Assembly: GCA_016432445.1 (NCBI GenBank)
Contig: CP066689.1
Span: forward strand, 960,001 to 992,000
Direction of reading: 5' to 3'
DNA: 32,000 bases
From: Candidatus Saccharimonadota bacterium
GTDB lineage: Bacteria; Patescibacteriota; Microgenomatia; UBA1406; GWC2-37-13
In this document: positions 1 through 32,000 of the stretch, one piece after another
Layout of the letters: the number at the start of each line of letters is the position of its first letter
How positions within the stretch are numbered: the first letter of the stretch is position 1
Notes under the pieces: generated by a model
What the model saw: the letters and a program-made list of their open reading frames with translations, nothing else
The model's database searches: none
What the model was told of the DNA's origin: nothing
Made by a program: the position numbers and the translations under genes

Positions 1-188
1 ATAACATCCATTTCCACTTCTTCAATTATTCCATCAACTAAAGAAATTCTTGGCTGGCTTACTTTAGTTACATTTAAAAATGCAGTAACCATAGCTGCAT
101 GATTTTTTAATAGTTGTTTTAGATCAACTTCAGGAAAAACAACATCTTCGATAGTTCCATCTATAAGTGATACTCTTTTTGTTTCCAT
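1..188 (-). CDS. hypothetical protein, C-terminus cut by the window edge
   Basis: ATG at 188-186, open to position 1. Own translation: METKRVSLIDGTIEDVVFPEVDLKQLLKNHAAMVTAFLNVTKVSQPRISLVDGIIEEVEMDV. Absent from the ORF track because it has no stop in the window. Contains a duplicated [VI]SL[IV]DG.IE[DE]V motif. No family recognised. Confidence 0.45.
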   Translation of the reverse strand, partial: METKRVSLIDGTIEDVVFPEVDLKQLLKNHAAMVTAFLNVTKVSQPRISLVDGIIEEVEMDV

Positions 189-332
189 ATTTTTTAAATT
201 AAATTTATAATCTTATCCTCCTTCGCTCAGGCTCGCCTCGTGGTTTACATCCACGCAGTCGAAACTTCGCTTCGGTAGGATTTGCCTCTGTAATACTCAA
301 CTGCACTTACGCTTGTTATCGTAAACAGAGGC
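189..332 (-). promoter_or_regulatory. structured 5' leader of unknown class upstream of the 1-188 ORF
   Basis: G+C-richer than its flanks. Visible stems: 284-290/326-332 (7 bp) enclosing 307-311/320-324 (5 bp), and 239-243/251-255 (5 bp). Lies between an intrinsic terminator and the ATG at 188. Confidence 0.3.
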
Positions 333-359
333 ATAAAAAAACCCTCCTTTCGGAGGGTA
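333..359 (-). terminator. intrinsic terminator with a possible antiterminator partner
   Basis: Minus-strand hairpin ACCCUCC-GAAA-GGAGGGU (358 to 341) followed by a U-run (340 to 335). A third GGAGGGU copy at 405-399 could pair with ACCCUCC instead. Confidence 0.65.
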
Positions 360-454
360 GCAACAGTCTAGCAATTCAAATTAGTTACGCCAGCTGACAC
401 CCTCCTTTAAAGAAGTTTGCCAATTGCGCCAATTTAATAAGTAAAAATAAATTT

Positions 455-718
455 TCATATATTTTTAAATCTACCTTTTTTAATCTCGTTTGAACCTCTG
501 GTTACAGTAGCTACACCTACTCCCAGTTTCTCGGCTATCTCATGCTGGGGAACGCCTTTTTTAAGCATTTTCACAATCTTCAATCTCCTGGAAAACTCTA
601 TTAATTCTTTAGGAGTAAACAATCCATGAAAAAAATCAATCATCTCTCTTTCTGATTTAATCTTAAGAAAAATATCGATTAAATCTTTAAGTTTTCTATC
701 AGAAACTTCATTAAACAT
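455..718 (-). CDS. TrpR/YerC-YecD family DNA-binding protein
   Basis: 87-aa ORF. The HTH segment QHEIAEKLGVGVATVTRGSNEIKKG and the LFTPKELIEFSRRLKIVKML region match the Trp-repressor-like family as I recall it. Confidence 0.85.
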   Translation of the reverse strand: MFNEVSDRKLKDLIDIFLKIKSEREMIDFFHGLFTPKELIEFSRRLKIVKMLKKGVPQHEIAEKLGVGVATVTRGSNEIKKGRFKNI

Positions 719-720
719 GA

Positions 721-736
721 TACTAGTATACTAGTA
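721..736. promoter_or_regulatory. perfect 16-bp palindrome TACTAGTATACTAGTA, putative TrpR-type operator
   Basis: Two ACTAGT hexamers separated by AT, overlapping the -10 box of the 455-718 gene. The classical E. coli trp operator core is ACTAGT-TA-ACTAGT. Confidence 0.55.
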
Positions 737-754
737 ATGTAGTACATTTGTCAA
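725..754 (-). promoter_or_regulatory. sigma70-like promoter, leaderless layout
   Basis: On the minus strand: TTGACA (754-749), 18-nt spacer, TATACT (730-725), 6 nt, ATG (718). Confidence 0.55.
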
Positions 755-761
755 ATGTAAA

Positions 762-959
762 TTATTTGGCAAGGCTGTTTATATCTATTGATGCAGGTAT
801 AAGTGTAAATGGATTATACTGGGCAAAAAGAAAATAGGTCAGAAATCCTGTCAAAAGAACAATTATAGCAAGGCTAATATAAAAATATGTTTTGTAACTA
901 GTATTAACCGCTCTTTTTACTTTAACTACTTTCTGTTTTTTTGTTTTAGTTTTTTTCAT
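762..959 (-). CDS. small membrane protein (Lys-rich N-terminus, one TM helix)
   Basis: 65-aa ORF. GGAGG lies 3-4 nt upstream of the ATG (plus-strand cctcc at 964-968). Hydrophobic stretch YFYISLAIIVLLTGFLTYFLF. Confidence 0.6.
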   Translation of the reverse strand: MKKTKTKKQKVVKVKRAVNTSYKTYFYISLAIIVLLTGFLTYFLFAQYNPFTLIPASIDINSLAK

Positions 960-1015
960 TTTTCCTCCGGTATAAAATAATCATTGCATAAATTTTTTTA
1001 AATTTCAAGACATTT

Positions 1016-1465
1016 TTAAGTTAGTTCAGCTTTCGTCAATTCTCTTTTTATATCTTCTGGTAATTTTCCGGTAACTTCCTGTGATAGTTTATTTAATGGA
1101 TGTTTTATTCCTTCAAGACTTATGGCCATTACTTCGCTTAACCATTCTGTTGCATGTTCCACTTTATCTAAACCGTATTTTTTAATTAACTCTTCAGCTA
1201 ACTCGGGAGTTATTTTAAGATCAGGATCTTTAATCGTACTATTTAAAATATCTTCAGGTTTCAACTCTTGCTTTGTTCCTCCGTTTGTATTTAATGTTTT
1301 GCCTAAATCATTAAAAACCATCGGTCTAAACACTGATCTTAAGACATTTTTACGGCTGTCATCTAACGGATCTCCACTAGGAAGACCTCTCTTAAATACA
1401 GGTACCCTGTCTAGAGTAATATCTACCATCTGCCCCAGTGATAAGTTTTTTACTTCGGTCTCCAT
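1016..1465 (-). CDS. hypothetical protein, last gene of the HD-protein operon
   Basis: 149-aa ORF whose start overlaps the stop of the upstream gene by 16 nt (translational coupling). No family recognised. Confidence 0.7.
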   Translation of the reverse strand: METEVKNLSLGQMVDITLDRVPVFKRGLPSGDPLDDSRKNVLRSVFRPMVFNDLGKTLNTNGGTKQELKPEDILNSTIKDPDLKITPELAEELIKKYGLDKVEHATEWLSEVMAISLEGIKHPLNKLSQEVTGKLPEDIKRELTKAELT

Positions 1466-3291
1466 AATTGTAAATTAGCTCTCCTTATCTCTTTTATTGC
1501 CTTAATCGTCTCGGCTATCTTAGAGTATCCCTTAGAACCTTCTCCTGCTGTAATTTTCAGCTCTTGCTCTAAATATAACTGCATGTTTGAGAGTCGAGAG
1601 TCTCCTAGTTTATGCTCTCCATCTCCTATAATAAAATCCCGAAAAAATTGATTTGAAATCAAGTCATCTACGCGCCGCTGATAGTCAGTTAACTCATGTT
1701 CACCGGCACGATTTTCTCCTATCTTGGTAATTATCTGCAGTTTACCATCAGCTGTAGCAATATTACCCTGATCAAGATCAACTTCACTCTTTTGCTTCCC
1801 TATTAAATCAGCTACAAATTTTCTAAGCTGTTCATAAGAATCTTGATTATAAAGACCAACAACTTCTTGGTGAATAGCAGACTCTTGAACAGTAATTATA
1901 ACATTTCCTTTTGTATCTATTGTAATCTCTGGTTTATTTCCACAAATCCGTCCAACATTAAATCTATAGCTTACAGGAGTTAAAGATTGGGATGCTTGAA
2001 TCAAGGCTTCTTTATCATCATTGGATAAACTTGAACTTGCCTGAATTCCTTTAACTAGCTGAGCTTGAAGAGATGAAAAAATATCTGCATCCCCTATCTC
2101 ACCAGCAGTTTTCATAAGCCTCATTATTCTTAAGGTATCCGGATAGGTATAAAGAATCTCAGGAAGTTTATCTTCAAAAACATGAGTATTATCAGCAATG
2201 TGAATAGCTGAAAGAGTATTTTCTTTTAGAGCCGCTTCATCAGTTTGACCTATATGTAAATTCACTTCTGAAGAATCATGGCTTAAGACACCTTCGTGAA
2301 TCGTCTGCAGCTGCTTTGCTGAAAAAATTTGAGTTAAAGGATCTCCCTCAAAAGCAGTTTTTTCCCGCAGATATTTAGCCGCAAGTACATTATGGCCGTC
2401 ATCTTCTCCAAATGATCGTCTATTAATGGCTAGACGAACTGGATCTGTAGCGTAACCCACATCGTGATTAATCATCACTTGATGCTGAATTAACCTATCT
2501 ACAGCTCTAACTTTTTGACCATTGCGCACCAGTTCGTTATCTATCTCTTCGCAAACTCTTATGTTATATCCAACTATATGCCTGACTCCGTGATCCCCCA
2601 GCATATTTTCTGAAGCAACTCTGTCTTGATAGGCTAAAGTCCAAATATTATCTTCCACTAAACGTAAAACAGCTTGAGCATTTAAATCTTTAGGTAAATC
2701 ACCTTCTGCTTGGGCATTGGAAATAAGTTCGAGATATCTCCTTGACTGTTCTGTTACTAATCGCTGTTTCTCAGGATTTAACCGGCCTTGCTCGCTATTT
2801 AAAAGTCTATCTATATGACGCTGAGTACTTTCTGCAATTATTTTTTGAGTTTCTTGATCATAAAATCTTCCCTGCAGTTCTGAAATATTTTCATGCTTTA
2901 AGCCGCTTTTGCCTGCGAAGGCTTCTATTTGTTTTTTTATATACCCTGCTTCTGTTCTATTATCAACATATCTTGCTTCAAGTCCAGCCATCTTCACTCT
3001 ATTTTTTTCTACATATTGTTTTTCTGCATTTTCAAGCTGTTGACTAATTACCGTTGGTTGTTTTTCAACTGGCCGACTATCAACTATATCAGTAAAAACA
3101 CCAACATTCCCAGCTGCAACACCATGCAACATATCACGTGAACCTTGAGGAACTAATCTTTCATCTTTCAAGAAAGAACCGATTTTTTCTAAAAGCGGCT
3201 CCATAGAAGGATCTCTTGGCGGCGTTACCAGTCCGCTAGGTGGCTCAGGCGCTTTTATTGGAGGCTTTATTTCCGTCATAAGAGCATTCAT
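1450..3291 (-). CDS. large HD-domain (metal-dependent phosphohydrolase-like) protein
   Basis: 613-aa ORF. Motif series: LGDHGVRHIVGY (His codon at 2592-2590), MINHDVGY (HD codons at 2466-2461), then DDGHNVLAAKYL, LSHDSS and IHIADNTH. Long non-homologous N- and C-terminal extensions. No signal peptide. Confidence 0.75.
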   Translation of the reverse strand: MNALMTEIKPPIKAPEPPSGLVTPPRDPSMEPLLEKIGSFLKDERLVPQGSRDMLHGVAAGNVGVFTDIVDSRPVEKQPTVISQQLENAEKQYVEKNRVKMAGLEARYVDNRTEAGYIKKQIEAFAGKSGLKHENISELQGRFYDQETQKIIAESTQRHIDRLLNSEQGRLNPEKQRLVTEQSRRYLELISNAQAEGDLPKDLNAQAVLRLVEDNIWTLAYQDRVASENMLGDHGVRHIVGYNIRVCEEIDNELVRNGQKVRAVDRLIQHQVMINHDVGYATDPVRLAINRRSFGEDDGHNVLAAKYLREKTAFEGDPLTQIFSAKQLQTIHEGVLSHDSSEVNLHIGQTDEAALKENTLSAIHIADNTHVFEDKLPEILYTYPDTLRIMRLMKTAGEIGDADIFSSLQAQLVKGIQASSSLSNDDKEALIQASQSLTPVSYRFNVGRICGNKPEITIDTKGNVIITVQESAIHQEVVGLYNQDSYEQLRKFVADLIGKQKSEVDLDQGNIATADGKLQIITKIGENRAGEHELTDYQRRVDDLISNQFFRDFIIGDGEHKLGDSRLSNMQLYLEQELKITAGEGSKGYSKIAETIKAIKEIRRANLQLWRPK

Positions 3292-3320
3292 TTTAATAAT
3301 TAATTAAGATAATCATATTT

Positions 3321-4292
3321 TTAAAATGTTCCTTGTTCCTGACCGATTTTATAAATCATCATACTCATCAACGCTGTCATGATTGTAAGCGTTACCAAAG
3401 GCGCCGCGCGGCCTGCTCTACTTTTCAAATCCGTCTCCAAAATTTTGATTGCCGTGTCAAGTTCAGATTTTCTCACCTGAAATTTTGCTAAATCAATCTT
3501 ATCTTGTTCTGTTTTTTCAGGCTTCCCCTTAACGGCTTTTATACCCTCAATAATATCCATACGCTCTTGATATAACATTTTTAATCTATTTATTTTTTCC
3601 ATAACCTCTGCCATTTCCGATTCTTTTTGTTTCTTTGTTTCTTTTTTAACCTCGTCTTTTAACTTCGATTTTTGTTCCTCCCTTTTTTTTGTCCAATCTT
3701 CATGTCCTTTAGAATCAGCAGCTTTATCAGGTTCAGGATTTTGCTTATCCCAATCCTGCATTATGAGATCAGTTTTTGTATCAACAATAAAATCCTGTTC
3801 TGCTTGCCAACGGTCTTGACACCATTGTTTATAAGCTTCAGGATCCCTATTTTTATCCGGCACATGATGTTCCTCATCCCACTTAGCCAAAGAAGTTTCC
3901 GTTTTCTGATCAATGAATTTTTGAGCTTCTGATGTGACCTCAGTATTTTGTGGTACAGGAATTGTAACTTCCGGTTTTACTACTGTTGCCGTTATGTCAA
4001 AATTTTCAGGAATCACTTCAGGTATATTGCTCAACTTCTCCAGTATTCCTTGAGGGTGAGCACCTTGCTTCACCTTCTCTAAACCTTGTTCAACAAAATT
4101 CGCTACTCGTAAGGCTGCCCCTGTCACTCCTTTTTCAGCTGTAACTGCTACAGCCTCAACTGCTTTAACCGCTTCCATAGCCCCAGCACCAACTGCTTCA
4201 GCTCCGACGGCTGCAACTGTTCCGCCGGCTATTACCGCTGAACCGCCCTCAATGCCTGCGGCTCCAACCGCCGCTATTATGGGTAATACCAT
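3321..4292 (-). CDS. Gly/Ala-rich N-terminus, charged coiled-coil middle, C-terminal TM anchor protein
   Basis: 323-aa ORF. N-terminus MVLPIIAAVGAAGIEGGSAVIAGGTVAAVGAEAVGAGAM is glycine-zipper-like. Lys/Glu-rich centre. C-terminal hydrophobic APLVTLTIMTALMSMMIY. The start abuts the stop of the upstream gene. Confidence 0.8.
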   Translation of the reverse strand: MVLPIIAAVGAAGIEGGSAVIAGGTVAAVGAEAVGAGAMEAVKAVEAVAVTAEKGVTGAALRVANFVEQGLEKVKQGAHPQGILEKLSNIPEVIPENFDITATVVKPEVTIPVPQNTEVTSEAQKFIDQKTETSLAKWDEEHHVPDKNRDPEAYKQWCQDRWQAEQDFIVDTKTDLIMQDWDKQNPEPDKAADSKGHEDWTKKREEQKSKLKDEVKKETKKQKESEMAEVMEKINRLKMLYQERMDIIEGIKAVKGKPEKTEQDKIDLAKFQVRKSELDTAIKILETDLKSRAGRAAPLVTLTIMTALMSMMIYKIGQEQGTF

Positions 4293-4583
4293 TTATTTAG
4301 TAAATAACCGCATCTTAGCGATCAACTCATTAATCTTTTTGTTCTCGTTAATTTTTACTATGCCTTGATACAAGGATATAAACTGATTATGTTTTTCCGT
4401 AAAGACTTTAAGAGCGGAAACTAAGGCTTGATGGTTTTGAAAAGGAAGAAAAGATAAAAAGTCTTTAGCTACGGTTCTTACTTCTTCAACTCTCATTGCC
4501 CCTGTCTTAAGCAGTAAGACTATTAATTTTAGAAGTTCTATCTCAATATTTTTAACCAGATTTGCAAGATCCATATTATTCAT
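4293..4583 (-). CDS. hypothetical small helical protein, first gene of the HD-protein operon
   Basis: 96-aa ORF. The promoter layout suggests the real start may be the second ATG at 4574. Confidence 0.7.
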   Translation of the reverse strand: MNNMDLANLVKNIEIELLKLIVLLLKTGAMRVEEVRTVAKDFLSFLPFQNHQALVSALKVFTEKHNQFISLYQGIVKINENKKINELIAKMRLFTK

Positions 4584-4610
4584 TAAACACCAGATTTAAA
4601 ATGATGTCAA
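4582..4610 (-). promoter_or_regulatory. candidate promoter of the 4583-1016 operon
   Basis: Minus strand: TTGACA (4610-4605), 17-nt spacer, TTTAAT (4587-4582), 7 nt, ATG at 4574. Confidence 0.4.
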
Positions 4611-4644
4611 ATATCTCTAATCCTTCTCTAATCAATCACACGTG

Positions 4645-4653
4645 TGGTATAAT
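4645..4653 (+). promoter_or_regulatory. extended -10 box TGgTATAAT
   Basis: TG at 4645-4646 and TATAAT at 4648-4653. Immediately preceded by the 10-bp palindrome CACACGTGTG (4636-4645). Points toward the 4777-5526 ORF. Confidence 0.4.
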
Positions 4654-4740
4654 ATTATAGGTTTTATTATCCGACTTATCCCGCATAGCATGGAATAAAC
4701 TGGATTAAAAGCACTTTTAAAATATAGTTCATTGAGTTCT

Positions 4741-4814
4741 CCACAGGAACACTTTGTAGTAGATCTTTGATCTTAGATGTTAGATCTTAGATTAAGACAG
4801 AGTGTTCCTGTTGG
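4741..4814. repeat. inverted repeat enclosing a TCTTAGA-type heptamer array
   Basis: Arms CCACAGGAACACT (4741-4753) and AGTGTTCCTGTTGG (4801-4814): 11 bp perfect, then a bulge, then 2 bp. The loop holds six 7-nt units: tagtaga, tctttga, tcttaga, tgttaga, tcttaga, ttaagac (4757-4798). Confidence 0.7.
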
Positions 4815-5526
4815 AACAAATAATTTTACAGCTGGCATAAACCAGCAGAAAGGCCATCTCATGTATGCAGATCTGGAAAAAGTAACCGTACAAGCCTGTT
4901 ATGGCATCGCCAGGACATTGGGATTCGTGGAAGAAGCCTTACCTGAGGATATTATCTCTCTACCCGACTTCAGGAAATGGCTGAAAGACCATTTTGGACA
5001 TCTAGCAGATCTCGAAATCTTCGGAAATGGAATTCCTAGCAACGCCTCCAAATCCTGGAGCTGGAACTTGGAAGATGATCAGAAAAACATATCCCGAGCG
5101 CTAATCAACTATACGTATCCTCGCCTGGATTTTCCACTCATGACCCTCATGACCCCAGGTGAAAAAATAGAAATTAATGTCTATTTGCAAAATTCACCTG
5201 AACGTGGGCCTCGCGCTGGAATATCCATCGATTATCTGACCTGCACCCCAAATAATCGCTTGCACCTACTAGATGTTTTCAAGGTCGAACTTGAATTTTG
5301 GGCGGACGGATTCAAGCCTGTGTGCACAATCTTATTTCCAGGTCTTGATCCCAGGGATCCTCACCAACGTCAGGCACTTGCAAAAATACTCTTAATTTTG
5401 CGTGCTATTCCCTCAGAAGATACTCGAACAACAGATGTTTTGGAGGTCCTGGGAAGCCGGCCTGAAACTATGGCGGGCTTTCTGGCTCTCTGCCTACTTG
5501 AAGAAGATCCATTGATCACTCAGTGA
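4777..5526 (+). CDS. hypothetical protein in a G+C-richer island
   Basis: 249-aa ORF. The ATG at 4777 lies inside the heptamer array, so ATG 4861 (MYADLEKV...) is an equally plausible start. Composition is visibly richer in G+C than neighbouring genes. No family recognised. Confidence 0.6.
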   Translation: MLDLRLRQSVPVGTNNFTAGINQQKGHLMYADLEKVTVQACYGIARTLGFVEEALPEDIISLPDFRKWLKDHFGHLADLEIFGNGIPSNASKSWSWNLEDDQKNISRALINYTYPRLDFPLMTLMTPGEKIEINVYLQNSPERGPRAGISIDYLTCTPNNRLHLLDVFKVELEFWADGFKPVCTILFPGLDPRDPHQRQALAKILLILRAIPSEDTRTTDVLEVLGSRPETMAGFLALCLLEEDPLITQ

Positions 5527-5624
5527 ACTTGTCCTTGGGGAGTGCGAGAAGATAGACAGCTCAGCTGCCTTACACGTTTTCACGTGCCATCAACCTTCTT
5601 TTTTCACTCCCCTACAATTCTCAA

Positions 5625-6086
5625 TTAAGGCAGGTGTTTTTGCAAAACTTTATGAGGATTTTTTGAAGTTTTCATTTCTTCCCGAATCTTTACGCCTTCA
5701 TATATTTCCCTCTTATGAAACGGAACCCGCACCACTTTATAGCCGGATTTTTCTAAAATACCATTGGTCCACTCATTATTGCCAAAAGCCACATCAAATT
5801 TACCAACCTTCTTTAAAACTTCATCCAGCCAGTCATCATCGCTGGGATAATCATTAATGGGAAGAATTGAAATTACTTTTTGAAGCAGATTATGTTTTTG
5901 TAATGAACGGGTAATAAACTCTTTTCTCTCTTCAAAGCTAAAAGGATTATTTTTATCTTTTACACTGGCGCTGCCGATACCAATAATAATAGAATCAACC
6001 TGTTTCAAAGCCTCATTGATCAAAAATAAATGACCTTTGTGAAACGGCTGAAACCTACCGATAATTAATCCTGTTTTACTTTTCAT
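5625..6086 (-). CDS. nadM: nicotinamide-nucleotide adenylyltransferase, archaeal/NadM type
   Basis: GLIIGRFQPFHKGHLFLINEA...IIIGIGSA...NPFSFEERKEFI matches the archaeal NMNAT signature (GRFQPFHKGH). Start taken at ATG 6086 (MKSKTG...), which removes the overlap with the upstream gene. The track ORF extends to 6155. Confidence 0.85.
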   Translation of the reverse strand: MKSKTGLIIGRFQPFHKGHLFLINEALKQVDSIIIGIGSASVKDKNNPFSFEERKEFITRSLQKHNLLQKVISILPINDYPSDDDWLDEVLKKVGKFDVAFGNNEWTNGILEKSGYKVVRVPFHKREIYEGVKIREEMKTSKNPHKVLQKHLP

Positions 6087-6135
6087 ACTGTAATTGACAA
6101 ATATTTTATAATTATGAGATAACTTTCGCACCTCT

Positions 6136-8916
6136 TCACTTTCTAAACCAATCAATAATCATCTCAAGGATAGTTCGTTGAGTTGAGGTTCCTTCAACCT
6201 CTGAAGACGAGCTTGGAGATGGACTAATCTGAGTATTGCCGCTTGGTGTGCTAACCATATCCCAATCATCAGGCTTTTTTGTCGGCTGCATTTTTTTCTC
6301 ATACTCCTCTACTCCTTTAGCAAAGCAAGACTGCATAACATCTCCTGAAATCGGAGTTGTGAGCATCTCCCCTGCCATTAATTTTCTAAACACTTCAGCA
6401 CCCAAAGCTTGTCTCAAACAATCTTTACTTTCTTGAGGCATTTGGTTGACATTTTGTAAAAGCTTGCCTATATCGCCTTGAATGGTTGGGCCGGAAGTTT
6501 GAAATTCTTTAATCACCACATTCTTACAGGCTTCGGCATTGGCCGGATTCTGGCAGAAAGTTTTACATTCTTCTACCGTGGTACAGACAGCGCCGCCTCC
6601 GGTTTTTTTTGGTTTTCCCTCAATATTCGGAGGCTCGATCCCTGCTCTTTCCATAAACGCATCGCACTCATCTTTGTGAGTATTGCAATAAGCGTCGCAC
6701 TCAGTCTTGCTTTTACATCCACCGGGACCGCCATTTTGCAAAAACGGAGCCACTTTTTGTGCTTCTTTCGCTTCTTCCTCGGAAATAAGTCCTGCGCCTC
6801 TTGCGAAACTTATACACTCAGCGCTTCTTGAGGAATCAGAACAATAGGATTGACATTGTTTTGGGGTTTTGCATTCCCCTGGAGTTTGGGAACCAGATGA
6901 CAAAATACTAAGCACTTTTTTGGATTTGGAAAGCTCATCGGCACTCATCAAATTATTCTTTTCAGCATAATCTAAACAAACATTCAGATTTTCTGGTTTA
7001 TCACAATAGCTAGCGCAGTTTTCTTGACTGTTACAACCTCCCGGCCCGCTTTTGACTTGAGTTGCATTTCTAATCCTTTCGGCCTCTTCGCGAGCCATAA
7101 ATCCGTTTTTAACCGCGTACTCATTGCAAGCGCTAACATTTTCAGGCATATCGCAGTATTTTTGACAATCGGCTTTATCTTTACAGCTGCCAAGTTCTGC
7201 AATCGGATAACTTAAGTTGTCAATAACAGATTGTTTTTTATCAACCGGAGTCGGCGTTGGAGAAGTGATATTCGGCATCGGCGTATTTGTGGGAACAGTG
7301 GTTGCGGTTGGTAATACAGGAGTTAAAGTTGGAGTTGGGGTAAGAACCGGAAGATCGCCGAATTTTGTGTTGTTACCACCATTACTCTCTTCCAAAACCT
7401 CGGGTCTGTTGACCGTGGCCCAATAAGTAACCGCAGAATATGGAGGCTGGCCAAAAGCAGTCAGAGTCATTGTTTCCCCGGATTCAAGTACTGTATCTGG
7501 AGGAATATTTAATTTTGTTTTACTAACTTCTCCGCCTCCACTGTCTCGCCAAATAAACTGAGCTGTAACATAACCTCCCCTAGCGTTAGCAAAGACCGCT
7601 CTCGTTGCCCTTTCGTTATTTTTAATCTTCATTGTTGGCGCCCGAGTTTTTGCATCAAAAGATAAACTTTCTATTGTTAAATCCGGCAAAGGCGAGGTGG
7701 TTGGGGTTGGGGTGGCAGTTGGAATTGGAATTCGCATCATCGGAAGAGAGTTATTTGCAAGTGTTCTTTCTACAAGATTATCTGGTTCAACATTTGCCTG
7801 AAAGGAAACCATATTGGCTGATAAAGAAGGAAGCCTTACTGTCATTGATTGCGCAGGGCTCAATTCCCGTTGAAAGTATCTTAAGTATTGCTGCGAACAG
7901 TTCCTGATGTATTGATTATTAGTATCACGGCAATGAATTGCGACTTTTACTGAAGGAAAGTTAACAAATATTGCTGAATACTCTCCTATATTGGAAACTA
8001 CTACTTCCGGCTCACCATTGATAATGGTCGCGCTATCAATCTTTAAATCAACCATTGGTATTCGAGTTGGCGTTGGCGTTGGAGTGGCAGTCGGCACGAT
8101 GCAGGTTACTTCGGCCGCTTGAGACGGAGGCGATTCACTCCTATGATCGGATGATCTCCAAGTATATTGAGCTCTAATCTTAACATTAGGAAGAATACGA
8201 TCAGTAACCATAGAAGTATTCGGTGTCTCACGGTAAACGAAAGCGGGGCCTGTAGCTTTGTCAAATGCGAAAAAGTAATAGTTCCATGCTGAAGGCTGAC
8301 TCGACCAACGCCAATTTATAGAAAAAAAACCAGTTTCAGGATTGTAAGGGCCGCAGGTTCCTGTTGGAGCTTGAGGTCGGGAAAGAGCTATAGTAGGCCA
8401 AAGAGTCGGGGTTATAGTTGGCGTTGGTGTTAGAGACGGAGTTAAAGTCGGAGTTGGCGTGTATGTTGGTGAACGCGTTGGGGTGGGTTGTTGAGTGGGG
8501 GTTGGCTGCGAACTGCTACAGGTAATCGTTGAAGTATCTGACCAAGGTGAAAGATTGGTGTAATCGGTGGTCGAACGGAAACGTCCTGAAATTAGCCTAT
8601 CAGCTGGTATGTTATAAACTCGAAACGAATTACCCATAGTAATGGGGCCACCAATCCATTGATTGGCATACCAAGTATTAGTTGCTTGGTCAAAAACTTG
8701 AAGCTGATAGTCTATGATGCCATCTTGGTAAGTAGACATAAGCCACCAAGTCATAAATTCCCAATTTCCCTGATTATTCTTAACATATTGACATAGTGCT
8801 TGCGGCGCCGGAGGTTTGCCAAGAACCGGAGTTGGTGAAACAGCGTTGACGATACTGCTGTTTCTTATAAAAAGCAAAGAAAAAAAGACGATAATAATTA
8901 TCGGTATTTTTTTCAT
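6136..8916 (-). CDS. secreted modular adhesin-like protein (signal peptide, PT linkers, CARDB-like modules, five 4-Cys repeats)
   Basis: 926-aa ORF. N-terminal MKKIPIIIIVFFSLLFIRNSSIVNA. PT-rich linkers. Two modules ending in D/E..E..NN-like strings (VEPDNLVERTLANN, VNRPEVLEESNGGNN) typical of CARDB. C-terminal Cys repeats. Confidence 0.85.
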   Translation of the reverse strand: MKKIPIIIIVFFSLLFIRNSSIVNAVSPTPVLGKPPAPQALCQYVKNNQGNWEFMTWWLMSTYQDGIIDYQLQVFDQATNTWYANQWIGGPITMGNSFRVYNIPADRLISGRFRSTTDYTNLSPWSDTSTITCSSSQPTPTQQPTPTRSPTYTPTPTLTPSLTPTPTITPTLWPTIALSRPQAPTGTCGPYNPETGFFSINWRWSSQPSAWNYYFFAFDKATGPAFVYRETPNTSMVTDRILPNVKIRAQYTWRSSDHRSESPPSQAAEVTCIVPTATPTPTPTRIPMVDLKIDSATIINGEPEVVVSNIGEYSAIFVNFPSVKVAIHCRDTNNQYIRNCSQQYLRYFQRELSPAQSMTVRLPSLSANMVSFQANVEPDNLVERTLANNSLPMMRIPIPTATPTPTTSPLPDLTIESLSFDAKTRAPTMKIKNNERATRAVFANARGGYVTAQFIWRDSGGGEVSKTKLNIPPDTVLESGETMTLTAFGQPPYSAVTYWATVNRPEVLEESNGGNNTKFGDLPVLTPTPTLTPVLPTATTVPTNTPMPNITSPTPTPVDKKQSVIDNLSYPIAELGSCKDKADCQKYCDMPENVSACNEYAVKNGFMAREEAERIRNATQVKSGPGGCNSQENCASYCDKPENLNVCLDYAEKNNLMSADELSKSKKVLSILSSGSQTPGECKTPKQCQSYCSDSSRSAECISFARGAGLISEEEAKEAQKVAPFLQNGGPGGCKSKTECDAYCNTHKDECDAFMERAGIEPPNIEGKPKKTGGGAVCTTVEECKTFCQNPANAEACKNVVIKEFQTSGPTIQGDIGKLLQNVNQMPQESKDCLRQALGAEVFRKLMAGEMLTTPISGDVMQSCFAKGVEEYEKKMQPTKKPDDWDMVSTPSGNTQISPSPSSSSEVEGTSTQRTILEMIIDWFRK
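6520..7195 (-). repeat. five tandem protein-level repeats of a 4-Cys motif
   Basis: The five repeats are CKDKADCQKYCDMPENVSAC, CNSQENCASYCDKPENLNVC, CKTPKQCQSYCSDSSRSAEC, CKSKTECDAYCNTHKDEC and CTTVEECKTFCQNPANAEAC. Most are followed by an acidic helix-like segment (..EEA..). Confidence 0.75.
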
Positions 8917-9155
8917 CTGAAAGGATTAGTTTTAACATCTTTAAAGGGATTTGTCTTGGTTTCAAAAGGATTGGTTTTTAGAGGTTCTTTTGTAGGAGCA
9001 GCTATTTCTTTATTAACTGGATTCGCTTCTCTTTTCTTAAATTGATTGTACACATAAAACGAAACCAGAGCCAAAATTAAAATAACAACCGCAATAATTA
9101 TGTAAAGAAGACTTCTTTTATTTTTCAGTTTTTGTATTATCTCCATAATCTCCAC
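8913..9155 (-). CDS. small membrane protein with C-terminal KTNPF repeats
   Basis: 80-aa ORF with a GTG at 9155. ATG at 9146 is preceded by GGAG and is the more likely start. TM helix LLYIIIAVVILILALVSFYVY. Three KTNPF repeats. The stop overlaps the next gene's start (ATGA). Confidence 0.6.
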   Translation of the reverse strand: MEIMEIIQKLKNKRSLLYIIIAVVILILALVSFYVYNQFKKREANPVNKEIAAPTKEPLKTNPFETKTNPFKDVKTNPFR

Positions 9156-9200
9156 TAAACTTCATCCTACGACTCTCTTCAAAGAAAGTCAAATTCTTCT

Positions 9201-9208
9201 TGTATAAT
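9201..9208 (+). promoter_or_regulatory. extended -10 box TGTATAAT of ychF, leaderless layout
   Basis: TATAAT at 9203-9208, 6 nt, ATG at 9215. Confidence 0.5.
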
Positions 9209-9214
9209 ACTGTA

Positions 9215-10348
9215 ATGAAACTATCAATTGGAATTGTTGGATTGCCAAATGTTGGGAAATCCACACTTTTTAATGCCCTTCTAAAAAAACAGCAGGCTTT
9301 GGCGGCGAATTATCCTTTTGCTACAATCGAACCTAATATTGGAGTTGTTCCTGTGCCTGACGAACGGTTGGATAAACTAGCTGAAGTGGAAAAGCAAGAA
9401 CACAAAATGGATAAACTTCCACCAAAAGTGCCAGCAACGGTTAAATTTGTCGACATTGCCGGACTTGTAAAAGGCGCAGCTACAGGAGCCGGACTTGGGA
9501 ATAAATTTTTATCCCATATCCGTGAAGTTTCAGCCATAGCTCACGTTGTTCGCGCTTTTGAAGATGAAGATGTTCCCAGATATGAAGAAGCTCGCCCGCT
9601 AACGCCTGAGCGTAGCGATGGCGAGCGGGGCAGTGTTGATCCTAAAACCGATTATGAGATTATAAAAACCGAACTAATTTTAGCCGATCTTCAAACATTA
9701 GAAAATTCAAAACGCAAAACTCAAAACCCACAACCCATAACTCAAAAACTCATAGATGCTTTGAATAAAGGCATTCCTGCCCGTGATATTGAACTTAGCG
9801 ATGATGAACAAAAGTTTGCAGATCAATTATTTTTACTTTCTGCAAAAGAAGAGATAATCGTTTTAAATGTTTCAGAAAATGAGTACACTGAAGAAAAAAT
9901 TCCAGAGTTTATTAAAAAATATTCTGAGATTTTAGAAGTCCCTCAAGAAAAATTCACTGTCATTTCAGCCAAAATTGAGTCGGAACTCTCAGCTTTATCT
10001 GAGGAAGAACAAAAAGAATATTTAAAAGAATTGGGGCTTTCACAATCAGGTTTGGAAAGACTAATAAAAAAAGCTTATGAGACTTTGGGATTAATCTCTT
10101 TTTTAACAGCAGGAGAAAAAGAAGTGCGGGCTTGGACCATCACCAAAGGAATGACTGCTCCTCAAGCCGCCGGTGTAATACACACTGATTTTGAAAAACA
10201 TTTCATCAAAGCCGATATTGTTCCTTTCTCTCAATTTGTGGAAACAAACGGATGGATTAAAGCCCGGGAACTGGGAAAAATCCAAATCGTTGGCCGCGAT
10301 TATGAGATGAAAGATGGAGATGTAGTGGAGTTTAAGGTGGGAGTTTAA
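9215..10348 (+). CDS. ychF: redox-regulated ATPase YchF
   Basis: [24 protein letters not shown]-loop. [14 protein letters not shown]-terminal TGS-like ...[33 protein letters not shown]...DGDVVEFKV. Start set at ATG 9215; the track's TTG at 9200 lies inside the promoter. Confidence 0.95.
9590..9626. repeat. G+C-rich 37-nt palindromic insert, in frame within ychF
   Basis: GCTCGCC-CGCTA-a-CGC-ctga-GCG-TAGCG-at-GGCGAGC gives nested 7+5+3 bp stems. It encodes part of the extra segment [14 protein letters not shown], which lies between FEDED and VDP. As I recall the family, only about 7 residues usually sit there. Confidence 0.6.
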
Positions 10349-10356
10349 AATCAGTT

Positions 10357-11748
10357 TTAGGACAAAGACTCATTTGCTAATTTTTTAACTTCGGGAATCG
10401 CCATAACTGCTACTTTTGGCTTAGGAGGAAACATTTCATAATATCTGCTACCTGAAGTCTGCAGTGGTCTATTCCTTAATGAATCTTGTGAATGGTTAAT
10501 CTTAACAATAGCCTCTGGAGTTAAGTTTACTCTCATTTCATACGAAGAAGCAGCTACAGATTGTCCTTGTAATACTTCCCAGAAAGTAACAGTAACACCA
10601 GGTATTACTGTAGGAAATGTCATCTCGCCTATTCGATGGTGAGATTTTAAAGCCTCTTGATGAAGTAAAATAAGAGGATCAGTAGGTTCTCCGTTAACAT
10701 TGGCTATTACACCTAATTTATCTATTAAAGTCTTCATCACGAAATCTCCATTTCCAGGAGAAGTTTGAATCGACAGTGGATATCTGCGATGCCCGCCATA
10801 TTTACGGTCATATCCAAAAAGATAATCAACTACTTCTTTAGCAATATCTTTATCAGTTGTTCCATCTTTTCTCCTTTTATTTCTGTACTGAAACTCCCTT
10901 CGAATATCTTCTTCAAAATACGCCAGTGTGTTACGTTTACTGGCTAACCTGTCACCTATGATATCGCACTCGCTTCTTCTATAAGGATCCTCTAGATAAA
11001 CTTGACCAACCGCACCTATTAAATCATTGATTGCCCCATCTATCCGAACTAGAGGATTTGAAGACTCTCCCGTATCTACCTCATCAGTTGAGTGTTTCAT
11101 ACTCATATCTACGGCTTCAAAAAACATTGTTTGATCTTTCTGATCTCCTACCTTAAAACTGACACAAGGAATGGATCTGCTGAAAAATGACTCTGCAGTG
11201 CGATGAGCTACCTCATTAACTACTTCTTGATAGTCTGTATTTAGATTATTTAGTTTCCAGTTTTCTATTAGAGCGTTAGGATCCCCCGGTTCTTTTTGAT
11301 CAAAAGAAGGCAATTTCGGCCGATTGACTGGGTTTAAACTATCAAGTTGTCTTCTGAAATAATATTCGTTAGCATCATAACTTGGATAAAAAGCTAACCC
11401 AATTATTCCATGTTCTGCCGATACTCCAAGATACATTTTTAAATCCGCCGTATCTGTTCGGGCGGCACTATACATTCCTTCTGTATTAAGGGGAAGTTTT
11501 TTTATAATCGCCGTATTCAGAATAACCAGATCACAGTCTGCGTCTCCTTTTCTACTTTTTCCTCTGGCTTTTGTTTCACGAATGGCAGTACAAAAACTTC
11601 TGCCCTGACTTTCTGCTTTTTCTTCCTCACCCAGCAAAAATTTAATTAACCCCTTGTTGTTTTCTGGAGATTTTGGTTTTTCAAGAAATGTCTTAATCTC
11701 TTTAGAGAAAGGAGAAATAGACTTAGTTTGTCCTGGTTCAGGTTCCAT
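10357..11748 (-). CDS. orphan 463-aa cytoplasmic protein, no family recognised
   Basis: Long ORF. The track start (TTG 11784) is actually the -35 hexamer of its promoter. ATG 11748 (MEPEPGQ...) sits 6 nt after a TATCAT box. Confidence 0.8.
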   Translation of the reverse strand: MEPEPGQTKSISPFSKEIKTFLEKPKSPENNKGLIKFLLGEEEKAESQGRSFCTAIRETKARGKSRKGDADCDLVILNTAIIKKLPLNTEGMYSAARTDTADLKMYLGVSAEHGIIGLAFYPSYDANEYYFRRQLDSLNPVNRPKLPSFDQKEPGDPNALIENWKLNNLNTDYQEVVNEVAHRTAESFFSRSIPCVSFKVGDQKDQTMFFEAVDMSMKHSTDEVDTGESSNPLVRIDGAINDLIGAVGQVYLEDPYRRSECDIIGDRLASKRNTLAYFEEDIRREFQYRNKRRKDGTTDKDIAKEVVDYLFGYDRKYGGHRRYPLSIQTSPGNGDFVMKTLIDKLGVIANVNGEPTDPLILLHQEALKSHHRIGEMTFPTVIPGVTVTFWEVLQGQSVAASSYEMRVNLTPEAIVKINHSQDSLRNRPLQTSGSRYYEMFPPKPKVAVMAIPEVKKLANESLS

Positions 11749-11754
11749 GAGTCT

Positions 11755-11784
11755 ATGATATATAAAATTTATAGTCTTTGTCAA
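11755..11784 (-). promoter_or_regulatory. sigma70-like promoter, leaderless layout
   Basis: Minus strand: TTGACA (11784-11779), 18-nt spacer, TATCAT (11760-11755), 6 nt, ATG 11748. Confidence 0.55.
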
Positions 11785-11798
11785 GCATCAACATCCCC

Positions 11799-11827
11799 TT
11801 GACTTTATCTGGTAGATTTCTTAATAT
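11799..11827 (+). promoter_or_regulatory. sigma70-like promoter firing into the gene-poor island
   Basis: TTGACT (11799-11804), 17-nt spacer, TAATAT (11822-11827). Back-to-back with the 11755-11784 promoter. Confidence 0.55.
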
Positions 11828-11947
11828 ATCTTCTAGCCTTATAGCAAAGGCTTTATTTATGACACTGAGATAAAAATAAATCATCCAAAAAGCTAAGATG
11901 ACTTAATTTTCATCGCACTTTTACAAATTTAGTTAGTTACAAAAAAT

Positions 11948-12002
11948 CTGAAGGCAGATTATTTTGGTAGGACAATGTCCTATTAAGATAATCTGTCTTC
12001 AG
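11948..12002 (+). other. 55-nt near-perfect RNA hairpin
   Basis: CTGAAGGCAGATTAT (11948-11962) pairs with ATAATCTGTCTTCAG (11988-12002): 15 bp including one G-U that is only valid on the plus-strand RNA. Inner stem TAGGAC-aat-GTCCTA. Confidence 0.6.
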
Positions 12003-12037
12003 GTTGAAGATAGAAATATATTTTCGGAGGTACAAGT

Positions 12038-12151
12038 ATGATCAACCCGCCGAATTATTTCACGGGCCACTGTCGTGTGGTTGATGATGATGTGAGGCTC
12101 CATTTGGGCAGTTACTCGGAGCTTCTGTTTTCGGCAAAATTCTGCCATTAG
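12038..12151 (+). CDS. candidate micro-ORF (37 aa) with a canonical SD
   Basis: GGAGG at 12026-12030, 7 nt, ATG 12038. Own translation: MINPPNYFTGHCRVVDDDVRLHLGSYSELLFSAKFCH, then TAG. Not in the ORF track because it is too short. Confidence 0.3.
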   Translation: MINPPNYFTGHCRVVDDDVRLHLGSYSELLFSAKFCH

Positions 12152-12279
12152 AGCAGACGCCGACTTGGATCAAATCCAAATCCGAGAACTTACCCATCAA
12201 ACGGTTGAACAGGACATGACTTCGGTTAAGTTCTGCTCGACTCATCGTCCGTAACCCAATTTTTAAGGAGGTAAAGAAC

Positions 12280-12465
12280 ATGACGGCAAACACTGTTCCT
12301 CGAGTTGTCACAACCACACGAAGAACGACGATCGGGTCTACCGTCGAGTGTCTGGGCCATCAAGAAGCTACCCATGGTCAAGCTGACGCTGTTTCTACGG
12401 ACACCACCAAGAAGGGAACTTCACCCACCGGCTACGCGTGCCATCGCCCTGTTCGCCGCGTCTGA
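12280..12465 (+). CDS. candidate small protein (61 aa, Thr/Arg-rich) with a canonical SD
   Basis: AAGGAGG at 12265-12271, 8 nt, ATG 12280. Track ORF MTANTVPRVVTTTRRTTIGSTVECLGHQ.... The composition is not typical of a folded protein. Confidence 0.35.
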   Translation: MTANTVPRVVTTTRRTTIGSTVECLGHQEATHGQADAVSTDTTKKGTSPTGYACHRPVRRV

Positions 12466-12616
12466 CCACTCTGGCTCTTGAGGTGGTTTTCCGCGCACAT
12501 GCCTAGTTGCACGCGATCGTTGGACAGGAACACATCTTGTGTTCTATTCGAAAGGATGGCGATGCCTCTGAAATGGTCATAATCGTAGAAGTTCGTAACA
12601 ACTAAGCCAAGACACC

Positions 12617-12750
12617 GGAGCGGGGGTCAAAGAGAGTATTCGGGGCTTCCCACAAGGTAGCCGCCACTAATACGATGAAGCCAACCAGCTTCTCGCCTCA
12701 GACGACATTCGTCTTTAATACTACACTCTCTCCCCGCTCCCCATTTTTTT
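12617..12750 (+). ncRNA. structured RNA element (four-way junction) ending in a U-tract, class unknown
   Basis: Closing helix GGAGCGGGG-gtcaa-AGAGAGT (12617-12637) pairs with ACTCTCTCCCCGCTCC (12725-12740). Internal hairpins: 12644-12662 (GGCT/AGCC), 12677-12692 (GAAGC/GCTTC) and 12700-12714 (AGACGA/TCGTCT). T7 run at 12744-12750. Confidence 0.45.
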
Positions 12751-12763
12751 ATCCTTTTTAAAT

Positions 12764-13621
12764 TTATTTACTGCGAAGATACTTCATGTAGGCTCTTGGA
12801 AAACGGAGAGCAGAAAAGAAAGAGAATACTACTCCTTGCCAACCATCTAAAATTCCTTTATGTCTTATTTGTGTCAATAAAAACCAGTGAAGAGGTTTAA
12901 TAACAATGTAATTAATAAACATACCAACACCTTTGTCCATATTTTTTTCCTGCATTTCCTTGGCAATCACATTAATATACCGTCTATTTCTGGCAAGATA
13001 TCGGTTAAAATCAACATCCGCATAATGAAGAATAGCATTTTTAAAGTAACCTATCTGACCATCAACCTCAACATTTTCGTGAACGCTTTTACAAGGAAAT
13101 CGAGCCTTGCCATTTTTGTATAAACGGATTGTATAATCGGGATAAACTCCACCCTTCATCAAAAACCGCCCTAAAAAATAATTTTTTCGGGGAACCCAAT
13201 AGGCAATAAATTTAGAATTATGAATTGAGAATTCAGAATTAAATTTAGAATTTAGAATTGATTTTTCTGTTTGTTTATTCTTAATTCTGAACTCTGAATT
13301 CTGAATTTGAAGAAGATTTGCAATCTCAAATCGCAAATCTTTTGAAAGGGCTTCATCGGCATCCAACTGAAGTATCCACTCCCCTTTTGCCTTATCCAAT
13401 GCTTTTTGCTTATTGATATGAAACATTGGAGGGTTGTTTTCATGAAAAATTTTTACCTTTTCGCCGTATTTTTGGGCAATCTCCACTGTTTTATCAGTTG
13501 ACCCGCCATCAACTATGACAACTTCGTCTACCAGATCGTAGGCTGAATCTAGTGGATAGTGGATAAACTTTTCCTCATTATATGCGGCAATGCAGAGTGA
13601 TAATATCATAGGTATAACCAT
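12764..13621 (-). CDS. family 2 glycosyltransferase with an internal low-complexity insert
   Basis: LSLCIAAYNEEKFI...VVIVDGGSTDKTVEIA...ILQLDADE GT-A signature, and a conserved C-terminal half YWVPRKNYFLGRFLMKGGVYPDYTIRLY. Confidence 0.9.
   Translation of the reverse strand: MVIPMILSLCIAAYNEEKFIHYPLDSAYDLVDEVVIVDGGSTDKTVEIAQKYGEKVKIFHENNPPMFHINKQKALDKAKGEWILQLDADEALSKDLRFEIANLLQIQNSEFRIKNKQTEKSILNSKFNSEFSIHNSKFIAYWVPRKNYFLGRFLMKGGVYPDYTIRLYKNGKARFPCKSVHENVEVDGQIGYFKNAILHYADVDFNRYLARNRRYINVIAKEMQEKNMDKGVGMFINYIVIKPLHWFLLTQIRHKGILDGWQGVVFSFFSALRFPRAYMKYLRSK
13208..13312. repeat. AT-rich heptamer / inverted-repeat insert, in frame within the GT2 gene
   Basis: 7-nt periodic units: tttagaa, ttatgaa, ttgagaa, ttcagaa, ttaaatt, tagaatt, tagaatt. 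The inverted partner is ttaattctgaactctgaattctgaattt. GAGAATTCAGAATTAA (13227-13242) versus TTAATTCTGAACTCTG (13281-13296) matches 14 of 16 as an inverted repeat. Encodes IQNSEFRIKNKQTEKSILNSKFNSEFSIHNSKF. Confidence 0.65.
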
Positions 13622-13650
13622 TATAATTTTTATAACGATTATAATTATTA

Positions 13651-13656
13651 TATAAT
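13651..13656 (+). promoter_or_regulatory. -10 box TATAAT, leaderless layout
   Basis: TATAAT at 13651-13656, 7 nt, ATG 13664. Confidence 0.45.
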
Positions 13657-13663
13657 ACCATTC

Positions 13664-14218
13664 ATGATAAAAACTGTATCCACCTTTTTGGCCACCCTAA
13701 CTTTTCTTAGCGACATTGCTATTGTTGTCTTCTTTGTGCTTCTGCTGGCTCAACTATTTTTCAAAGTTTCTTATCTTAAAATTTTAAAAAAGATTTTTAC
13801 TCCTTACTCATATCATTTGGTATTTTTAGTTGCGCTAACCTCAACATTAGGCAGCCTTTTTTATTCCGAGATAGCTAAATACTCGCCTTGTGTTCTTTGC
13901 TGGTACCAGAGGATTTTTATGTATCCTCAGGTATTTTTGGTTTATCTTGCTAACATTCGCAATGAAAGAGTAATTACGCCTTACCTTATCCTTATGAATG
14001 TGATTGGCGCTCTCCTTGCTCTTTACCATTACATCATTCAACTTGCTCCTAAAGCCTCGCTTCTGCCCTGCGAGATCGGCGGAGCTGTATCATGCACCAA
14101 AAAATTCACTCTTTATTATGGCTTTATTACCATTCCCATGATGTCTCTTACGGCATTTGTTTTGAACTTAATTTTACTAATTTACTTTTCTGAAAAGTCA
14201 AAACGGAAAGTTAAATAA
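13664..14218 (+). CDS. disulfide bond formation protein, DsbB/BdbC family
   Basis: 184-aa polytopic membrane ORF with YSPCVLCWYQRIFMYPQ (the CxxC...QR hallmark) and a second Cys pair, LLPCEIGGAVSC. Confidence 0.85.
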   Translation: MIKTVSTFLATLTFLSDIAIVVFFVLLLAQLFFKVSYLKILKKIFTPYSYHLVFLVALTSTLGSLFYSEIAKYSPCVLCWYQRIFMYPQVFLVYLANIRNERVITPYLILMNVIGALLALYHYIIQLAPKASLLPCEIGGAVSCTKKFTLYYGFITIPMMSLTAFVLNLILLIYFSEKSKRKVK

Positions 14219-14224
14219 ACATAC

Positions 14225-14323
14225 ATTGTCATTTCGAGCCGAAGGCGAGAAATCTAGAAGCGCTTTACGCTTCGCTGGATTTCTCACTTCTCCGGCGGTG
14301 GCGGATTCGTTCGAAATGACAAT
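14225..14323. repeat. ~100-nt imperfect palindromic (REP-like) element
   Basis: Nested perfect arms: ATTGTCATTTCGA (14225-14237) with TCGAAATGACAAT (14311-14323); GAGAAATC (14247-14254) with GATTTCTC (14278-14285); GAAGCG (14257-14262) with CGCTTC (14268-14273). G+C-richer than its flanks. Lies between two same-strand genes. Confidence 0.7.
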
Positions 14324-14352
14324 TAGATCAACTCAAAATTTATGTTTCAATT

Positions 14353-14892
14353 ATGATAAAAATAGTTACTGTTCCCAACTCCGTTCTTAACTCCCCTGCC
14401 CAGCCTGTTACTAAAATTGACGATAAGATCAAAAACCTGGTTTATGATATGGAAGAGGTATTGATTGCTCAAATTGATCCTCAGGGAGTTGGTTTAGCCG
14501 CCCCGCAGGTTGGAATCTCTTTACAAATTTTCCTTATCAAACCTGAACGCAATCAGGAAACCGAAGTCTTCATCAACCCCAAAATTCTAGAAGTAAAAAC
14601 TCAAAACCCATCACCCACAACCCAGAACGTAAAAAGTCCTAAAGATAAGCTCGAAGGTTGTCTCTCCATCCCCCGCATTTGGGGGCCTGTTAAAAGAGCC
14701 AATAAAGTAAAACTTCAGTATCAAACGCTTGCCGGTGAAACTAAAACCCAGTGGTTTACCGGCCTTAAAGCCGCTATCATCCAGCATGAAATGGATCATT
14801 TAAATGGTATTTTATTTACGCAAAAAGCCTTGGAACAAAAAACTCCTCTTTATGAAGAAGAAAATGGAGAGTTCACGAAAGTGAATTATTAG
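14353..14892 (+). CDS. def: peptide deformylase
   Basis: The three canonical motifs are present: GVGLAAPQVG, EGCLSIP and QHEMDHLNG. Carries an extra ~12-aa segment (KTQNPSPTTQNVKSPKDKL) before EGCLSIP. Confidence 0.95.
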   Translation: MIKIVTVPNSVLNSPAQPVTKIDDKIKNLVYDMEEVLIAQIDPQGVGLAAPQVGISLQIFLIKPERNQETEVFINPKILEVKTQNPSPTTQNVKSPKDKLEGCLSIPRIWGPVKRANKVKLQYQTLAGETKTQWFTGLKAAIIQHEMDHLNGILFTQKALEQKTPLYEEENGEFTKVNY

Positions 14893-14895
14893 TTA

Positions 14896-15010
14896 AATCC
14901 AAATGTCAAATTTCAAATTTCAAAAAAATCATTTGACATTTAAAATTTAGATTAAAATTTAGATTTTGGATTTGTTTTGGCATTTGTCATTTGGACTTTG
15001 GATTTATAGT
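14896..15010. repeat. heptamer arrays in inverted arrangement (AAATnCA units, then their complement)
   Basis: Forward units: aaatcca, aatgtca, aatttca, aatttca. Complement units: ggcattt, gtcattt, ggacttt, ggattta. Nested inverted pairs: AAATGTCAAAT (14901-14911) with ATTTGACATTT (14931-14941), and AAATCCAAA (14896-14904) with TTTGGATTT (14965-14973). Overlaps the 3' end of rpmB. Confidence 0.7.
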
Positions 15011-15254
15011 TTACTAAAATTAAATCTGGAGTTACTCCTTCAGCCATATCTTTTTTAACTCTTTTTACGCACTTGGAGCAAAGTTTGACTCTTACTGTTT
15101 TACCAGCTTCGATTATCTCCATTGGCTGAAGATTGGGGTGAAATATCCGTCTTGTTTTAGGAGCTCTTTTTTTCCAACGGCCTCCTGCAACACCTCTATG
15201 GTGAGTATGAGATCTGCCGTATAAAGCTCCTTTTCCGCAATGAAAGCATTCCAT
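14952..15254 (-). CDS. rpmB: 50S ribosomal protein L28 with a repeat-derived C-terminal tail
   Basis: C.HCGKGALYGRSHTHH...KTRRIFHPNLQ...VKLCSKCVKR matches the bL28 pattern (CxxC...SH...R.F.PNLQ). The last ~20 codons (YKSKVQMTNAKTNPKSKF) are read through the heptamer array. Confidence 0.8.
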   Translation of the reverse strand: MECFHCGKGALYGRSHTHHRGVAGGRWKKRAPKTRRIFHPNLQPMEIIEAGKTVRVKLCSKCVKRVKKDMAEGVTPDLILVNYKSKVQMTNAKTNPKSKF

Positions 15255-15267
15255 ATTATTAAAAAAT

Positions 15268-15347
15268 TAAAATGTCAAAATTCAAATACCAAATCAAATC
15301 CAAAATCCTAAAAATATTTGACATTTGTCATTTGAACTTTGGATTTA
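15268..15347. repeat. heptamer arrays upstream of rpmB, same word family as 14896-15010
   Basis: Forward units: aaaatgt, caaaatt, caaatac, caaatca, aatccaa, aatccta. Complement units: ttgacat, ttgtcat, ttgaact, ttggatt. The 25-mer CATTTGTCATTTGAACTTTGGATTT (15322-15346) matches 14981-15005 at 24 of 25 positions as a direct repeat. Confidence 0.7.
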
Positions 15348-15399
15348 ATTTAAGATGATTTATGATATCATATAAGTACTTTAAAATCAATTTAAATTT

Positions 15400-16056
15400 A
15401 TGCTTATCGCTATTATTATTTCTGTATTGGTTTTGATTATCTCTGTTGTTGTTCACGAGTATTCCCATGCTAAAGCAGCCGATCACTTAGGTGATCCTAC
15501 AGCTAAACTTAATGGAAGATTAACCTTAAATCCGTTAGCTCACATTGATATTTTGGGCTCAATTATTTTACCGCTTTTTTTAATTATAACTCAGGCGGGT
15601 ATTATCTTTGGCTGGGCTAAACCAGTACCTATTGATTACTATAATTTTAGAAACCCTCGAAAGGACTCTGCTTTAGTATCTCTAGCTGGTCCAGGATCAA
15701 ACTTAAGTTTGGCTATTATTTGCTCCATATTGCTCAATCTGTTCATATTGTTTAAACTATCTTTTTTAATCACTATAGGTTCTCTTATTTTAATTCCTTT
15801 AATAAAAATTAATATTATACTTGGCGTCTTTAACCTTTTACCTATCCACCCTTTGGACGGATTTAAGATTGTTGAAGGCATTCTTCCCGCAGATAAAACA
15901 CAGGAATGGAAAGGACTAGAGAAATACGGGTTCATTTTTATTTTGCTCCTTCTTGTCCCCATAGGTAACTCCTCTTTATTAAACACCATCATTGGACCTG
16001 TAATAAACTTTTTATTCCGACTACTTCTTCCTCAAATAGGACTGGGAGTTATTTAA
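15400..16056 (+). CDS. M50-family (site-2 protease-like) zinc metalloprotease
   Basis: Polytopic 218-aa ORF with VVHEYSHAKAA (HExxH) and NLLPIHPLDG (the NxxPxxxLDG motif). Confidence 0.85.
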   Translation: MLIAIIISVLVLIISVVVHEYSHAKAADHLGDPTAKLNGRLTLNPLAHIDILGSIILPLFLIITQAGIIFGWAKPVPIDYYNFRNPRKDSALVSLAGPGSNLSLAIICSILLNLFILFKLSFLITIGSLILIPLIKINIILGVFNLLPIHPLDGFKIVEGILPADKTQEWKGLEKYGFIFILLLLVPIGNSSLLNTIIGPVINFLFRLLLPQIGLGVI

Positions 16057-16059
16057 AAG

Positions 16060-16689
16060 TTAAAGCGCTGGAGTAGCTGAGACTGTAGCGGTTGGGACAG
16101 CGCTGGTTGAAGCTGATTTTTGTTTACAGATTAACCAATCCCGGGCCGTACAACCTTTACCTATTTTTGTCTTAATTTTATTACAATCCGTTTCATCACA
16201 GGTTTGAACCGTTGATGCGTCATTTTGAGGGAGAACTAACGTAGACATAGGTGAAGGTCTAGTAATTGTTGTTGGCTTTGCCACAGGAGCTTGAGTTTTT
16301 TCTGTTCCTTTGGTCGTAAATGTCCAAGGCACCCCGCCATTATCATATTTTTGATCAGCAATTCTTATCTGGAAATAATAAGTTGTAGCCGGAGAGAGAA
16401 GAGTCAGATCAACAATATGGCTTTTGGTTTTTTGAGGTTCCGGAGCAAAAAAATTAAGGGCCGTCGGAGAGGTACCATATTCAATAACTCCTTGTGTTTC
16501 CTCACCTGTAGACCAGGACACTTTAACGCTGTTTTGAGATAAATCTGATACAATGACATCACGCGGAGCTATATCGCTTGCTTTCGTAAGAGTTCCTTGA
16601 AGTAGCTTAAAACCCATAACCAGCACAAAAATGCCTATAACACTACCTATTATTATTGAAGCTATCCTAACTAAAGTATGCTGATTCAT
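16060..16689 (-). CDS. membrane-anchored fibronectin type III domain protein
   Basis: N-terminal TM helix IASIIIGSVIGIFVLVMGF. FN3-like VSDLSQNSVKVSWSTGEETQGVIEYGTSP...ATTYYFQIRI. The start overlaps the upstream stop (ATGA). Confidence 0.75.
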   Translation of the reverse strand: MNQHTLVRIASIIIGSVIGIFVLVMGFKLLQGTLTKASDIAPRDVIVSDLSQNSVKVSWSTGEETQGVIEYGTSPTALNFFAPEPQKTKSHIVDLTLLSPATTYYFQIRIADQKYDNGGVPWTFTTKGTEKTQAPVAKPTTITRPSPMSTLVLPQNDASTVQTCDETDCNKIKTKIGKGCTARDWLICKQKSASTSAVPTATVSATPAL

Positions 16690-17387
16690 AAGAGTTTAAA
16701 TCCTATGCCAATTAAAAATAATAATGTTCCAGCCGCAATAAAAATGGGGAGATTATTTTCTGTGATTCCTGATCTTGGCAGTTGAGAGACTGCCGTTGGA
16801 GCGGCAGTAGCATAAGTATTTGATGAAGAGGCAAGTGTGGGAGTGGCTGTTGGGTTGGAAGTATTACCGGCGCCTACAGTAACTGCTGATGTTCCATTAC
16901 TGGCGCAAAGGATAAGATCAGTACCGTTTAGATCATTTTTGGTAATATGTGAACCAGTGGCTGGACCGCAGGTAAAGCTCAAGTTAGCAGTACCATTTTT
17001 CAAGGCCTTAAATACGACTGTCGCTAAAGTACCGCTTCCTGACTTTGAAGTGGCAACATCATCAACTAACCCAACTACATAGACTGTACCGCCGGTCATA
17101 GTAGGATTGGTGACGGTTGTGAATATTGTACCGTTAGTGACTCCTTGTGGCTCGAGAACTGTTTGATCGTAAGTTATCACTGCGTCAACGCCTAAGTATT
17201 GATCGGTTGAAAGAGCATCAATTTTAACAGCTACCTCAAATGTTTGACCGGCAGTAGTAGTAACTGCGGCTGGATCAAACTTTAGTGCAGCCGCAAAAAC
17301 ATTTTTAAGCTGTGGTACCACAAAAAAAACTGCCAATAAGATTACTATCTGGAAAAAAATCCTTTTTATTTGCATTACATCTATCAT
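16686..17387 (-). CDS. cohesin-domain surface protein with an LPxSG-type C-terminal sorting signal
   Basis: Signal/TM segment, then the cohesin-like LKFDPAAVTTTAGQTFEVAVKIDAL...GVDAVITYDQTVLEP...TLATVVFKALKNGTANLSF. LPRSG (codons 16781-16767) is followed by a hydrophobic helix and a K-containing tail. Confidence 0.75.
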   Translation of the reverse strand: MIDVMQIKRIFFQIVILLAVFFVVPQLKNVFAAALKFDPAAVTTTAGQTFEVAVKIDALSTDQYLGVDAVITYDQTVLEPQGVTNGTIFTTVTNPTMTGGTVYVVGLVDDVATSKSGSGTLATVVFKALKNGTANLSFTCGPATGSHITKNDLNGTDLILCASNGTSAVTVGAGNTSNPTATPTLASSSNTYATAAPTAVSQLPRSGITENNLPIFIAAGTLLFLIGIGFKLL

Positions 17388-17420
17388 ATTCCATATTGTT
17401 TTTTATGTCAAACGTAACGA

Positions 17421-17476
17421 AATTAGATCTTAGATATTCGATATTAGATCTTCGAAAATCGAACATCAAATGTCGA
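17421..17476. repeat. TCTTAGA-type heptamer array
   Basis: Eight 7-nt units: aattaga, tcttaga, tattcga, tattaga, tcttcga, aaatcga, acatcaa, atgtcga. Same unit family as 4757-4798. Confidence 0.7.
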
Positions 17477-17483
17477 TGATCTC

Positions 17484-17918
17484 TTAAAGTACTCCTGCTT
17501 TCTTTACCATCTTAAGGTGTTCATGAAACATTGAGTGAAGAGGCACAGGCAGATTATCCAGTGAAAACCAGCCGATATTTTCTATTTTGTCAGGGTCCCC
17601 TATCTTTACTTTTTCAGGAATAACTTCGGCGGCAAAAATAACCGCTACCCAATGAGTTTTCTCTTTTCCATTTTTTCTTAAAACATTATTGACAGCAATA
17701 AACTTAAGATCAACTACCTCACTGCAGTACTCTTCCCTAATCTCGCGCCTAACAGCCTCCTCAAAAGTCTCCCCCACTCTCATCGCGCCTCCTCCCGGAT
17801 CCCAGACGCCAACCTCATCCCGGCAGTTCTTGCTTCTTTTATTCATCAAAATTTTACCTTTACCGTCATGGCAGTAAAATACGCAGCCAACGCCGATATA
17901 ATCAACCCCTTTTTTCAT
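17484..17918 (-). CDS. NUDIX hydrolase
   Basis: Nudix box GGGAMRVGETFEEAVRREIREEYCSEV in a 144-aa ORF. Confidence 0.9.
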   Translation of the reverse strand: MKKGVDYIGVGCVFYCHDGKGKILMNKRSKNCRDEVGVWDPGGGAMRVGETFEEAVRREIREEYCSEVVDLKFIAVNNVLRKNGKEKTHWVAVIFAAEVIPEKVKIGDPDKIENIGWFSLDNLPVPLHSMFHEHLKMVKKAGVL

Positions 17919-17945
17919 TTGAAGAAATTATAACAAAAGATTATA

Positions 17946-18692
17946 TTATATTTTTTTTGATGAAAGAAACTCCAGTACTCTATCTGTAGCAAAATGGATA
18001 CCTTCTAGTGGGTTTTCTGTTTTCATATAGTTAGAAACGAAATTAGCAAAGAAGGTATCTCCGGCTCCAAGTGTATTTTTAGTTTTTATCACTCGTTGTG
18101 TCTCAAAGCTATATTTTTTTCCAAAAACAAAGAGATCACAGCCTTTTGTTCCTTTAGTAATTAGCAAGATTTTCTCTTTTTGGATTTCTATAAAAGATTT
18201 AGGAATATAAGATATTTCATAATCTCCTGCCTTAAGGCAAAAAATAGATTGCTGAATTCCTTTTCCAGGGCGCCAATGTTTCTTTTTCCCAAAATCTTGG
18301 CCGTCACGGACATATCCTTGTATATCCAAAAATATTTGCCCTTTGTAATCCCCTATGCCATCTAAACTAAACTCATTCAATAGAGATGATATTAATAAAT
18401 AAGGAGCATCTATGTTTGAAAAATCAATTTTAAACGGAACTGGAACTGCTGTAATTTTCCCGAATTCATCATTTTCCTTAATAAGGATTTCTGTTTTAAG
18501 CTTAAAAACATGTTCAAGTTTAAAATCTACAGCAGCTTTCTTTAAAGCTTGCGTTATGTAATAGGCTGGGCCTCCCTTTTGTTTACTTAAGAAATTACCT
18601 TTTTCGTTATAAAGATAATCTTTGGCAAACGATGAAAAAATGGAGATATTATTTGTTTTTTTCATATTTGCTTTTAGCAAGTTGAATAGCAA
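17946..18692 (-). CDS. PfkB/ribokinase-family sugar or nucleoside kinase
   Basis: C-terminal NTLGAGDTFFANFVS (the GAGD anion-hole motif), and ILLITKGTKGCDLF before it. The start is uncertain (alternative ATG at 18665). Overlaps the upstream gene. Confidence 0.7.
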   Translation of the reverse strand: MLFNLLKANMKKTNNISIFSSFAKDYLYNEKGNFLSKQKGGPAYYITQALKKAAVDFKLEHVFKLKTEILIKENDEFGKITAVPVPFKIDFSNIDAPYLLISSLLNEFSLDGIGDYKGQIFLDIQGYVRDGQDFGKKKHWRPGKGIQQSIFCLKAGDYEISYIPKSFIEIQKEKILLITKGTKGCDLFVFGKKYSFETQRVIKTKNTLGAGDTFFANFVSNYMKTENPLEGIHFATDRVLEFLSSKKI

Positions 18693-19191
18693 ATGTTACT
18701 GCTTCTTCAGGATTTTTTGCCTCTTCAATTTTAAATCTTTTCCTATTATCTAAATATTGGCTGGCTAGTTTTTCACTCCACCCTCCGCTTCCTTTTAAAA
18801 CAACCACCGGAATATTCGCTTGATAGGCTATAGCTATTTCCGTTAACGTCCCTGACCCTCCACTAATGGCAATAATAACATCACAGCTTAAAACTAAAAC
18901 CAGTTCTCTACCGCCTCCCCTTTCCAAACCGCTGGCAATTACGACATCCACATTCTTTTCAACTATATCCATTCCTTTTCCATAAGTAACTCCTACTGTA
19001 GTTCCGTTAGCCTTTTTGGCTCCACGGCAAGCCGCAGAAGATAAAGAATCGCAATCTTTCTCTGCCCCAAACAAAAGCACGGCTTGATTTTTAGCTACCC
19101 AATAGCCTACTTCCTCTGCTAATTTTTCTATTTTTTTGGAATAGTTTAAATCAGCGCAAGAACCCATTACTCCTATCTGTATTTTTCTCAT
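18649..19191 (-). CDS. TIGR00725 / LOG-SLOG-like Rossmann protein (putative nucleotide N-glycosidase family)
   Basis: IQIGVMGS...AVLLFGA...AACRGAKKANGTTVGV...DVIIAISGGSGTLTEIAIAYQANIPVVVL matches the lysine-decarboxylase-like/LOG fold family. Confidence 0.8.
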   Translation of the reverse strand: MRKIQIGVMGSCADLNYSKKIEKLAEEVGYWVAKNQAVLLFGAEKDCDSLSSAACRGAKKANGTTVGVTYGKGMDIVEKNVDVVIASGLERGGGRELVLVLSCDVIIAISGGSGTLTEIAIAYQANIPVVVLKGSGGWSEKLASQYLDNRKRFKIEEAKNPEEAVTFAIQLAKSKYEKNK

Positions 19192-19208
19192 ATTTTGAAT
19201 TATAACAA

Positions 19209-20777
19209 CTACCTAATTAATAATTCTAAATCCTTTGGATCTTTCACGAGTAAAGTTTCCATTCCTAACTGTTGCGCCGGGTCGATATCGGTGGTCACCT
19301 GATCTCCTATAGAGATAATATTTTCAGGCTGGTACCGGCCGGCTAAAATTAAAAAGATCTCATCCTTCCTACCGTATTGCTCACCTGTGTATAAAGACTC
19401 AAAACAATCTTTTACTCTCAAAAATTTCAAAACTTGTTGAGCCCAAATTCTTGGGGCTGAAGTAAGCAAAACTAACTTTCTTTTTGGATTTTTTTCCTGA
19501 AGTTGCCTAATAGTATTCACGGCTGTTTCAAAATTTTGCACGATCCCTTCTGGATCGATATCCCAAACGACATTAAAGTAATCTGATCTTGTAATCCCAT
19601 ACCGGTTAGCTAAATATCTGCTAATCCCTATAGGGTCATTTAATCCTTGCCGTAAAATCATCTCTGCCGATTCTTCGTCACATACTTCTGTCATTATTAT
19701 AAACGCTTTTGCATTCCTTAATATTTCTTTTTCCAACTTAGATCCTTGGAAGCCATTATTAACACCATCGAGCTGATACAAAGTCCCATCCATATCGAAA
19801 ATTGCTACTTTTCTTTCTTGCTCTTCCTTAACGATCCTCAAACATCTATCTAGATAGTCAGTCACTCTCTCGTTAATGGAAACAGGAATTGTTTTTGAAA
19901 TATTTGTTGGTAAAGGGAAACCTGCCTTGACCAGCTCTTTGAATGTCAAACCGTTGGAACCGGTCGAAATTTCATATGCTTTTACCAGCTGACTAAAAGA
20001 TTTTATCATCTGTTGACTAGCATCAAAGAACCCTGGATTTTGATCTAAACTTGCACCGCAGCCATCACTCCAAGGATAAAGATAAGGTACAGAAGTAGTC
20101 ACTTTATTAGTTTTACTTGATGCCAGTTTTTTTCCTCCCAACGGACTAAAGTCTCTAATATCAATCCACTCGTATAAATTATCTATAGGTTCTGCAATAT
20201 CTGCATCAAATTTATCCATTGGCACTGACATATTGCCAATAAAACCAATAACTTTTCCTACATTAAGTTTTATTCCGTTATCAGAAGCTAAACGTAAAAA
20301 CTCCTCAACCGTACCTCCGGAAAATAATCCATCGTCAACAAGCAGGACTTTTTTTTGTGATATATCAGGAATTTTTATCCTCAGTTTAGCTATTTGACTC
20401 TCAAATGATTCATTCCCCTGCCGTGGCACTCTTTGACCATCAATAGAACGACATAAACTGAATCTGAAAAACCTATCTTCATACTCCTTTTCTTTTTCCA
20501 AACTTCCTAACAAAAACCTATCAAGGCAAACGCAGATCGTGTCAGAATCCCGTTTTAAAATTGGTTCCACCTTCTCTCTTAAACGGGATTCCATCTCTTC
20601 TTCGTAAAACCTAGCAACTTCTACGCTAGGATTTAGAAATTGAGAAAGAGCTGTCTCAACTTCGTCAAAATAAACTCTGACAGCATTGCTAAAACCGTCT
20701 TTCGATAAATCTAAACCTTTATTAATTTGAGAAAATAATCCGACTGTGTCTTGTGTAATAATATATTTTTCTGGCAT
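19209..20777 (-). CDS. fusion protein: type I phosphoribosyltransferase-like N-terminal half plus HAD-hydrolase C-terminal half
   Basis: KKVLLVDDGLFSGGTVEEF is a PRPP-binding loop. VAIFDMDGTLY is HAD motif I. LVLLTSAP is motif II-like. ISIGDQVTTDI is motif IV-like. Confidence 0.75.
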   Translation of the reverse strand: MPEKYIITQDTVGLFSQINKGLDLSKDGFSNAVRVYFDEVETALSQFLNPSVEVARFYEEEMESRLREKVEPILKRDSDTICVCLDRFLLGSLEKEKEYEDRFFRFSLCRSIDGQRVPRQGNESFESQIAKLRIKIPDISQKKVLLVDDGLFSGGTVEEFLRLASDNGIKLNVGKVIGFIGNMSVPMDKFDADIAEPIDNLYEWIDIRDFSPLGGKKLASSKTNKVTTSVPYLYPWSDGCGASLDQNPGFFDASQQMIKSFSQLVKAYEISTGSNGLTFKELVKAGFPLPTNISKTIPVSINERVTDYLDRCLRIVKEEQERKVAIFDMDGTLYQLDGVNNGFQGSKLEKEILRNAKAFIIMTEVCDEESAEMILRQGLNDPIGISRYLANRYGITRSDYFNVVWDIDPEGIVQNFETAVNTIRQLQEKNPKRKLVLLTSAPRIWAQQVLKFLRVKDCFESLYTGEQYGRKDEIFLILAGRYQPENIISIGDQVTTDIDPAQQLGMETLLVKDPKDLELLIR

Positions 20778-20929
20778 ATTGTTTAAAATAATTTTTAACC
20801 CACAAAAAACCCCGCCTTAAGCGGGGTTGTAAGTTTAAATAAATAACTAAGATTACCCCGCTGGAGCGAGGTTATGATGAACAATCTTTGAAGTTTGTAA
20901 TGTTAGACTTTTCATATTAACGTGTTAAT
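20778..20929 (-). promoter_or_regulatory. ~145-nt leader with tandem near-identical hairpins (terminator/antiterminator candidate)
   Basis: Minus-strand hairpin 1: AACCUCGC-ucca-GCGGGGUA (20873-20854, one G-U). Hairpin 2: AACCCCGC-uuaag-GCGGGGUU (20828-20808) plus a U-run. The 3' arm of hairpin 1 is perfectly complementary to the 5' arm of hairpin 2. Confidence 0.5.
20802..20828 (-). terminator. intrinsic terminator located upstream of the operon start codon
   Basis: 8-bp G+C-rich stem (20828-20821 / 20815-20808), 5-nt loop, then a U-run (plus-strand A-run 20804-20809). Only ~25 nt before ATG 20777. Confidence 0.6.
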
Positions 20930-20931
20930 AT
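20914..20931. promoter_or_regulatory. 18-bp palindrome ATATTAAC-GT-GTTAATAT, putative operator
   Basis: Perfect 8-bp arms. Abuts or overlaps the -10 box and start region of the minus-strand operon promoter, in the divergent intergenic region shared with the TrpR-like gene. Confidence 0.4.
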
Positions 20932-20958
20932 GATAACATACAGATATTTAACTGTCAA
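20930..20958 (-). promoter_or_regulatory. sigma70-like promoter of the nucleotide-centric operon
   Basis: Minus strand: TTGACA (20958-20953), 17-nt spacer, TATCAT (20935-20930). Confidence 0.55.
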
Positions 20959-20973
20959 TAGTTATTTAATGAA

Positions 20974-20981
20974 TGTATAAT
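20974..20981 (+). promoter_or_regulatory. extended -10 box TGTATAAT, leaderless layout
   Basis: TATAAT at 20976-20981, 6 nt, ATG 20988. Confidence 0.5.
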
Positions 20982-20987
20982 TTAAGT

Positions 20988-21317
20988 ATGAAGACTAAAG
21001 AGAACGTAAATACAAAATTTACTAAAACGGAATCCAGCTCTATTAAAAATAGTAAAGAAAGATTATTATTTAGAGCTCTTCTTGCGCAAAAAAATGAACA
21101 GGAAATGGCTGATTTATTAAGGGATCTTTTAACTTTACCTGAAATAGAAGAATTCTCTAACCGATTGGAAATCGCCAGGCAATTACGTGAAGGTCATTCT
21201 TACTTAAATGTTGCCCATAAAGTCGGCACCTCCACCACTACAGTTACTCGAGTTGCCCACTGGCTGTTTAAAGGCTGTGGCGGCTATTACCGCACGTTAA
21301 AGAAACTTATCAAATAA
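20988..21317 (+). CDS. TrpR/YerC-YecD family DNA-binding protein (second paralog)
   Basis: LLRDLLTLPEIEEFSNRLEIARQLREGHSYLNVAHKVGTSTTTVTRVAHWL parallels the 455-718 product. Start set at ATG 20988; the track's ATG 20973 lies upstream of the -10 box. Confidence 0.85.
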   Translation: MKTKENVNTKFTKTESSSIKNSKERLLFRALLAQKNEQEMADLLRDLLTLPEIEEFSNRLEIARQLREGHSYLNVAHKVGTSTTTVTRVAHWLFKGCGGYYRTLKKLIK

Positions 21318-21322
21318 TCAAC

Positions 21323-21931
21323 TTACTTAACATCAACCGTTATCTCAACTCCATTCACAGTTCCCAATACATCATTATTTTTATCATCAATTAAATTTGA
21401 ATCTTTTTTACTGCCGGGCAAAAATTCAATCTCAAAACTTGCTTTACCGGATTTTAATGCCTTAAATGTCAGTTCGGAAATAACCGTATTTTGAAAAGTT
21501 ACAGTAGAGGTGACACTTATTTTTTTTATACCAGTTAAGCTAAGTTTGCCATTATCATTTTGGGCAAAAACCTGAAAATCACTAAGCAAATTTTTTTGAC
21601 TTACATAACTTACAACGCTGGGATCATATTTAACAACTACATCATAACCGGTGATAGAACTGTTACTGGAATCAGCTGAAACATTAAGATAAATTGTTTC
21701 TCCAGCAACTAAAGGTTTTTTCGATGGATTAGGCAATAATGTTAAAGAGCCTTTGACAAGAGCAATTGAAGGCGCAACAGAAGGAGCAATACTTGTTGAA
21801 ACCGCTCCTTCATTTTTTACTAAGTTTTTCTTGTATATGAAAAAGGCTACGGCTATTAATAAAATAACTAGCAGAATAGGAAAAATTATTACAATCGGGA
21901 ATGGTTTTTTGGTTTCAGTTTGATTTTCCAT
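21323..21931 (-). CDS. membrane-anchored cohesin-like domain protein
   Basis: N-terminal TM helix PFPIVIIFPILLVILLIAVAFFIY. Cohesin-like ITGYDVVVKYDPSVVSYVS...VISELTFKALKSGKASFEIEF. Confidence 0.7.
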   Translation of the reverse strand: MENQTETKKPFPIVIIFPILLVILLIAVAFFIYKKNLVKNEGAVSTSIAPSVAPSIALVKGSLTLLPNPSKKPLVAGETIYLNVSADSSNSSITGYDVVVKYDPSVVSYVSQKNLLSDFQVFAQNDNGKLSLTGIKKISVTSTVTFQNTVISELTFKALKSGKASFEIEFLPGSKKDSNLIDDKNNDVLGTVNGVEITVDVK

Positions 21932-21954
21932 ATAATTTTAGTAAAAAAAATAAT

Positions 21955-23142
21955 TTACTCTCCTTCATCAACTTTAATAGATAAAGCACTAATAATTAAA
22001 GAGTAATCAGCAGAGTTAATTATGCCGTCAAGATTAACATCAGATGAGTTTAAGATATTAATATCGCTTTTGCCTAAATTGTTCCTGATAAGAGACAAGT
22101 CGTTAGAGTTTACAACCCCATCCTGACCTCCCTCTCCCGGCAAATCTCCTACAAATAGTAAGACACCAATTAAATTTAAATTATTTTCTCCAGGTACTAA
22201 ATTAATAATATTTCCTTTATCGCATTGATAAATCCCAGGTGACGTTTCTTTAGGTTCTAACTCACATATTTTCTTTTGCGTATGTTTTGGCCCTTTTACT
22301 AATAAATAGTATCCTCCACCTGCTAGAGCATTAAATGATGTCGTCCCACTCCAAACACCATTGTTGTCTGAAGTAAATTCAACAGGGTTTCCAATGACAT
22401 TGGTGACAGAACTTCCGCCTAATGCTACTTTAACTACCATTTTATTGAACTGATCTTCCGGTTTGCTATTTATCCCCTGAAATTTAAGCTTTAAGTTTAG
22501 CTTAATATTACCGTTCATGGGCGTAGTAGTTAATAAAGACTGAGCATTGATATTGGCACCTCCGCCTTCAGCTACGGGTACTTCTGAAAGATTATAATCT
22601 GCATTTATTTTATAAAATACATCTCCGCTTGGACTGTGAGTAATTATTGATGGATCATAGGAATTAGACACAAAAGTCAGCGTAATAACCTCTGCTTCCT
22701 CCGTTTTTGTAAGAATCTGACCCTCAGATTTTTGAATCTCCCCTTGAACATAAACAGCCCCCCACTCATTAATGACTGCTAAATTAGCTTTTGTATCACC
22801 TAAACCATTACTTACCACTCCTAGTTTATACTCAATATCCTTTAACTGAACTTTTGCTTTGTCAAAGTTTACTTTAAAAGAGTAGCCTCTGGTAGTAATA
22901 TCTATTGAAGGTTTTGCTTTTACTACGACTGTAAACTCTTGTTTAGGCGGAGCAGTTATTATCACTGGCGTAAATGATAAAACTACTGATTCTCCTGAAG
23001 CCTTCGTTGTTTTTTGAACATCTTTTTCCAAAAAAACATACCTCATCATCACCAATAAAACAGATAAACTGAAAAATAAAATAACTCCCAGTTTAATATA
23101 TATTCCCTTGTGGCTTTTTTTAAAGTTTTGATCGTCTTCCAT
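21955..23142 (-). CDS. membrane-anchored protein with a cohesin-like domain and a C-terminal dockerin
   Basis: TM helix near the N-terminus. Cohesin-like FTVVVKAKP...YSFKVNFDKAKVQLKDIEYK...VITLTFVS. C-terminal GDLPGEGGQDGVVNSNDLSLIRNNL...SDVNLDGIINSADYSLIISAL is a duplicated Ca-loop dockerin pattern. Confidence 0.8.
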   Translation of the reverse strand: MEDDQNFKKSHKGIYIKLGVILFFSLSVLLVMMRYVFLEKDVQKTTKASGESVVLSFTPVIITAPPKQEFTVVVKAKPSIDITTRGYSFKVNFDKAKVQLKDIEYKLGVVSNGLGDTKANLAVINEWGAVYVQGEIQKSEGQILTKTEEAEVITLTFVSNSYDPSIITHSPSGDVFYKINADYNLSEVPVAEGGGANINAQSLLTTTPMNGNIKLNLKLKFQGINSKPEDQFNKMVVKVALGGSSVTNVIGNPVEFTSDNNGVWSGTTSFNALAGGGYYLLVKGPKHTQKKICELEPKETSPGIYQCDKGNIINLVPGENNLNLIGVLLFVGDLPGEGGQDGVVNSNDLSLIRNNLGKSDINILNSSDVNLDGIINSADYSLIISALSIKVDEGE

Positions 23143-23143
23143 T

Positions 23144-24154
23144 TTATGGTCTTAATGAACGAATAATTACGGAGCGGTCATTCACTCCCACCTCACCATC
23201 TCCATTGAAATCAACGTTAACTGTCTGAGGAATCTTTCCTCCATTGACTACTGAAACATAATAAAAATAATCAAGATCATTTACTCTACCATTTCCGTCA
23301 GCGTCACCTCTAGTTCGTAAAGATGATCTGCACCATCCTGTTTTTTGCTCGTTAGTAGGCGTCGAGTTAAACATCGAGACAGAAAGAACGCACTTTATCG
23401 GATTGGAATAATTAACATCTGAATATTTATCAAATAAGCAAGCGCTCGTACACGTTCCTTCAGTTAAACTTGGGGAATTACAACCGCAGCTTGGATTTGG
23501 AGTTGGAGAAGGAGTTGCTGTAGCTGTTGGAGTAGGTGTCCTTGTAGGTGTCGGCATTGAAGTTGGCGTTGGCGTTGGAGTTGGAGAAGGAGTTGCTGTA
23601 GCTGTTGGAGTAGATGTCGGCGTTGAAGTTGACGAAGGAGTTGGAGTTGGAACAGAAGCACTGCAGTTAACAGTTTTAACACCTAAACGTGGATCTAAAT
23701 GATTACCGGCAGAATCATAATCTTGTCTTACACCAGAAGAATTTACATTGATAGCATAAGCTGAAACGTTTCTTTGTCTTCCGGTAAAAAAATAAGCTTT
23801 AGGGTTATATGTCCTTGATCCTTCAGTAAACGTGGTTGGTATGCTTTGAGGATTAAAGCTAAAGTTTCTATTAGTTGTCCATGCCGAACCTATAAATATA
23901 TTACCAAGAGGAATATCAGCATTAGGAGTACCAGCTGCACCTTGCTCCATCCAAAAATCAATCTGAATATTTGTAAGTGGCGAATCATCATCCACCACAT
24001 TTGAACCGATTAAAGCCGTGCAGGATGCCGCATCAAAACTACCCGTTGGTAAAGAAGAATTTGTCTGGGCGAAGCTTGGTTTGGGAATTAAAAATACTAA
24101 AGCAGATAAAAAAAATAAAATAAATAACTTTTCCCGGATACTGAGATTAAACAT
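23144..24154 (-). CDS. secreted protein with a PT linker and a C-terminal dockerin
   Basis: Signal peptide ...LVFLIPKPSFAQT. PT-rich linker. GDADGNGRVNDLDYFYYVS...VDFNGDGEVGVNDRSVIIRSL dockerin repeats. Confidence 0.8.
   Translation of the reverse strand: MFNLSIREKLFILFFLSALVFLIPKPSFAQTNSSLPTGSFDAASCTALIGSNVVDDDSPLTNIQIDFWMEQGAAGTPNADIPLGNIFIGSAWTTNRNFSFNPQSIPTTFTEGSRTYNPKAYFFTGRQRNVSAYAINVNSSGVRQDYDSAGNHLDPRLGVKTVNCSASVPTPTPSSTSTPTSTPTATATPSPTPTPTPTSMPTPTRTPTPTATATPSPTPNPSCGCNSPSLTEGTCTSACLFDKYSDVNYSNPIKCVLSVSMFNSTPTNEQKTGWCRSSLRTRGDADGNGRVNDLDYFYYVSVVNGGKIPQTVNVDFNGDGEVGVNDRSVIIRSLRP
23499..23612. repeat. 78-bp-period tandem duplication inside the PT linker
   Basis: The exact 36-mer GGAGTTGGAGAAGGAGTTGCTGTAGCTGTTGGAGTA occurs at 23499-23534 and again at 23577-23612. 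Confidence 0.8.
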
Positions 24155-24228
24155 ATAAGATAAAAATAATACAAAATGAATTTTTTGTCAAATTTACTTA
24201 TAAAAATTTTAACTTTTATATTCGTGAT

Positions 24229-25707
24229 TTACAGTTCGTCAACTTTAATTGAGAGAGCGGTAATTATTAAAGAATAATCTTGAGAATTAATAATATCATC
24301 AAGATTCAAGTCTGCAATCATAAGCTTTGCCGCTTCTGTTTTCCCTAAATTATTTCTGACAAGAGATAAATCATAAGAGTTTGCAATACCATCTTGACCT
24401 CCCTCTCCCGGCAAATCACCTGTCAGCTGATAAACGCCTGAAAAATCAAGATTGTTCTCGCCTTCATTCAAAACAACTGCCGCATTAGAACATCGGTAAA
24501 GCCCAGCCTGCGGCTCCTGCGGCCGTGATTCACATATCTTTTTCTGAATGTGTTTTGGTCCTTTTATTAATAAATAGTATTTATACTCAAAACCTGTGCG
24601 GGCATTAAAATTAGCTTTCCCTGAGTAAGTGCCGTCACTGTTGGGAACAAATGTTACCGGCTTGACTGGAGATCCGTCTACTGATCCTCCGGCTAAAGTA
24701 ACTTGAACTCTCATGCGGTTAAAAAGCGATGCCGGCTGTCTGTTTATTCCCTGAAACTTCAGTTTTATATTTAAAATAACGCTCTTTGACTGAGTTGGGG
24801 TAAGAGTAGGCGTTAAGGTTGGAGTTGGTGTATTTGTTGAGGTTGTAGTGGCTGTCGGTACAGGTGTCAAGGTCAAAGTTATAGTGGGAGTTAAACTCGG
24901 TGAAATGGCAGAACTTTGATACTGCAGACATTTAAATCCATTATCAAATCCATAACACCATCCCGGCTGATTATTAACTCCTAATGGACAATCGGCATTA
25001 CTGCGGCAAACCGCCCCATTGCATAGAGGAACCCATCTAAAGCGAGTATCTGATGTCGTTGGGATAGGCGCTGTGCCACAGTATCCCACAATCGGCGTAG
25101 CTGTTGGAACAGGTGTTCTTGTAGGTGTCGGCGTTGAAGTTGCAGTAGGAATAGTTGTAGAGGAAGGAATTGTTGGAGAAGGTGAAGGAGATACTACCGG
25201 CTGGCGGATATAATAAAAACTTGATCCGGCAACATAATTTTGCGAGATGTCCCATTGATTCTTGCATTGATTTCCCCCAACTAATGCATCCCCCCTCATA
25301 GCTCCAACTGCTATTCTATCGCCGCCTTGAGGTAAAGGAATTGAGTCATCAGCCGGCTGATTGGGGTCACATAAAAAAATGGCTGTGTTTCCGCTCCATC
25401 TTGAGAAAGGGCAGTTTTTTGGCCAGTTATTTTCACCAACAAAATAGCCGCAGATAATGTCCGGATAGCTGTTTGAACTAGCTTCTACCCGGCATTCAAA
25501 ACGCTGATCTTGCCCCAAAATTTCTGTTGTTACATTACTTGAGACACTATTTATACCACTAATACAAACACTAGTACTTGCTTTTGATTGATAGGTATTT
25601 TTATTTTTTTGAAGTTCGTATGAAAGTATAATGATAGCCATGCTGAAAAGGATGATTAATCCTATAATAAGAAACGGCGATATTTTTCTTTTGATTGATT
25701 CTTCCAT
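24229..25707 (-). CDS. membrane-anchored Cys-rich protein with PT linkers and a C-terminal dockerin; its C-terminal ~190 aa are paralogous to 21955-23142
   Basis: LNIKLKFQGINRQP...YYLLIKGPKHIQKKICE...GDLPGEGGQDGIANSYDLSLVRNNL...ADLNLDDIINSQDYSLIITALSIKVDE aligns by eye with the C-terminus of the 395-aa protein. Start set at ATG 25707; the track uses TTG 25713. Confidence 0.8.
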   Translation of the reverse strand: MEESIKRKISPFLIIGLIILFSMAIIILSYELQKNKNTYQSKASTSVCISGINSVSSNVTTEILGQDQRFECRVEASSNSYPDIICGYFVGENNWPKNCPFSRWSGNTAIFLCDPNQPADDSIPLPQGGDRIAVGAMRGDALVGGNQCKNQWDISQNYVAGSSFYYIRQPVVSPSPSPTIPSSTTIPTATSTPTPTRTPVPTATPIVGYCGTAPIPTTSDTRFRWVPLCNGAVCRSNADCPLGVNNQPGWCYGFDNGFKCLQYQSSAISPSLTPTITLTLTPVPTATTTSTNTPTPTLTPTLTPTQSKSVILNIKLKFQGINRQPASLFNRMRVQVTLAGGSVDGSPVKPVTFVPNSDGTYSGKANFNARTGFEYKYYLLIKGPKHIQKKICESRPQEPQAGLYRCSNAAVVLNEGENNLDFSGVYQLTGDLPGEGGQDGIANSYDLSLVRNNLGKTEAAKLMIADLNLDDIINSQDYSLIITALSIKVDEL

Positions 25708-25718
25708 AAACAATTTTC

Positions 25719-25747
25719 ATTGTAAACGATTTATTCCGTGTTGACAA
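25719..25747 (-). promoter_or_regulatory. candidate promoter of the cohesin/dockerin operon
   Basis: Minus strand: TTGTCA (25747-25742), 17-nt spacer, TACAAT (25724-25719), 11 nt, ATG 25707. Confidence 0.45.
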
Positions 25748-25769
25748 ATAAAAACTACTTTAATAGAAT
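25741..25769 (+). promoter_or_regulatory. sigma70-like promoter of the HTH gene
   Basis: TTGACA (25741-25746), 17-nt spacer, TAGAAT (25764-25769), 15 nt, ATG 25785. Confidence 0.55.
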
Positions 25770-25784
25770 AATAGCAGTCAAAAT

Positions 25785-26000
25785 ATGTCAGACTCTAATA
25801 AACCAGTAAAAATAGCATTAAATGATCTTCCTGATCTTTTAACAATAAGAGAAGTAGCTACTCTTCTTCGTGTATCAACTCTTACTGTCAAGCGCTGGGG
25901 TAAAAAAGGCAAACTGCCGGCTATCCGTATTAACTCGCGAGGCGACCGCCGCTACAAAAAAGATGTCGTCTTAAGACTTCTTGGCGTTAACCCTGAATGA
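25785..26000 (+). CDS. MerR/excisionase-type helix-turn-helix DNA-binding protein
   Basis: 71 aa. LLTIREVATLLRVSTLTVKRWGKKGKLPAIRINSRGDRRYKKDVV is the classic HTH_17/excisionase-family pattern. Confidence 0.85.
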   Translation: MSDSNKPVKIALNDLPDLLTIREVATLLRVSTLTVKRWGKKGKLPAIRINSRGDRRYKKDVVLRLLGVNPE

Positions 26001-26087
26001 AATCTAAGGGTTGAAGCAGAGTAACTTTAATTTTAATTAGTCAGACTTCCTTGATTTTTGTTGAATTTTGTGATAATATTATAGGAT

Positions 26088-28181
26088 ATGGGAAGAGTAG
26101 AGTTTCACCTGTTTCACCGAGAAAAAACACCAACTCCTGAACTAGTTGCGGCTTTTCCTCAGCATGTAGGCTTGCAGGGACGTTTATTGCTTGGCGGAGA
26201 AGCTTTAAATCCTGTCAAAAAAGATCTGTACGAGGTGACAGAACGTACCCTAGGCAAGCTTGCCAGCCATGATTATAAACCTCTTAATAATGCTTCAACC
26301 GGAGAAAGAACAGATTATTGGGATGGAAAAGAAGGTAACATTTTCTCTGCACAAAAAAGAGCCTGGGTAGAAAACACTGTCTCAATTTTCCAGAATACAA
26401 GAGGTTTTTTTGCCAATACGGATGAAGGTAAAAAATGGACTAAATTGTACAGACGCTTTGGAATTGAAACTTTAAACGTCAAATCTAACTCTATTGAGAA
26501 TTTTTACCATAAATACTTTACCGGTCCTTATAAACAGTCAGATATTAAAAGGTTTGTTTTTGATATTTTAGCTATTTACCGAGATCCTCAAAAAAAAACT
26601 CTTGACTATAAAAAACTGCAGGAAGATCTTGAAAGCATTCAGTGGATTGCCAATATTTTTGGCGCAACTTCAGCCGAGATTATCGGCCAGCTCATTGATG
26701 CTGAGGTTAAACTTCAAACTCAGCCTAAGGATTTGATTAAAAAAGTCAATGAACAAGTAAAAACAAATGGAACCAAAGTATTAAGGATTAATCATCTTAC
26801 TCAAGATGAAGAAAGACTCCTAAGGTTCCTCTGGGAAGGTAAAGAAGAAAAACTTCCTGGGTTTAAACCATCACCTGAGTGGCAGGATCCTATCCGTCCC
26901 CGCCAACCCACTCCAACTACAGAGGATATCAATAGATTTAAAATCAAGATGAAACATGTGGATAATAAAGCAACAGGAGTAAGAGATTTTCCTGACAGCC
27001 GGGAGATTGAAGGATTAACAGATCCTTTAGTTGTAGCTTATAACTTAAAACGCTTATACCCCGCAAGATATGCTCAAGATGTTAATGCCCTTGCTGAAAA
27101 TGTGCGTCAGGAACATGTTCATTTTCGAGGCTGGCTTGAGAAAATCCATCTTCCTCCTAATTATTATGTCTCAATGATGACAAAAAACTTGAGAGAATAC
27201 GCTCATTTTTTGGAAAAGACATATCGCATAACTATTCCCGAAATTAATAATTTAAAAGTGGTTCCTTTGTATGGAAAATCTGCGGAGTTATGGAATCCGA
27301 CTGGTACTGCAGGCGGTACTTTAGCTTTTGTAAACCCTCGCTACCCTGTCATATTTTTAGACTTTGATGTTATTAATCAACATGCTTTTTATCTTGGAGA
27401 AAAAAATATAGAGGAAATGACGGCCAAAGAGTTTGGTAAGATTATAGAAAAACTATTAAACGAAATCCAGCCTCATGAGTATACTCATCTTTTGTCAGAT
27501 ATTGCCAACTGGCATCTTATCAAAGATGAAGGCACACCTCAGGAGCAAACAACTGATATTGTTATGGGTAAACTAGGCTTATTGTTATTAAAACCTACTC
27601 CTCCTAAGGTAAGCCGCGAGGAAAGATTAAACTTGAAAGAAAGAGGACGAGCTTTAATGGAAGCTCTAACAGTAGAGTTGACAGAACAGTGGCTACGTCA
27701 TGTCAAAAACCGTTCTCTTGCCTTGCCTATTTATACTCGAGAAAGACAGTTATTAAACACATTGATCAATCAGATTTCCAAAGAGCGGAATGTTTCAAGG
27801 GAAGAGGTATTAGCCAAGTTTGTTGAGGCGTACTTTAAACCTCACGGCTTCAAACACTTAGCCGATTACTTATCTGGCAAAAAAATTGATAGAACCCAGT
27901 CTAAATTTGAATATGATCAAAATAGGAAACATTTTATGCAGATTATTTATGCTCTTATAGAATATGAGTCACAAGAAGCTGAAAGAAGCGGTATTTACCC
28001 TGATTACTCAATCACAAAAAATTATATCACCGGCTCGCTTTCCTTATCTCAAAAAGCACAGATTGAGCTCTTCTTAAGAGGCTACTCAAGAGCCGCATCC
28101 GACGTCCAGCTAACCCCTCAAGCTATTGAAGAGATAAGAAATGTTATAAGCGGTAAAAAACAAGAAAAGCTTGCCGCCTAG
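26088..28181 (+). CDS. orphan 697-aa protein: shared N-terminal module plus an HExxH zincin-like C-terminal region
   Basis: Long ORF with no signal peptide. Residues ~27-210 are paralogous to the next gene. HEYTH sits at codons 27474-27488 after a beta-rich segment, with acidic helices downstream (MEALTVELTEQW). Confidence 0.85.
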   Translation: MGRVEFHLFHREKTPTPELVAAFPQHVGLQGRLLLGGEALNPVKKDLYEVTERTLGKLASHDYKPLNNASTGERTDYWDGKEGNIFSAQKRAWVENTVSIFQNTRGFFANTDEGKKWTKLYRRFGIETLNVKSNSIENFYHKYFTGPYKQSDIKRFVFDILAIYRDPQKKTLDYKKLQEDLESIQWIANIFGATSAEIIGQLIDAEVKLQTQPKDLIKKVNEQVKTNGTKVLRINHLTQDEERLLRFLWEGKEEKLPGFKPSPEWQDPIRPRQPTPTTEDINRFKIKMKHVDNKATGVRDFPDSREIEGLTDPLVVAYNLKRLYPARYAQDVNALAENVRQEHVHFRGWLEKIHLPPNYYVSMMTKNLREYAHFLEKTYRITIPEINNLKVVPLYGKSAELWNPTGTAGGTLAFVNPRYPVIFLDFDVINQHAFYLGEKNIEEMTAKEFGKIIEKLLNEIQPHEYTHLLSDIANWHLIKDEGTPQEQTTDIVMGKLGLLLLKPTPPKVSREERLNLKERGRALMEALTVELTEQWLRHVKNRSLALPIYTRERQLLNTLINQISKERNVSREEVLAKFVEAYFKPHGFKHLADYLSGKKIDRTQSKFEYDQNRKHFMQIIYALIEYESQEAERSGIYPDYSITKNYITGSLSLSQKAQIELFLRGYSRAASDVQLTPQAIEEIRNVISGKKQEKLAA

Positions 28182-28206
28182 TACGCAAAACGAATAACGC
28201 AATAAT

Positions 28207-28233
28207 TTGACTTTTTAAAAAGTGTGCTATACT
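28207..28233 (+). promoter_or_regulatory. promoter with an extended -10, leaderless layout
   Basis: TTGACT (28207-28212), 15-nt spacer, TGc-TATACT (28225-28233), 6 nt, ATG 28240. Confidence 0.5.
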
Positions 28234-28239
28234 TATCTT

Positions 28240-30615
28240 ATGTCAGGAGAAAATCCACAGCCTGTTCCAATTGAAGGTGAAAAGAATCATGAACGTATTC
28301 TTCCTTATGAACCTTTAGTTGGACTGCAAGCAAGAATACTTTTGGGTGGTGAAAACATAAACTCAAAAAACCGGAGCCTTCCTGATCTAACTTTAGATCA
28401 AATAGATCAGTCAATGGCTACTCGAGAACAAACAACTTATCGATATTTAAGCAATTCTTCAACTCAAGAAAGAAAAGAATGGTGGAAAAAACAAGGAGTT
28501 GCCAAGTTTGATGAACGATTAAAAATTTGGGTTGATAAAACAACATCTGCTTTTCAAACAGGTAAAGACTACCTTAATCAAAGTGGTTGGAAAAATGCTC
28601 TAGGAAAAATTGGCATTAGCTCTGATACTTTCTCTCAACAGGATGCATTATCTCTTTATAATGAATTCTTTACTGGAGACAATAAACAATCGAAGACTAC
28701 TATTTTTATCTCTAAAGTTATTAACGCTTACTCTCAACGGGAAACTGATGGAAAAACGGTAAGTATTGATTATCAAGCCTTAAAAAAAGATCTTCCTGCT
28801 TTTCAATGGTTAGCTGGTATGTTTGGAGGATTAGGTAAAGAAGTTGTCGTTCAACTGATTGATGCTGAGGTAAAATCACGTATTCCTCAAGAAAAAGCAA
28901 CTTTAATTAATAGAGCTAATGAGAAAGAAAAAGTTAATAATCAGGCAGTAGCCAGACTTAATAGACTTAATGACAAAGAAGTTATCCTTGCAGATTACCT
29001 TTACAAAGGCAAAAGTACAGCAGATAACAATGATCATGGAGAAAATGACGGTAAAGACAACAAACGGCCTGAAGAAATAACCGAAACTGATCCTTATAAA
29101 ATAGCTTCTGTTTTGCTTGATTATGATACTGGTAAACCTAAAGATGTAAAGGTTGATCTCTCAAAAACCTTCCCACAATTCGTTGATAAAGTAAAACAAC
29201 ACATGGAAAAAGATTCTACTCTCTTTCCGTCTGGGAAAATACCTATGGTTTTATCAGATGTATCCCGCGCTATGATTGATAAAATTGCAGAGTCCGCCAA
29301 TAAAAAAAATAAAGAGCTGGGATTTGCTCTTCGTGGTGTACTATTAACCAGTGGAGATGAGAAAGATCATAAAAATGCTCTAGTAGCTGCTTTTGCTTCC
29401 CCTTCTATGGATTTTAAAGCCGCCGAGGCAGGAGTAACTCGAGTATCACCTGAGATTGAATCTCCTAATGCAGAAACTTTAGCTCAAAATACTAGTCTTG
29501 CCAGCTATTTCCAAGAACATGGAGAAACATCTAAAGGATTCCCTATTGCTAGTATTCATATACATTATGATGCTTTAGGTGAACGTTACCGCGCTAATCC
29601 TTCAGATACTGATTTCAATCAAGATATTCCTGATATTTTGAGAAAAAACAATCTCAAACAACATATCTGGGGCGTCGCCACAAAATCAGGAGGACAGCTT
29701 TATTTAAGAGTTTGGCTGAGTAAAAGAAAAGATGACGGCACTATCACCCACGAAGAAATACCTGTTGTTTTGCAATCGCAAATTGAAGGCAACAAACCTG
29801 AGCCTGAACCAGATGAAAATGATAAGCCTGAAACATCAACTGACCCATTTCCTCAACAAAGCGAAACCGAGAAAAAAATAACCGTAAGTCACCGCAAGAA
29901 TCTTGAAGCATCTCAAGCATTCATTAATAAACTTGACGAAGCTAAAGGAACAGCAATCCAAATAGTTGCTGACAATAAAGATCCCTCTAAAAATAGATGG
30001 CGAAATAAATATGGATTTGTATTTAGCCAAAATGGTTATTATGAAGTCGCAAGTATCGGTAATGTAAGAGAAAGATACGGATTACCTATGGCCATCGAAC
30101 ATTCAGGCAATCACGCAAAGCTCGTTTTAAAAATATTTAAAGATCAAGATCAATGGAAAATGATTTATTGGAATCCATATAATAGTGATGAATTAACTGG
30201 CGATCTTAATCGCGCGCCAATAAAAATTGAGACAATTGATGGATTAGAAAAAGTAACAGATTCTTCAACAGATGAAGAAGTAAAAGGAATACTAGAAGCT
30301 AATAATTTAGCGATTGATCGGGAAATTTTAGGAAAAATCATCAGTGACCCCAATTATAACTACGATCTTACTTTCGCTGATGATCGAAATCTTACTGATT
30401 CAGTAAAAGCCGCCAAATCAGGGTATCTACAACCTCATAGTGATGCCCAAAACTGTGTTGTTTTTTGCGTTTTTAATGCTGTCTTAAGAGCCGCAGCTAA
30501 ATGGCCTGAAGGAAAGTGTCCACCTGAGTTTGCAGAGTTTCAAAAAACCGGCCGGAAAAAATTTGAAGAAGATTTTGGCATCACCATAGCTACTAGAGAA
30601 CAACTCACTTCATAA
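28240..30615 (+). CDS. orphan 791-aa protein: shared N-terminal module plus a JAB/MPN+-like domain plus a CE-clan (Ulp1-like) Cys-protease-like domain
   Basis: Start at ATG 28240 places the conserved VGLQ at residue 27, exactly as in the upstream paralog. The track's GTG 28222 lies inside the promoter. The JAB-like and CE-clan motifs are detailed in the findings. Confidence 0.85.
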   Translation: MSGENPQPVPIEGEKNHERILPYEPLVGLQARILLGGENINSKNRSLPDLTLDQIDQSMATREQTTYRYLSNSSTQERKEWWKKQGVAKFDERLKIWVDKTTSAFQTGKDYLNQSGWKNALGKIGISSDTFSQQDALSLYNEFFTGDNKQSKTTIFISKVINAYSQRETDGKTVSIDYQALKKDLPAFQWLAGMFGGLGKEVVVQLIDAEVKSRIPQEKATLINRANEKEKVNNQAVARLNRLNDKEVILADYLYKGKSTADNNDHGENDGKDNKRPEEITETDPYKIASVLLDYDTGKPKDVKVDLSKTFPQFVDKVKQHMEKDSTLFPSGKIPMVLSDVSRAMIDKIAESANKKNKELGFALRGVLLTSGDEKDHKNALVAAFASPSMDFKAAEAGVTRVSPEIESPNAETLAQNTSLASYFQEHGETSKGFPIASIHIHYDALGERYRANPSDTDFNQDIPDILRKNNLKQHIWGVATKSGGQLYLRVWLSKRKDDGTITHEEIPVVLQSQIEGNKPEPEPDENDKPETSTDPFPQQSETEKKITVSHRKNLEASQAFINKLDEAKGTAIQIVADNKDPSKNRWRNKYGFVFSQNGYYEVASIGNVRERYGLPMAIEHSGNHAKLVLKIFKDQDQWKMIYWNPYNSDELTGDLNRAPIKIETIDGLEKVTDSSTDEEVKGILEANNLAIDREILGKIISDPNYNYDLTFADDRNLTDSVKAAKSGYLQPHSDAQNCVVFCVFNAVLRAAAKWPEGKCPPEFAEFQKTGRKKFEEDFGITIATREQLTS

Positions 30616-30666
30616 ATCTTGACTCAACCTACAAAGTTGCCTCTGCATTAATACTTATTGTCTCAA

Positions 30667-31164
30667 TTAGTTAAACTTTTCTTCAGGACTGGGAGGGACT
30701 GGGGCAGGAGGCGGAGGCGGAGGTGGAGCCATATCAACTGGATTAATGGAAACCGGCTCCTCTACTTTTTGAGCTGATTGGACTTGCCCTGAGCTTGCTT
30801 GCAGTGAGCCTGTCGAATCTGCCGAAGGGGTAACTGGCAAAAGATAGGCCGTGCGGAAGTTTAAAAGAACTGCGGCAATCTCTACGTCAAGATTAGGAAT
30901 TTTATCCATGAAAAATTTATTTAGCTCATCATCCGTCGGATTTTTATCCAAAAATTCATCAAGAGCAATCTGGTCTTTTTTAGACAGAAGATTTAAAAGA
31001 TGCAGGTTGATATCTTCATTTATTTGCTTTAAAAGTTCTTCTCTAACCAGATTTTTATTTTGATCGTTGACATGAGGATCTTTTCGATCGCGAATTAAAT
31101 CATCAACATAACTTAAAAGAGCCGCCTGATCCATCGCCGCCTTATCATTTGAATTGTTTTGCAT
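30667..31164 (-). CDS. hypothetical protein with a helical core resembling the Patescibacteria DUF5663 type and a poly-proline C-terminus
   Basis: 165-aa ORF. LSKKDQIALDEFLDKNPTDDELNKFFMDKIPNLDVEIAAVLLNFRTAYL. C-terminal MAPPPPPPPAPVPPSPEEKFN. Confidence 0.65.
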   Translation of the reverse strand: MQNNSNDKAAMDQAALLSYVDDLIRDRKDPHVNDQNKNLVREELLKQINEDINLHLLNLLSKKDQIALDEFLDKNPTDDELNKFFMDKIPNLDVEIAAVLLNFRTAYLLPVTPSADSTGSLQASSGQVQSAQKVEEPVSINPVDMAPPPPPPPAPVPPSPEEKFN

Positions 31165-31240
31165 AAGTGTATATAAACTTGTCCCTCCGAAGGGGAATGA
31201 TTTTATAATAAGTTAAATTTTAAATATTGTCAAATTAATT

Positions 31241-32000
31241 TCAAGCTGGCACAGTTTTATCCCCCACTTTATTATCTCTCCAATTTGGATCAGCCGCTTC
31301 ATGTTCAGAATATCCTGGTTTGTTATTATAATTTAGTGATCTAAATTCATTCAGCTTATATTTTAAAGCATTTGTGCCTGGCCGTCTTGGAGCATTTTCA
31401 GGCTTACCTCCACTTTTTTTAATCCTGTTGTTTTCAAATTCTTGCCATCGAGGATCGTCAGCTAGTCTTTTTAAAATTTCTTCTATTTCTACCTGCGAAT
31501 CTCCATAAATTGCCACCCGCGCATCAGTCGGAAGTAATCCATCATATTTACCTAATTCTTTGTTTGTTTCGCCAACCTTATAAGCTCCCATTAACCATTT
31601 GAAGTCTAATCGGTCATGTCTTTTTTTCCTTTCCTCGCCAACCTTCATCAAAAGATCCAGCACTCCTGGAAAATCTTCAGGTTCAATCATAAGGTAACCT
31701 CTAAAAGCATGATCGCTATCACTTTTTATTGGAGATCCATAAACTATCCTTTGCCACTTAAATTTGTTATCCACTCCCGTTGAAAATAAATTTTCTTGTA
31801 TCTCCCCGTTTCTCGCTTTCTCTTCAAATTGATCATAACGGTCTCTTATAACCTCTTTCAAATCACCAGGGTTGTCTTCTATCACTGATTGAGCTTCTTC
31901 TGTTTCGTTTTCTGATGGCTTAGTTTGCGGTAAAGGGGCTTTTTGTTCTCTTAATGTTTTTAAAAGCCCAGCTACATCAACGCTGTGGGACAAGAACTCA
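31241..32000 (-). CDS. orphan protein, probably N-terminally truncated by the window edge
   Basis: Frame open from 31241 to the window end; the track start is a TTG at 31993. No confident family. Confidence 0.7.
   Translation of the reverse strand, partial: EFLSHSVDVAGLLKTLREQKAPLPQTKPSENETEEAQSVIEDNPGDLKEVIRDRYDQFEEKARNGEIQENLFSTGVDNKFKWQRIVYGSPIKSDSDHAFRGYLMIEPEDFPGVLDLLMKVGEERKKRHDRLDFKWLMGAYKVGETNKELGKYDGLLPTDARVAIYGDSQVEIEEILKRLADDPRWQEFENNRIKKSGGKPENAPRRPGTNALKYKLNEFRSLNYNNKPGYSEHEAADPNWRDNKVGDKTVPA

What the first reader, a model, noticed from the sequence alone, without database searches (positions are those of the whole stretch)
11790..12760. Near gene-free, G+C-richer ~0.95-kb island that looks like a dedicated plus-strand transcription unit
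This lies between two minus-strand genes in a genome with otherwise tiny spacers. Reading 5' to 3' on the plus strand:
- a consensus-like promoter (TTGACT-17-TAATAT, 11799-11827);
- an AT-rich 5' part with a small hairpin (AGCCTT/AAGGCT);
- a 55-nt hairpin;
- two micro-ORFs with the best Shine-Dalgarno boxes in the window;
- several hairpins, for example GAACACA-tct-TGTGTTC at ~12520-12545;
- a 124-nt four-way junction and a T7 run.

Sampled lines are about half G+C, against about one-third in the neighbours. There is no integrase, transposase or terminal inverted repeat. Candidates are a large structured ncRNA, a dual-function RNA encoding small peptides, a small-peptide toxin or RiPP-like locus, or a remnant of foreign DNA.
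Basis: partly seen in the sequence, partly recalled or inferred. Interest (0 to 1): 0.65.

Follow-up and report, generated by a model that had tools for sequence, protein, structure and literature searches.

The report
Orphan structured RNA locus with micro-ORFs
A 0.9-kb G+C-rich stretch in a tiny-genome (CPR) bacterium is a real stand-alone unit whose RNA is predicted to fold far more tightly than anything else nearby and which carries two small ribosome-ready reading frames, but it has no relative in any database searched, so its function stays open.

Summary
Window 11790-12760 is the G+C peak of the window (0.54 against a mean of 0.38) and has no ORF longer than 85 aa. Its predicted plus-strand fold (z about -8 to -12) lies far outside 32 control windows of the same length (mean -0.5, minimum -3.1).

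It has a promoter-like site, a 29-bp hairpin whose five wobble pairs work only on the plus strand, a 124-nt four-way junction followed by T7, and two GGAGG-spacer-ATG micro-ORFs of 37 and 61 codons. Such a pair appears in 5 of 20,000 shuffles. The 26 annotated genes checked lack Shine-Dalgarno boxes, and many look leaderless.

It matches no Rfam family and no protein family in any frame. No mobile-element genes or end repeats were found.

The host is a Microgenomates-type CPR bacterium. In relatives, ychF and the GT2 gene are adjacent. The island and a divergent 463-aa gene without any homolog therefore fill a variable slot.

No homolog of the island, its peptides or the neighbouring protein was found, so covariation cannot be tested.

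Best reading (about 0.4): a probably foreign, heavily structured small-ORF mRNA or dual-function RNA. Rivals are a pure large ncRNA and an inert foreign remnant. Interest is moderate.

The parts
10357..11748 (-). A 463-aa gene without any homolog, transcribed divergently from the island. It fills the same lineage-specific slot between ychF and the GT2 gene.
   Evidence: - Long ORF with host-like codon use: CAI 0.70, GC3 0.25.
- No homolog in 5.8 billion clustered proteins or in 1.84 billion representatives searched by phmmer.
- No hit in Pfam, NCBIfam or PDB sequences; only chance-level hits in PADLOC (E 0.011) and PHROGs (E 0.26).
- The AlphaFold2 model is unusable, mean pLDDT 33.
- In relatives L022, L023 and L028, ychF and the GT2 gene are adjacent with nothing between them.
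11755..11784 (-). Promoter-like site for the 463-aa gene (TTGACA-18-TATCAT, 11 of 12 matches). Its -10 box ends 6 nt before the ATG at 11748, a leaderless layout.
   Evidence: for the promoter match. One search shows the same '-10 box 5-8 nt before ATG' layout at several other genes of the window.
11799..11827 (+). Promoter-like site for the island (TTGACT-17-TAATAT, 9 of 12 matches). It sits back to back with the divergent promoter. The inferred transcription start is about 11834.
   Evidence: This is a consensus match only and is not significant by itself: 5 sites were found against 2.8 expected.
11835..11852 (+). Hairpin AGCCUU-AUAGCA-AAGGCU at the inferred 5' end of the transcript.
   Evidence: pair probability 0.96.
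11853..11944 (+). A+U-rich leader. The segment 11928-11940 is predicted to pair with 12595-12606 and so close the whole core.
   Evidence: helices 11928-11934/12600-12606 and 11936-11940/12595-12599, probability 0.88-0.97.
11945..12005 (+). A 29-bp hairpin with a 3-nt loop. It is strand-specific, with 5 G-U pairs. It is inferred to be an RNase III-type double-stranded RNA substrate.
   Evidence: - Plus strand: -39.5 kcal/mol, z -10.9, 29 pairs including 5 G-U.
- Minus strand: -24.0 kcal/mol, 22 pairs.
- Symmetric wobble count for this hairpin: 5 G-U on the plus strand, 0 on the minus strand.
12026..12151 (+). GGAGGU Shine-Dalgarno box (12026-12031), a 6-nt spacer (7 nt counted from GGAGG), and a 37-codon ORF (12038-12151: MINPPNYFTGHCRVVDDDVRLHLGSYSELLFSAKFCH).
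   Evidence: - Anti-Shine-Dalgarno duplex energy -10.9 kcal/mol.
- GC1/2/3 of 0.51/0.35/0.59 and CAI 0.49, which is not host-like.
- The AUG is predicted to be paired: P(unpaired) is 0.06 and rises to 0.62 when 12574-12606 is blocked.
- No relatives in JGI metagenome contigs.
12073..12321 (+). Domain A, a 249-nt multi-branched domain. It is closed by an interrupted 23-bp stem (12073-12097 with 12298-12321) and contains a C(UUCG)G tetraloop at 12220-12225.
   Evidence: - z -5.6 on the plus strand against -3.5 on the minus strand.
- Helix probabilities 0.92-0.99.
- The closing stem pairs codons 12-20 of the 37-codon ORF with codons 7-14 of the 61-codon ORF (read directly).
12265..12465 (+). AAGGAGGU Shine-Dalgarno box (12265-12272), a 7-nt spacer (8 nt counted from GGAGG), and a 61-codon ORF (12280-12465). 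The product is Thr/Arg-rich and of low complexity.
   Evidence: - Anti-Shine-Dalgarno duplex energy -12.5 kcal/mol, the strongest in the window.
- GC2 of 0.62 is atypical for proteins.
- The only database match is the identical sequence on one Logan contig.
- The ribosome-binding region is predicted to be accessible, 0.63.
12329..12500 (+). Central G+C-rich stretch that holds the body of the 61-codon ORF. Its predicted structure is no better than chance.
   Evidence: z -0.3 on the plus strand and +1.7 on the minus strand.
12504..12594 (+). Domain C hairpin (12504-12570, including GGAACACA-UCU-UGUGUUCU at 12527-12545), followed by the segment 12574-12594 that pairs back onto the first ribosome-binding site and AUG (12026-12044).
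   Evidence: z -4.0 on the plus strand. Helix 12037-12044/12574-12581 has probability 0.88. Accessibility test.
12617..12750 (+). A 124-nt four-way junction: a 9+7-bp G+C-rich closing stem and three hairpins, followed by CCA and U7 (12744-12750). It is inferred to be the terminator and 3' stabiliser.
   Evidence: - z -6.3 on the plus strand and -7.35 on the minus strand, so the fold itself does not indicate a strand.
- Helix probabilities 0.90-1.00.
- The T-run lies only on the plus strand.
- A covariance model of this domain found only itself in 677 kb of CPR loci.

Best explanation
The island is a self-contained plus-strand transcription unit of about 0.92 kb. It runs from a promoter-like site at 11799-11827 to U7 at 12744-12750, in a Microgenomates-type CPR bacterium.

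Its product is most likely a heavily structured small-ORF mRNA, that is, a dual-function-RNA-like transcript. It carries two real ribosome-binding sites, with reading frames of 37 and 61 codons, embedded in long-range RNA structure.

**Shown by computation**
- The composition, the exceptional predicted fold and the non-random ribosome-binding signals.
- The lack of any known RNA-family or protein-family match.
- The position in a variable slot between ychF and a GT2 gene, next to a divergently transcribed 463-aa gene that has no homolog.

**Inferred**
- The unit came from outside. Its G+C content, codon use and Shine-Dalgarno use all differ from the host, whose genes are mostly leaderless or lack Shine-Dalgarno boxes.
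- Structure gates translation. The first AUG is masked by pairing with a segment about 540 nt downstream, so the 37-codon ORF could be read mainly during transcription or after 3' processing.
- The 29-bp hairpin is a likely RNase III site.
- The 3' four-way junction plus U7 ends and stabilises the RNA.

What the peptides or the RNA do in the cell is not known.
For: - **Composition.** G+C peak and ORF-free gap.
- **Fold.** z -8.2 to -11.7 on the plus strand, against a background of -0.54 +/- 1.32. Domain z-scores are -10.9, -5.6, -4.0 and -6.3.
- **Strand.** The hairpin's wobble pairs, the promoter-like site, the T7 run and both ribosome-binding sites lie on the plus strand.
- **Ribosome-binding signals.** Two GGAGG-ATG-ORF signals occur in 5 of 20,000 shuffles. 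They are the only strong Shine-Dalgarno boxes in front of ORFs of at least 30 codons, apart from a 65-aa ORF at 762-959. That ORF suggests the host can use Shine-Dalgarno-led initiation on mRNAs that have a leader.
- **Foreign character.** CAI 0.49 and 0.53 against 0.58-0.77 for host genes; GC3 0.59 and 0.52 against 0.22-0.42.
- **Masked first AUG.** P(unpaired) is 0.06 and rises to 0.62 when 12574-12606 is blocked.
- **Variable slot.** ychF and the GT2 gene abut in L022, L023 and L028. Unrelated genes fill the slot in L025 and L034.
- **Real DNA.** The sequence is 100% identical in 9 independent Logan assemblies that include one or both flanks, so it is not an assembly artefact.
Against: - No homolog was found, so neither the peptides nor the helices have evolutionary support.
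- The 61-aa product looks like a by-product of an A/C-rich RNA strand: 23% Thr and GC2 of 0.62. The body of that ORF is the one stretch without significant structure.
- A symmetric wobble count over all helices shows no overall strand bias: 14 pairs favour the plus strand and 16 the minus strand.
- The promoter match is only 9 of 12.
- The second ribosome-binding site is predicted to be open whether or not the 37-codon ORF is being translated. The idea that the long stem couples the two ORFs is therefore not supported.
- Transcription and translation are untested.
Confidence: 0.4

Rival explanations
1. A pure large structured non-coding RNA of about 0.7-0.9 kb. The GGAGG-AUG elements would be structural or would bind the free 3' end of 16S rRNA rather than start translation. 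It might work together with the divergently encoded 463-aa protein that has no homolog.
For: - Raised G+C in an A+T-rich genome is the classical signature of structural RNA genes (established knowledge). The island is the G+C maximum of the window.
- The fold z-score is extreme.
- The 5' and 3' regions are predicted to pair and close a multi-domain core.
- There is a C(UUCG)G tetraloop and a four-way junction.
- The 61-aa product looks non-protein-like.
- Neither peptide has a homolog.
Against: - Two optimally spaced Shine-Dalgarno-ATG-ORF signals are very unlikely by chance (5 of 20,000 shuffles).
- No Rfam family matches.
- The helices are long and nearly perfect (29 bp, 23 bp, 16 bp). This is more typical of regulatory or processing stems than of old, ornate RNAs (inference).
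- About 170 nt in the centre are not significantly structured.
- No covariation data are available.
Confidence: 0.22
2. An inert or decaying remnant of horizontally acquired DNA, from a phage, a plasmid or the bacterial host of this epibiont. It would have landed in a variable slot and have no present function.
For: - It is absent from relatives, where ychF and the GT2 gene abut.
- The slot holds different cargo in other lineages.
- G+C content, codon use and Shine-Dalgarno use are foreign to the host.
- No homolog was found anywhere.
Against: - The promoter-like site, both ribosome-binding sites with their ORFs, and the stem plus U7 are all intact and on one strand.
- CPR genomes are compact, and a useless 1 kb would be expected to be lost (established knowledge; inference).
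- No protein homology in any frame points to a decayed gene.
- No donor sequence was found in the phage or plasmid collections.
- No insertion scars were found.
Confidence: 0.2
3. A hok/AapA-type (type I) toxin-antitoxin or addiction module. In such modules a very stable, folded-back mRNA keeps a small toxic peptide untranslated until it is processed.
For: - The first AUG and ribosome-binding site are predicted to be masked by pairing with a segment about 540 nt downstream, and to be released when that segment is removed.
- The RNA is highly structured and has small Shine-Dalgarno-led ORFs.
- The locus is lineage-specific and insertion-like.
Against: - Neither peptide has a hydrophobic, membrane-spanning stretch (read directly).
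- The RNA is two to three times longer than known type I toxin mRNAs (established knowledge).
- No convincing antisense promoter was found. The only minus-strand site inside the unit is a 9-of-12 match within the hairpin.
- There is no Rfam hit to any toxin-antitoxin RNA.
Confidence: 0.08
4. A precursor-peptide (RiPP or glycocin-like) locus that uses the neighbouring GT2 glycosyltransferase and DsbB.
For: - Both peptides contain Cys and His residues.
- The adjacent genes are a GT2, whose best NCBIfam hit is the SunS S-glycosyltransferase, and a DsbB-family protein. This recalls the sublancin cluster sunA-sunS-bdbB (established knowledge).
Against: - The SunS hit scores 47 bits against a cut-off of 350 and covers only the generic GT-A domain.
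- The GT2-DsbB-Def-L28-M50 gene order is conserved in relatives that lack the island.
- The peptides have no C-X6-C pairs and no leader motif (read directly), and the window shows no C39-peptidase or ABC-transporter domain.
- The GT2 gene converges on the island rather than being co-transcribed with it.
Confidence: 0.03
5. A decayed pseudogene of a protein-coding gene.
For: The region has no long ORF and sits in a gene-sized slot.
Against: - No Pfam match in any of six frames at E up to 10, apart from two chance-level hits.
- tblastx against 80 related loci gives nothing better than E 0.45.
- Stop codons of all three kinds occur in every frame.
- The exceptional RNA fold and the intact ribosome-binding sites are not expected of a decayed gene.
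Confidence: 0.03

Closest known systems
Dual-function RNAs such as Staphylococcus RNAIII (514 nt, encodes delta-haemolysin), SgrS/SgrT and SR1/SR1P
   Same: - An independent transcription unit with its own promoter and terminator.
- Many stable hairpins, with long-range pairing between the 5' and 3' regions.
- One or more Shine-Dalgarno-led micro-ORFs inside a structured RNA.
- Restricted to a single lineage.
   Different: - It is about twice as long and has two ORFs.
- No target-pairing function, regulator or conservation is known.
- No sequence or covariance-model similarity to any of them.
Large ornate bacterial ncRNAs: OLE, GOLLD, ROOL, HEARO and raiA (cryo-EM work: PMC12286853)
   Same: - Size class of 0.6-0.9 kb.
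- A G+C-rich island in an A+T-rich genome.
- A multi-domain predicted fold.
- Unknown biochemical function.
   Different: - None of these families matches, even at E up to 10.
- Those RNAs are defined by hundreds of covarying homologs, whereas this is a single sequence.
- They do not carry canonical ribosome-binding sites with ORFs.
- There are no flanking tRNAs or prophage genes, which GOLLD and ROOL often have (Pfam).
hok/sok and aapA/IsoA type I toxin mRNAs
   Same: A stable, folded-back mRNA in which a distant 3' segment is predicted to mask the start region of a small ORF.
   Different: - The peptides are not hydrophobic.
- No antisense RNA gene is evident.
- The RNA is much longer.
- No family match.
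RNA-phage-style long-distance translational control (the MS2 Min Jou interaction)
   Same: The coding sequences of two cistrons pair with each other over about 225 nt (12073-12097 with 12298-12321).
   Different: - The second ribosome-binding site is predicted to be open with or without that stem, so coupling is not supported.
- This is a DNA-encoded chromosomal locus.

Membership tests
Any Rfam 15 family (including OLE, GOLLD, ROOL, HEARO, raiA, group I and II introns, RNase P, tmRNA, 6S, riboswitches, toxin-antitoxin RNAs) | Covariance-model score at or above the family's gathering threshold | tested here: not met
   - 0 hits in the whole window on both strands.
- At E up to 10, over 11600-12900, there are only chance-level microRNA and leader matches of 23 bits or less, far below their thresholds.
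- ARAGORN finds no tRNA or tmRNA.
Structured ncRNA (generic) | Fold significantly more stable than composition-matched shuffles and than the genomic background | tested here: met
   z -8.2 and -11.7 on the plus strand, against a background of -0.54 +/- 1.32 with minimum -3.1.
Structured ncRNA (generic) | Compensatory base changes (covariation) across homologs | not testable with these tools
   No homolog was found. The nine other copies are 100% identical. Searches were empty.
Dual-function RNA / small-ORF mRNA | Shine-Dalgarno box, correct spacing, start codon and an open frame inside the transcript | tested here: met
   GGAGG-7-ATG (37 codons) and AAGGAGG-8-ATG (61 codons). Duplex energies are -10.9 and -12.5 kcal/mol. 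Two such signals occur in 5 of 20,000 shuffles.
Dual-function RNA / small-ORF mRNA | Peptide conserved or detected, and a separate base-pairing regulatory role | not testable with these tools
   The 61-aa peptide has no homolog in 5.8 billion protein clusters. The 37-aa ORF has no relative in JGI metagenome contigs. No expression data are available.
Intrinsic (Rho-independent) terminator | G+C-rich stem directly followed by a U-run | tested here: inconclusive
   A 9+7-bp G+C-rich stem at 12617-12637/12725-12740 is followed by CCA and U7. However, the stem encloses an 87-nt three-hairpin junction instead of a short loop, so the terminator scan did not list it.
Type I toxin-antitoxin (hok/sok-like) | Small hydrophobic membrane toxin | tested here: not met
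   Neither peptide has a hydrophobic stretch of transmembrane length (sequences).
Type I toxin-antitoxin (hok/sok-like) | Fold-back of the 3' region onto the translation start | tested here: inconclusive
   Predicted only. P(unpaired) of the first AUG rises from 0.06 to 0.62 when 12574-12606 is blocked.
Glycocin / SunA-SunS type RiPP cluster | SunS-family peptide glycosyltransferase (TIGR04195 at or above 350 bits) dedicated to the precursor | tested here: not met
   The score is 47 bits and covers only the GT-A domain. The GT2-DsbB pair is conserved in relatives that lack the island.
Glycocin / SunA-SunS type RiPP cluster | Precursor with paired C-X6-C motifs and a cleavable leader | tested here: not met
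   The 37-aa peptide has Cys12 and Cys36. The 61-aa peptide has Cys24 and Cys54. Neither has a C-X6-C motif.
Mobile element (IS, MITE, integrative element) | Transposase or integrase gene, terminal inverted repeats, target-site duplication | tested here: not met
   No such Pfam domains in the window. No repeats bracket 10349-12763 or 11790-12760.
Pseudogene | Residual protein homology in some frame | tested here: not met
   Six-frame Pfam scan. tblastx against 80 related loci. A concatenated six-frame query against the large protein collection returned nothing, but it also missed the known self-hit, so it is uninformative.

The most novel reading that the evidence does not exclude
The island encodes a previously unseen class of large (0.7-0.9 kb) structured RNA in CPR bacteria. 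One version has it working as a ribonucleoprotein with the divergently encoded 463-aa protein that has no homolog. Another has its two perfect anti-Shine-Dalgarno-binding sites engaging ribosomes in a cell whose own mRNAs are mostly leaderless, so that the micro-ORFs are incidental.
Probability: 0.1. Interest if true: 0.75.

Novelty: new member of a known kind. Interest (0 to 1): 0.4.

Why it matters
CPR bacteria have tiny, tightly packed genomes, and almost nothing is known about their regulatory RNAs or small proteins.

This locus devotes about 1 kb to an RNA that is predicted to be far more structured than anything else in the window. It also carries the window's only two strong Shine-Dalgarno sites with a long leader, in a genome whose genes otherwise look leaderless. 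That makes it a concrete, testable candidate for RNA-based or micro-protein-based biology in this group.

It would also show how Shine-Dalgarno-led and leaderless initiation coexist in one cell.

Its weakness is that it is a single sequence. Without homologs it cannot yet support a new RNA family, and it may be no more than recently acquired foreign DNA.

Tried and rejected
**Known RNA families.**
- Rfam at gathering thresholds on the whole window, and at E up to 10 on the island: nothing.
- tRNA and tmRNA search: nothing.

**DNA similarity.**
- blastn in distant mode against the phage and plasmid collections: no match.
- blastn and nhmmer of the island against 80 ychF loci from GTDB species representatives: nothing.
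- tblastx against the same loci: nothing.

**Exact look-ups.**
- The 61-aa ORF and the 463-aa neighbour were found only on Logan contigs from one series of runs (SRR121133xx-134xx). All are 100% identical to the window, so they give no variation.

**Protein searches.**
- The 463-aa neighbour matched only itself. The 61-aa ORF matched only itself.
- A concatenated six-frame pseudo-protein was used as a stand-in for a nucleotide search of the 5.8-billion-protein collection. It returned nothing and also failed to recover the known self-hit, so I treat it as uninformative.

**Pattern scans.** I used translated island frames as queries so that six degenerate 24-nt patterns were scanned per call.
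- Viral contigs: none.
- JGI metagenome contigs: none.

**Structure-based attempts.**
- A covariance model of the 3' four-way junction, searched over 677 kb of CPR loci, found only itself.
- AlphaFold2 on the 463-aa protein gave mean pLDDT 33, which is unusable, so I did no fold search.

**Family libraries for the neighbour and the peptides.** Pfam, PADLOC, NCBIfam, PHROGs and PDB sequences: nothing.

**Tests that did not support an idea.**
- Fixed 240-nt fold windows cut the long-range helices and under-rated the island. I replaced them with domain-wise and 920-nt tests. A first, larger scan timed out.
- A wobble-pair strand test over all helices showed no overall bias, 14 against 16. An earlier one-sided count was biased by the folding algorithm, and I do not use it.
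- Translational coupling of the two ORFs through the long stem is not supported.
- The glycocin idea (GT2 and DsbB neighbours) is rejected.
- Similarity between the island and the other structured non-coding stretch at 205-440: none.
- Insertion scars and flanking repeats: none.

**Literature.** Searches for a described large RNA in CPR bacteria, and for the run accession, gave nothing usable.
Full report
**1. What is there**

The stretch 11790-12760 lies between two minus-strand genes. One is a 463-aa ORF (10357-11748). The other is a family-2 glycosyltransferase, GT2 (12764-13621).

- **Composition.** In 400-nt windows, G+C rises to 0.475-0.517 for windows starting at 12000-12400, against 0.32-0.38 in the flanks. 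In 300-nt windows, the maximum of the whole 32 kb (0.543) lies at 12351-12700.
- **Coding.** Nothing longer than 85 aa is open in any frame, and all three kinds of stop codon occur in every frame. When stop-to-stop ORFs of at least 120 aa are masked, this is the only ORF-free gap of the window with raised G+C.
All are present, with small corrections:
  - TTGACT-17-TAATAT at 11799-11827 (9 of 12 matches).
  - The AGCCTT/AAGGCT hairpin at 11835-11852.
  - A 61-nt, 29-bp hairpin at 11945-12005, not 55 nt.
  - Two micro-ORFs, at 12038-12151 and 12280-12465.
  - The GGAACACA/UGUGUUCU hairpin at 12527-12545.
  - A 124-nt four-way junction at 12617-12740, followed by CCA and T7 at 12744-12750.

**2. 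Is it more than chance?**

- **Whole unit.** The plus-strand RNA 11834-12753 folds at -315 kcal/mol against -241 for dinucleotide shuffles. That is z -11.7 with 12 shuffles and z -8.2 with 20 shuffles.
- **Background.** Thirty-two control windows of 920 nt, taken on both strands from the coding parts of the window, give a mean z of -0.54, sd 1.32 and minimum -3.1. The minus strand of the island gives -6.8.
- **Domains on the plus strand:**
  - 29-bp hairpin: z -10.9.
  - 12073-12321: z -5.6.
  - 12504-12570: z -4.0.
  - 12617-12740: z -6.3.
  - 12329-12500, most of the 61-codon ORF: z about 0, so not significantly structured.
- **Fixed short windows.** Windows of 240 nt under-rate the island because its main helices are long-range.
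- **Ribosome-binding signals.** The duplex energies with the anti-Shine-Dalgarno sequence are -10.9 and -12.5 kcal/mol, against -4.1 or weaker for 26 annotated genes. Two GGAGG-(4-10 nt)-ATG sites with ORFs of at least 30 codons occur in only 5 of 20,000 dinucleotide shuffles of the island.

**3. Which strand?**

- **Plus-strand signals.** The promoter-like site, both ribosome-binding sites and the T-run are on the plus strand.
- **The hairpin.** The 29-bp hairpin has five G-U pairs that would be A-C mismatches on the other strand: -39.5 against -24.0 kcal/mol, and 29 against 22 pairs.
- **All helices together.** A symmetric count over all helices predicted on either strand shows no overall wobble bias. 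Fourteen pairs favour the plus strand and 16 the minus strand. The 3' junction folds about equally well on both strands.
- **Conclusion.** The strand assignment therefore rests on the signals and the hairpin, not on the G+C-rich core.

**4. Context**

- **Organism.** The YchF protein encoded at 9200-10348 is at best 64% identical to YchF of Levyibacteriota and other Microgenomates-type Patescibacteria MAGs. The organism is thus a sparsely sampled CPR bacterium.
- **The slot.** In relatives L022, L023 and L028, ychF and the GT2 gene are directly adjacent and are followed by DsbB, Def, L28 and an M50 peptidase.
  - In the window, 2.4 kb sit between them: the 463-aa gene and the island.
  - In L025 and L034 the same slot holds unrelated genes, a hypothetical protein and a DEAH helicase.
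  - The slot is therefore variable, and the island is lineage-specific cargo.
- **No insertion marks.** No flanking repeats, integrase or transposase mark the insertion.
- **The neighbouring gene.**
  - *Codon use.* It is host-like (CAI 0.70, GC3 0.25).
  - *Homologs.* It has none among 5.8 billion protein clusters or 1.84 billion representatives read by phmmer.
  - *Promoter.* Its promoter-like site (TTGACA-18-TATCAT, 11 of 12 matches) ends 6 nt before the ATG, a leaderless layout.
- **Host translation signals.** That layout recurs at many genes of the window, which also lack Shine-Dalgarno boxes.
  - The only other Shine-Dalgarno-led ORF of at least 30 codons is a 65-aa membrane-type ORF at 762-959. 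This suggests the host can use Shine-Dalgarno boxes on mRNAs that have leaders.
  - The micro-ORFs of the island have non-host codon use: CAI 0.49 and 0.53, GC3 0.59 and 0.52, against 0.22-0.42 for host genes.

**5. Identity searches**

- **RNA families.** Rfam 15 gave no hit at gathering thresholds anywhere in the window, and only chance-level matches at E up to 10 over the island. No tRNA or tmRNA was found.
- **Protein families.** There is no Pfam match in any of the six frames. PADLOC, NCBIfam, PHROGs and PDB sequences gave nothing for the peptides or the neighbouring protein.
- **DNA collections.** blastn against the phage and plasmid collections was empty. So were blastn, nhmmer and tblastx against 80 related ychF loci.
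- **The 61-aa ORF.** It occurs only as an identical sequence.
- **Other copies.** The island is found on nine Logan contigs from one series of runs. All are 100% identical and include one or both flanks, so it is real DNA but gives no variation.
- **Pattern scans.** Degenerate patterns derived from translated island frames found no relative in IMG/VR or in JGI metagenome contigs.
- **Covariance model.** A model of the 3' junction found only itself in 677 kb of CPR loci.
- **Uninformative search.** A concatenated six-frame query to the large protein collection returned nothing, but it also missed the known self-hit.
- **Consequence.** Covariation cannot be assessed.

**6. Anatomy and likely working**

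The predicted architecture comes, with pair probabilities mostly 0.8-1.0.

- **Layout, 5' to 3':**
  - A 5'-terminal hairpin.
  - An A+U-rich leader, whose segment 11928-11940 pairs with 12595-12606.
  - The 29-bp hairpin.
  - A core (12026-12594) closed by 12026-12044 pairing with 12574-12594.
  - The 3' four-way junction and U7.
- **Inside the core:**
  - Domain A (12073-12321), closed by an interrupted 23-bp stem.
  - A poorly structured centre.
  - Domain C.
- **Overlap of stem and ORFs.** The 23-bp stem pairs codons 12-20 of the 37-codon ORF (CRVVDDDVR) with codons 7-14 of the 61-codon ORF (PRVVTTTR). RNA pairing and coding constraints therefore overlap there.
- **First ORF.** Its AUG is predicted to be paired (P unpaired 0.06) and is released (0.62) if 12574-12606 is blocked. 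This suggests translation mainly during transcription or after 3' processing.
- **Second ORF.** Its ribosome-binding region is predicted to be open (0.63) whether or not the 37-codon ORF is occupied. The attractive idea of coupling through the long stem is not supported.
- **Protein-likeness.**
  - *37-codon ORF.* Its position-specific G+C looks protein-like (0.51/0.35/0.59).
  - *61-codon ORF.* Its product is 23% Thr, with GC2 of 0.62, and looks like a by-product of an A/C-rich strand.
- **Inferences.** A 29-bp perfect RNA duplex is a plausible RNase III substrate. The G+C-rich stem plus U7 is a plausible terminator and 3' stabiliser.

**7. Verdict on explanations**

- **Best (about 0.4):** a probably horizontally acquired, heavily structured small-ORF mRNA, or dual-function-RNA-like transcript.
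- **Rivals:**
  - A pure large ncRNA (about 0.22). Its weakness is the two non-random ribosome-binding sites.
  - An inert foreign remnant (about 0.2). Its weakness is that all signals are intact in a compact genome.
  - A hok-like type I toxin mRNA (about 0.08). The peptides are not hydrophobic, and no antisense gene is seen.
  - A glycocin or RiPP locus using the GT2 and DsbB neighbours (about 0.03). The SunS hit scores 47 bits against a cut-off of 350. GT2 and DsbB are conserved without the island. There are no C-X6-C motifs.
  - A pseudogene (about 0.03). No homology in any frame.

**8. Comparison with known systems**

- In layout, the locus most resembles dual-function RNAs such as RNAIII. 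These are independent units with many hairpins, 5'-3' closure, an embedded Shine-Dalgarno-led small ORF and a single-lineage distribution. It is longer than RNAIII, has two ORFs, and has no demonstrated regulatory role.
- In size and G+C signature it recalls OLE, GOLLD and ROOL (PMC12286853). It fails their covariance models, lacks their defining covariation, and carries ribosome-binding sites.
- It is not a member of any tested family.

**9. Novelty and score**

- I rate it as a new, orphan member of a known kind: a structured small-ORF or dual-function RNA locus.
- The fold statistics are striking. The contrast between its Shine-Dalgarno boxes and an otherwise leaderless-looking gene set is unusual.
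- A single sequence with no conservation and no expression data is weak ground, and recent foreign DNA remains a live explanation.
- Interest is 0.4.
- The most novel reading still open is a new class of large CPR RNA, perhaps partnered with the neighbouring 463-aa protein or engaging ribosomes. I give it about 0.1.

Noticed in passing
window, upstream of many genes (e.g. starts at 718-, 11748-, 13664+, 17918-, 19191-, 25713-, 26088+): The annotated genes lack Shine-Dalgarno boxes (anti-Shine-Dalgarno duplex -4.1 kcal/mol or weaker for 26 genes). At least 8 genes have a TATAAT-like box ending 5-8 nt before the start codon, often with a TTGACA-like -35 box. This suggests a largely leaderless mode of translation initiation in this CPR bacterium.
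   Followed up: partly
window 205-440, minus strand: A second non-coding, G+C-richer (0.44) and structured stretch lies downstream of an 87-aa Trp-repressor-like gene (455-718). It contains three AAGGAGG motifs and a CCCUCC-GAAA-GGAGGG hairpin followed by U7. The 240-nt window 241-480 (minus strand) has a fold z of -5.4. It has no Rfam hit and no similarity to the island. It may be a small RNA or a leader for the gene that starts at 186 on the minus strand.
   Followed up: partly
window 9694-9754 (inside ychF) and 14581-14641 (inside def): A 61-nt A/C-rich direct repeat, 75% identical, lies in frame inside two unrelated conserved genes. It encodes [10 protein letters not shown] in one and KTQNPSPTTQ in the other, in loops that vary among relatives.
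   Followed up: partly
window 9575-9616 (ychF codons 126-139): YchF carries a 14-residue insertion relative to relatives L023 and L028. It lies in a locally G+C-rich patch (0.48 at 9351-9650).
   Followed up: no
window 13209-13311 (inside the GT2 gene): Tandem 7-nt repeats (AATTTAG and ATTCTGA) form a 27-nt inverted repeat inside the coding sequence. The 240-nt window 13201-13440 (minus strand) has the strongest fold z (-5.6) of the fixed-window scan.
   Followed up: no
window 14893-14924, 14976-15006, 15317-15348: Repeats of about 32 nt (TTTGACATTTGTCATTTGAACTTTGGATTTA and its inverse) lie around the ribosomal protein L28 gene: one copy on each side and one inside its 3' end.
   Followed up: no
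window 16686-25713: A cluster of cohesin- and dockerin-domain genes with internal GTTGGAGTTGG-type repeats and paralogous segments (repeat families D1-D6). This is a cellulosome-like surface system in a CPR genome.
   Followed up: no
window 10357-11748, minus strand: The 463-aa neighbour has no detectable homolog among 1.84 billion representative proteins, although its codon use is host-like. AlphaFold2 gives mean pLDDT 33.
   Followed up: yes
L036 11078-11771: In a Paceibacterota relative, the G+C-richer ORF-free stretch just downstream of ychF contains a tRNA gene at 11165-11247 on the minus strand. This is an ordinary explanation there and is unrelated to the island.
   Followed up: yes

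Follow-up and report, generated by a model that had tools for sequence, protein, structure and literature searches.

A constant N-terminal module joined to variable enzymatic C-termini: a candidate effector family of Patescibacteria

Effectors of type IV secretion systems (T4SS), such as those of the Legionella Dot/Icm system and the X-Tfe proteins of Xanthomonas with their XVIPCD, form large modular repertoires of eukaryote-like or enzymatic proteins without Sec signals, which are sometimes encoded beside the T4SS and among which the deubiquitinase type is common. To our knowledge, the signals of known T4SS substrates are located C-terminally rather than N-terminally. Moreover, a constant sensor combined with a variable effector is a common layout of defence systems. 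Polymorphic toxin and effector systems in the sense of Zhang, Aravind et al. (2012) have a constant N-terminus to which swappable, unrelated C-termini are joined. The LXG/T7SSb toxins of Bacillota, with their Lap targeting factors, likewise consist of a conserved N-terminus and a variable enzymatic C-terminus and are further characterized by several paralogues per genome, small partners encoded nearby and a single-membrane envelope (PMC10801868; bioRxiv 10.1101/2022.07.06.499029). Finally, the polyvalent proteins of phages and conjugative elements contain shuffled peptidase, helicase and methylase-like domains, and their delivery to another cell via conjugation-type machinery was proposed (Iyer et al., 2017, PMC5512222).

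The window analyzed here, i.e., the whole stretch of 32,000 nucleotides from an ultra-small CPR bacterium (Roizmanbacteria), encodes two proteins, A and B, of a family that shares these features with each of the four systems, including a modular repertoire without Sec signals that is sometimes T4SS-adjacent, and that differs from each of them. Unlike polymorphic toxins, it has neither a co-varying downstream immunity gene nor a recognized trafficking domain. Compared to the LXG toxins, no LXG match was found with Pfam in the 124 members scanned, T7SS genes were not seen and nearby FtsK-like ATPases only have the FtsK alpha and gamma domains; the small partner is one acidic, polyproline-tailed protein instead of a Lap/WXG-like pair, cognate immunity genes are lacking, and the C-terminal cargos are peptidases, helicases and phosphatases, whereas those of LXG toxins are NADases, nucleases and lipid II phosphatases. 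In contrast to polyvalent proteins, the family has one fixed N-terminal module (N-module), stable chromosomal synteny and no PHROGs or viral-contig relatives. With respect to T4SS effectors, the constant part is N-terminal whereas signals and adaptor-binding domains are C-terminal there, and the T4SS link is seen in only 5 of 15 loci and is absent from the window.

The locus and its shared N-terminal module

A and B are encoded in tandem on the plus strand (Table 1). By hydropathy, neither a signal peptide nor a transmembrane segment is present in the two proteins, and in the ORF list of the window, the same strand has no ORF in the gap separating the two genes and none immediately following B. 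The start codons used here are those of the NCBI annotation. An earlier note on this DNA had called both proteins giant, a label that does not fit 697 and 791 aa; a true giant gene is located just downstream of them.

Table 1. Features of the locus (positions in the window). Promoter-like sites stem from a consensus scan in which their overall count in the region was not above that in shuffled sequence.
Feature	Position	Strand	Remarks
Promoter-like site upstream of HTH gene	25741..25769	+	TTGACA-17-TAGAAT, consensus scan, 11/12 matches; pattern match only
HTH protein, 71 aa	25785..26000	+	pI 10.7; MerR/excisionase/BldC type
Protein A, 697 aa (HYW86_05135)	26088..28181	+	N-module, disordered linker, HExxH domain, -LAA end
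N-module of A	26088..26843	+	residues 1-252, helical; residues 1-22 disordered
Tail of A	27003..28178	+	residues 306-697; putative zincin-like metallopeptidase
HExxH codons in tail of A	27474-27488	+	codon of candidate third ligand E525 at 27660-27662
Protein B, 791 aa (HYW86_05140)	28240..30615	+	N-module, JAB/MPN+, acidic linker, cysteine-peptidase domain
N-module of B	28240..29013	+	residues 1-258
JAB/MPN+ (JAMM) metalloisopeptidase domain of B, predicted	29092..29799	+	residues 285-520
JAB motif codons of B	29314, 29557, 29563, 29602, 29611		E359, H440, H442, S455, D458
Cysteine-peptidase domain of B, predicted	29992..30612	+	residues 585-791
Candidate catalytic codons of B	30112, 30172, 30430, 30454		H625, N645, Q731, C739
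Small acidic protein, 165 aa	30667..31164	-	pI 4.4; weakly DUF5663-like
Promoter-like site just upstream of small gene	31205..31233	-	TTGACA-17-TATTAT, consensus scan, 11/12; pattern match only
Giant gene, 3' end	31241..32000	-	continues past window edge; ~200-aa C-terminal cargo domain

The earlier note had aligned the N-terminal regions of the two proteins by eye over ~190 residues. BLASTP showed that residues 27-277 of A and 27-283 of B are 31% identical with 51% positives (E=7e-35), so that the similarity is significant in a proper alignment, while the length of the module has to be corrected to about 250 residues. In both proteins the conserved VGLQ begins at residue 27 when ATG 28240 is taken as the start of B, as had been supposed. 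The claimed complete divergence after the module was borne out as well: BLASTP found no further significant segment beyond it, which shows that the tails of A and B are unrelated. A profile HMM of the module scores A with E=6.9e-109 and B with E=6e-97, and the AF2 models are well defined in this region (pLDDT about 80-90 for residues 23-250 of A and about 80-97 for residues 21-260 of B, with a whole-B mean of 82.8). Near-universal residues of the module are R32, S70, R74, W93, F191 and G192; the near-invariant polar residues R32, S70, E73 and R74 could just as well mark an enzymatic or regulatory site as a delivery handle.

The module has no match in Pfam, NCBIfam, PADLOC or PHROGs, none of the Pfam or NCBIfam models revealed a known toxin-trafficking domain in it, and against the PDB nothing was found by sequence profile nor by Foldseek with the A model, so that no known family covers it; the earlier note had recognized no described system with this layout. 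A relationship to ABC1 kinases was considered and rejected. A Pfam ABC1 match within the module occurs in the member P0009 alone (E=1.9e-5); because none of the remaining members among the 124 scanned matches and the profile misses the COQ8/ADCK structures, it was treated as spurious. Similarly, hhalign gave a probability of <1% both for the small acidic protein and for the N-proximal module of the giants as relatives of the N-module. The module-bearing proteins are a family without earlier description, each member of which is composed of a constant helical N-module of ~250 aa with a short disordered leader and a variable cargo attached via a disordered linker.

The C-terminal enzymatic domains

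The tail of A contains the HExxH motif H463-E-Y-T-H467, and none of the residues H463, E464, H467, R519, G520 and E525 varies among 28 orthologues, from which we infer E525 as candidate third zinc ligand, as in gluzincins. A has no match in Pfam, a PDB profile search with the tail returned nothing relevant, and Foldseek with the A model returned nothing below E=0.1, the matches to FtsH protease at E ~2 not being significant; near the motif, the AF2 pLDDT reaches only 53-69. Of the zincin suggested for A in the earlier note, the motif therefore stands by its conservation, whereas a fold or family match is absent, and the tail is best described as a putative zincin-like metallopeptidase.

In B, the JAB signature comprises E359, H440-x-H442 and S455-x-x-D458, which are invariant in 18 homologues. 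Foldseek with the B model supports this assignment as the top 50 PDB matches all are MPN-domain proteins, with BRCC36 (5cw3, E=1.3e-4) as best match and CSN5, Rpn11 and the Caldiarchaeum Rpn11 homologue among the others (E=1.3e-4 to 1e-3, probability 1.00), and the AF2 pLDDT is >90 over most of the domain. The JAB-like signature seen earlier is thereby confirmed by motif and by fold, and a structure search of the C-termini, as the earlier note had advised, yields the MPN fold for B but no peptidase fold match for A. The JAMM/MPN+ isopeptidases Rpn11, CSN5, BRCC36 and the archaeal Rpn11 homologue have the E..HxH..SxxD motif and the MPN fold in common with B; B differs from them by a 12-residue spacing from HxH to S, by the lack of a Pfam JAB or MPN match and by the fusion of its JAB domain to the N-module and a cysteine peptidase. 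In Pfam, nothing matches B at E<=1, and the JAB and Prok-JAB models match none of the 124 scanned members.

The C-terminal domain of B carries the cysteine-peptidase signature H625, N645-P646, Q731 and C739, and in 11 homologues the His, Pro, Gln and Cys are invariant while the position preceding the proline holds D, N or E. Homologous regions are residues 518-714 of the protein P0007 and 312-501 of the protein P0008. The Foldseek lists obtained with the B model were in both searches dominated by MPN matches; a profile of the cysteine-peptidase domain compared to the PDB gave staphopain (1y4h, E=1.3e-3; 1cv8, E=3.6e-3) and no other sequence similarity. In the HMMER alignment with staphopain, the GHA...WNPW and the Q...C segments both match in permuted order; they contain the four invariant residues of the domain of B and, in staphopain, the active-site His, Asn, Gln and Cys. 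Judged by its sequence, the domain has a papain-type catalytic signature in the order His-Asn-Gln-Cys, i.e., the linear order His-Asn/Asp-Gln-Cys of clan CE (Ulp1/adenain-type), which is circularly permuted relative to staphopain (C47, clan CA). The designation of this domain as Ulp1-like was thus correct for the catalytic order of clan CE, but in Pfam neither Peptidase_C48 nor Peptidase_C47 is matched, and the sequence similarity is to staphopain motifs in permuted order.

Family, neighbouring genes and genomic context

A profile search with the N-module, which the earlier note had recommended, resulted in 416 protein clusters (305 at E<=1e-10), in which the module is nearly always N-terminal (median start at residue 1) and is fused to at least 32 BLAST-unlinked tail groups with shuffled domains. 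The arrangement of a constant N-terminus with swapped enzymatic C-termini, at first read from two proteins, is thereby strongly supported. Of 152 family representatives, 35 have the HExxH tail of A; the JAB domain is present in 19 members and the cysteine-peptidase domain in 13, and the N-module was observed in combination with HExxH and JAB, with HExxH and the cysteine-peptidase domain, and with JAB and the cysteine-peptidase domain. Among the 124 members scanned with Pfam, recognizable cargos are HopA1 (6), DExH/HA2 helicase (5) and PP2C (3) and furthermore Metallophos, transglutaminase-like, M54 and GT2; these are effector-like or signalling enzymes, and nuclease, TIR, SIR2 and pore-forming domains were not among them. 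Genomes contain several copies, some of them in tandem: two are located in the window with P0008 nine genes away, and the loci L008 and L009 contain three N-module genes each. Furthermore, an ssrA-like end, -AA, is found in 21% of the family members. Pattern scans of genome and metagenome collections returned one locus each, the peptide patterns being too strict.

The family is found in conserved chromosomal synteny and not in variable islands. A phage or plasmid origin was rejected as a viral contig collection contained no relatives and PHROGs gave no match. In some neighbourhoods PhdYeFM/PIN toxin-antitoxin genes and AbiEii are present, and PADLOC reports a resemblance of the HTH protein to MADS MAD1. 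These observations, together with the layout of sensor and effector, would fit anti-phage or anti-plasmid defence, in which the N-module senses infection and the variable C-termini execute the response. However, PADLOC finds nothing in A, B, the small acidic protein, P0007, P0008 and P0009, the usual executioners are missing among the cargos, and both the stable synteny and the lack of viral-contig relatives speak against it, making this explanation improbable.

The HTH gene had rightly been recognized as such, matching HTH_17 (1.7e-9) and MerR_1 (7.5e-9) of Pfam and, in NCBIfam, the BldC subfamily and an excisionase domain. Its link to A and B, with which it had been grouped, is seen only in the closest relative, where it is found in the same position of the syntenic locus (L009). 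All neighbourhood counts given here rest on 15 loci. The earlier note had reported no small ORFs of the immunity type, yet a conserved small acidic ORF adjoins B on the opposite strand and accompanies the family in 9 of the 15 loci, with homologues that are 43-67% identical. It is composed of a conserved N-terminal part of ~115 aa, a variable linker and a conserved PPPPPPPAPV near the C-terminus; the window copy has no match in Pfam, PADLOC, NCBIfam or PHROGs and no transmembrane segment. Loci with two or three different cargos have only one copy of it. As the small gene is constant and not polymorphic, it is unlike an immunity gene. The constant N-terminus, the variable C-termini, the tandem paralogues and the adjacent small gene might suggest classical interbacterial polymorphic toxins directed against kin or competitors, with the small neighbour as immunity protein. 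Yet immunity proteins co-vary with their toxin while the small protein retains its degree of identity whatever the cargo, and neither a same-strand ORF between or directly after the two genes nor a known toxin-trafficking domain was found, so that we consider this very improbable.

A giant gene accompanies the family in 8 of the 15 loci, and the genes at its position in the syntenic loci L009 and L014 encode 2471 and 2284 aa. The C-terminal domain of the giant in the window shares 52% identity with the C-terminus of the N-module protein P0057 (E=1.8e-66) and also has matches in the C-terminal parts of the L013 and L008 giants, showing that giants and N-module proteins have a cargo domain in common.

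T4SS genes, i.e., pilin arrays, TrbL or a PrgI/TraC/VirB4-like core, occur within 10 kb in 5 of the 15 loci. VirB2-like pilin arrays are found in L006, L008, L010 and L013, the latter additionally with TrbL, and PrgI, TraC-like and VirB4-like genes are located near the N-module gene in L016. The enrichment of T4SS genes would be significant if the loci were independent (p=2e-4). In the four pilin-linked loci the regulators are only 44-57% identical while the gene order is kept; due to this shared synteny they amount to roughly a single independent case, and if two such cases among the 15 loci are counted, the enrichment loses its significance (p=0.12). No T4SS genes are within reach in the window, L009 and L014, and a search of the window and of L001 with an HMM derived from these pilin arrays detected no pilin genes. 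The earlier statement that secretion genes are lacking is therefore right for the window, but five of the 15 related loci adjoin T4SS pilin or core genes. In L006 a Fic gene adjoins. Four loci have housekeeping settings: L015 and L017 lie between RNase J and FtsK, L012 after SecDF and L016 between dnaA and rnpA.

These housekeeping settings are consistent with A, B and their relatives being self-acting cytoplasmic enzymes, in which the N-module would be a common docking or regulatory domain that brings different enzymes (peptidases, helicases, phosphatases) to one machine or signal of the producer and nothing would be exported; candidate machines or signals would be RNA processing or protein quality control. 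The missing signal peptides of A and B, the DExH/HA2 helicase and PP2C cargos as ordinary cellular enzymes, the near-invariant polar residues in the N-module and the -AA end, which fits cytosolic turnover control, point in the same direction. On the other hand, at least 32 unlinked tail groups and the rapid divergence of paralogues, with 31% identity within one genome, are unexpected for a housekeeping docking domain, several copies are a large investment for a reduced genome of 1.1 Mb, HopA1-like cargos, the Fic gene in L006 and giant multi-enzyme neighbours with common cargo domains speak against it as well, and the repeated link to pilin arrays and T4SS core genes would be left unexplained. 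We regard this cytoplasmic role as possible but rather unlikely.

A possible role in delivery to host cells

The explanation that we favour, to which we give about even confidence, is that A and B belong to a polymorphic effector family that is specific to Patescibacteria (of the Microgenomatia type) and lacks immunity genes, its taxonomic scope being derived from the name Candidatus Roizmanbacteria given to the window proteins at NCBI and from synteny. The N-module would function as a delivery or recognition handle for Sec-independent cargo, secretion being suggested by the gene context, and export would most plausibly proceed via a relaxase-less type IV secretion/pilus apparatus, for which the small acidic neighbour may act as adaptor or chaperone. 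Proteins of the host cell would be the targets of the cargo, and that of B would cleave isopeptide or peptide bonds, e.g., in ubiquitin-like or other protein conjugates. As the producer itself would lack these targets, the absence of immunity genes would be explained. Moreover, the neighbouring giants may represent a second class of carriers drawing on the same pool of cargo domains.

The T4SS of Patescibacteria is mostly without relaxase and pilin arrays are common in Microgenomatia; in Southlakia, the one species amenable to genetics, the T4SS is essential and "may instead export proteins", while no substrates are known (PMC12102498, PMC10633639). A bolder proposal, which we put forward only tentatively, is that N-module proteins and giants are the missing substrates of this essential relaxase-less T4SS/pilus, being injected into the host and requiring no immunity genes as their targets are host-specific. 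The injected cargo would reprogramme protein conjugation and proteolysis, RNA metabolism and phospho-signalling of the host, and the ssrA-like -AA end in about a fifth of the members would send those copies to degradation that were not exported.

Patescibacteria/CPR represent a large share of bacterial diversity, and their cultivated members are epibionts on host cells. With more than 400 clusters, one constant handle and dozens of cargos, the family described here is a concrete candidate for an effector repertoire, which is repeatedly met next to pilin arrays and to giant multi-enzyme proteins. If the proteins should be intracellular after all, their N-module would still represent a helical domain that is new, is predicted well and lacks a structural relative in the PDB.

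The N-module family

The window belongs to a genome bin of Candidatus Roizmanbacteria (CPR/Patescibacteria), in which NCBI annotates the tandem proteins A (HYW86_05135) and B (HYW86_05140) as hypothetical. BLASTP of A against B returned a single significant segment, A residues 27-277 with B residues 27-283 (31% identity, E=7e-35), showing that the common N-terminal module (N-module) and the unrelated tails are real. The N-terminal similarity and the complete divergence behind it, as proposed in the earlier note, are thereby confirmed; the module has about 250 residues and not the ~190 suggested there. The adjacent small protein matched HTH_17/MerR and excisionase/BldC-type models, in agreement with its reading as an HTH gene. 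Neither A nor B matched Pfam, NCBIfam, PADLOC or PHROGs models, and no PDB relative of the N-module was found by sequence profile or, for the A model, by Foldseek (best E=0.14), supporting the view that it is not a common known domain.

A word-index search returned few relatives of A and B. With a profile built from nine N-modules, a full HMMER search recovered 416 clusters at E<=1e-3; of these, 305 passed E<=1e-10 and 174 passed E<=1e-30. In 152 retrieved sequences the N-module starts at median residue 1 and is followed by 0-921 aa of tail. R32, S70, R74, W93, F191 and G192 are near-universal, and E18, E73, N235 and E241 are conserved to 85-89%. AlphaFold models show a confident helical domain (pLDDT ~85 in A, mostly >90 in B), with ~20 disordered residues in front of it and a disordered linker behind. 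Nine genes downstream of B, the same genome encodes a third paralogue, P0008 (1170 aa), with a B-type cysteine-peptidase domain and two additional unknown domains.

Features of the window and of the compared loci (L numbers)
Feature	Locus	Position	Strand	Remark
ORF	window	1450-3291	-	613 aa
ORF	window	3321-4292	-	323 aa
ORF	window	6136-8916	-	926 aa
ORF	window	10357-11784	-	475 aa
Cohesin, dockerin, fn3/purple-acid-phosphatase-N run	window	16060-25713	-	inspected ORFs 23144-25713
SLOG/LDcluster4 gene	window	18649-19191	-	
Phosphoribosyltransferase-HAD hydrolase fusion	window	19209-20777	-	
HTH gene	window	25785-26000	+	71 aa; ORF listing
A	window	26088-28181	+	697 aa; ORF listing
...EKLAA end of A	window	28170-28178		
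B	window	28240-30615	+	791 aa from ATG 28240; ORF listing
Small acidic gene	window	30667-31164	-	pI 4.4, without transmembrane segment
Giant gene, 3' end	window	31241-32000	-	window ORF
P0008 gene	L001	1014-4526		outside window; HYW86_05185
Fic-domain gene	L006	12149-13198		
APH (kinase-like) gene	L010	13775-17665		1296 aa
23S_rRNA_IVP genes	L008	5512-8099		PF05635
23S_rRNA_IVP genes	L013	3849-9172		PF05635
N-module gene between RNase J and FtsK	L015, L017	8288-14620		

Shuffled tails and their predicted enzyme domains

An all-against-all BLAST of the tails gave 32 unlinked groups, the largest being held together by multi-domain proteins; together with the 416 clusters this bears out a constant N-terminus with swapped C-termini. 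The A-type HExxH tail occurs in 35 of the 152 members, the B middle (JAB) domain in 19, the B C-terminal (Cys) domain in 13 and a domain found in P0008 in about 8, and these are combined as N+HExxH+JAB (P0014), N+HExxH+Cys (P0026) and N+JAB+Cys (P0069). Pfam recognises a minority of tails, i.e., the HopA1 effector family (6), DEAD/HA2 helicase (5), PP2C (3), Metallophos, transglutaminase-like, Peptidase_M54, GT2 and ORF6N.

For A, all 28 orthologues examined keep H463-E-x-x-H467, R519, G520 and E525 unchanged, and the tail model, of modest local confidence, orders three strands and helices, the motif helix and a later helix with E525. This layout is compatible with a gluzincin-type peptidase, an assignment at motif level. 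PDB profile search and Foldseek gave neither a sequence nor a fold match, so that the zincin suggested for A stands as a motif but not as a fold.

In the middle domain of B, E359, H440-x-H442 and S455-x-x-D458 are invariant among 18 homologues, and every one of the top 50 Foldseek matches of the B model was a protein with an MPN domain. BRCC36, CSN5, Rpn11 and an archaeal Rpn11 homologue headed the list, with probability 1.00 and E-values as low as 1.3e-4. By motif and modelled fold the middle domain is thus a JAB/MPN+ domain, as its JAB-like signature had indicated, and no Pfam model detects it. The C-terminal domain of B keeps H625, P646, Q731 and C739 invariant in 11 homologues, the residue preceding the Pro being D, N or E. 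Its profile matched staphopain (E=1.3e-3 and 3.6e-3), to which the GHA...WNPW and Q...C segments both align in swapped order; in staphopain these segments contain the catalytic His/Asn and Gln/Cys. This alignment makes the domain a candidate papain-type cysteine peptidase, and its His-Asn/Asp-Gln-Cys order is the one usual in clan CE. No match to Pfam C48 was obtained, so the former label 'Ulp1-like' is retained for the residue order and not for family membership.

Moreover, 32 of the 152 proteins, A among them, end in -AA, often as ...P-x-x-AA (expected 0.8), compared to 1 of 58 neighbouring large ORFs (Fisher p=2e-4). HExxH-terminal and JAB-terminal tails bear it as well as others, so the ending is independent of the domain. 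ssrA degradation tags have a similar C-terminus, and -AA may act as a built-in ssrA-like degron or as a C-terminal cue for export.

Gene neighbourhoods

Fifteen independent loci were compared (the window, L001 of the same genome, L004-L006 and L008-L017), and 7 of them hold two or three N-module genes. Homologues of the small acidic gene (43-67% identity) adjoin N-module genes in 9 of the 15. The N-terminal ~115 aa of the protein are conserved, and 8 of 10 homologues also keep PPPPPPPAPV near the C-terminus after a variable linker; the two L013 copies lack this motif and are only 17-18% identical to the window copy. Since it is constant across cargos it is not immunity-like, and the earlier claim of no small immunity-like ORFs holds in this sense, although a small gene does adjoin B. 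An adaptor or chaperone role might be assumed.

Giant genes (1.6-3.4 thousand aa; PP2C, GT9, Metallophos domains) adjoin the small gene in 8 of the 15 loci, and L001, the P0008 locus, contains an additional one of 2236 aa. A ~1500-aa core is conserved among the giants of the window, L001, L005, L006, L008, L009, L010, L013 and L014. Giants of differing architecture, e.g., the L006 GT9/PP2C and kinase giants, share a ~240-aa N-proximal module, which by hhalign is unrelated to the N-module of A and B. The last ~200 residues of the window giant share 52% identity (E=1.8e-66) with the C-terminal domain of the N-module protein P0057 and also match C-terminal regions of the L013 and L008 giants, showing that one cargo domain is used by two carrier types. 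The Fic-domain and APH proteins lie between N-module genes and giants and add to the effector-island look of L006 and L010.

L006, L008, L010 and L013 have in common a block in which a ~1200-aa protein is followed by a Trans_reg_C regulator, an array of three to four VirB2-like T4SS_pilin genes, an M50-like protein (~230 aa) and then the N-module genes. The regulators are only 44-57% identical, so the gene order was retained through considerable divergence. TrbL lies at the edge of L013. 23S_rRNA_IVP genes occur within and beside the pilin arrays of L008 and L013. In L016, dnaA and rnpA flank the N-module gene, and PrgI, TraC-like and VirB4-like genes lie 3 kb away; such a chromosomal setting, with virB4 near dnaA, dnaN and rnpA, is reported for the Patescibacteria T4SS (PMC12102498).

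Synteny of the window with L009 and L014 covers L28, M50, cohesin and dockerin genes, N-module genes, small gene and giant; of the three, L014 lacks the HTH gene. No pilin genes were found in these three. The earlier statement of no secretion genes is correct for the window, but a third of the 15 loci are T4SS-linked, a linkage that is statistically strong only if the four syntenic pilin loci are counted separately (p=2e-4, otherwise 0.12). The cohesin/dockerin run directly upstream of the HTH gene, with Pro/Thr-rich linkers in two inspected ORFs, suggests by its synteny in L009 and L014 that these CPR genomes encode a cellulosome-like scaffold at the surface. The SLOG/LDcluster4 gene adjoins the phosphoribosyltransferase fusion; NUDIX and PfkB-like genes are close by, and the group may form a nucleotide-salvage or signalling cluster. 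The four ORFs of the left half gave no Pfam match at E<=1e-3.

Polymorphic-effector logic and a proposed export route

The constant N-module with shuffled cargos, the divergent paralogues in a 1.1-Mb genome, the cargo common with giants, the lack of a Sec signal and of a cargo-specific immunity gene, and the constant small partner together match polymorphic-effector logic. Of the toxin/effector reading first proposed, the modular logic is thus upheld, and from there we infer the step to an exported effector. The export route would be the Patescibacteria T4SS, to which the repeated pilin-array and T4SS-core neighbours point. Known T4SS signals are C-terminal. As the main alternative, the N-module might be an intracellular docking or regulatory module. 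This is favored by its conserved polar residues and by the housekeeping contexts of some loci, i.e., L015 and L017, where pilin, small-protein and giant genes are all distant from the N-module gene, and L012, where the N-module gene follows SecDF. For the T4SS route, it was reported that the Patescibacteria T4SS is mostly without relaxase, that Southlakia requires it and that it 'may instead export proteins', with no substrate known (PMC12102498, PMC10633639).

A literature search found no paper describing the N-module family. Its logic is already known from polymorphic effectors, which likewise join a constant N-terminus to variable cargo, from LXG-type toxins with N-terminal handles and small partner proteins, and similarly from polyvalent proteins. 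New are the N-module itself, its lineage and the constant small partner, together with a lack of immunity genes and a cargo common with giant proteins.

Follow-up and report, generated by a model that had tools for sequence, protein, structure and literature searches.

Analysis of a 32,000-nucleotide stretch of DNA (the window) pointed, with good confidence, to a very divergent and catalytically complete JAMM/MPN+ zinc hydrolase, which would occupy residues ~285-526 of a modular protein and serve there as a payload cassette. The gene (28240..30615, + strand, as are all features given below) encodes 791 aa when counted from the ATG, in agreement with the size given in an earlier note on this DNA, or 797 aa if translation begins at the in-frame GTG further upstream (28222); residue numbers follow the 797-aa form throughout. 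The 791-aa product was identical to the database protein P0001. A conserved N-terminal domain (N-dom; ~260 aa, aa ~10-274, 28249..29043) is followed by the JAB/MPN+ module (aa 285-526, 29074..29799), recognised by the family alignment, the AlphaFold2 model and Foldseek against the PDB, and then by a C-terminal Cys/His module (aa 543-797, 29848..30612). Low-complexity Pro/Glu-rich linkers join the modules in a bead-like manner, and the protein, N-dom included, has neither a signal peptide nor a transmembrane segment.

The earlier note had proposed a JAB/MPN+ active site from the motif residues, and all of its strings and positions were exact: the Glu codon at 29314, HxH at 29557-29565 and PSxxD at 29599-29613. 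Glu365 (29314..29316), the predicted general base, lies within KELGFALRG just ahead of strand 2, and Gly372 of the same E-x6-G strand (29335..29337) aligned to Rpn11 Gly55. The first His follows after 81 residues, close to the ~80 estimated before. The predicted Zn ligands His446-x-His448 (HIH, 29557..29565) are found at the C-terminal end of module strand 156-163; they are followed by a 12-residue spacer, YDALGERYRANP (29566..29601, in a block with a pLDDT of ~97), and by Ser461-x-x-Asp464 (29602..29613) at the N-terminus of module helix 178-191. The latter belongs to the string PSDTD (29599-29613), whose S is at 29602 and second D at 29611. The spacing of 12, also as reported earlier, differs from the seven residues of the canonical JAMM motif ExnHxHx7Sx2D (PMC9313428). 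Taken by itself, such a motif would be weak evidence: when this one protein was shuffled, HxH-x(5-15)-SxxD arose by chance in 0.9% of cases (0.1% if the spacing had to be the canonical x7), and the window, translated in six frames, contained a second relaxed match at another place. The motif goes far beyond chance because it is conserved across 34 aligned segments.

An exhaustive HMMER search retrieved 268 family representatives, 32 of which carry the JAB module in a total of 33 homologous segments. These segments are 24-41% identical to the query module. Their alignment with the query (34 sequences over 246 query positions, mean column identity 37%) contained only five columns that were invariant in all 34: E365, G372, H446, H448 and S461, corresponding to E81, G88, H162, H164 and S177 in module numbering. 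D464 (module D180) was found in 33 of the 34 sequences and the Pro preceding the Ser (module P176) in 32. The spacer measured 12 residues in 30 members and 6, 7, 8 or 9 in the other four. Searches of other collections added little: a word-indexed homologue search returned the query itself only, and nothing when the family alignment was used; genome contigs contained no relatives of the whole protein and a single Levyibacteriota locus matching a sub-alignment; viral and metagenome contigs contained no relatives. The literature search turned up no previous account of an N-dom/JAB protein family in CPR bacteria.

Curated models did not recognise the query. A scan against all Pfam families, including the toxin-JAB models, gave no match at E<=10, and scans with NCBIfam, PADLOC and PHROGs gave nothing significant. 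The lack of a JAB-family HMM hit had been named in advance as a finding that would speak against a JAB domain, and formally this is what was observed; we consider this test too strict because the family is so divergent. Among the 34 relatives scanned with Pfam, one alone touched Prok-JAB (PF14464, E=0.013), and it is probably the member with the x7 spacer. Neither phmmer nor the family HMM found a JAB protein among PDB sequences. Comparison of the family with PDB-verified sequences of Rpn11, CSN5, AMSH-LP and AfJAMM using hhalign gave colinear alignments with E, G, H, H, S and D in register, which were statistically weak (P=0.002-0.03, probability 2-6%). They left a five-residue gap in the HxH-to-S spacer, in line with the suggestion that the protein is an insert-bearing variant. 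The MPN core (aa 339-504, 29236..29733) was colinear with residues 24-162 of yeast Rpn11 when hhalign was run in global or low-mact mode. The profile alignment spans the entire Rpn11 MPN domain, placing E365 opposite Rpn11 E48 and H446/H448 opposite H109/H111; hhalign of the family with the single Rpn11 sequence gave no informative alignment.

The structure prediction called for in the earlier note indicated that the JAB module has an MPN fold. The five AlphaFold2 models agreed with each other (pLDDT 94.9, pTM 0.92), and the modelled elements follow in the order strand, helix, strand with the Glu, strand, helices, strand with HxH, loop, helix with SxxD and three strands. A helical extension of ~55 residues at the N-terminus of the module is specific to the family. 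In the model, E365 stands immediately ahead of module strand 83-93, as in JAMM enzymes, HxH closes a strand and SxxD opens the next helix, again a JAMM-like placement. Within the secondary structure, E365, H446, H448, S461 and D464, all invariant or nearly so, are found where Rpn11, AMSH and AfJAMM have their catalytic residues. Foldseek searches of the PDB returned 32 matches at E<=1e-3, every one an MPN/JAB protein, and the same was true of all 50 matches listed (best match E=1e-6, probability 1.0). The significant matches include BRCC36-Abraxas2, Rpn11, CSN5/6, eIF3 and Npl4; bacterial Bil/Bub deubiquitinases (8tyx_B, 9ea4) ranked 44-45 among the matches listed. Target-normalised TM scores reached 0.52-0.58 for the compact MPN domains of Rpn11 (4owp_B), Mov34 (2o96), CSN6 (4qft) and the Bil deubiquitinase (8tyx_B), and query-normalised scores were modest (0.30-0.43) with a high rmsd. 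The JAB/MPN+ reading is therefore supported by structure and family conservation, without HMM support.

An MPN fold may also serve another chemistry. Polymorphic-toxin JAB cassettes have been described as divergent, devoid of the residues that form the Ubl-tail tunnel and possibly nucleases (Zhang et al. 2012, PMC3482391), and the query module, too, is a divergent cassette with no Ubl context. Still, we consider it unlikely that the module cuts nucleic acid or another non-peptide substrate, as proposed for RadC, Tox-JAB-1 and Tox-JAB-2: the nearest structures are all MPN domains of Ub/Ubl pathways with no RadC-type entry among the 50 matches listed, the toxin-JAB models in the Pfam scans were not matched, and the co-occurring HExxH and Cys/His modules look peptidase-like.

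The N-dom is common to the paralogue encoded upstream and to most of the 268 representatives, and neither Pfam nor the PDB yielded a relative of it. In an architecture census covering 151 proteins, the N-dom was combined with JAB, HExxH, Cys/His, PP2C, HopA1-like, kinase-like and other modules. The commonest JAB architecture was N-JAB, found in 17 of the 150 best representatives, or 19 when two with an extra unassigned region are counted; JAB-JAB tandems and stand-alone JAB proteins also occur. These architectures speak for the JAB being a payload and not an accessory. As in polymorphic toxins, variable C-terminal cassettes are displayed behind a conserved N-terminal region; another hallmark of these toxins, a known secretion or trafficking domain, was not detected in the N-dom by Pfam. 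About three quarters of the N-domains contain a stretch resembling a ubiquitin tail, R-L-L-[LI]-G-G. Together with the low-complexity linkers that string the modules together, and with the frequency of releasing peptidases in polymorphic toxins (PMC3482391), this stretch could suggest a cis-acting processing protease, in which the JAB would cut the linkers or the N-terminal 'RLLLGG' and free the other modules. We find this quite improbable, since the JAB is the sole module after the N-dom in most JAB-bearing members, a JAB is missing altogether from most N-dom proteins, and the N-dom Gly-Gly varies (first G in 77%, second in <70%). Given this variation, 'RLLLGG' was not retained as a firm proposal for an obligatory cleavage site.

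The JAB-bearing gene is the last of a co-directional trio. The first gene (25785..26000) encodes a small HTH_17/MerR-like protein and is preceded by a promoter-like site, TTGACA-17-TAGAAT (25741..25769), which matches the consensus at 11 of 12 positions, a consensus match only; the second (26088..28181) encodes the 697-aa paralogue, made of an N-dom and an HExxH module whose HEYTH starts at 27474. Positional orthologues of the JAB-bearing N-dom gene occupy the corresponding chromosomal position in L006, L012 and L009, which come from related genomes of Levybacteria type. Between the window and the syntenic locus L006, the HTH_17 gene shows 84% identity. Sequence identity is lower among the N-dom proteins (34-41%) than among the orthologues that flank them (52-84%), which points to faster divergence of the former. 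The next gene downstream is convergent, an orientation kept in L006. Nine loci were compared (the window, L004, L005, L006, L009, L010, L011, L012 and L013), one of which adjoins a T4SS-pilin array. None of the nine has an immunity gene nearby or a same-strand gene downstream. The earlier observation that no Ubl, E1 or E2 gene is visible near the JAB-bearing gene held across all nine, and the JAB domain is not part of a Ubl operon.

Prokaryotic JAMM proteins most commonly mature or recycle Ubl proteins or sulphur carriers. A housekeeping JAMM of this kind, acting on an endogenous Ubl or sulphur carrier like Mec+/CysO, QbsD or HvJAMM1/SAMP, is nonetheless very unlikely here: ThiS/MoaD-like, E1-like and E2-like genes were absent from the nine loci, the JAB is fused to a rapidly diverging multi-module protein and the query had no match to the Prok-JAB HMM. 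A coincidental occurrence of the motif, or an inactive MPN- scaffold, as the ~1% of shuffled proteins of the same size and composition with the relaxed motif and the missing HMM match might suggest, is effectively refuted by the family alignment, the AlphaFold2 model and Foldseek, since the five motif residues, which MPN- proteins lack, are invariant or nearly invariant columns in a 34-member family and the predicted fold is MPN.

The reading we favour is that of a catalytically complete JAMM/MPN+ hydrolase, for which a mechanism can be proposed. Zn2+ would be held by H446, H448 and D464, the Zn-bound water would be activated by E365 and the tetrahedral intermediate stabilised by S461, with hydrolysis of a peptide or isopeptide bond by the JAB module as the predicted outcome. 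The family-specific loop of 12 residues between HxH and Ser, together with the N-terminal extension of 55 residues, probably influences how substrates reach the active site. The JAB would be one of several payload cassettes that can be exchanged among the soluble, signal-less modular proteins of CPR (Microgenomates/Levybacteria-type) bacteria; these proteins consist of an N-dom followed by one to several of the JAB, HExxH, Cys/His, PP2C, HopA1-like and kinase-like modules. As a payload, the JAB would most likely function as a Zn-dependent (iso)peptidase, with a host as its possible target. We infer that its role is most likely to cleave a target against which the producer needs no protection, plausibly a host-cell protein or conjugate.

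Export of the N-dom proteins is suggested indirectly by the lack of an immunity gene, by modular shuffling and by the one locus beside the T4SS-pilin array. In its most specific form, the hypothesis would be that the N-dom proteins are CPR-specific translocated effectors and that the JAB cassette strips Ubl-like or other isopeptide conjugates in the host cell, which we put forward as a possible but doubtful extension. Such an effector might leave the cell through the relaxase-less type IV secretion apparatus of Patescibacteria or through their VirB2-like pilin arrays, and its JAB cassette might act alone or be paired with the novel Cys/His module, for example to disarm a host defence pathway based on Ubl conjugation.

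The protein was compared with several known systems. The eukaryotic and archaeal MPN+ deubiquitinases (Rpn11, CSN5, BRCC36, AMSH/AMSH-LP and the Caldiarchaeum Rpn11 homologue) share with it the MPN fold and the equivalent Glu/HxH/Ser/Asp set and provide the best structural matches. In the AlphaFold2 model, the query also has a helical insert in the position of Ins-1 (PMC9313428), following strand 3 and preceding the HxH strand. Unlike these enzymes, the query has a spacer of 12 residues instead of 7 and the extra N-terminal extension of ~55 residues, its sequence similarity to them is non-significant, it has no evident MPN- partner or Ub/Ubl context, and it is embedded in a multi-module bacterial protein. 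Tox-JAB-1 and Tox-JAB-2 (PMC3482391) are, like the query, divergent exchangeable JAB cassettes behind a conserved N-terminal region, encoded in fast-evolving arrays of paralogous genes. In contrast to them, the query lacks an RHS repeat, an LXG or other known trafficking domain and a downstream immunity gene, its next gene is convergent, it does not match the Pfam toxin-JAB models, and it joins other putative peptidase modules instead of invariably being the sole C-terminal toxin. The Ubl-linked prokaryotic JABs (Prok-JAB PF14464, AfJAMM, CBASS Cap3 and Bil/Bub, e.g. 8tyx and 9ea4) have the same catalytic set, but are encoded beside Ubl, E1 or E2 genes, which the query family lacks in the nine loci. 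A JAB/MPN domain followed by an NlpC/P60 Cys-peptidase domain makes up the phage lambda tail-tip protein K. The query resembles this arrangement in having a JAB and then a Cys/His domain in one polypeptide, but its Cys/His module has no detectable NlpC/P60 relative, and there was neither a phage context nor a PHROG match.

To our knowledge, the ways in which CPR/Patescibacteria parasitise or manipulate their hosts are largely unknown, and few effector candidates are available because most CPR proteins carry no annotation. The present analysis places a complete predicted JAMM active site on an MPN fold within a large family so far labelled only 'hypothetical', whose members combine a common N-terminal domain with protease-, phosphatase- and kinase-like modules. 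The JAMM superfamily thereby gains a clade in which the metal-site spacer has 12 residues and which escapes current HMM libraries, and testable reagents are offered in the form of the isolated JAB module and its E365A or H446A mutants. If the effector hypothesis were true, this would be the first effector with deconjugating activity from an episymbiotic ultra-small bacterium.

The Cys/His module that follows the JAB has conserved residues of its own (His631, Asn/Asp651, Gln737 and Cys745) and was modelled with confidence (pLDDT 91.5). Foldseek found no structural relative for it, with best matches at E=0.46 in the PDB and E=0.15 in BFVD, and Pfam scans of 29 members returned nothing. Its assignment as a CE-clan (Ulp1-like) or permuted NlpC/P60 peptidase was rejected because it had no structural or HMM support. 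The sole hint was a local match, short of significance, in which the module resembles staphopain (1y4h, E=0.21) at its Gln/Cys and His motifs.

The gene of the query lies on the forward strand of the window at 28240..30615 and encodes 791 aa, or 797 aa if translated from an in-frame upstream GTG at 28222 (residue numbers follow the longer form). The motif strings on which the earlier note had based a JAB/MPN+ reading were exact on translation, with KELGFALRG (Glu codon at 29314), HIH (29557-29565) and PSDTD (29599-29613) all reproduced. The first His follows the Glu by 81 residues, and 12 residues separate HxH from Ser. A relaxed HxH-x5-15-SxxD pattern occurred in 0.9% of shuffles of the query protein, and six-frame translation revealed another match in the window. 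Taken alone, the JAB-type motif is weak evidence.

A fast word-indexed homologue search recovered no protein besides the query itself. An exhaustive HMMER search over 1.84 billion representatives identified 268 relatives, which resolved three modules in the query: N-terminal (N-dom, residues ~10-274), motif-bearing middle (JAB module, ~285-526) and C-terminal (~543-797). The middle module was aligned with 33 homologous segments (24-41% identical to the query), giving 34 rows. Only five of the 246 query positions were invariant (E365, G372, H446, H448 and S461); apart from the Gly of the E-strand, these are the JAMM residues. D464 was found in 33 of the 34 rows and the Pro preceding the Ser in 32. 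A spacer of 12 residues is typical of the family (30/34); it shortens to 6-9 in the other four members, among which one combines the canonical 7 with an HTHP start.

Curated models from Pfam (E<=10), NCBIfam, PADLOC and PHROGs returned nothing for the query, and a member-by-member scan of the 34 family members gave a lone Prok-JAB touch (E=0.013). No JAB chain was retrieved when the family HMM was searched against PDB sequences. We then aligned four reference JAMM sequences, each 100% identical to a PDB chain (Rpn11, 4ocl_B; AfJAMM, 1oi0; AMSH-LP, 7l97/2znr; CSN5, 4f7o), and compared the resulting profile with that of the family. The default local alignment (E=0.023, probability 2%) covered the HxH...SxxD stretch only, opening a gap of 5 residues in the spacer. 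A global or low-mact alignment was colinear across the entire Rpn11 24-162 (P=0.0016, probability 6%), pairing E365 with E48, G372 with G55, H446/H448 with H109/H111, S461 with S119 and D464 with D122. Sequence profiles place the family in the right register, with poor statistics.

The AlphaFold2 model built on the family alignment was confident (pLDDT 94.9, pTM 0.92), with all five models concordant. In module numbering, the core runs through strand 58-60, helix 62-78, E81, strands 83-93 and 100-110, two helices, strand 156-163 with HxH at its end, the 12-residue loop (also modelled with confidence), helix 178-191 opening with SxxD, and three more strands. This predicted order is that of the MPN fold, and the catalytic residues are modelled as they are placed in JAMM enzymes, whose motif is ExnHxHx7Sx2D (PMC9313428). 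Foldseek against the PDB returned 32 matches at E<=1e-3, all MPN/JAB proteins, as were 50/50 among the matches listed. These included BRCC36-KIAA0157 (E=1e-6), the BRCA1-A complex, Rpn11/Rpn8, CSN5/CSN6, eIF3f/h, Npl4, a Caldiarchaeum Rpn11 homologue and Mov34, with the bacterial Bil and Bub deubiquitinases and AMSH/Sst2 farther down the list. Target-normalised TM scores reached 0.52-0.58 against compact MPN domains; query-normalised scores were 0.30-0.43 because of a 55-residue N-terminal extension and inserts. JAMM membership rests on the fold and the invariant residues, not on HMM scores. The earlier note had named the absence of a JAB-family HMM match among the grounds for refuting its reading; formally the query has no such match, but the structural result overrides this in favour of JAB/MPN+, with a predicted MPN fold and (near-)invariant E/HxH/S/D. 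The insert it had proposed is borne out by the 12-residue spacer, against the canonical 7, and by the matching gap against JAMM profiles.

As modelled, the JAB module belongs structurally to the JAMM/MPN+ superfamily and would work like its members. H446, H448 and D464 would hold Zn2+, E365 would activate water and S461 would stabilise the intermediate, leading to hydrolysis of a peptide or isopeptide bond. Specificity most likely resides in the enlarged spacer loop and the N-terminal extension. A non-peptidase hydrolase role, as proposed for RadC and Tox-JAB (PMC3482391), is an improbable alternative, if the best placed of those considered. Unlike the superfamily, the JAB module has neither the x7 spacer nor a curated-HMM match; it does not sit in a Ubl operon as prokaryotic JAB systems do, and shows neither the trafficking nor the immunity hallmarks that typify Tox-JAB polymorphic toxins. 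We file it as a previously unannotated JAMM clade restricted to CPR (ultra-small Patescibacteria), serving as a cassette within a new family of modular proteins.

An architecture census covered the best 150 of the 268 representatives and the upstream paralogue. N-dom was followed by an unassigned region in 50 proteins, by an HEXXH module in 27, by JAB in 17 and by the Cys/His (CH) module in 10; it stood alone in 14, and JAB stood alone in 6. A further 3 N-HEXXH, 2 N-JAB, 9 N-Cys/His and 3 JAB proteins carried an additional unassigned region of >200 residues. Rarer forms were N-HEXXH-JAB (2), N-JAB-JAB, N-JAB-CH-CH and the N-JAB-CH of the query (1 each). A Pfam scan of 62 long members added HopA1-like (4 members), PP2C/SpoIIE, ABC1 kinase-like and metallophosphatase modules. 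At a Levyibacteriota locus a JAB-JAB protein adjoins an N-dom protein of 1260 aa that carries two PP2C-like domains. These combinations mark JAB as a payload module that can be exchanged. Because N-JAB is the most frequent JAB architecture, JAB is unlikely to serve only to release other parts of its own polypeptide; a cis-processing role is slightly less probable still than a non-peptidase activity.

N-dom (28249-29043 in the query and 26100-26860 in the paralogue, both +) was found in at least 135 of the best 150 representatives, with E18, R32, S74, R78, W97 and F195-G196 near-invariant and no sequence relative in Pfam or the PDB. Roughly three in four N-dom members carry R-L-L-[LI]-G-G at residues ~32-37, a stretch reminiscent of a double-glycine leader or of the C-terminal tail of ubiquitin. 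The family lacks signal peptides and transmembrane segments; Kyte-Doolittle hydropathy (19-residue window) exceeded 1.6 in only 1/151 proteins.

Also in the window (G+C 37.6%) are genes for YchF, peptide deformylase, DsbB and an M50 peptidase, along with a cohesin/dockerin cluster; the database entry for the query protein lies on a contig of 1.10 Mb. Named relatives, from 'Candidatus Levybacteria' (MBA3724571.1) and 'Patescibacteria group bacterium' (MEK7571351.1), are both annotated hypothetical. Taxonomic placement draws on relatives of this kind and on synteny. The order GT2, DsbB, Pdf, L28, M50, cohesin, dockerins, N-dom gene(s) is common to the window and two loci in related genomes, L006 and L012, and a third, L009, has the far side in common. 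Positional orthology of a JAB-bearing N-dom gene thus extends to at least four related genomes, which differ in the modules attached. Flanking orthologues are 52-70% identical, and N-dom proteins just 34-41%. An HTH_17/MerR-like gene (25785-26000, +, 71 aa) opens a co-directional trio; no gene of the locus is better conserved (84% identical to its L006 counterpart). It is a candidate dedicated regulator, lying 5' of N-dom genes in four settings: the window together with L001, L005, L006-8, and L009. A strong promoter-like consensus match just 5' of it (25741-25769, +) suggests that the HTH_17, paralogue and query genes may form a three-gene unit.

Ubl, E1 and E2 genes were absent from 9/9 loci, which extends the same observation in the earlier note; a housekeeping Ubl-maturing JAMM is accordingly very unlikely. 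That the motif arose by chance, or that the module is an inactive MPN- scaffold, is effectively excluded, the model showing an MPN fold with the full (near-)invariant E/HxH/S/D set at canonical structural positions. No same-strand downstream 'immunity' gene was found at any of the 9 loci. The downstream, convergent 165-aa gene (30667-31164, -), with a C-terminal poly-proline tract PPPPPPPAPVPPSPE, has no family match; L006 carries a 138-aa gene in the corresponding position, 67% identical to it. Because of the missing immunity gene, rapid divergence, module shuffling and effector-type partner domains, we favour a target outside the producer for the JAB module, with export, host and substrate putative. 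The sole hint of an export route comes from 1/9 loci, L010, where four T4SS-pilin (PF18895) genes (7292-9250) lie directly 5' of three tandem N-dom genes (10001-17320), one of them N-HEXXH-JAB; VirB2-like arrays and relaxase-less T4SS are reported abundant in Microgenomatia (PMC12102498).

The C-terminal Cys/His module of the query (29848-30612, +; residues 543-797), delimited by family conservation, occurs in one to three tandem copies in about 30 relatives. Its conserved residues are His631, Asn/Asp651, Gln737 and Cys745; in consensus across the family, the Cys forms part of an 'NC' motif at the N-terminal end of a helix, and a strand opens with the His. The AF2 model was confident (pLDDT 91.5), and Foldseek found no relatives (best E=0.46 in the PDB, 0.15 in BFVD). 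The module may adopt a new Cys-hydrolase fold or a permuted papain-like fold. The upstream paralogue (26088-28181, +, 697 aa) combines an N-dom 30% identical to that of the query with a ~410-aa module, probably a zinc metalloprotease cassette, whose HEYTH at 27474 is an HExxH motif kept in 33/33 homologous modules and which Pfam does not recognise.

Giant genes of 1650 to >2400 aa, with no confident domain match, lie convergent to or just past N-dom genes in four relatives (L006 13044-20459; L009 2480-9250; L010 17842-22799; L012 11425-16377). The cohesin, dockerin and fn3/purple-acid-phosphatase-N-domain gene cluster (16060-25713, -), kept in L006 and L012, has the look of a cellulosome-like surface assembly, in a genome of CPR type. 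Between two of its cohesin-type genes, a ~3.9-kb block (17484-21317) missing from syntenic L006 and L012 encodes a NUDIX protein, a PfkB-like kinase fragment, an SLOG/LDcluster4 protein, a PRTase-HAD fusion and a Trp-repressor-like HTH, a gene set that looks nucleotide-centred.

Follow-up and report, generated by a model that had tools for sequence, protein, structure and literature searches.

The C-terminal part (residues ~560-797) of a 797-residue protein from a small-genome CPR bacterium is, with a probability of about 0.68, a catalytic domain that follows papain-type thiol-hydrolase logic, with its Cys helix after the His/Asp strands, and that is one module of signal-less, modular proteins. 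The domain is probably a real enzyme and would probably represent a new family of thiol-peptidase-like domains, one without an entry in any of the databases searched. The protein is encoded in the window, which is the whole 32,000-nucleotide stretch of DNA analyzed here, and is laid out as follows.

28222..30615, + strand: the whole gene, 797 aa from a GTG start
28240, + strand: ATG start of the NCBI gene call HYW86_05140, 791 aa (MAG Candidatus Roizmanbacteria)
28279..29091, + strand: N-terminal shared module (N-dom, residues ~20-290), with the motif 'LVGLQARILLGGE..'
29092..29784, + strand: middle domain (residues ~291-521), with the motif E..HxH-x12-SxxD
29311, 29557 and ~29602, + strand: KELGF, HIH and SDTD, the pieces of the middle-domain motif
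29785..29898, + strand: acidic, Pro-rich, low-complexity linker (EGNKPEPEPDENDKPETS...)
29899..30612, + strand: C-terminal His-Asp/Asn-Gln-Cys domain (residues 560-797, ~240 residues)

A first-pass annotation of the window had placed a protease signature in this C-terminal domain, in the residue order of clan CE (His, Asp/Asn, Gln, Cys). Both sequence strings it quoted are present in the translation of the ORF at 28222-30615, and the His and Cys codons lie where it put them, at 30112 (CAC) and 30454-30456 (TGT). The Asn that it set ~20 residues past the His is exactly 20 residues on, while the Asn-to-Gln spacer, claimed to be ~85 aa, measures 86 aa. The elements of the putative active site are these.

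30112..30114, + strand: His631, invariant (38/38), the proposed general base in the model
30172..30174, + strand: Asn651, a column of 29 Asp, eight Asn and one Glu in the family, followed by the near-invariant Pro652; proposed from the model to orient the His
30181..30351, + strand: variable insert at the boundary of the β-rich and helical halves, where the model is less confident (pLDDT about 78-81)
30430..30432, + strand: Gln737, invariant (38/38), the proposed oxyanion-hole residue
30454..30456, + strand: Cys745, invariant (38/38), the proposed nucleophile in the model

In a word-indexed homology search the whole protein retrieved itself alone and the family alignment retrieved nothing. An exhaustive HMMER search (E<=1e-3) among 1.84 billion representatives of 50%-identity clusters was needed to find the family. 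It is rare, with 33 other cluster representatives giving 39 domain copies. Scans of the whole protein and of each member against Pfam, NCBIfam, PHROGs and PADLOC returned nothing meaningful; Pfam gave a weak Peptidase_C39 match (E 0.0046) in one family member. GTDB genome scans with one family alignment and with the single protein found no match. No relatives were found in viral contigs, which argues against an origin as a phage 'polyvalent protein'.

Conservation was scored on an alignment of 38 copies of the domain, taken from 33 proteins and with a mean column identity of 24%. The first-pass annotation had let its assignment stand or fall with the conservation of these residues in homologs, and His631, Gln737 and Cys745 proved to be the only invariant columns. 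The residue order is kept in all 38 copies, and Asn744, directly before the Cys, in 36. The His and the acid are mostly 20-23 residues apart. As the annotation had suggested, the interval from the acid to the Gln is variable, ranging from 51 to 126 aa across the family. By itself the order says little: the pattern H-x15-25-[DNE]-x40-130-Q-x5-8-C is present in 40% of 5000 shuffles of the protein, so the single-sequence motif is not significant, and the same H-[DNE]-Q-C pattern also turns up in two further long reading frames elsewhere in the window. The four residues rise above chance because they are conserved across the 38 copies, and on this ground we reject a chance motif. The alignment supports a real domain with these residues as its conserved core. 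The target protein itself departs somewhat from its family, with an Asn in place of the commoner Asp and a Gln that precedes the Cys by eight residues, where 27 of the 38 copies, like papain and Ulp1, have it six residues ahead; this substitution and two-residue insertion point against the thiol-hydrolase explanation.

With the family alignment, AF2 modeled residues 570-797 at a pLDDT of 92 and a pTM of 0.88; the single-sequence model had a pLDDT of 44 and was unusable. In the confident model the N-terminal half is rich in β-strands (55-59, 62-72, 75-81, 88-92 and onward) and the half after it is helical, and the ten-residue blocks around the catalytic residues have mean pLDDTs of 90-96. The catalytic residues fall on the secondary-structure elements expected of them. 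His631 (model residue 62) is predicted to be the first residue of strand 62-72, the second of three consecutive strands, and Asn651 (82) to lie directly past the third, 75-81. Cys745 (176) is placed in the opening turn of the long helix 173-191, in a block with a mean pLDDT of 95. The predicted layout matches the published papain-like core, in which the Cys starts a core α-helix while neighboring β-strands bear the His and a third polar residue, and it matches the 'permuted helix' groups of this core (PMC10318531); the helix lies on the C-terminal side, as in clan CE.

From this arrangement a mechanism may be proposed. Cys745, at the N-terminal end of the long helix, would be the nucleophile, and His631, at the start of its β-strand, the general base. 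Asn651, mostly Asp in the homologs, would orient the His from where the paired strand ends. The side chain of Gln737 and the backbone NH of Cys745 would form the oxyanion hole, and a peptide or isopeptide bond would be hydrolyzed via a thioester intermediate.

The first-pass annotation had read the domain as a Ulp1/SENP-like protease of clan CE. Its residue order, conserved core and variable insert stand, whereas homology to Ulp1/SENP (MEROPS C48, clan CE, PF02902) was not borne out by HMM, hhalign, Foldseek or the 'HW' motif. Peptidase_C48 (PF02902), the family it had proposed for an HMM search, was not matched by the protein at E<=10 or by the 38 members at E<=1. The same held for C5, C55, C57 and C79 in Pfam at these thresholds, and NCBIfam gave none. 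The family profile found no CE protein among all PDB sequences (hmmsearch, E<=10). Aligned by hhalign with a Ulp1+SENP1 profile, itself of two sequences, the family scored a probability of 0.3% over 29 columns. Foldseek, whose sensitivity within the papain-like superfamily is limited (PMC10318531), returned nothing at E<=1e-3 from PDB or BFVD when queried with the pLDDT-92 model, and the top TM-scores were 0.1-0.2. No CE structure, whether Ulp1, SENP, ChlaDUB, XopD or adenain, was among the 50 matches listed. Foldseek aligns sequentially and a CE fold of the same order should thus be tolerated. The absence of Foldseek matches counts against the thiol-hydrolase explanation too. The domain is not a detectable relative of Ulp1/SENP.

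A true clan-CE isopeptidase of the Ulp1/SENP/ChlaDUB type, removing ubiquitin or a Ubl and possibly aided by a JAB deconjugase on the same chain, is unlikely, although several features speak for it. The residue order and a Gln six residues before the Cys are as in Ulp1, whose catalytic residues are H514, D531, Q574 and C580. The model has three consecutive strands, of which the second bears the His and the third precedes the acid, much like the Ulp1 arrangement '..PIN..HWxLxxID....IxYxDS', and the Cys is likewise predicted to start a helix C-terminal to the sheet. The acid-to-Gln insert varies within the family, and CE effectors of bacteria reportedly contain regions that vary (PMC4961225). 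The details of the active site differ. The acid follows the His by 20-23 residues in the domain and by 17 in Ulp1/SENP, the nucleophile sits in 'NC' instead of 'DCG', and the long helical region that forms a large subdomain N-terminal of the sheet in Ulp1/SENP is missing from the model. Ulp1/SENP have a Trp directly after the His, whereas the domain has Ala there in 33 of the 38 copies and Trp in one. This Trp of the 'HW' motif contributes to the Gly-Gly tunnel. Nor was a Ubl or E1/E2 gene seen in the window.

The JAB half of this explanation rests on the middle domain, which is common to one homolog only (P0017) and shares with it the conserved motif E..HxH-x12-SxxD. The JAMM motif of JAB/MPN proteins is E..HxH-x7-S-xx-D. 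Pfam JAB did not match the protein at E<=10, and a middle-domain profile of two sequences found nothing among PDB sequences, MPN structures included. On the motif common to this one homolog, the middle domain is a candidate JAB-like domain.

The best, though weak, sequence matches of the domain lie in clan CA. Searched against PDB sequences, the family profile gave staphopains (MEROPS C47) at E 0.014-0.12 and GtgE, another papain-like bacterial effector, at 0.44, with the catalytic residues aligned. Staphopain A-like and staphopain B topped the list with both catalytic motifs matched and their order swapped: Q..C..H..N in staphopain, H..N..Q..C in the domain. The domain might then be a circular permutant of the clan-CA staphopain/C39-like lineage, in which the CE-type order arose independently of Ulp1/adenain, a reading we hold to be rather unlikely. 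We placed the Gln..Cys half of the alignment before the His..Asn half and repeated the search. The permuted alignment found 8oig_A at E 0.014, against 0.028-0.059 for staphopain unpermuted, and GtgE appeared. By hhalign, the Q, C, H and N/D of the permuted alignment and of staphopain were colinear over 137 columns at a probability of 32% and a pairwise E of 5e-4, compared with the 0.3% for Ulp1. The local motifs are alike as well: the strand is preceded by 'G-x-HA' and followed by '[YW][DN]P[WMF]', which recall the staphopain 'AGHA...IWNPW', and 'G.HA.LVLK....W..VYDP' in the domain corresponds to 'GHA..V.G....I.WNPW' in staphopain. Both have 'K....Q.....C' ahead of the Cys helix and a size of about 175-200 aa. 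The weak Peptidase_C39 match in one member fits this lineage.

Against the permutant stands the hhalign score, which was 28.9 over 137 columns permuted and 29.5 over 38 columns unpermuted (probability 30-32%). Since permuting did not raise it, the signal is just the His..Asn hairpin of 38 columns, which supplies almost the whole score and is a generic papain-like feature. Every E-value is marginal, the similarity is statistically insecure, and the staphopain profile consists of four closely similar sequences, of which two were pieced together from fragments that overlap. Staphopain was not picked up by Foldseek even partially, neither the protein nor its family members matched Pfam PF05543 (staphopain, Peptidase_C47), and the Gln-Cys-His-Asn order of staphopains is replaced by the permuted order. 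With E-value and hhalign score barely moved by permuting, a specific staphopain origin is not established. That the similarity to known proteases stays below significance also argues against the thiol-hydrolase explanation in general.

A non-protease thiol enzyme on a permuted papain-like scaffold, such as a YopJ- or LRAT-like transferase, a deamidase or a transglutaminase, seems very unlikely. The near-invariant 'N-C' dipeptide does recall 'NCEHF', a motif carried by the LRAT family. Some acetyltransferases (C55 YopJ) and acyltransferases (LRAT) also have their His ahead of the Cys (PMC10318531, PMC3142127). The oxyanion-hole element is almost always missing from papain-like acetyltransferases, deamidases and transglutaminases (PMC10318531), and the invariant Gln 6-8 residues before the Cys, as such an element, favors a hydrolase. 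No LRAT, YopJ or PPPDE protein was found in Pfam, in the PDB sequence searches or among the Foldseek matches listed. The permuted-helix NlpC/P60 group (PPPDE/DeSI C97, LRAT-like, YaeF/YiiX C92) has, like the domain, its Cys helix C-terminal to the His strands, as PMC10318531 and PMC3142127 describe, but gave neither a sequence nor a Foldseek match. C97 is among the families that need no complete triad, and the NlpC/P60 cluster has a 'GD' motif on β1 (PMC10318531), which was not evident by inspection of the domain alignment.

The putative thiol-hydrolase domain belongs to proteins of variable composition. In these a conserved N-terminal module is followed by varying enzyme-like modules (HExxH, metallophosphatase, a domain with the JAB-like motif) and then by one to three copies of the Cys domain, which is tandem (2-3 copies) in some homologs and a stand-alone protein in others. 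N-dom is N-terminal in at least 12 of the 33 homolog representatives and recurs in the upstream paralog; it has no hydrophobic or signal-like stretch, and its profile matched no PDB sequence. No signal-peptide- or TM-like hydrophobic stretch was found in any family member, and for this reason we deem a role as peptidoglycan hydrolase unlikely. The genes around the target in the window are these.

25785..26000, + strand: small HTH_17/MerR-type gene heading the cluster
26088..28181, + strand: upstream paralog, 697 aa, sharing N-dom (30% identity, E 1e-28)
30667..31164, - strand: convergent gene for a 165-aa protein with a Pro-rich tail

In Roizmanbacteria-like genomes the family genes lie in a conserved cluster led by the HTH_17 gene, whose counterparts in the equivalent place of L002 and L004, the two other loci that have it, share 84-85% identity with it. 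The C-terminal part of the upstream paralog is different and carries a conserved HEYTH (HExxH) at 27474; a full-length homolog of this paralog is encoded in locus L001. Conserved counterparts of the 165-aa protein occupy the equivalent position in L001 (54%) and L002 (36%). A constant N-terminal module, varying enzyme-like modules (peptidase-like and phosphatase among them), tandem paralogs and fast divergence are reminiscent of polymorphic toxins and of the 'polyvalent' proteins of phages and conjugative elements. Unlike in these, no trafficking, pre-toxin or immunity domain of a known kind was recognized, and the lack of viral-contig relatives and the syntenic chromosomal context of the locus are further differences.

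Judging only from the modular architecture and rapid divergence, the domain is most likely an effector-type protease acting on other proteins. It could instead cut its own multi-module precursor and release the other modules. The domain does accompany other enzyme-like modules, with low-complexity linkers between them, and in stand-alone homologs R-V-[RK]-[IVLF]-[IV] repeats flank it on both sides (12 seen versus 0.9 expected) and could be recognition or cleavage sites. Such autoprocessing is nonetheless improbable, as the domain lies at the extreme C-terminus, occurs in two to three tandem copies and in stand-alone forms, and lacks the flanking motif in the target. The releasing peptidases of polymorphic toxins reportedly sit before the toxin module.

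The genomes of CPR bacteria are very small; many of these bacteria are believed to live attached to other microbes, and they are often described as episymbionts. To our knowledge, almost no interaction proteins are known from them. More speculatively, and with considerable doubt, the domain may found a new papain-like family confined to CPR/Roizmanbacteria-like bacteria, possibly through an independent circular permutation for which Foldseek finds no structural neighbor in the PDB. It might then recur as a protease-like module in signal-less effectors with several enzyme parts that are used on a partner cell or on the own proteome under a dedicated, highly conserved HTH_17 regulator. The family also carries a warning, as a CE-type order of residues is by itself not enough for a Ulp1-like deubiquitinase. 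It offers a concrete candidate, a rare family with a Cys/His/Asp-Asn/Gln signature in fast-evolving modular proteins of a conserved cluster. If the thiol-hydrolase reading is true, the papain-like superfamily would gain one more family, perhaps with a permutation not seen before.

The His, Asn, Gln and Cys residues in which the first-pass annotation saw a Ulp1/SENP-like clan CE Cys-protease signature lie near the C-terminus of the product of a 797-aa ORF; both peptides it quoted were found in the translation, with the four residues where it had placed them. In NCBI the same gene, on a 1.10-Mb contig of a Candidatus Roizmanbacteria MAG, starts instead with the ATG codon at 28240 and is annotated as a hypothetical protein of 791 aa.

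28222..30615, +, gene with the domain (797 aa from a GTG start)
Residues ~20-290, +, N-terminal module (N-dom), common to the upstream paralog and some homologs
Residues ~291-521 (29092-29784), +, middle domain, shared with homolog P0017
Residues ~522-559, +, acidic, Pro-rich linker
Residues 560-797, +, His-Asp/Asn-Gln-Cys domain
Codon 30112, +, His631
Codon 30172, +, Asn651
Codon 30430, +, Gln737
Codon 30454, +, Cys745

The spacer from Asn651 to Gln737 is 86 aa. By itself the motif is weak proof, as the loose pattern H-x15-25-[DNE]-x40-130-Q-x5-8-C is present in 40% of shuffles of the protein; two more of the window's long reading frames contain it as well.

The whole protein had no match in Pfam, NCBIfam, PHROGs, PADLOC or a PDB sequence search, and a word-indexed homology search returned only itself. 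When residues 581-797 were run exhaustively with HMMER against 1.84 billion cluster representatives, 33 further proteins were hit at E<=1e-3 (best E 1e-25). Local HMM iteration then gave 39 domain copies in 34 proteins; P0006 has three tandem copies, and P0004, P0005, and P0017 have two each. A MAFFT alignment of 38 of the copies has a mean column identity of 24%, and His631, Gln737, and Cys745 are its sole invariant positions. At the acid position, Asn651 in the target, 29 copies have Asp, eight Asn, and one Glu, with Pro directly after it in 37; Asn744, just before the Cys, is kept in 36. The His-to-acid distance is mostly 20-23, and the Gln-to-Cys distance is six in 27 copies and eight in seven, the target included. 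From acid to Gln the range is 51-126 aa, indicating a variable insert. The family is real and rare, and exactly the residues first picked out are conserved in it; a lack of such conservation among homologs would, by the first-pass annotation, have refuted its reading.

The domain shares its CE residue order with Ulp1/SENP-type proteases, but kinship with C48 was not supported. Neither the 797-aa protein nor any of the 38 family members matched the CE Pfam families, and the family profile retrieved no CE protein from all PDB sequences at E<=10. Against a Ulp1+SENP1 alignment (Ulp1 sequence verified as 1EUV), hhalign gave a probability of 0.3% with just the His..Asp hairpin aligned. The Trp after the catalytic His in Ulp1/SENP is replaced by Ala in 33 of the 38 copies. 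A Foldseek search of the AF2 model against PDB and BFVD found nothing at E<=1e-3 (top TM-scores 0.1-0.2), and Ulp1, SENP, ChlaDUB, and adenain were not among the 50 matches listed. Since Foldseek aligns sequentially, it should have tolerated a fold whose elements follow one another in the same sequence. On these results the domain cannot be assigned to C48. The lack of Foldseek matches also leaves the papain-like assignment without structural confirmation; the diversity of the papain-like superfamily is beyond the reach of automated structure comparison (PMC10318531).

The top PDB matches of the family profile were staphopains (1y4h, E 0.028; 8oig, E 0.059; 1cv8, E 0.12), in which both catalytic motifs were matched but in swapped order. 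When the alignment was permuted to place the Gln..Cys half first, 8oig was matched at E 0.014 and GtgE, a papain-like effector, at E 0.44. Against a small staphopain alignment, hhalign of the permuted alignment gave a colinear match of 137 columns (probability 32%, pairwise E 5e-4) including the Q, C, H, and N/D. These matches support the presence of papain-like thiol protease motifs. Specific staphopain ancestry is not established, as the unpermuted alignment scored equally from the 38-column His..Asn hairpin alone.

AF2 failed without an alignment (pLDDT 44) and with the 38-copy alignment reached pLDDT 92 and pTM 0.88. The N-terminal half of the model is β-rich (strands 55-59, 62-72, 75-81, 88-92, 100-103, 106-109) and the C-terminal half helical (helices 114-125, 131-139, 157-163, 173-191, 199-216). 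The His (model residue 62) is first in the second of three consecutive strands, the Asn (82) is just past the third, and a long helix carries the Cys (176) in its first turn; mean pLDDT is 90-96 for the 10-residue blocks that contain them. In the papain-like core as defined in PMC10318531, the Cys stands at a helix N-terminus, β2 carries the His, and β3 carries a polar residue. The predicted arrangement is this layout with the helix permuted to the C-terminal side, as in the CE-type cluster (C48, C5, C55, C57, C63, C79) and part of the NlpC/P60 cluster (PPPDE, LRAT, C92) (PMC10318531).

Given which residues are conserved and where the model places them in the secondary structure, Cys745 and His631 would be the catalytic pair, with Asn651 orienting it; Gln737 would form the oxyanion hole, and a peptide or isopeptide bond would be hydrolysed through a thioester intermediate. 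A less likely reading is a YopJ/LRAT-type transferase or a deamidase. In these papain-like groups the oxyanion element is usually missing (PMC10318531), but the Gln is invariant here, which argues for a hydrolase.

The first-pass annotation also placed a JAB-like domain in this protein. The middle domain has the motif E..HxH-x12-SxxD (E in KELGF, 29311; H446xH448, 29557; SDTD, ~29602, ~residues 461-464), conserved in one homolog only, P0017 (29% identity over this domain). The motif is JAMM-like, but its spacer is 12 residues rather than the seven of JAMM, and neither Pfam nor PDB searches supported it. N-dom recurs in the upstream paralog (30% identity, E 1e-28) and is N-terminal in at least 12 of 33 homologs.

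25785-26000, +, HTH_17/MerR-type gene heading the cluster (71-74 aa across copies)
26088-28181, +, upstream paralog, 697 aa, conserved HEYTH (HExxH) at 27474
30667-31164, -, convergent 165-aa protein with poly-Pro tail (PPPPPPPAPVPP)
L002 5161-5385 and L004 3804-4025, HTH_17/MerR-type genes
L001 7344-12398, -, giant protein, 3450 aa, PP2C, Metallophos, and FBPase_2 matches
L002 12625-18159, -, giant protein, 1844 aa

The HEYTH motif recurs in a full-length homolog at L001 and in P0015, suggesting the paralog is a zincin-like metallopeptidase, though its region had no Pfam match. P0015 fuses the whole paralog-type protein to the His-Asp/Asn-Gln-Cys domain. Conserved HExxH modules accompany N-dom in the paralog, L1_678, and P0015, and separately in P0008 and P0009; L2_815 has a metallophosphatase module. 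No family member has a signal peptide or TM-like hydrophobic stretch, in contrast to the neighbouring dockerin protein tested.

Parts of the cluster recur in loci L001, L002, and L004 of other assemblies, where present in the order small HTH_17 gene, one to three tandem N-dom genes, convergent 146-165-aa protein, and giant protein, the last two in L001 and L002. The HTH_17 copies in L002 and L004 are 84-85% identical to that of the window and the large proteins behind them 25-46%; the putative regulator is thus strikingly conserved, whereas the genes it would control evolve fast. The convergent protein has counterparts in the same position in L001 (54% identity; weak DUF5663 match) and L002 (36%) and may act as a partner, chaperone or inhibitor. 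Module exchange is suggested by a section of the L001 giant protein that has 39% identity to the Metallophos part of the N-dom protein L2_815. The remainder of the window has an ordinary chromosomal gene content (YchF, deformylase, L28, DsbB, GT2, NUDIX, cohesin/dockerin proteins), no relatives were found in the viral contigs searched, and stand-alone homologs occur in unrelated chromosomal contexts.

These stand-alone homologs (P0010, P0011, P0019, P0021, P0022, P0023, P0029; L007 5767-6630) are 230-310 aa and often begin 'MPEG..'. R-V-[RK]-[IVLF]-[IV] occurs in them on one or both sides of the domain, ~50-60 aa ahead of it and 5-10 aa behind it, respectively (12 observed, 0.9 expected from shuffles) and is missing from the window protein; the segments could be recognition sites, cleavage sites or strand-forming segments. 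Elsewhere in the window are the following.

16686-17387 and 21323-21931, -, cohesin-domain proteins
21955-23142, 23144-24154, and 24229-25713, -, dockerin-domain proteins
1450-3291, 3321-4292, 6136-8916, and 10357-11784, -, ORFs with no Pfam match at E<=1e-3
4777-5526, +, ORF with no Pfam match at E<=1e-3

The two cohesin and three dockerin proteins are encoded within ~9 kb, and a hydrophobic stretch is present at the N-terminus of the one dockerin protein tested (24229-25713). This suggests that a CPR bacterium has a cohesin-dockerin surface assembly. The cohesin and Pur_ac_phosph_N pair is syntenic in L004. Local HMM and phmmer searches found neither N-dom nor the His-Asp/Asn-Gln-Cys domain in the five Pfam-negative ORFs (249-926 aa).

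The proteins are modular, diverge fast and carry no signal-like stretch, an architecture suggestive of a protease that is effector-like or conflict-related, with autoprocessing a weaker alternative; Ub/Ubl is a conceivable but unsupported target. The original observation is confirmed and its interpretation supported in part: the conserved CE-order residues of a putative thiol hydrolase stand, and the Ulp1/SENP likeness is not supported. The domain is best described as a new family of putative thiol hydrolases, papain-like with a CE-type (permuted) residue order, that occur in modular proteins encoded by Roizmanbacteria-like genomes. Its interest would rise if the fold proved an independent permutation or if host-directed activity were shown.
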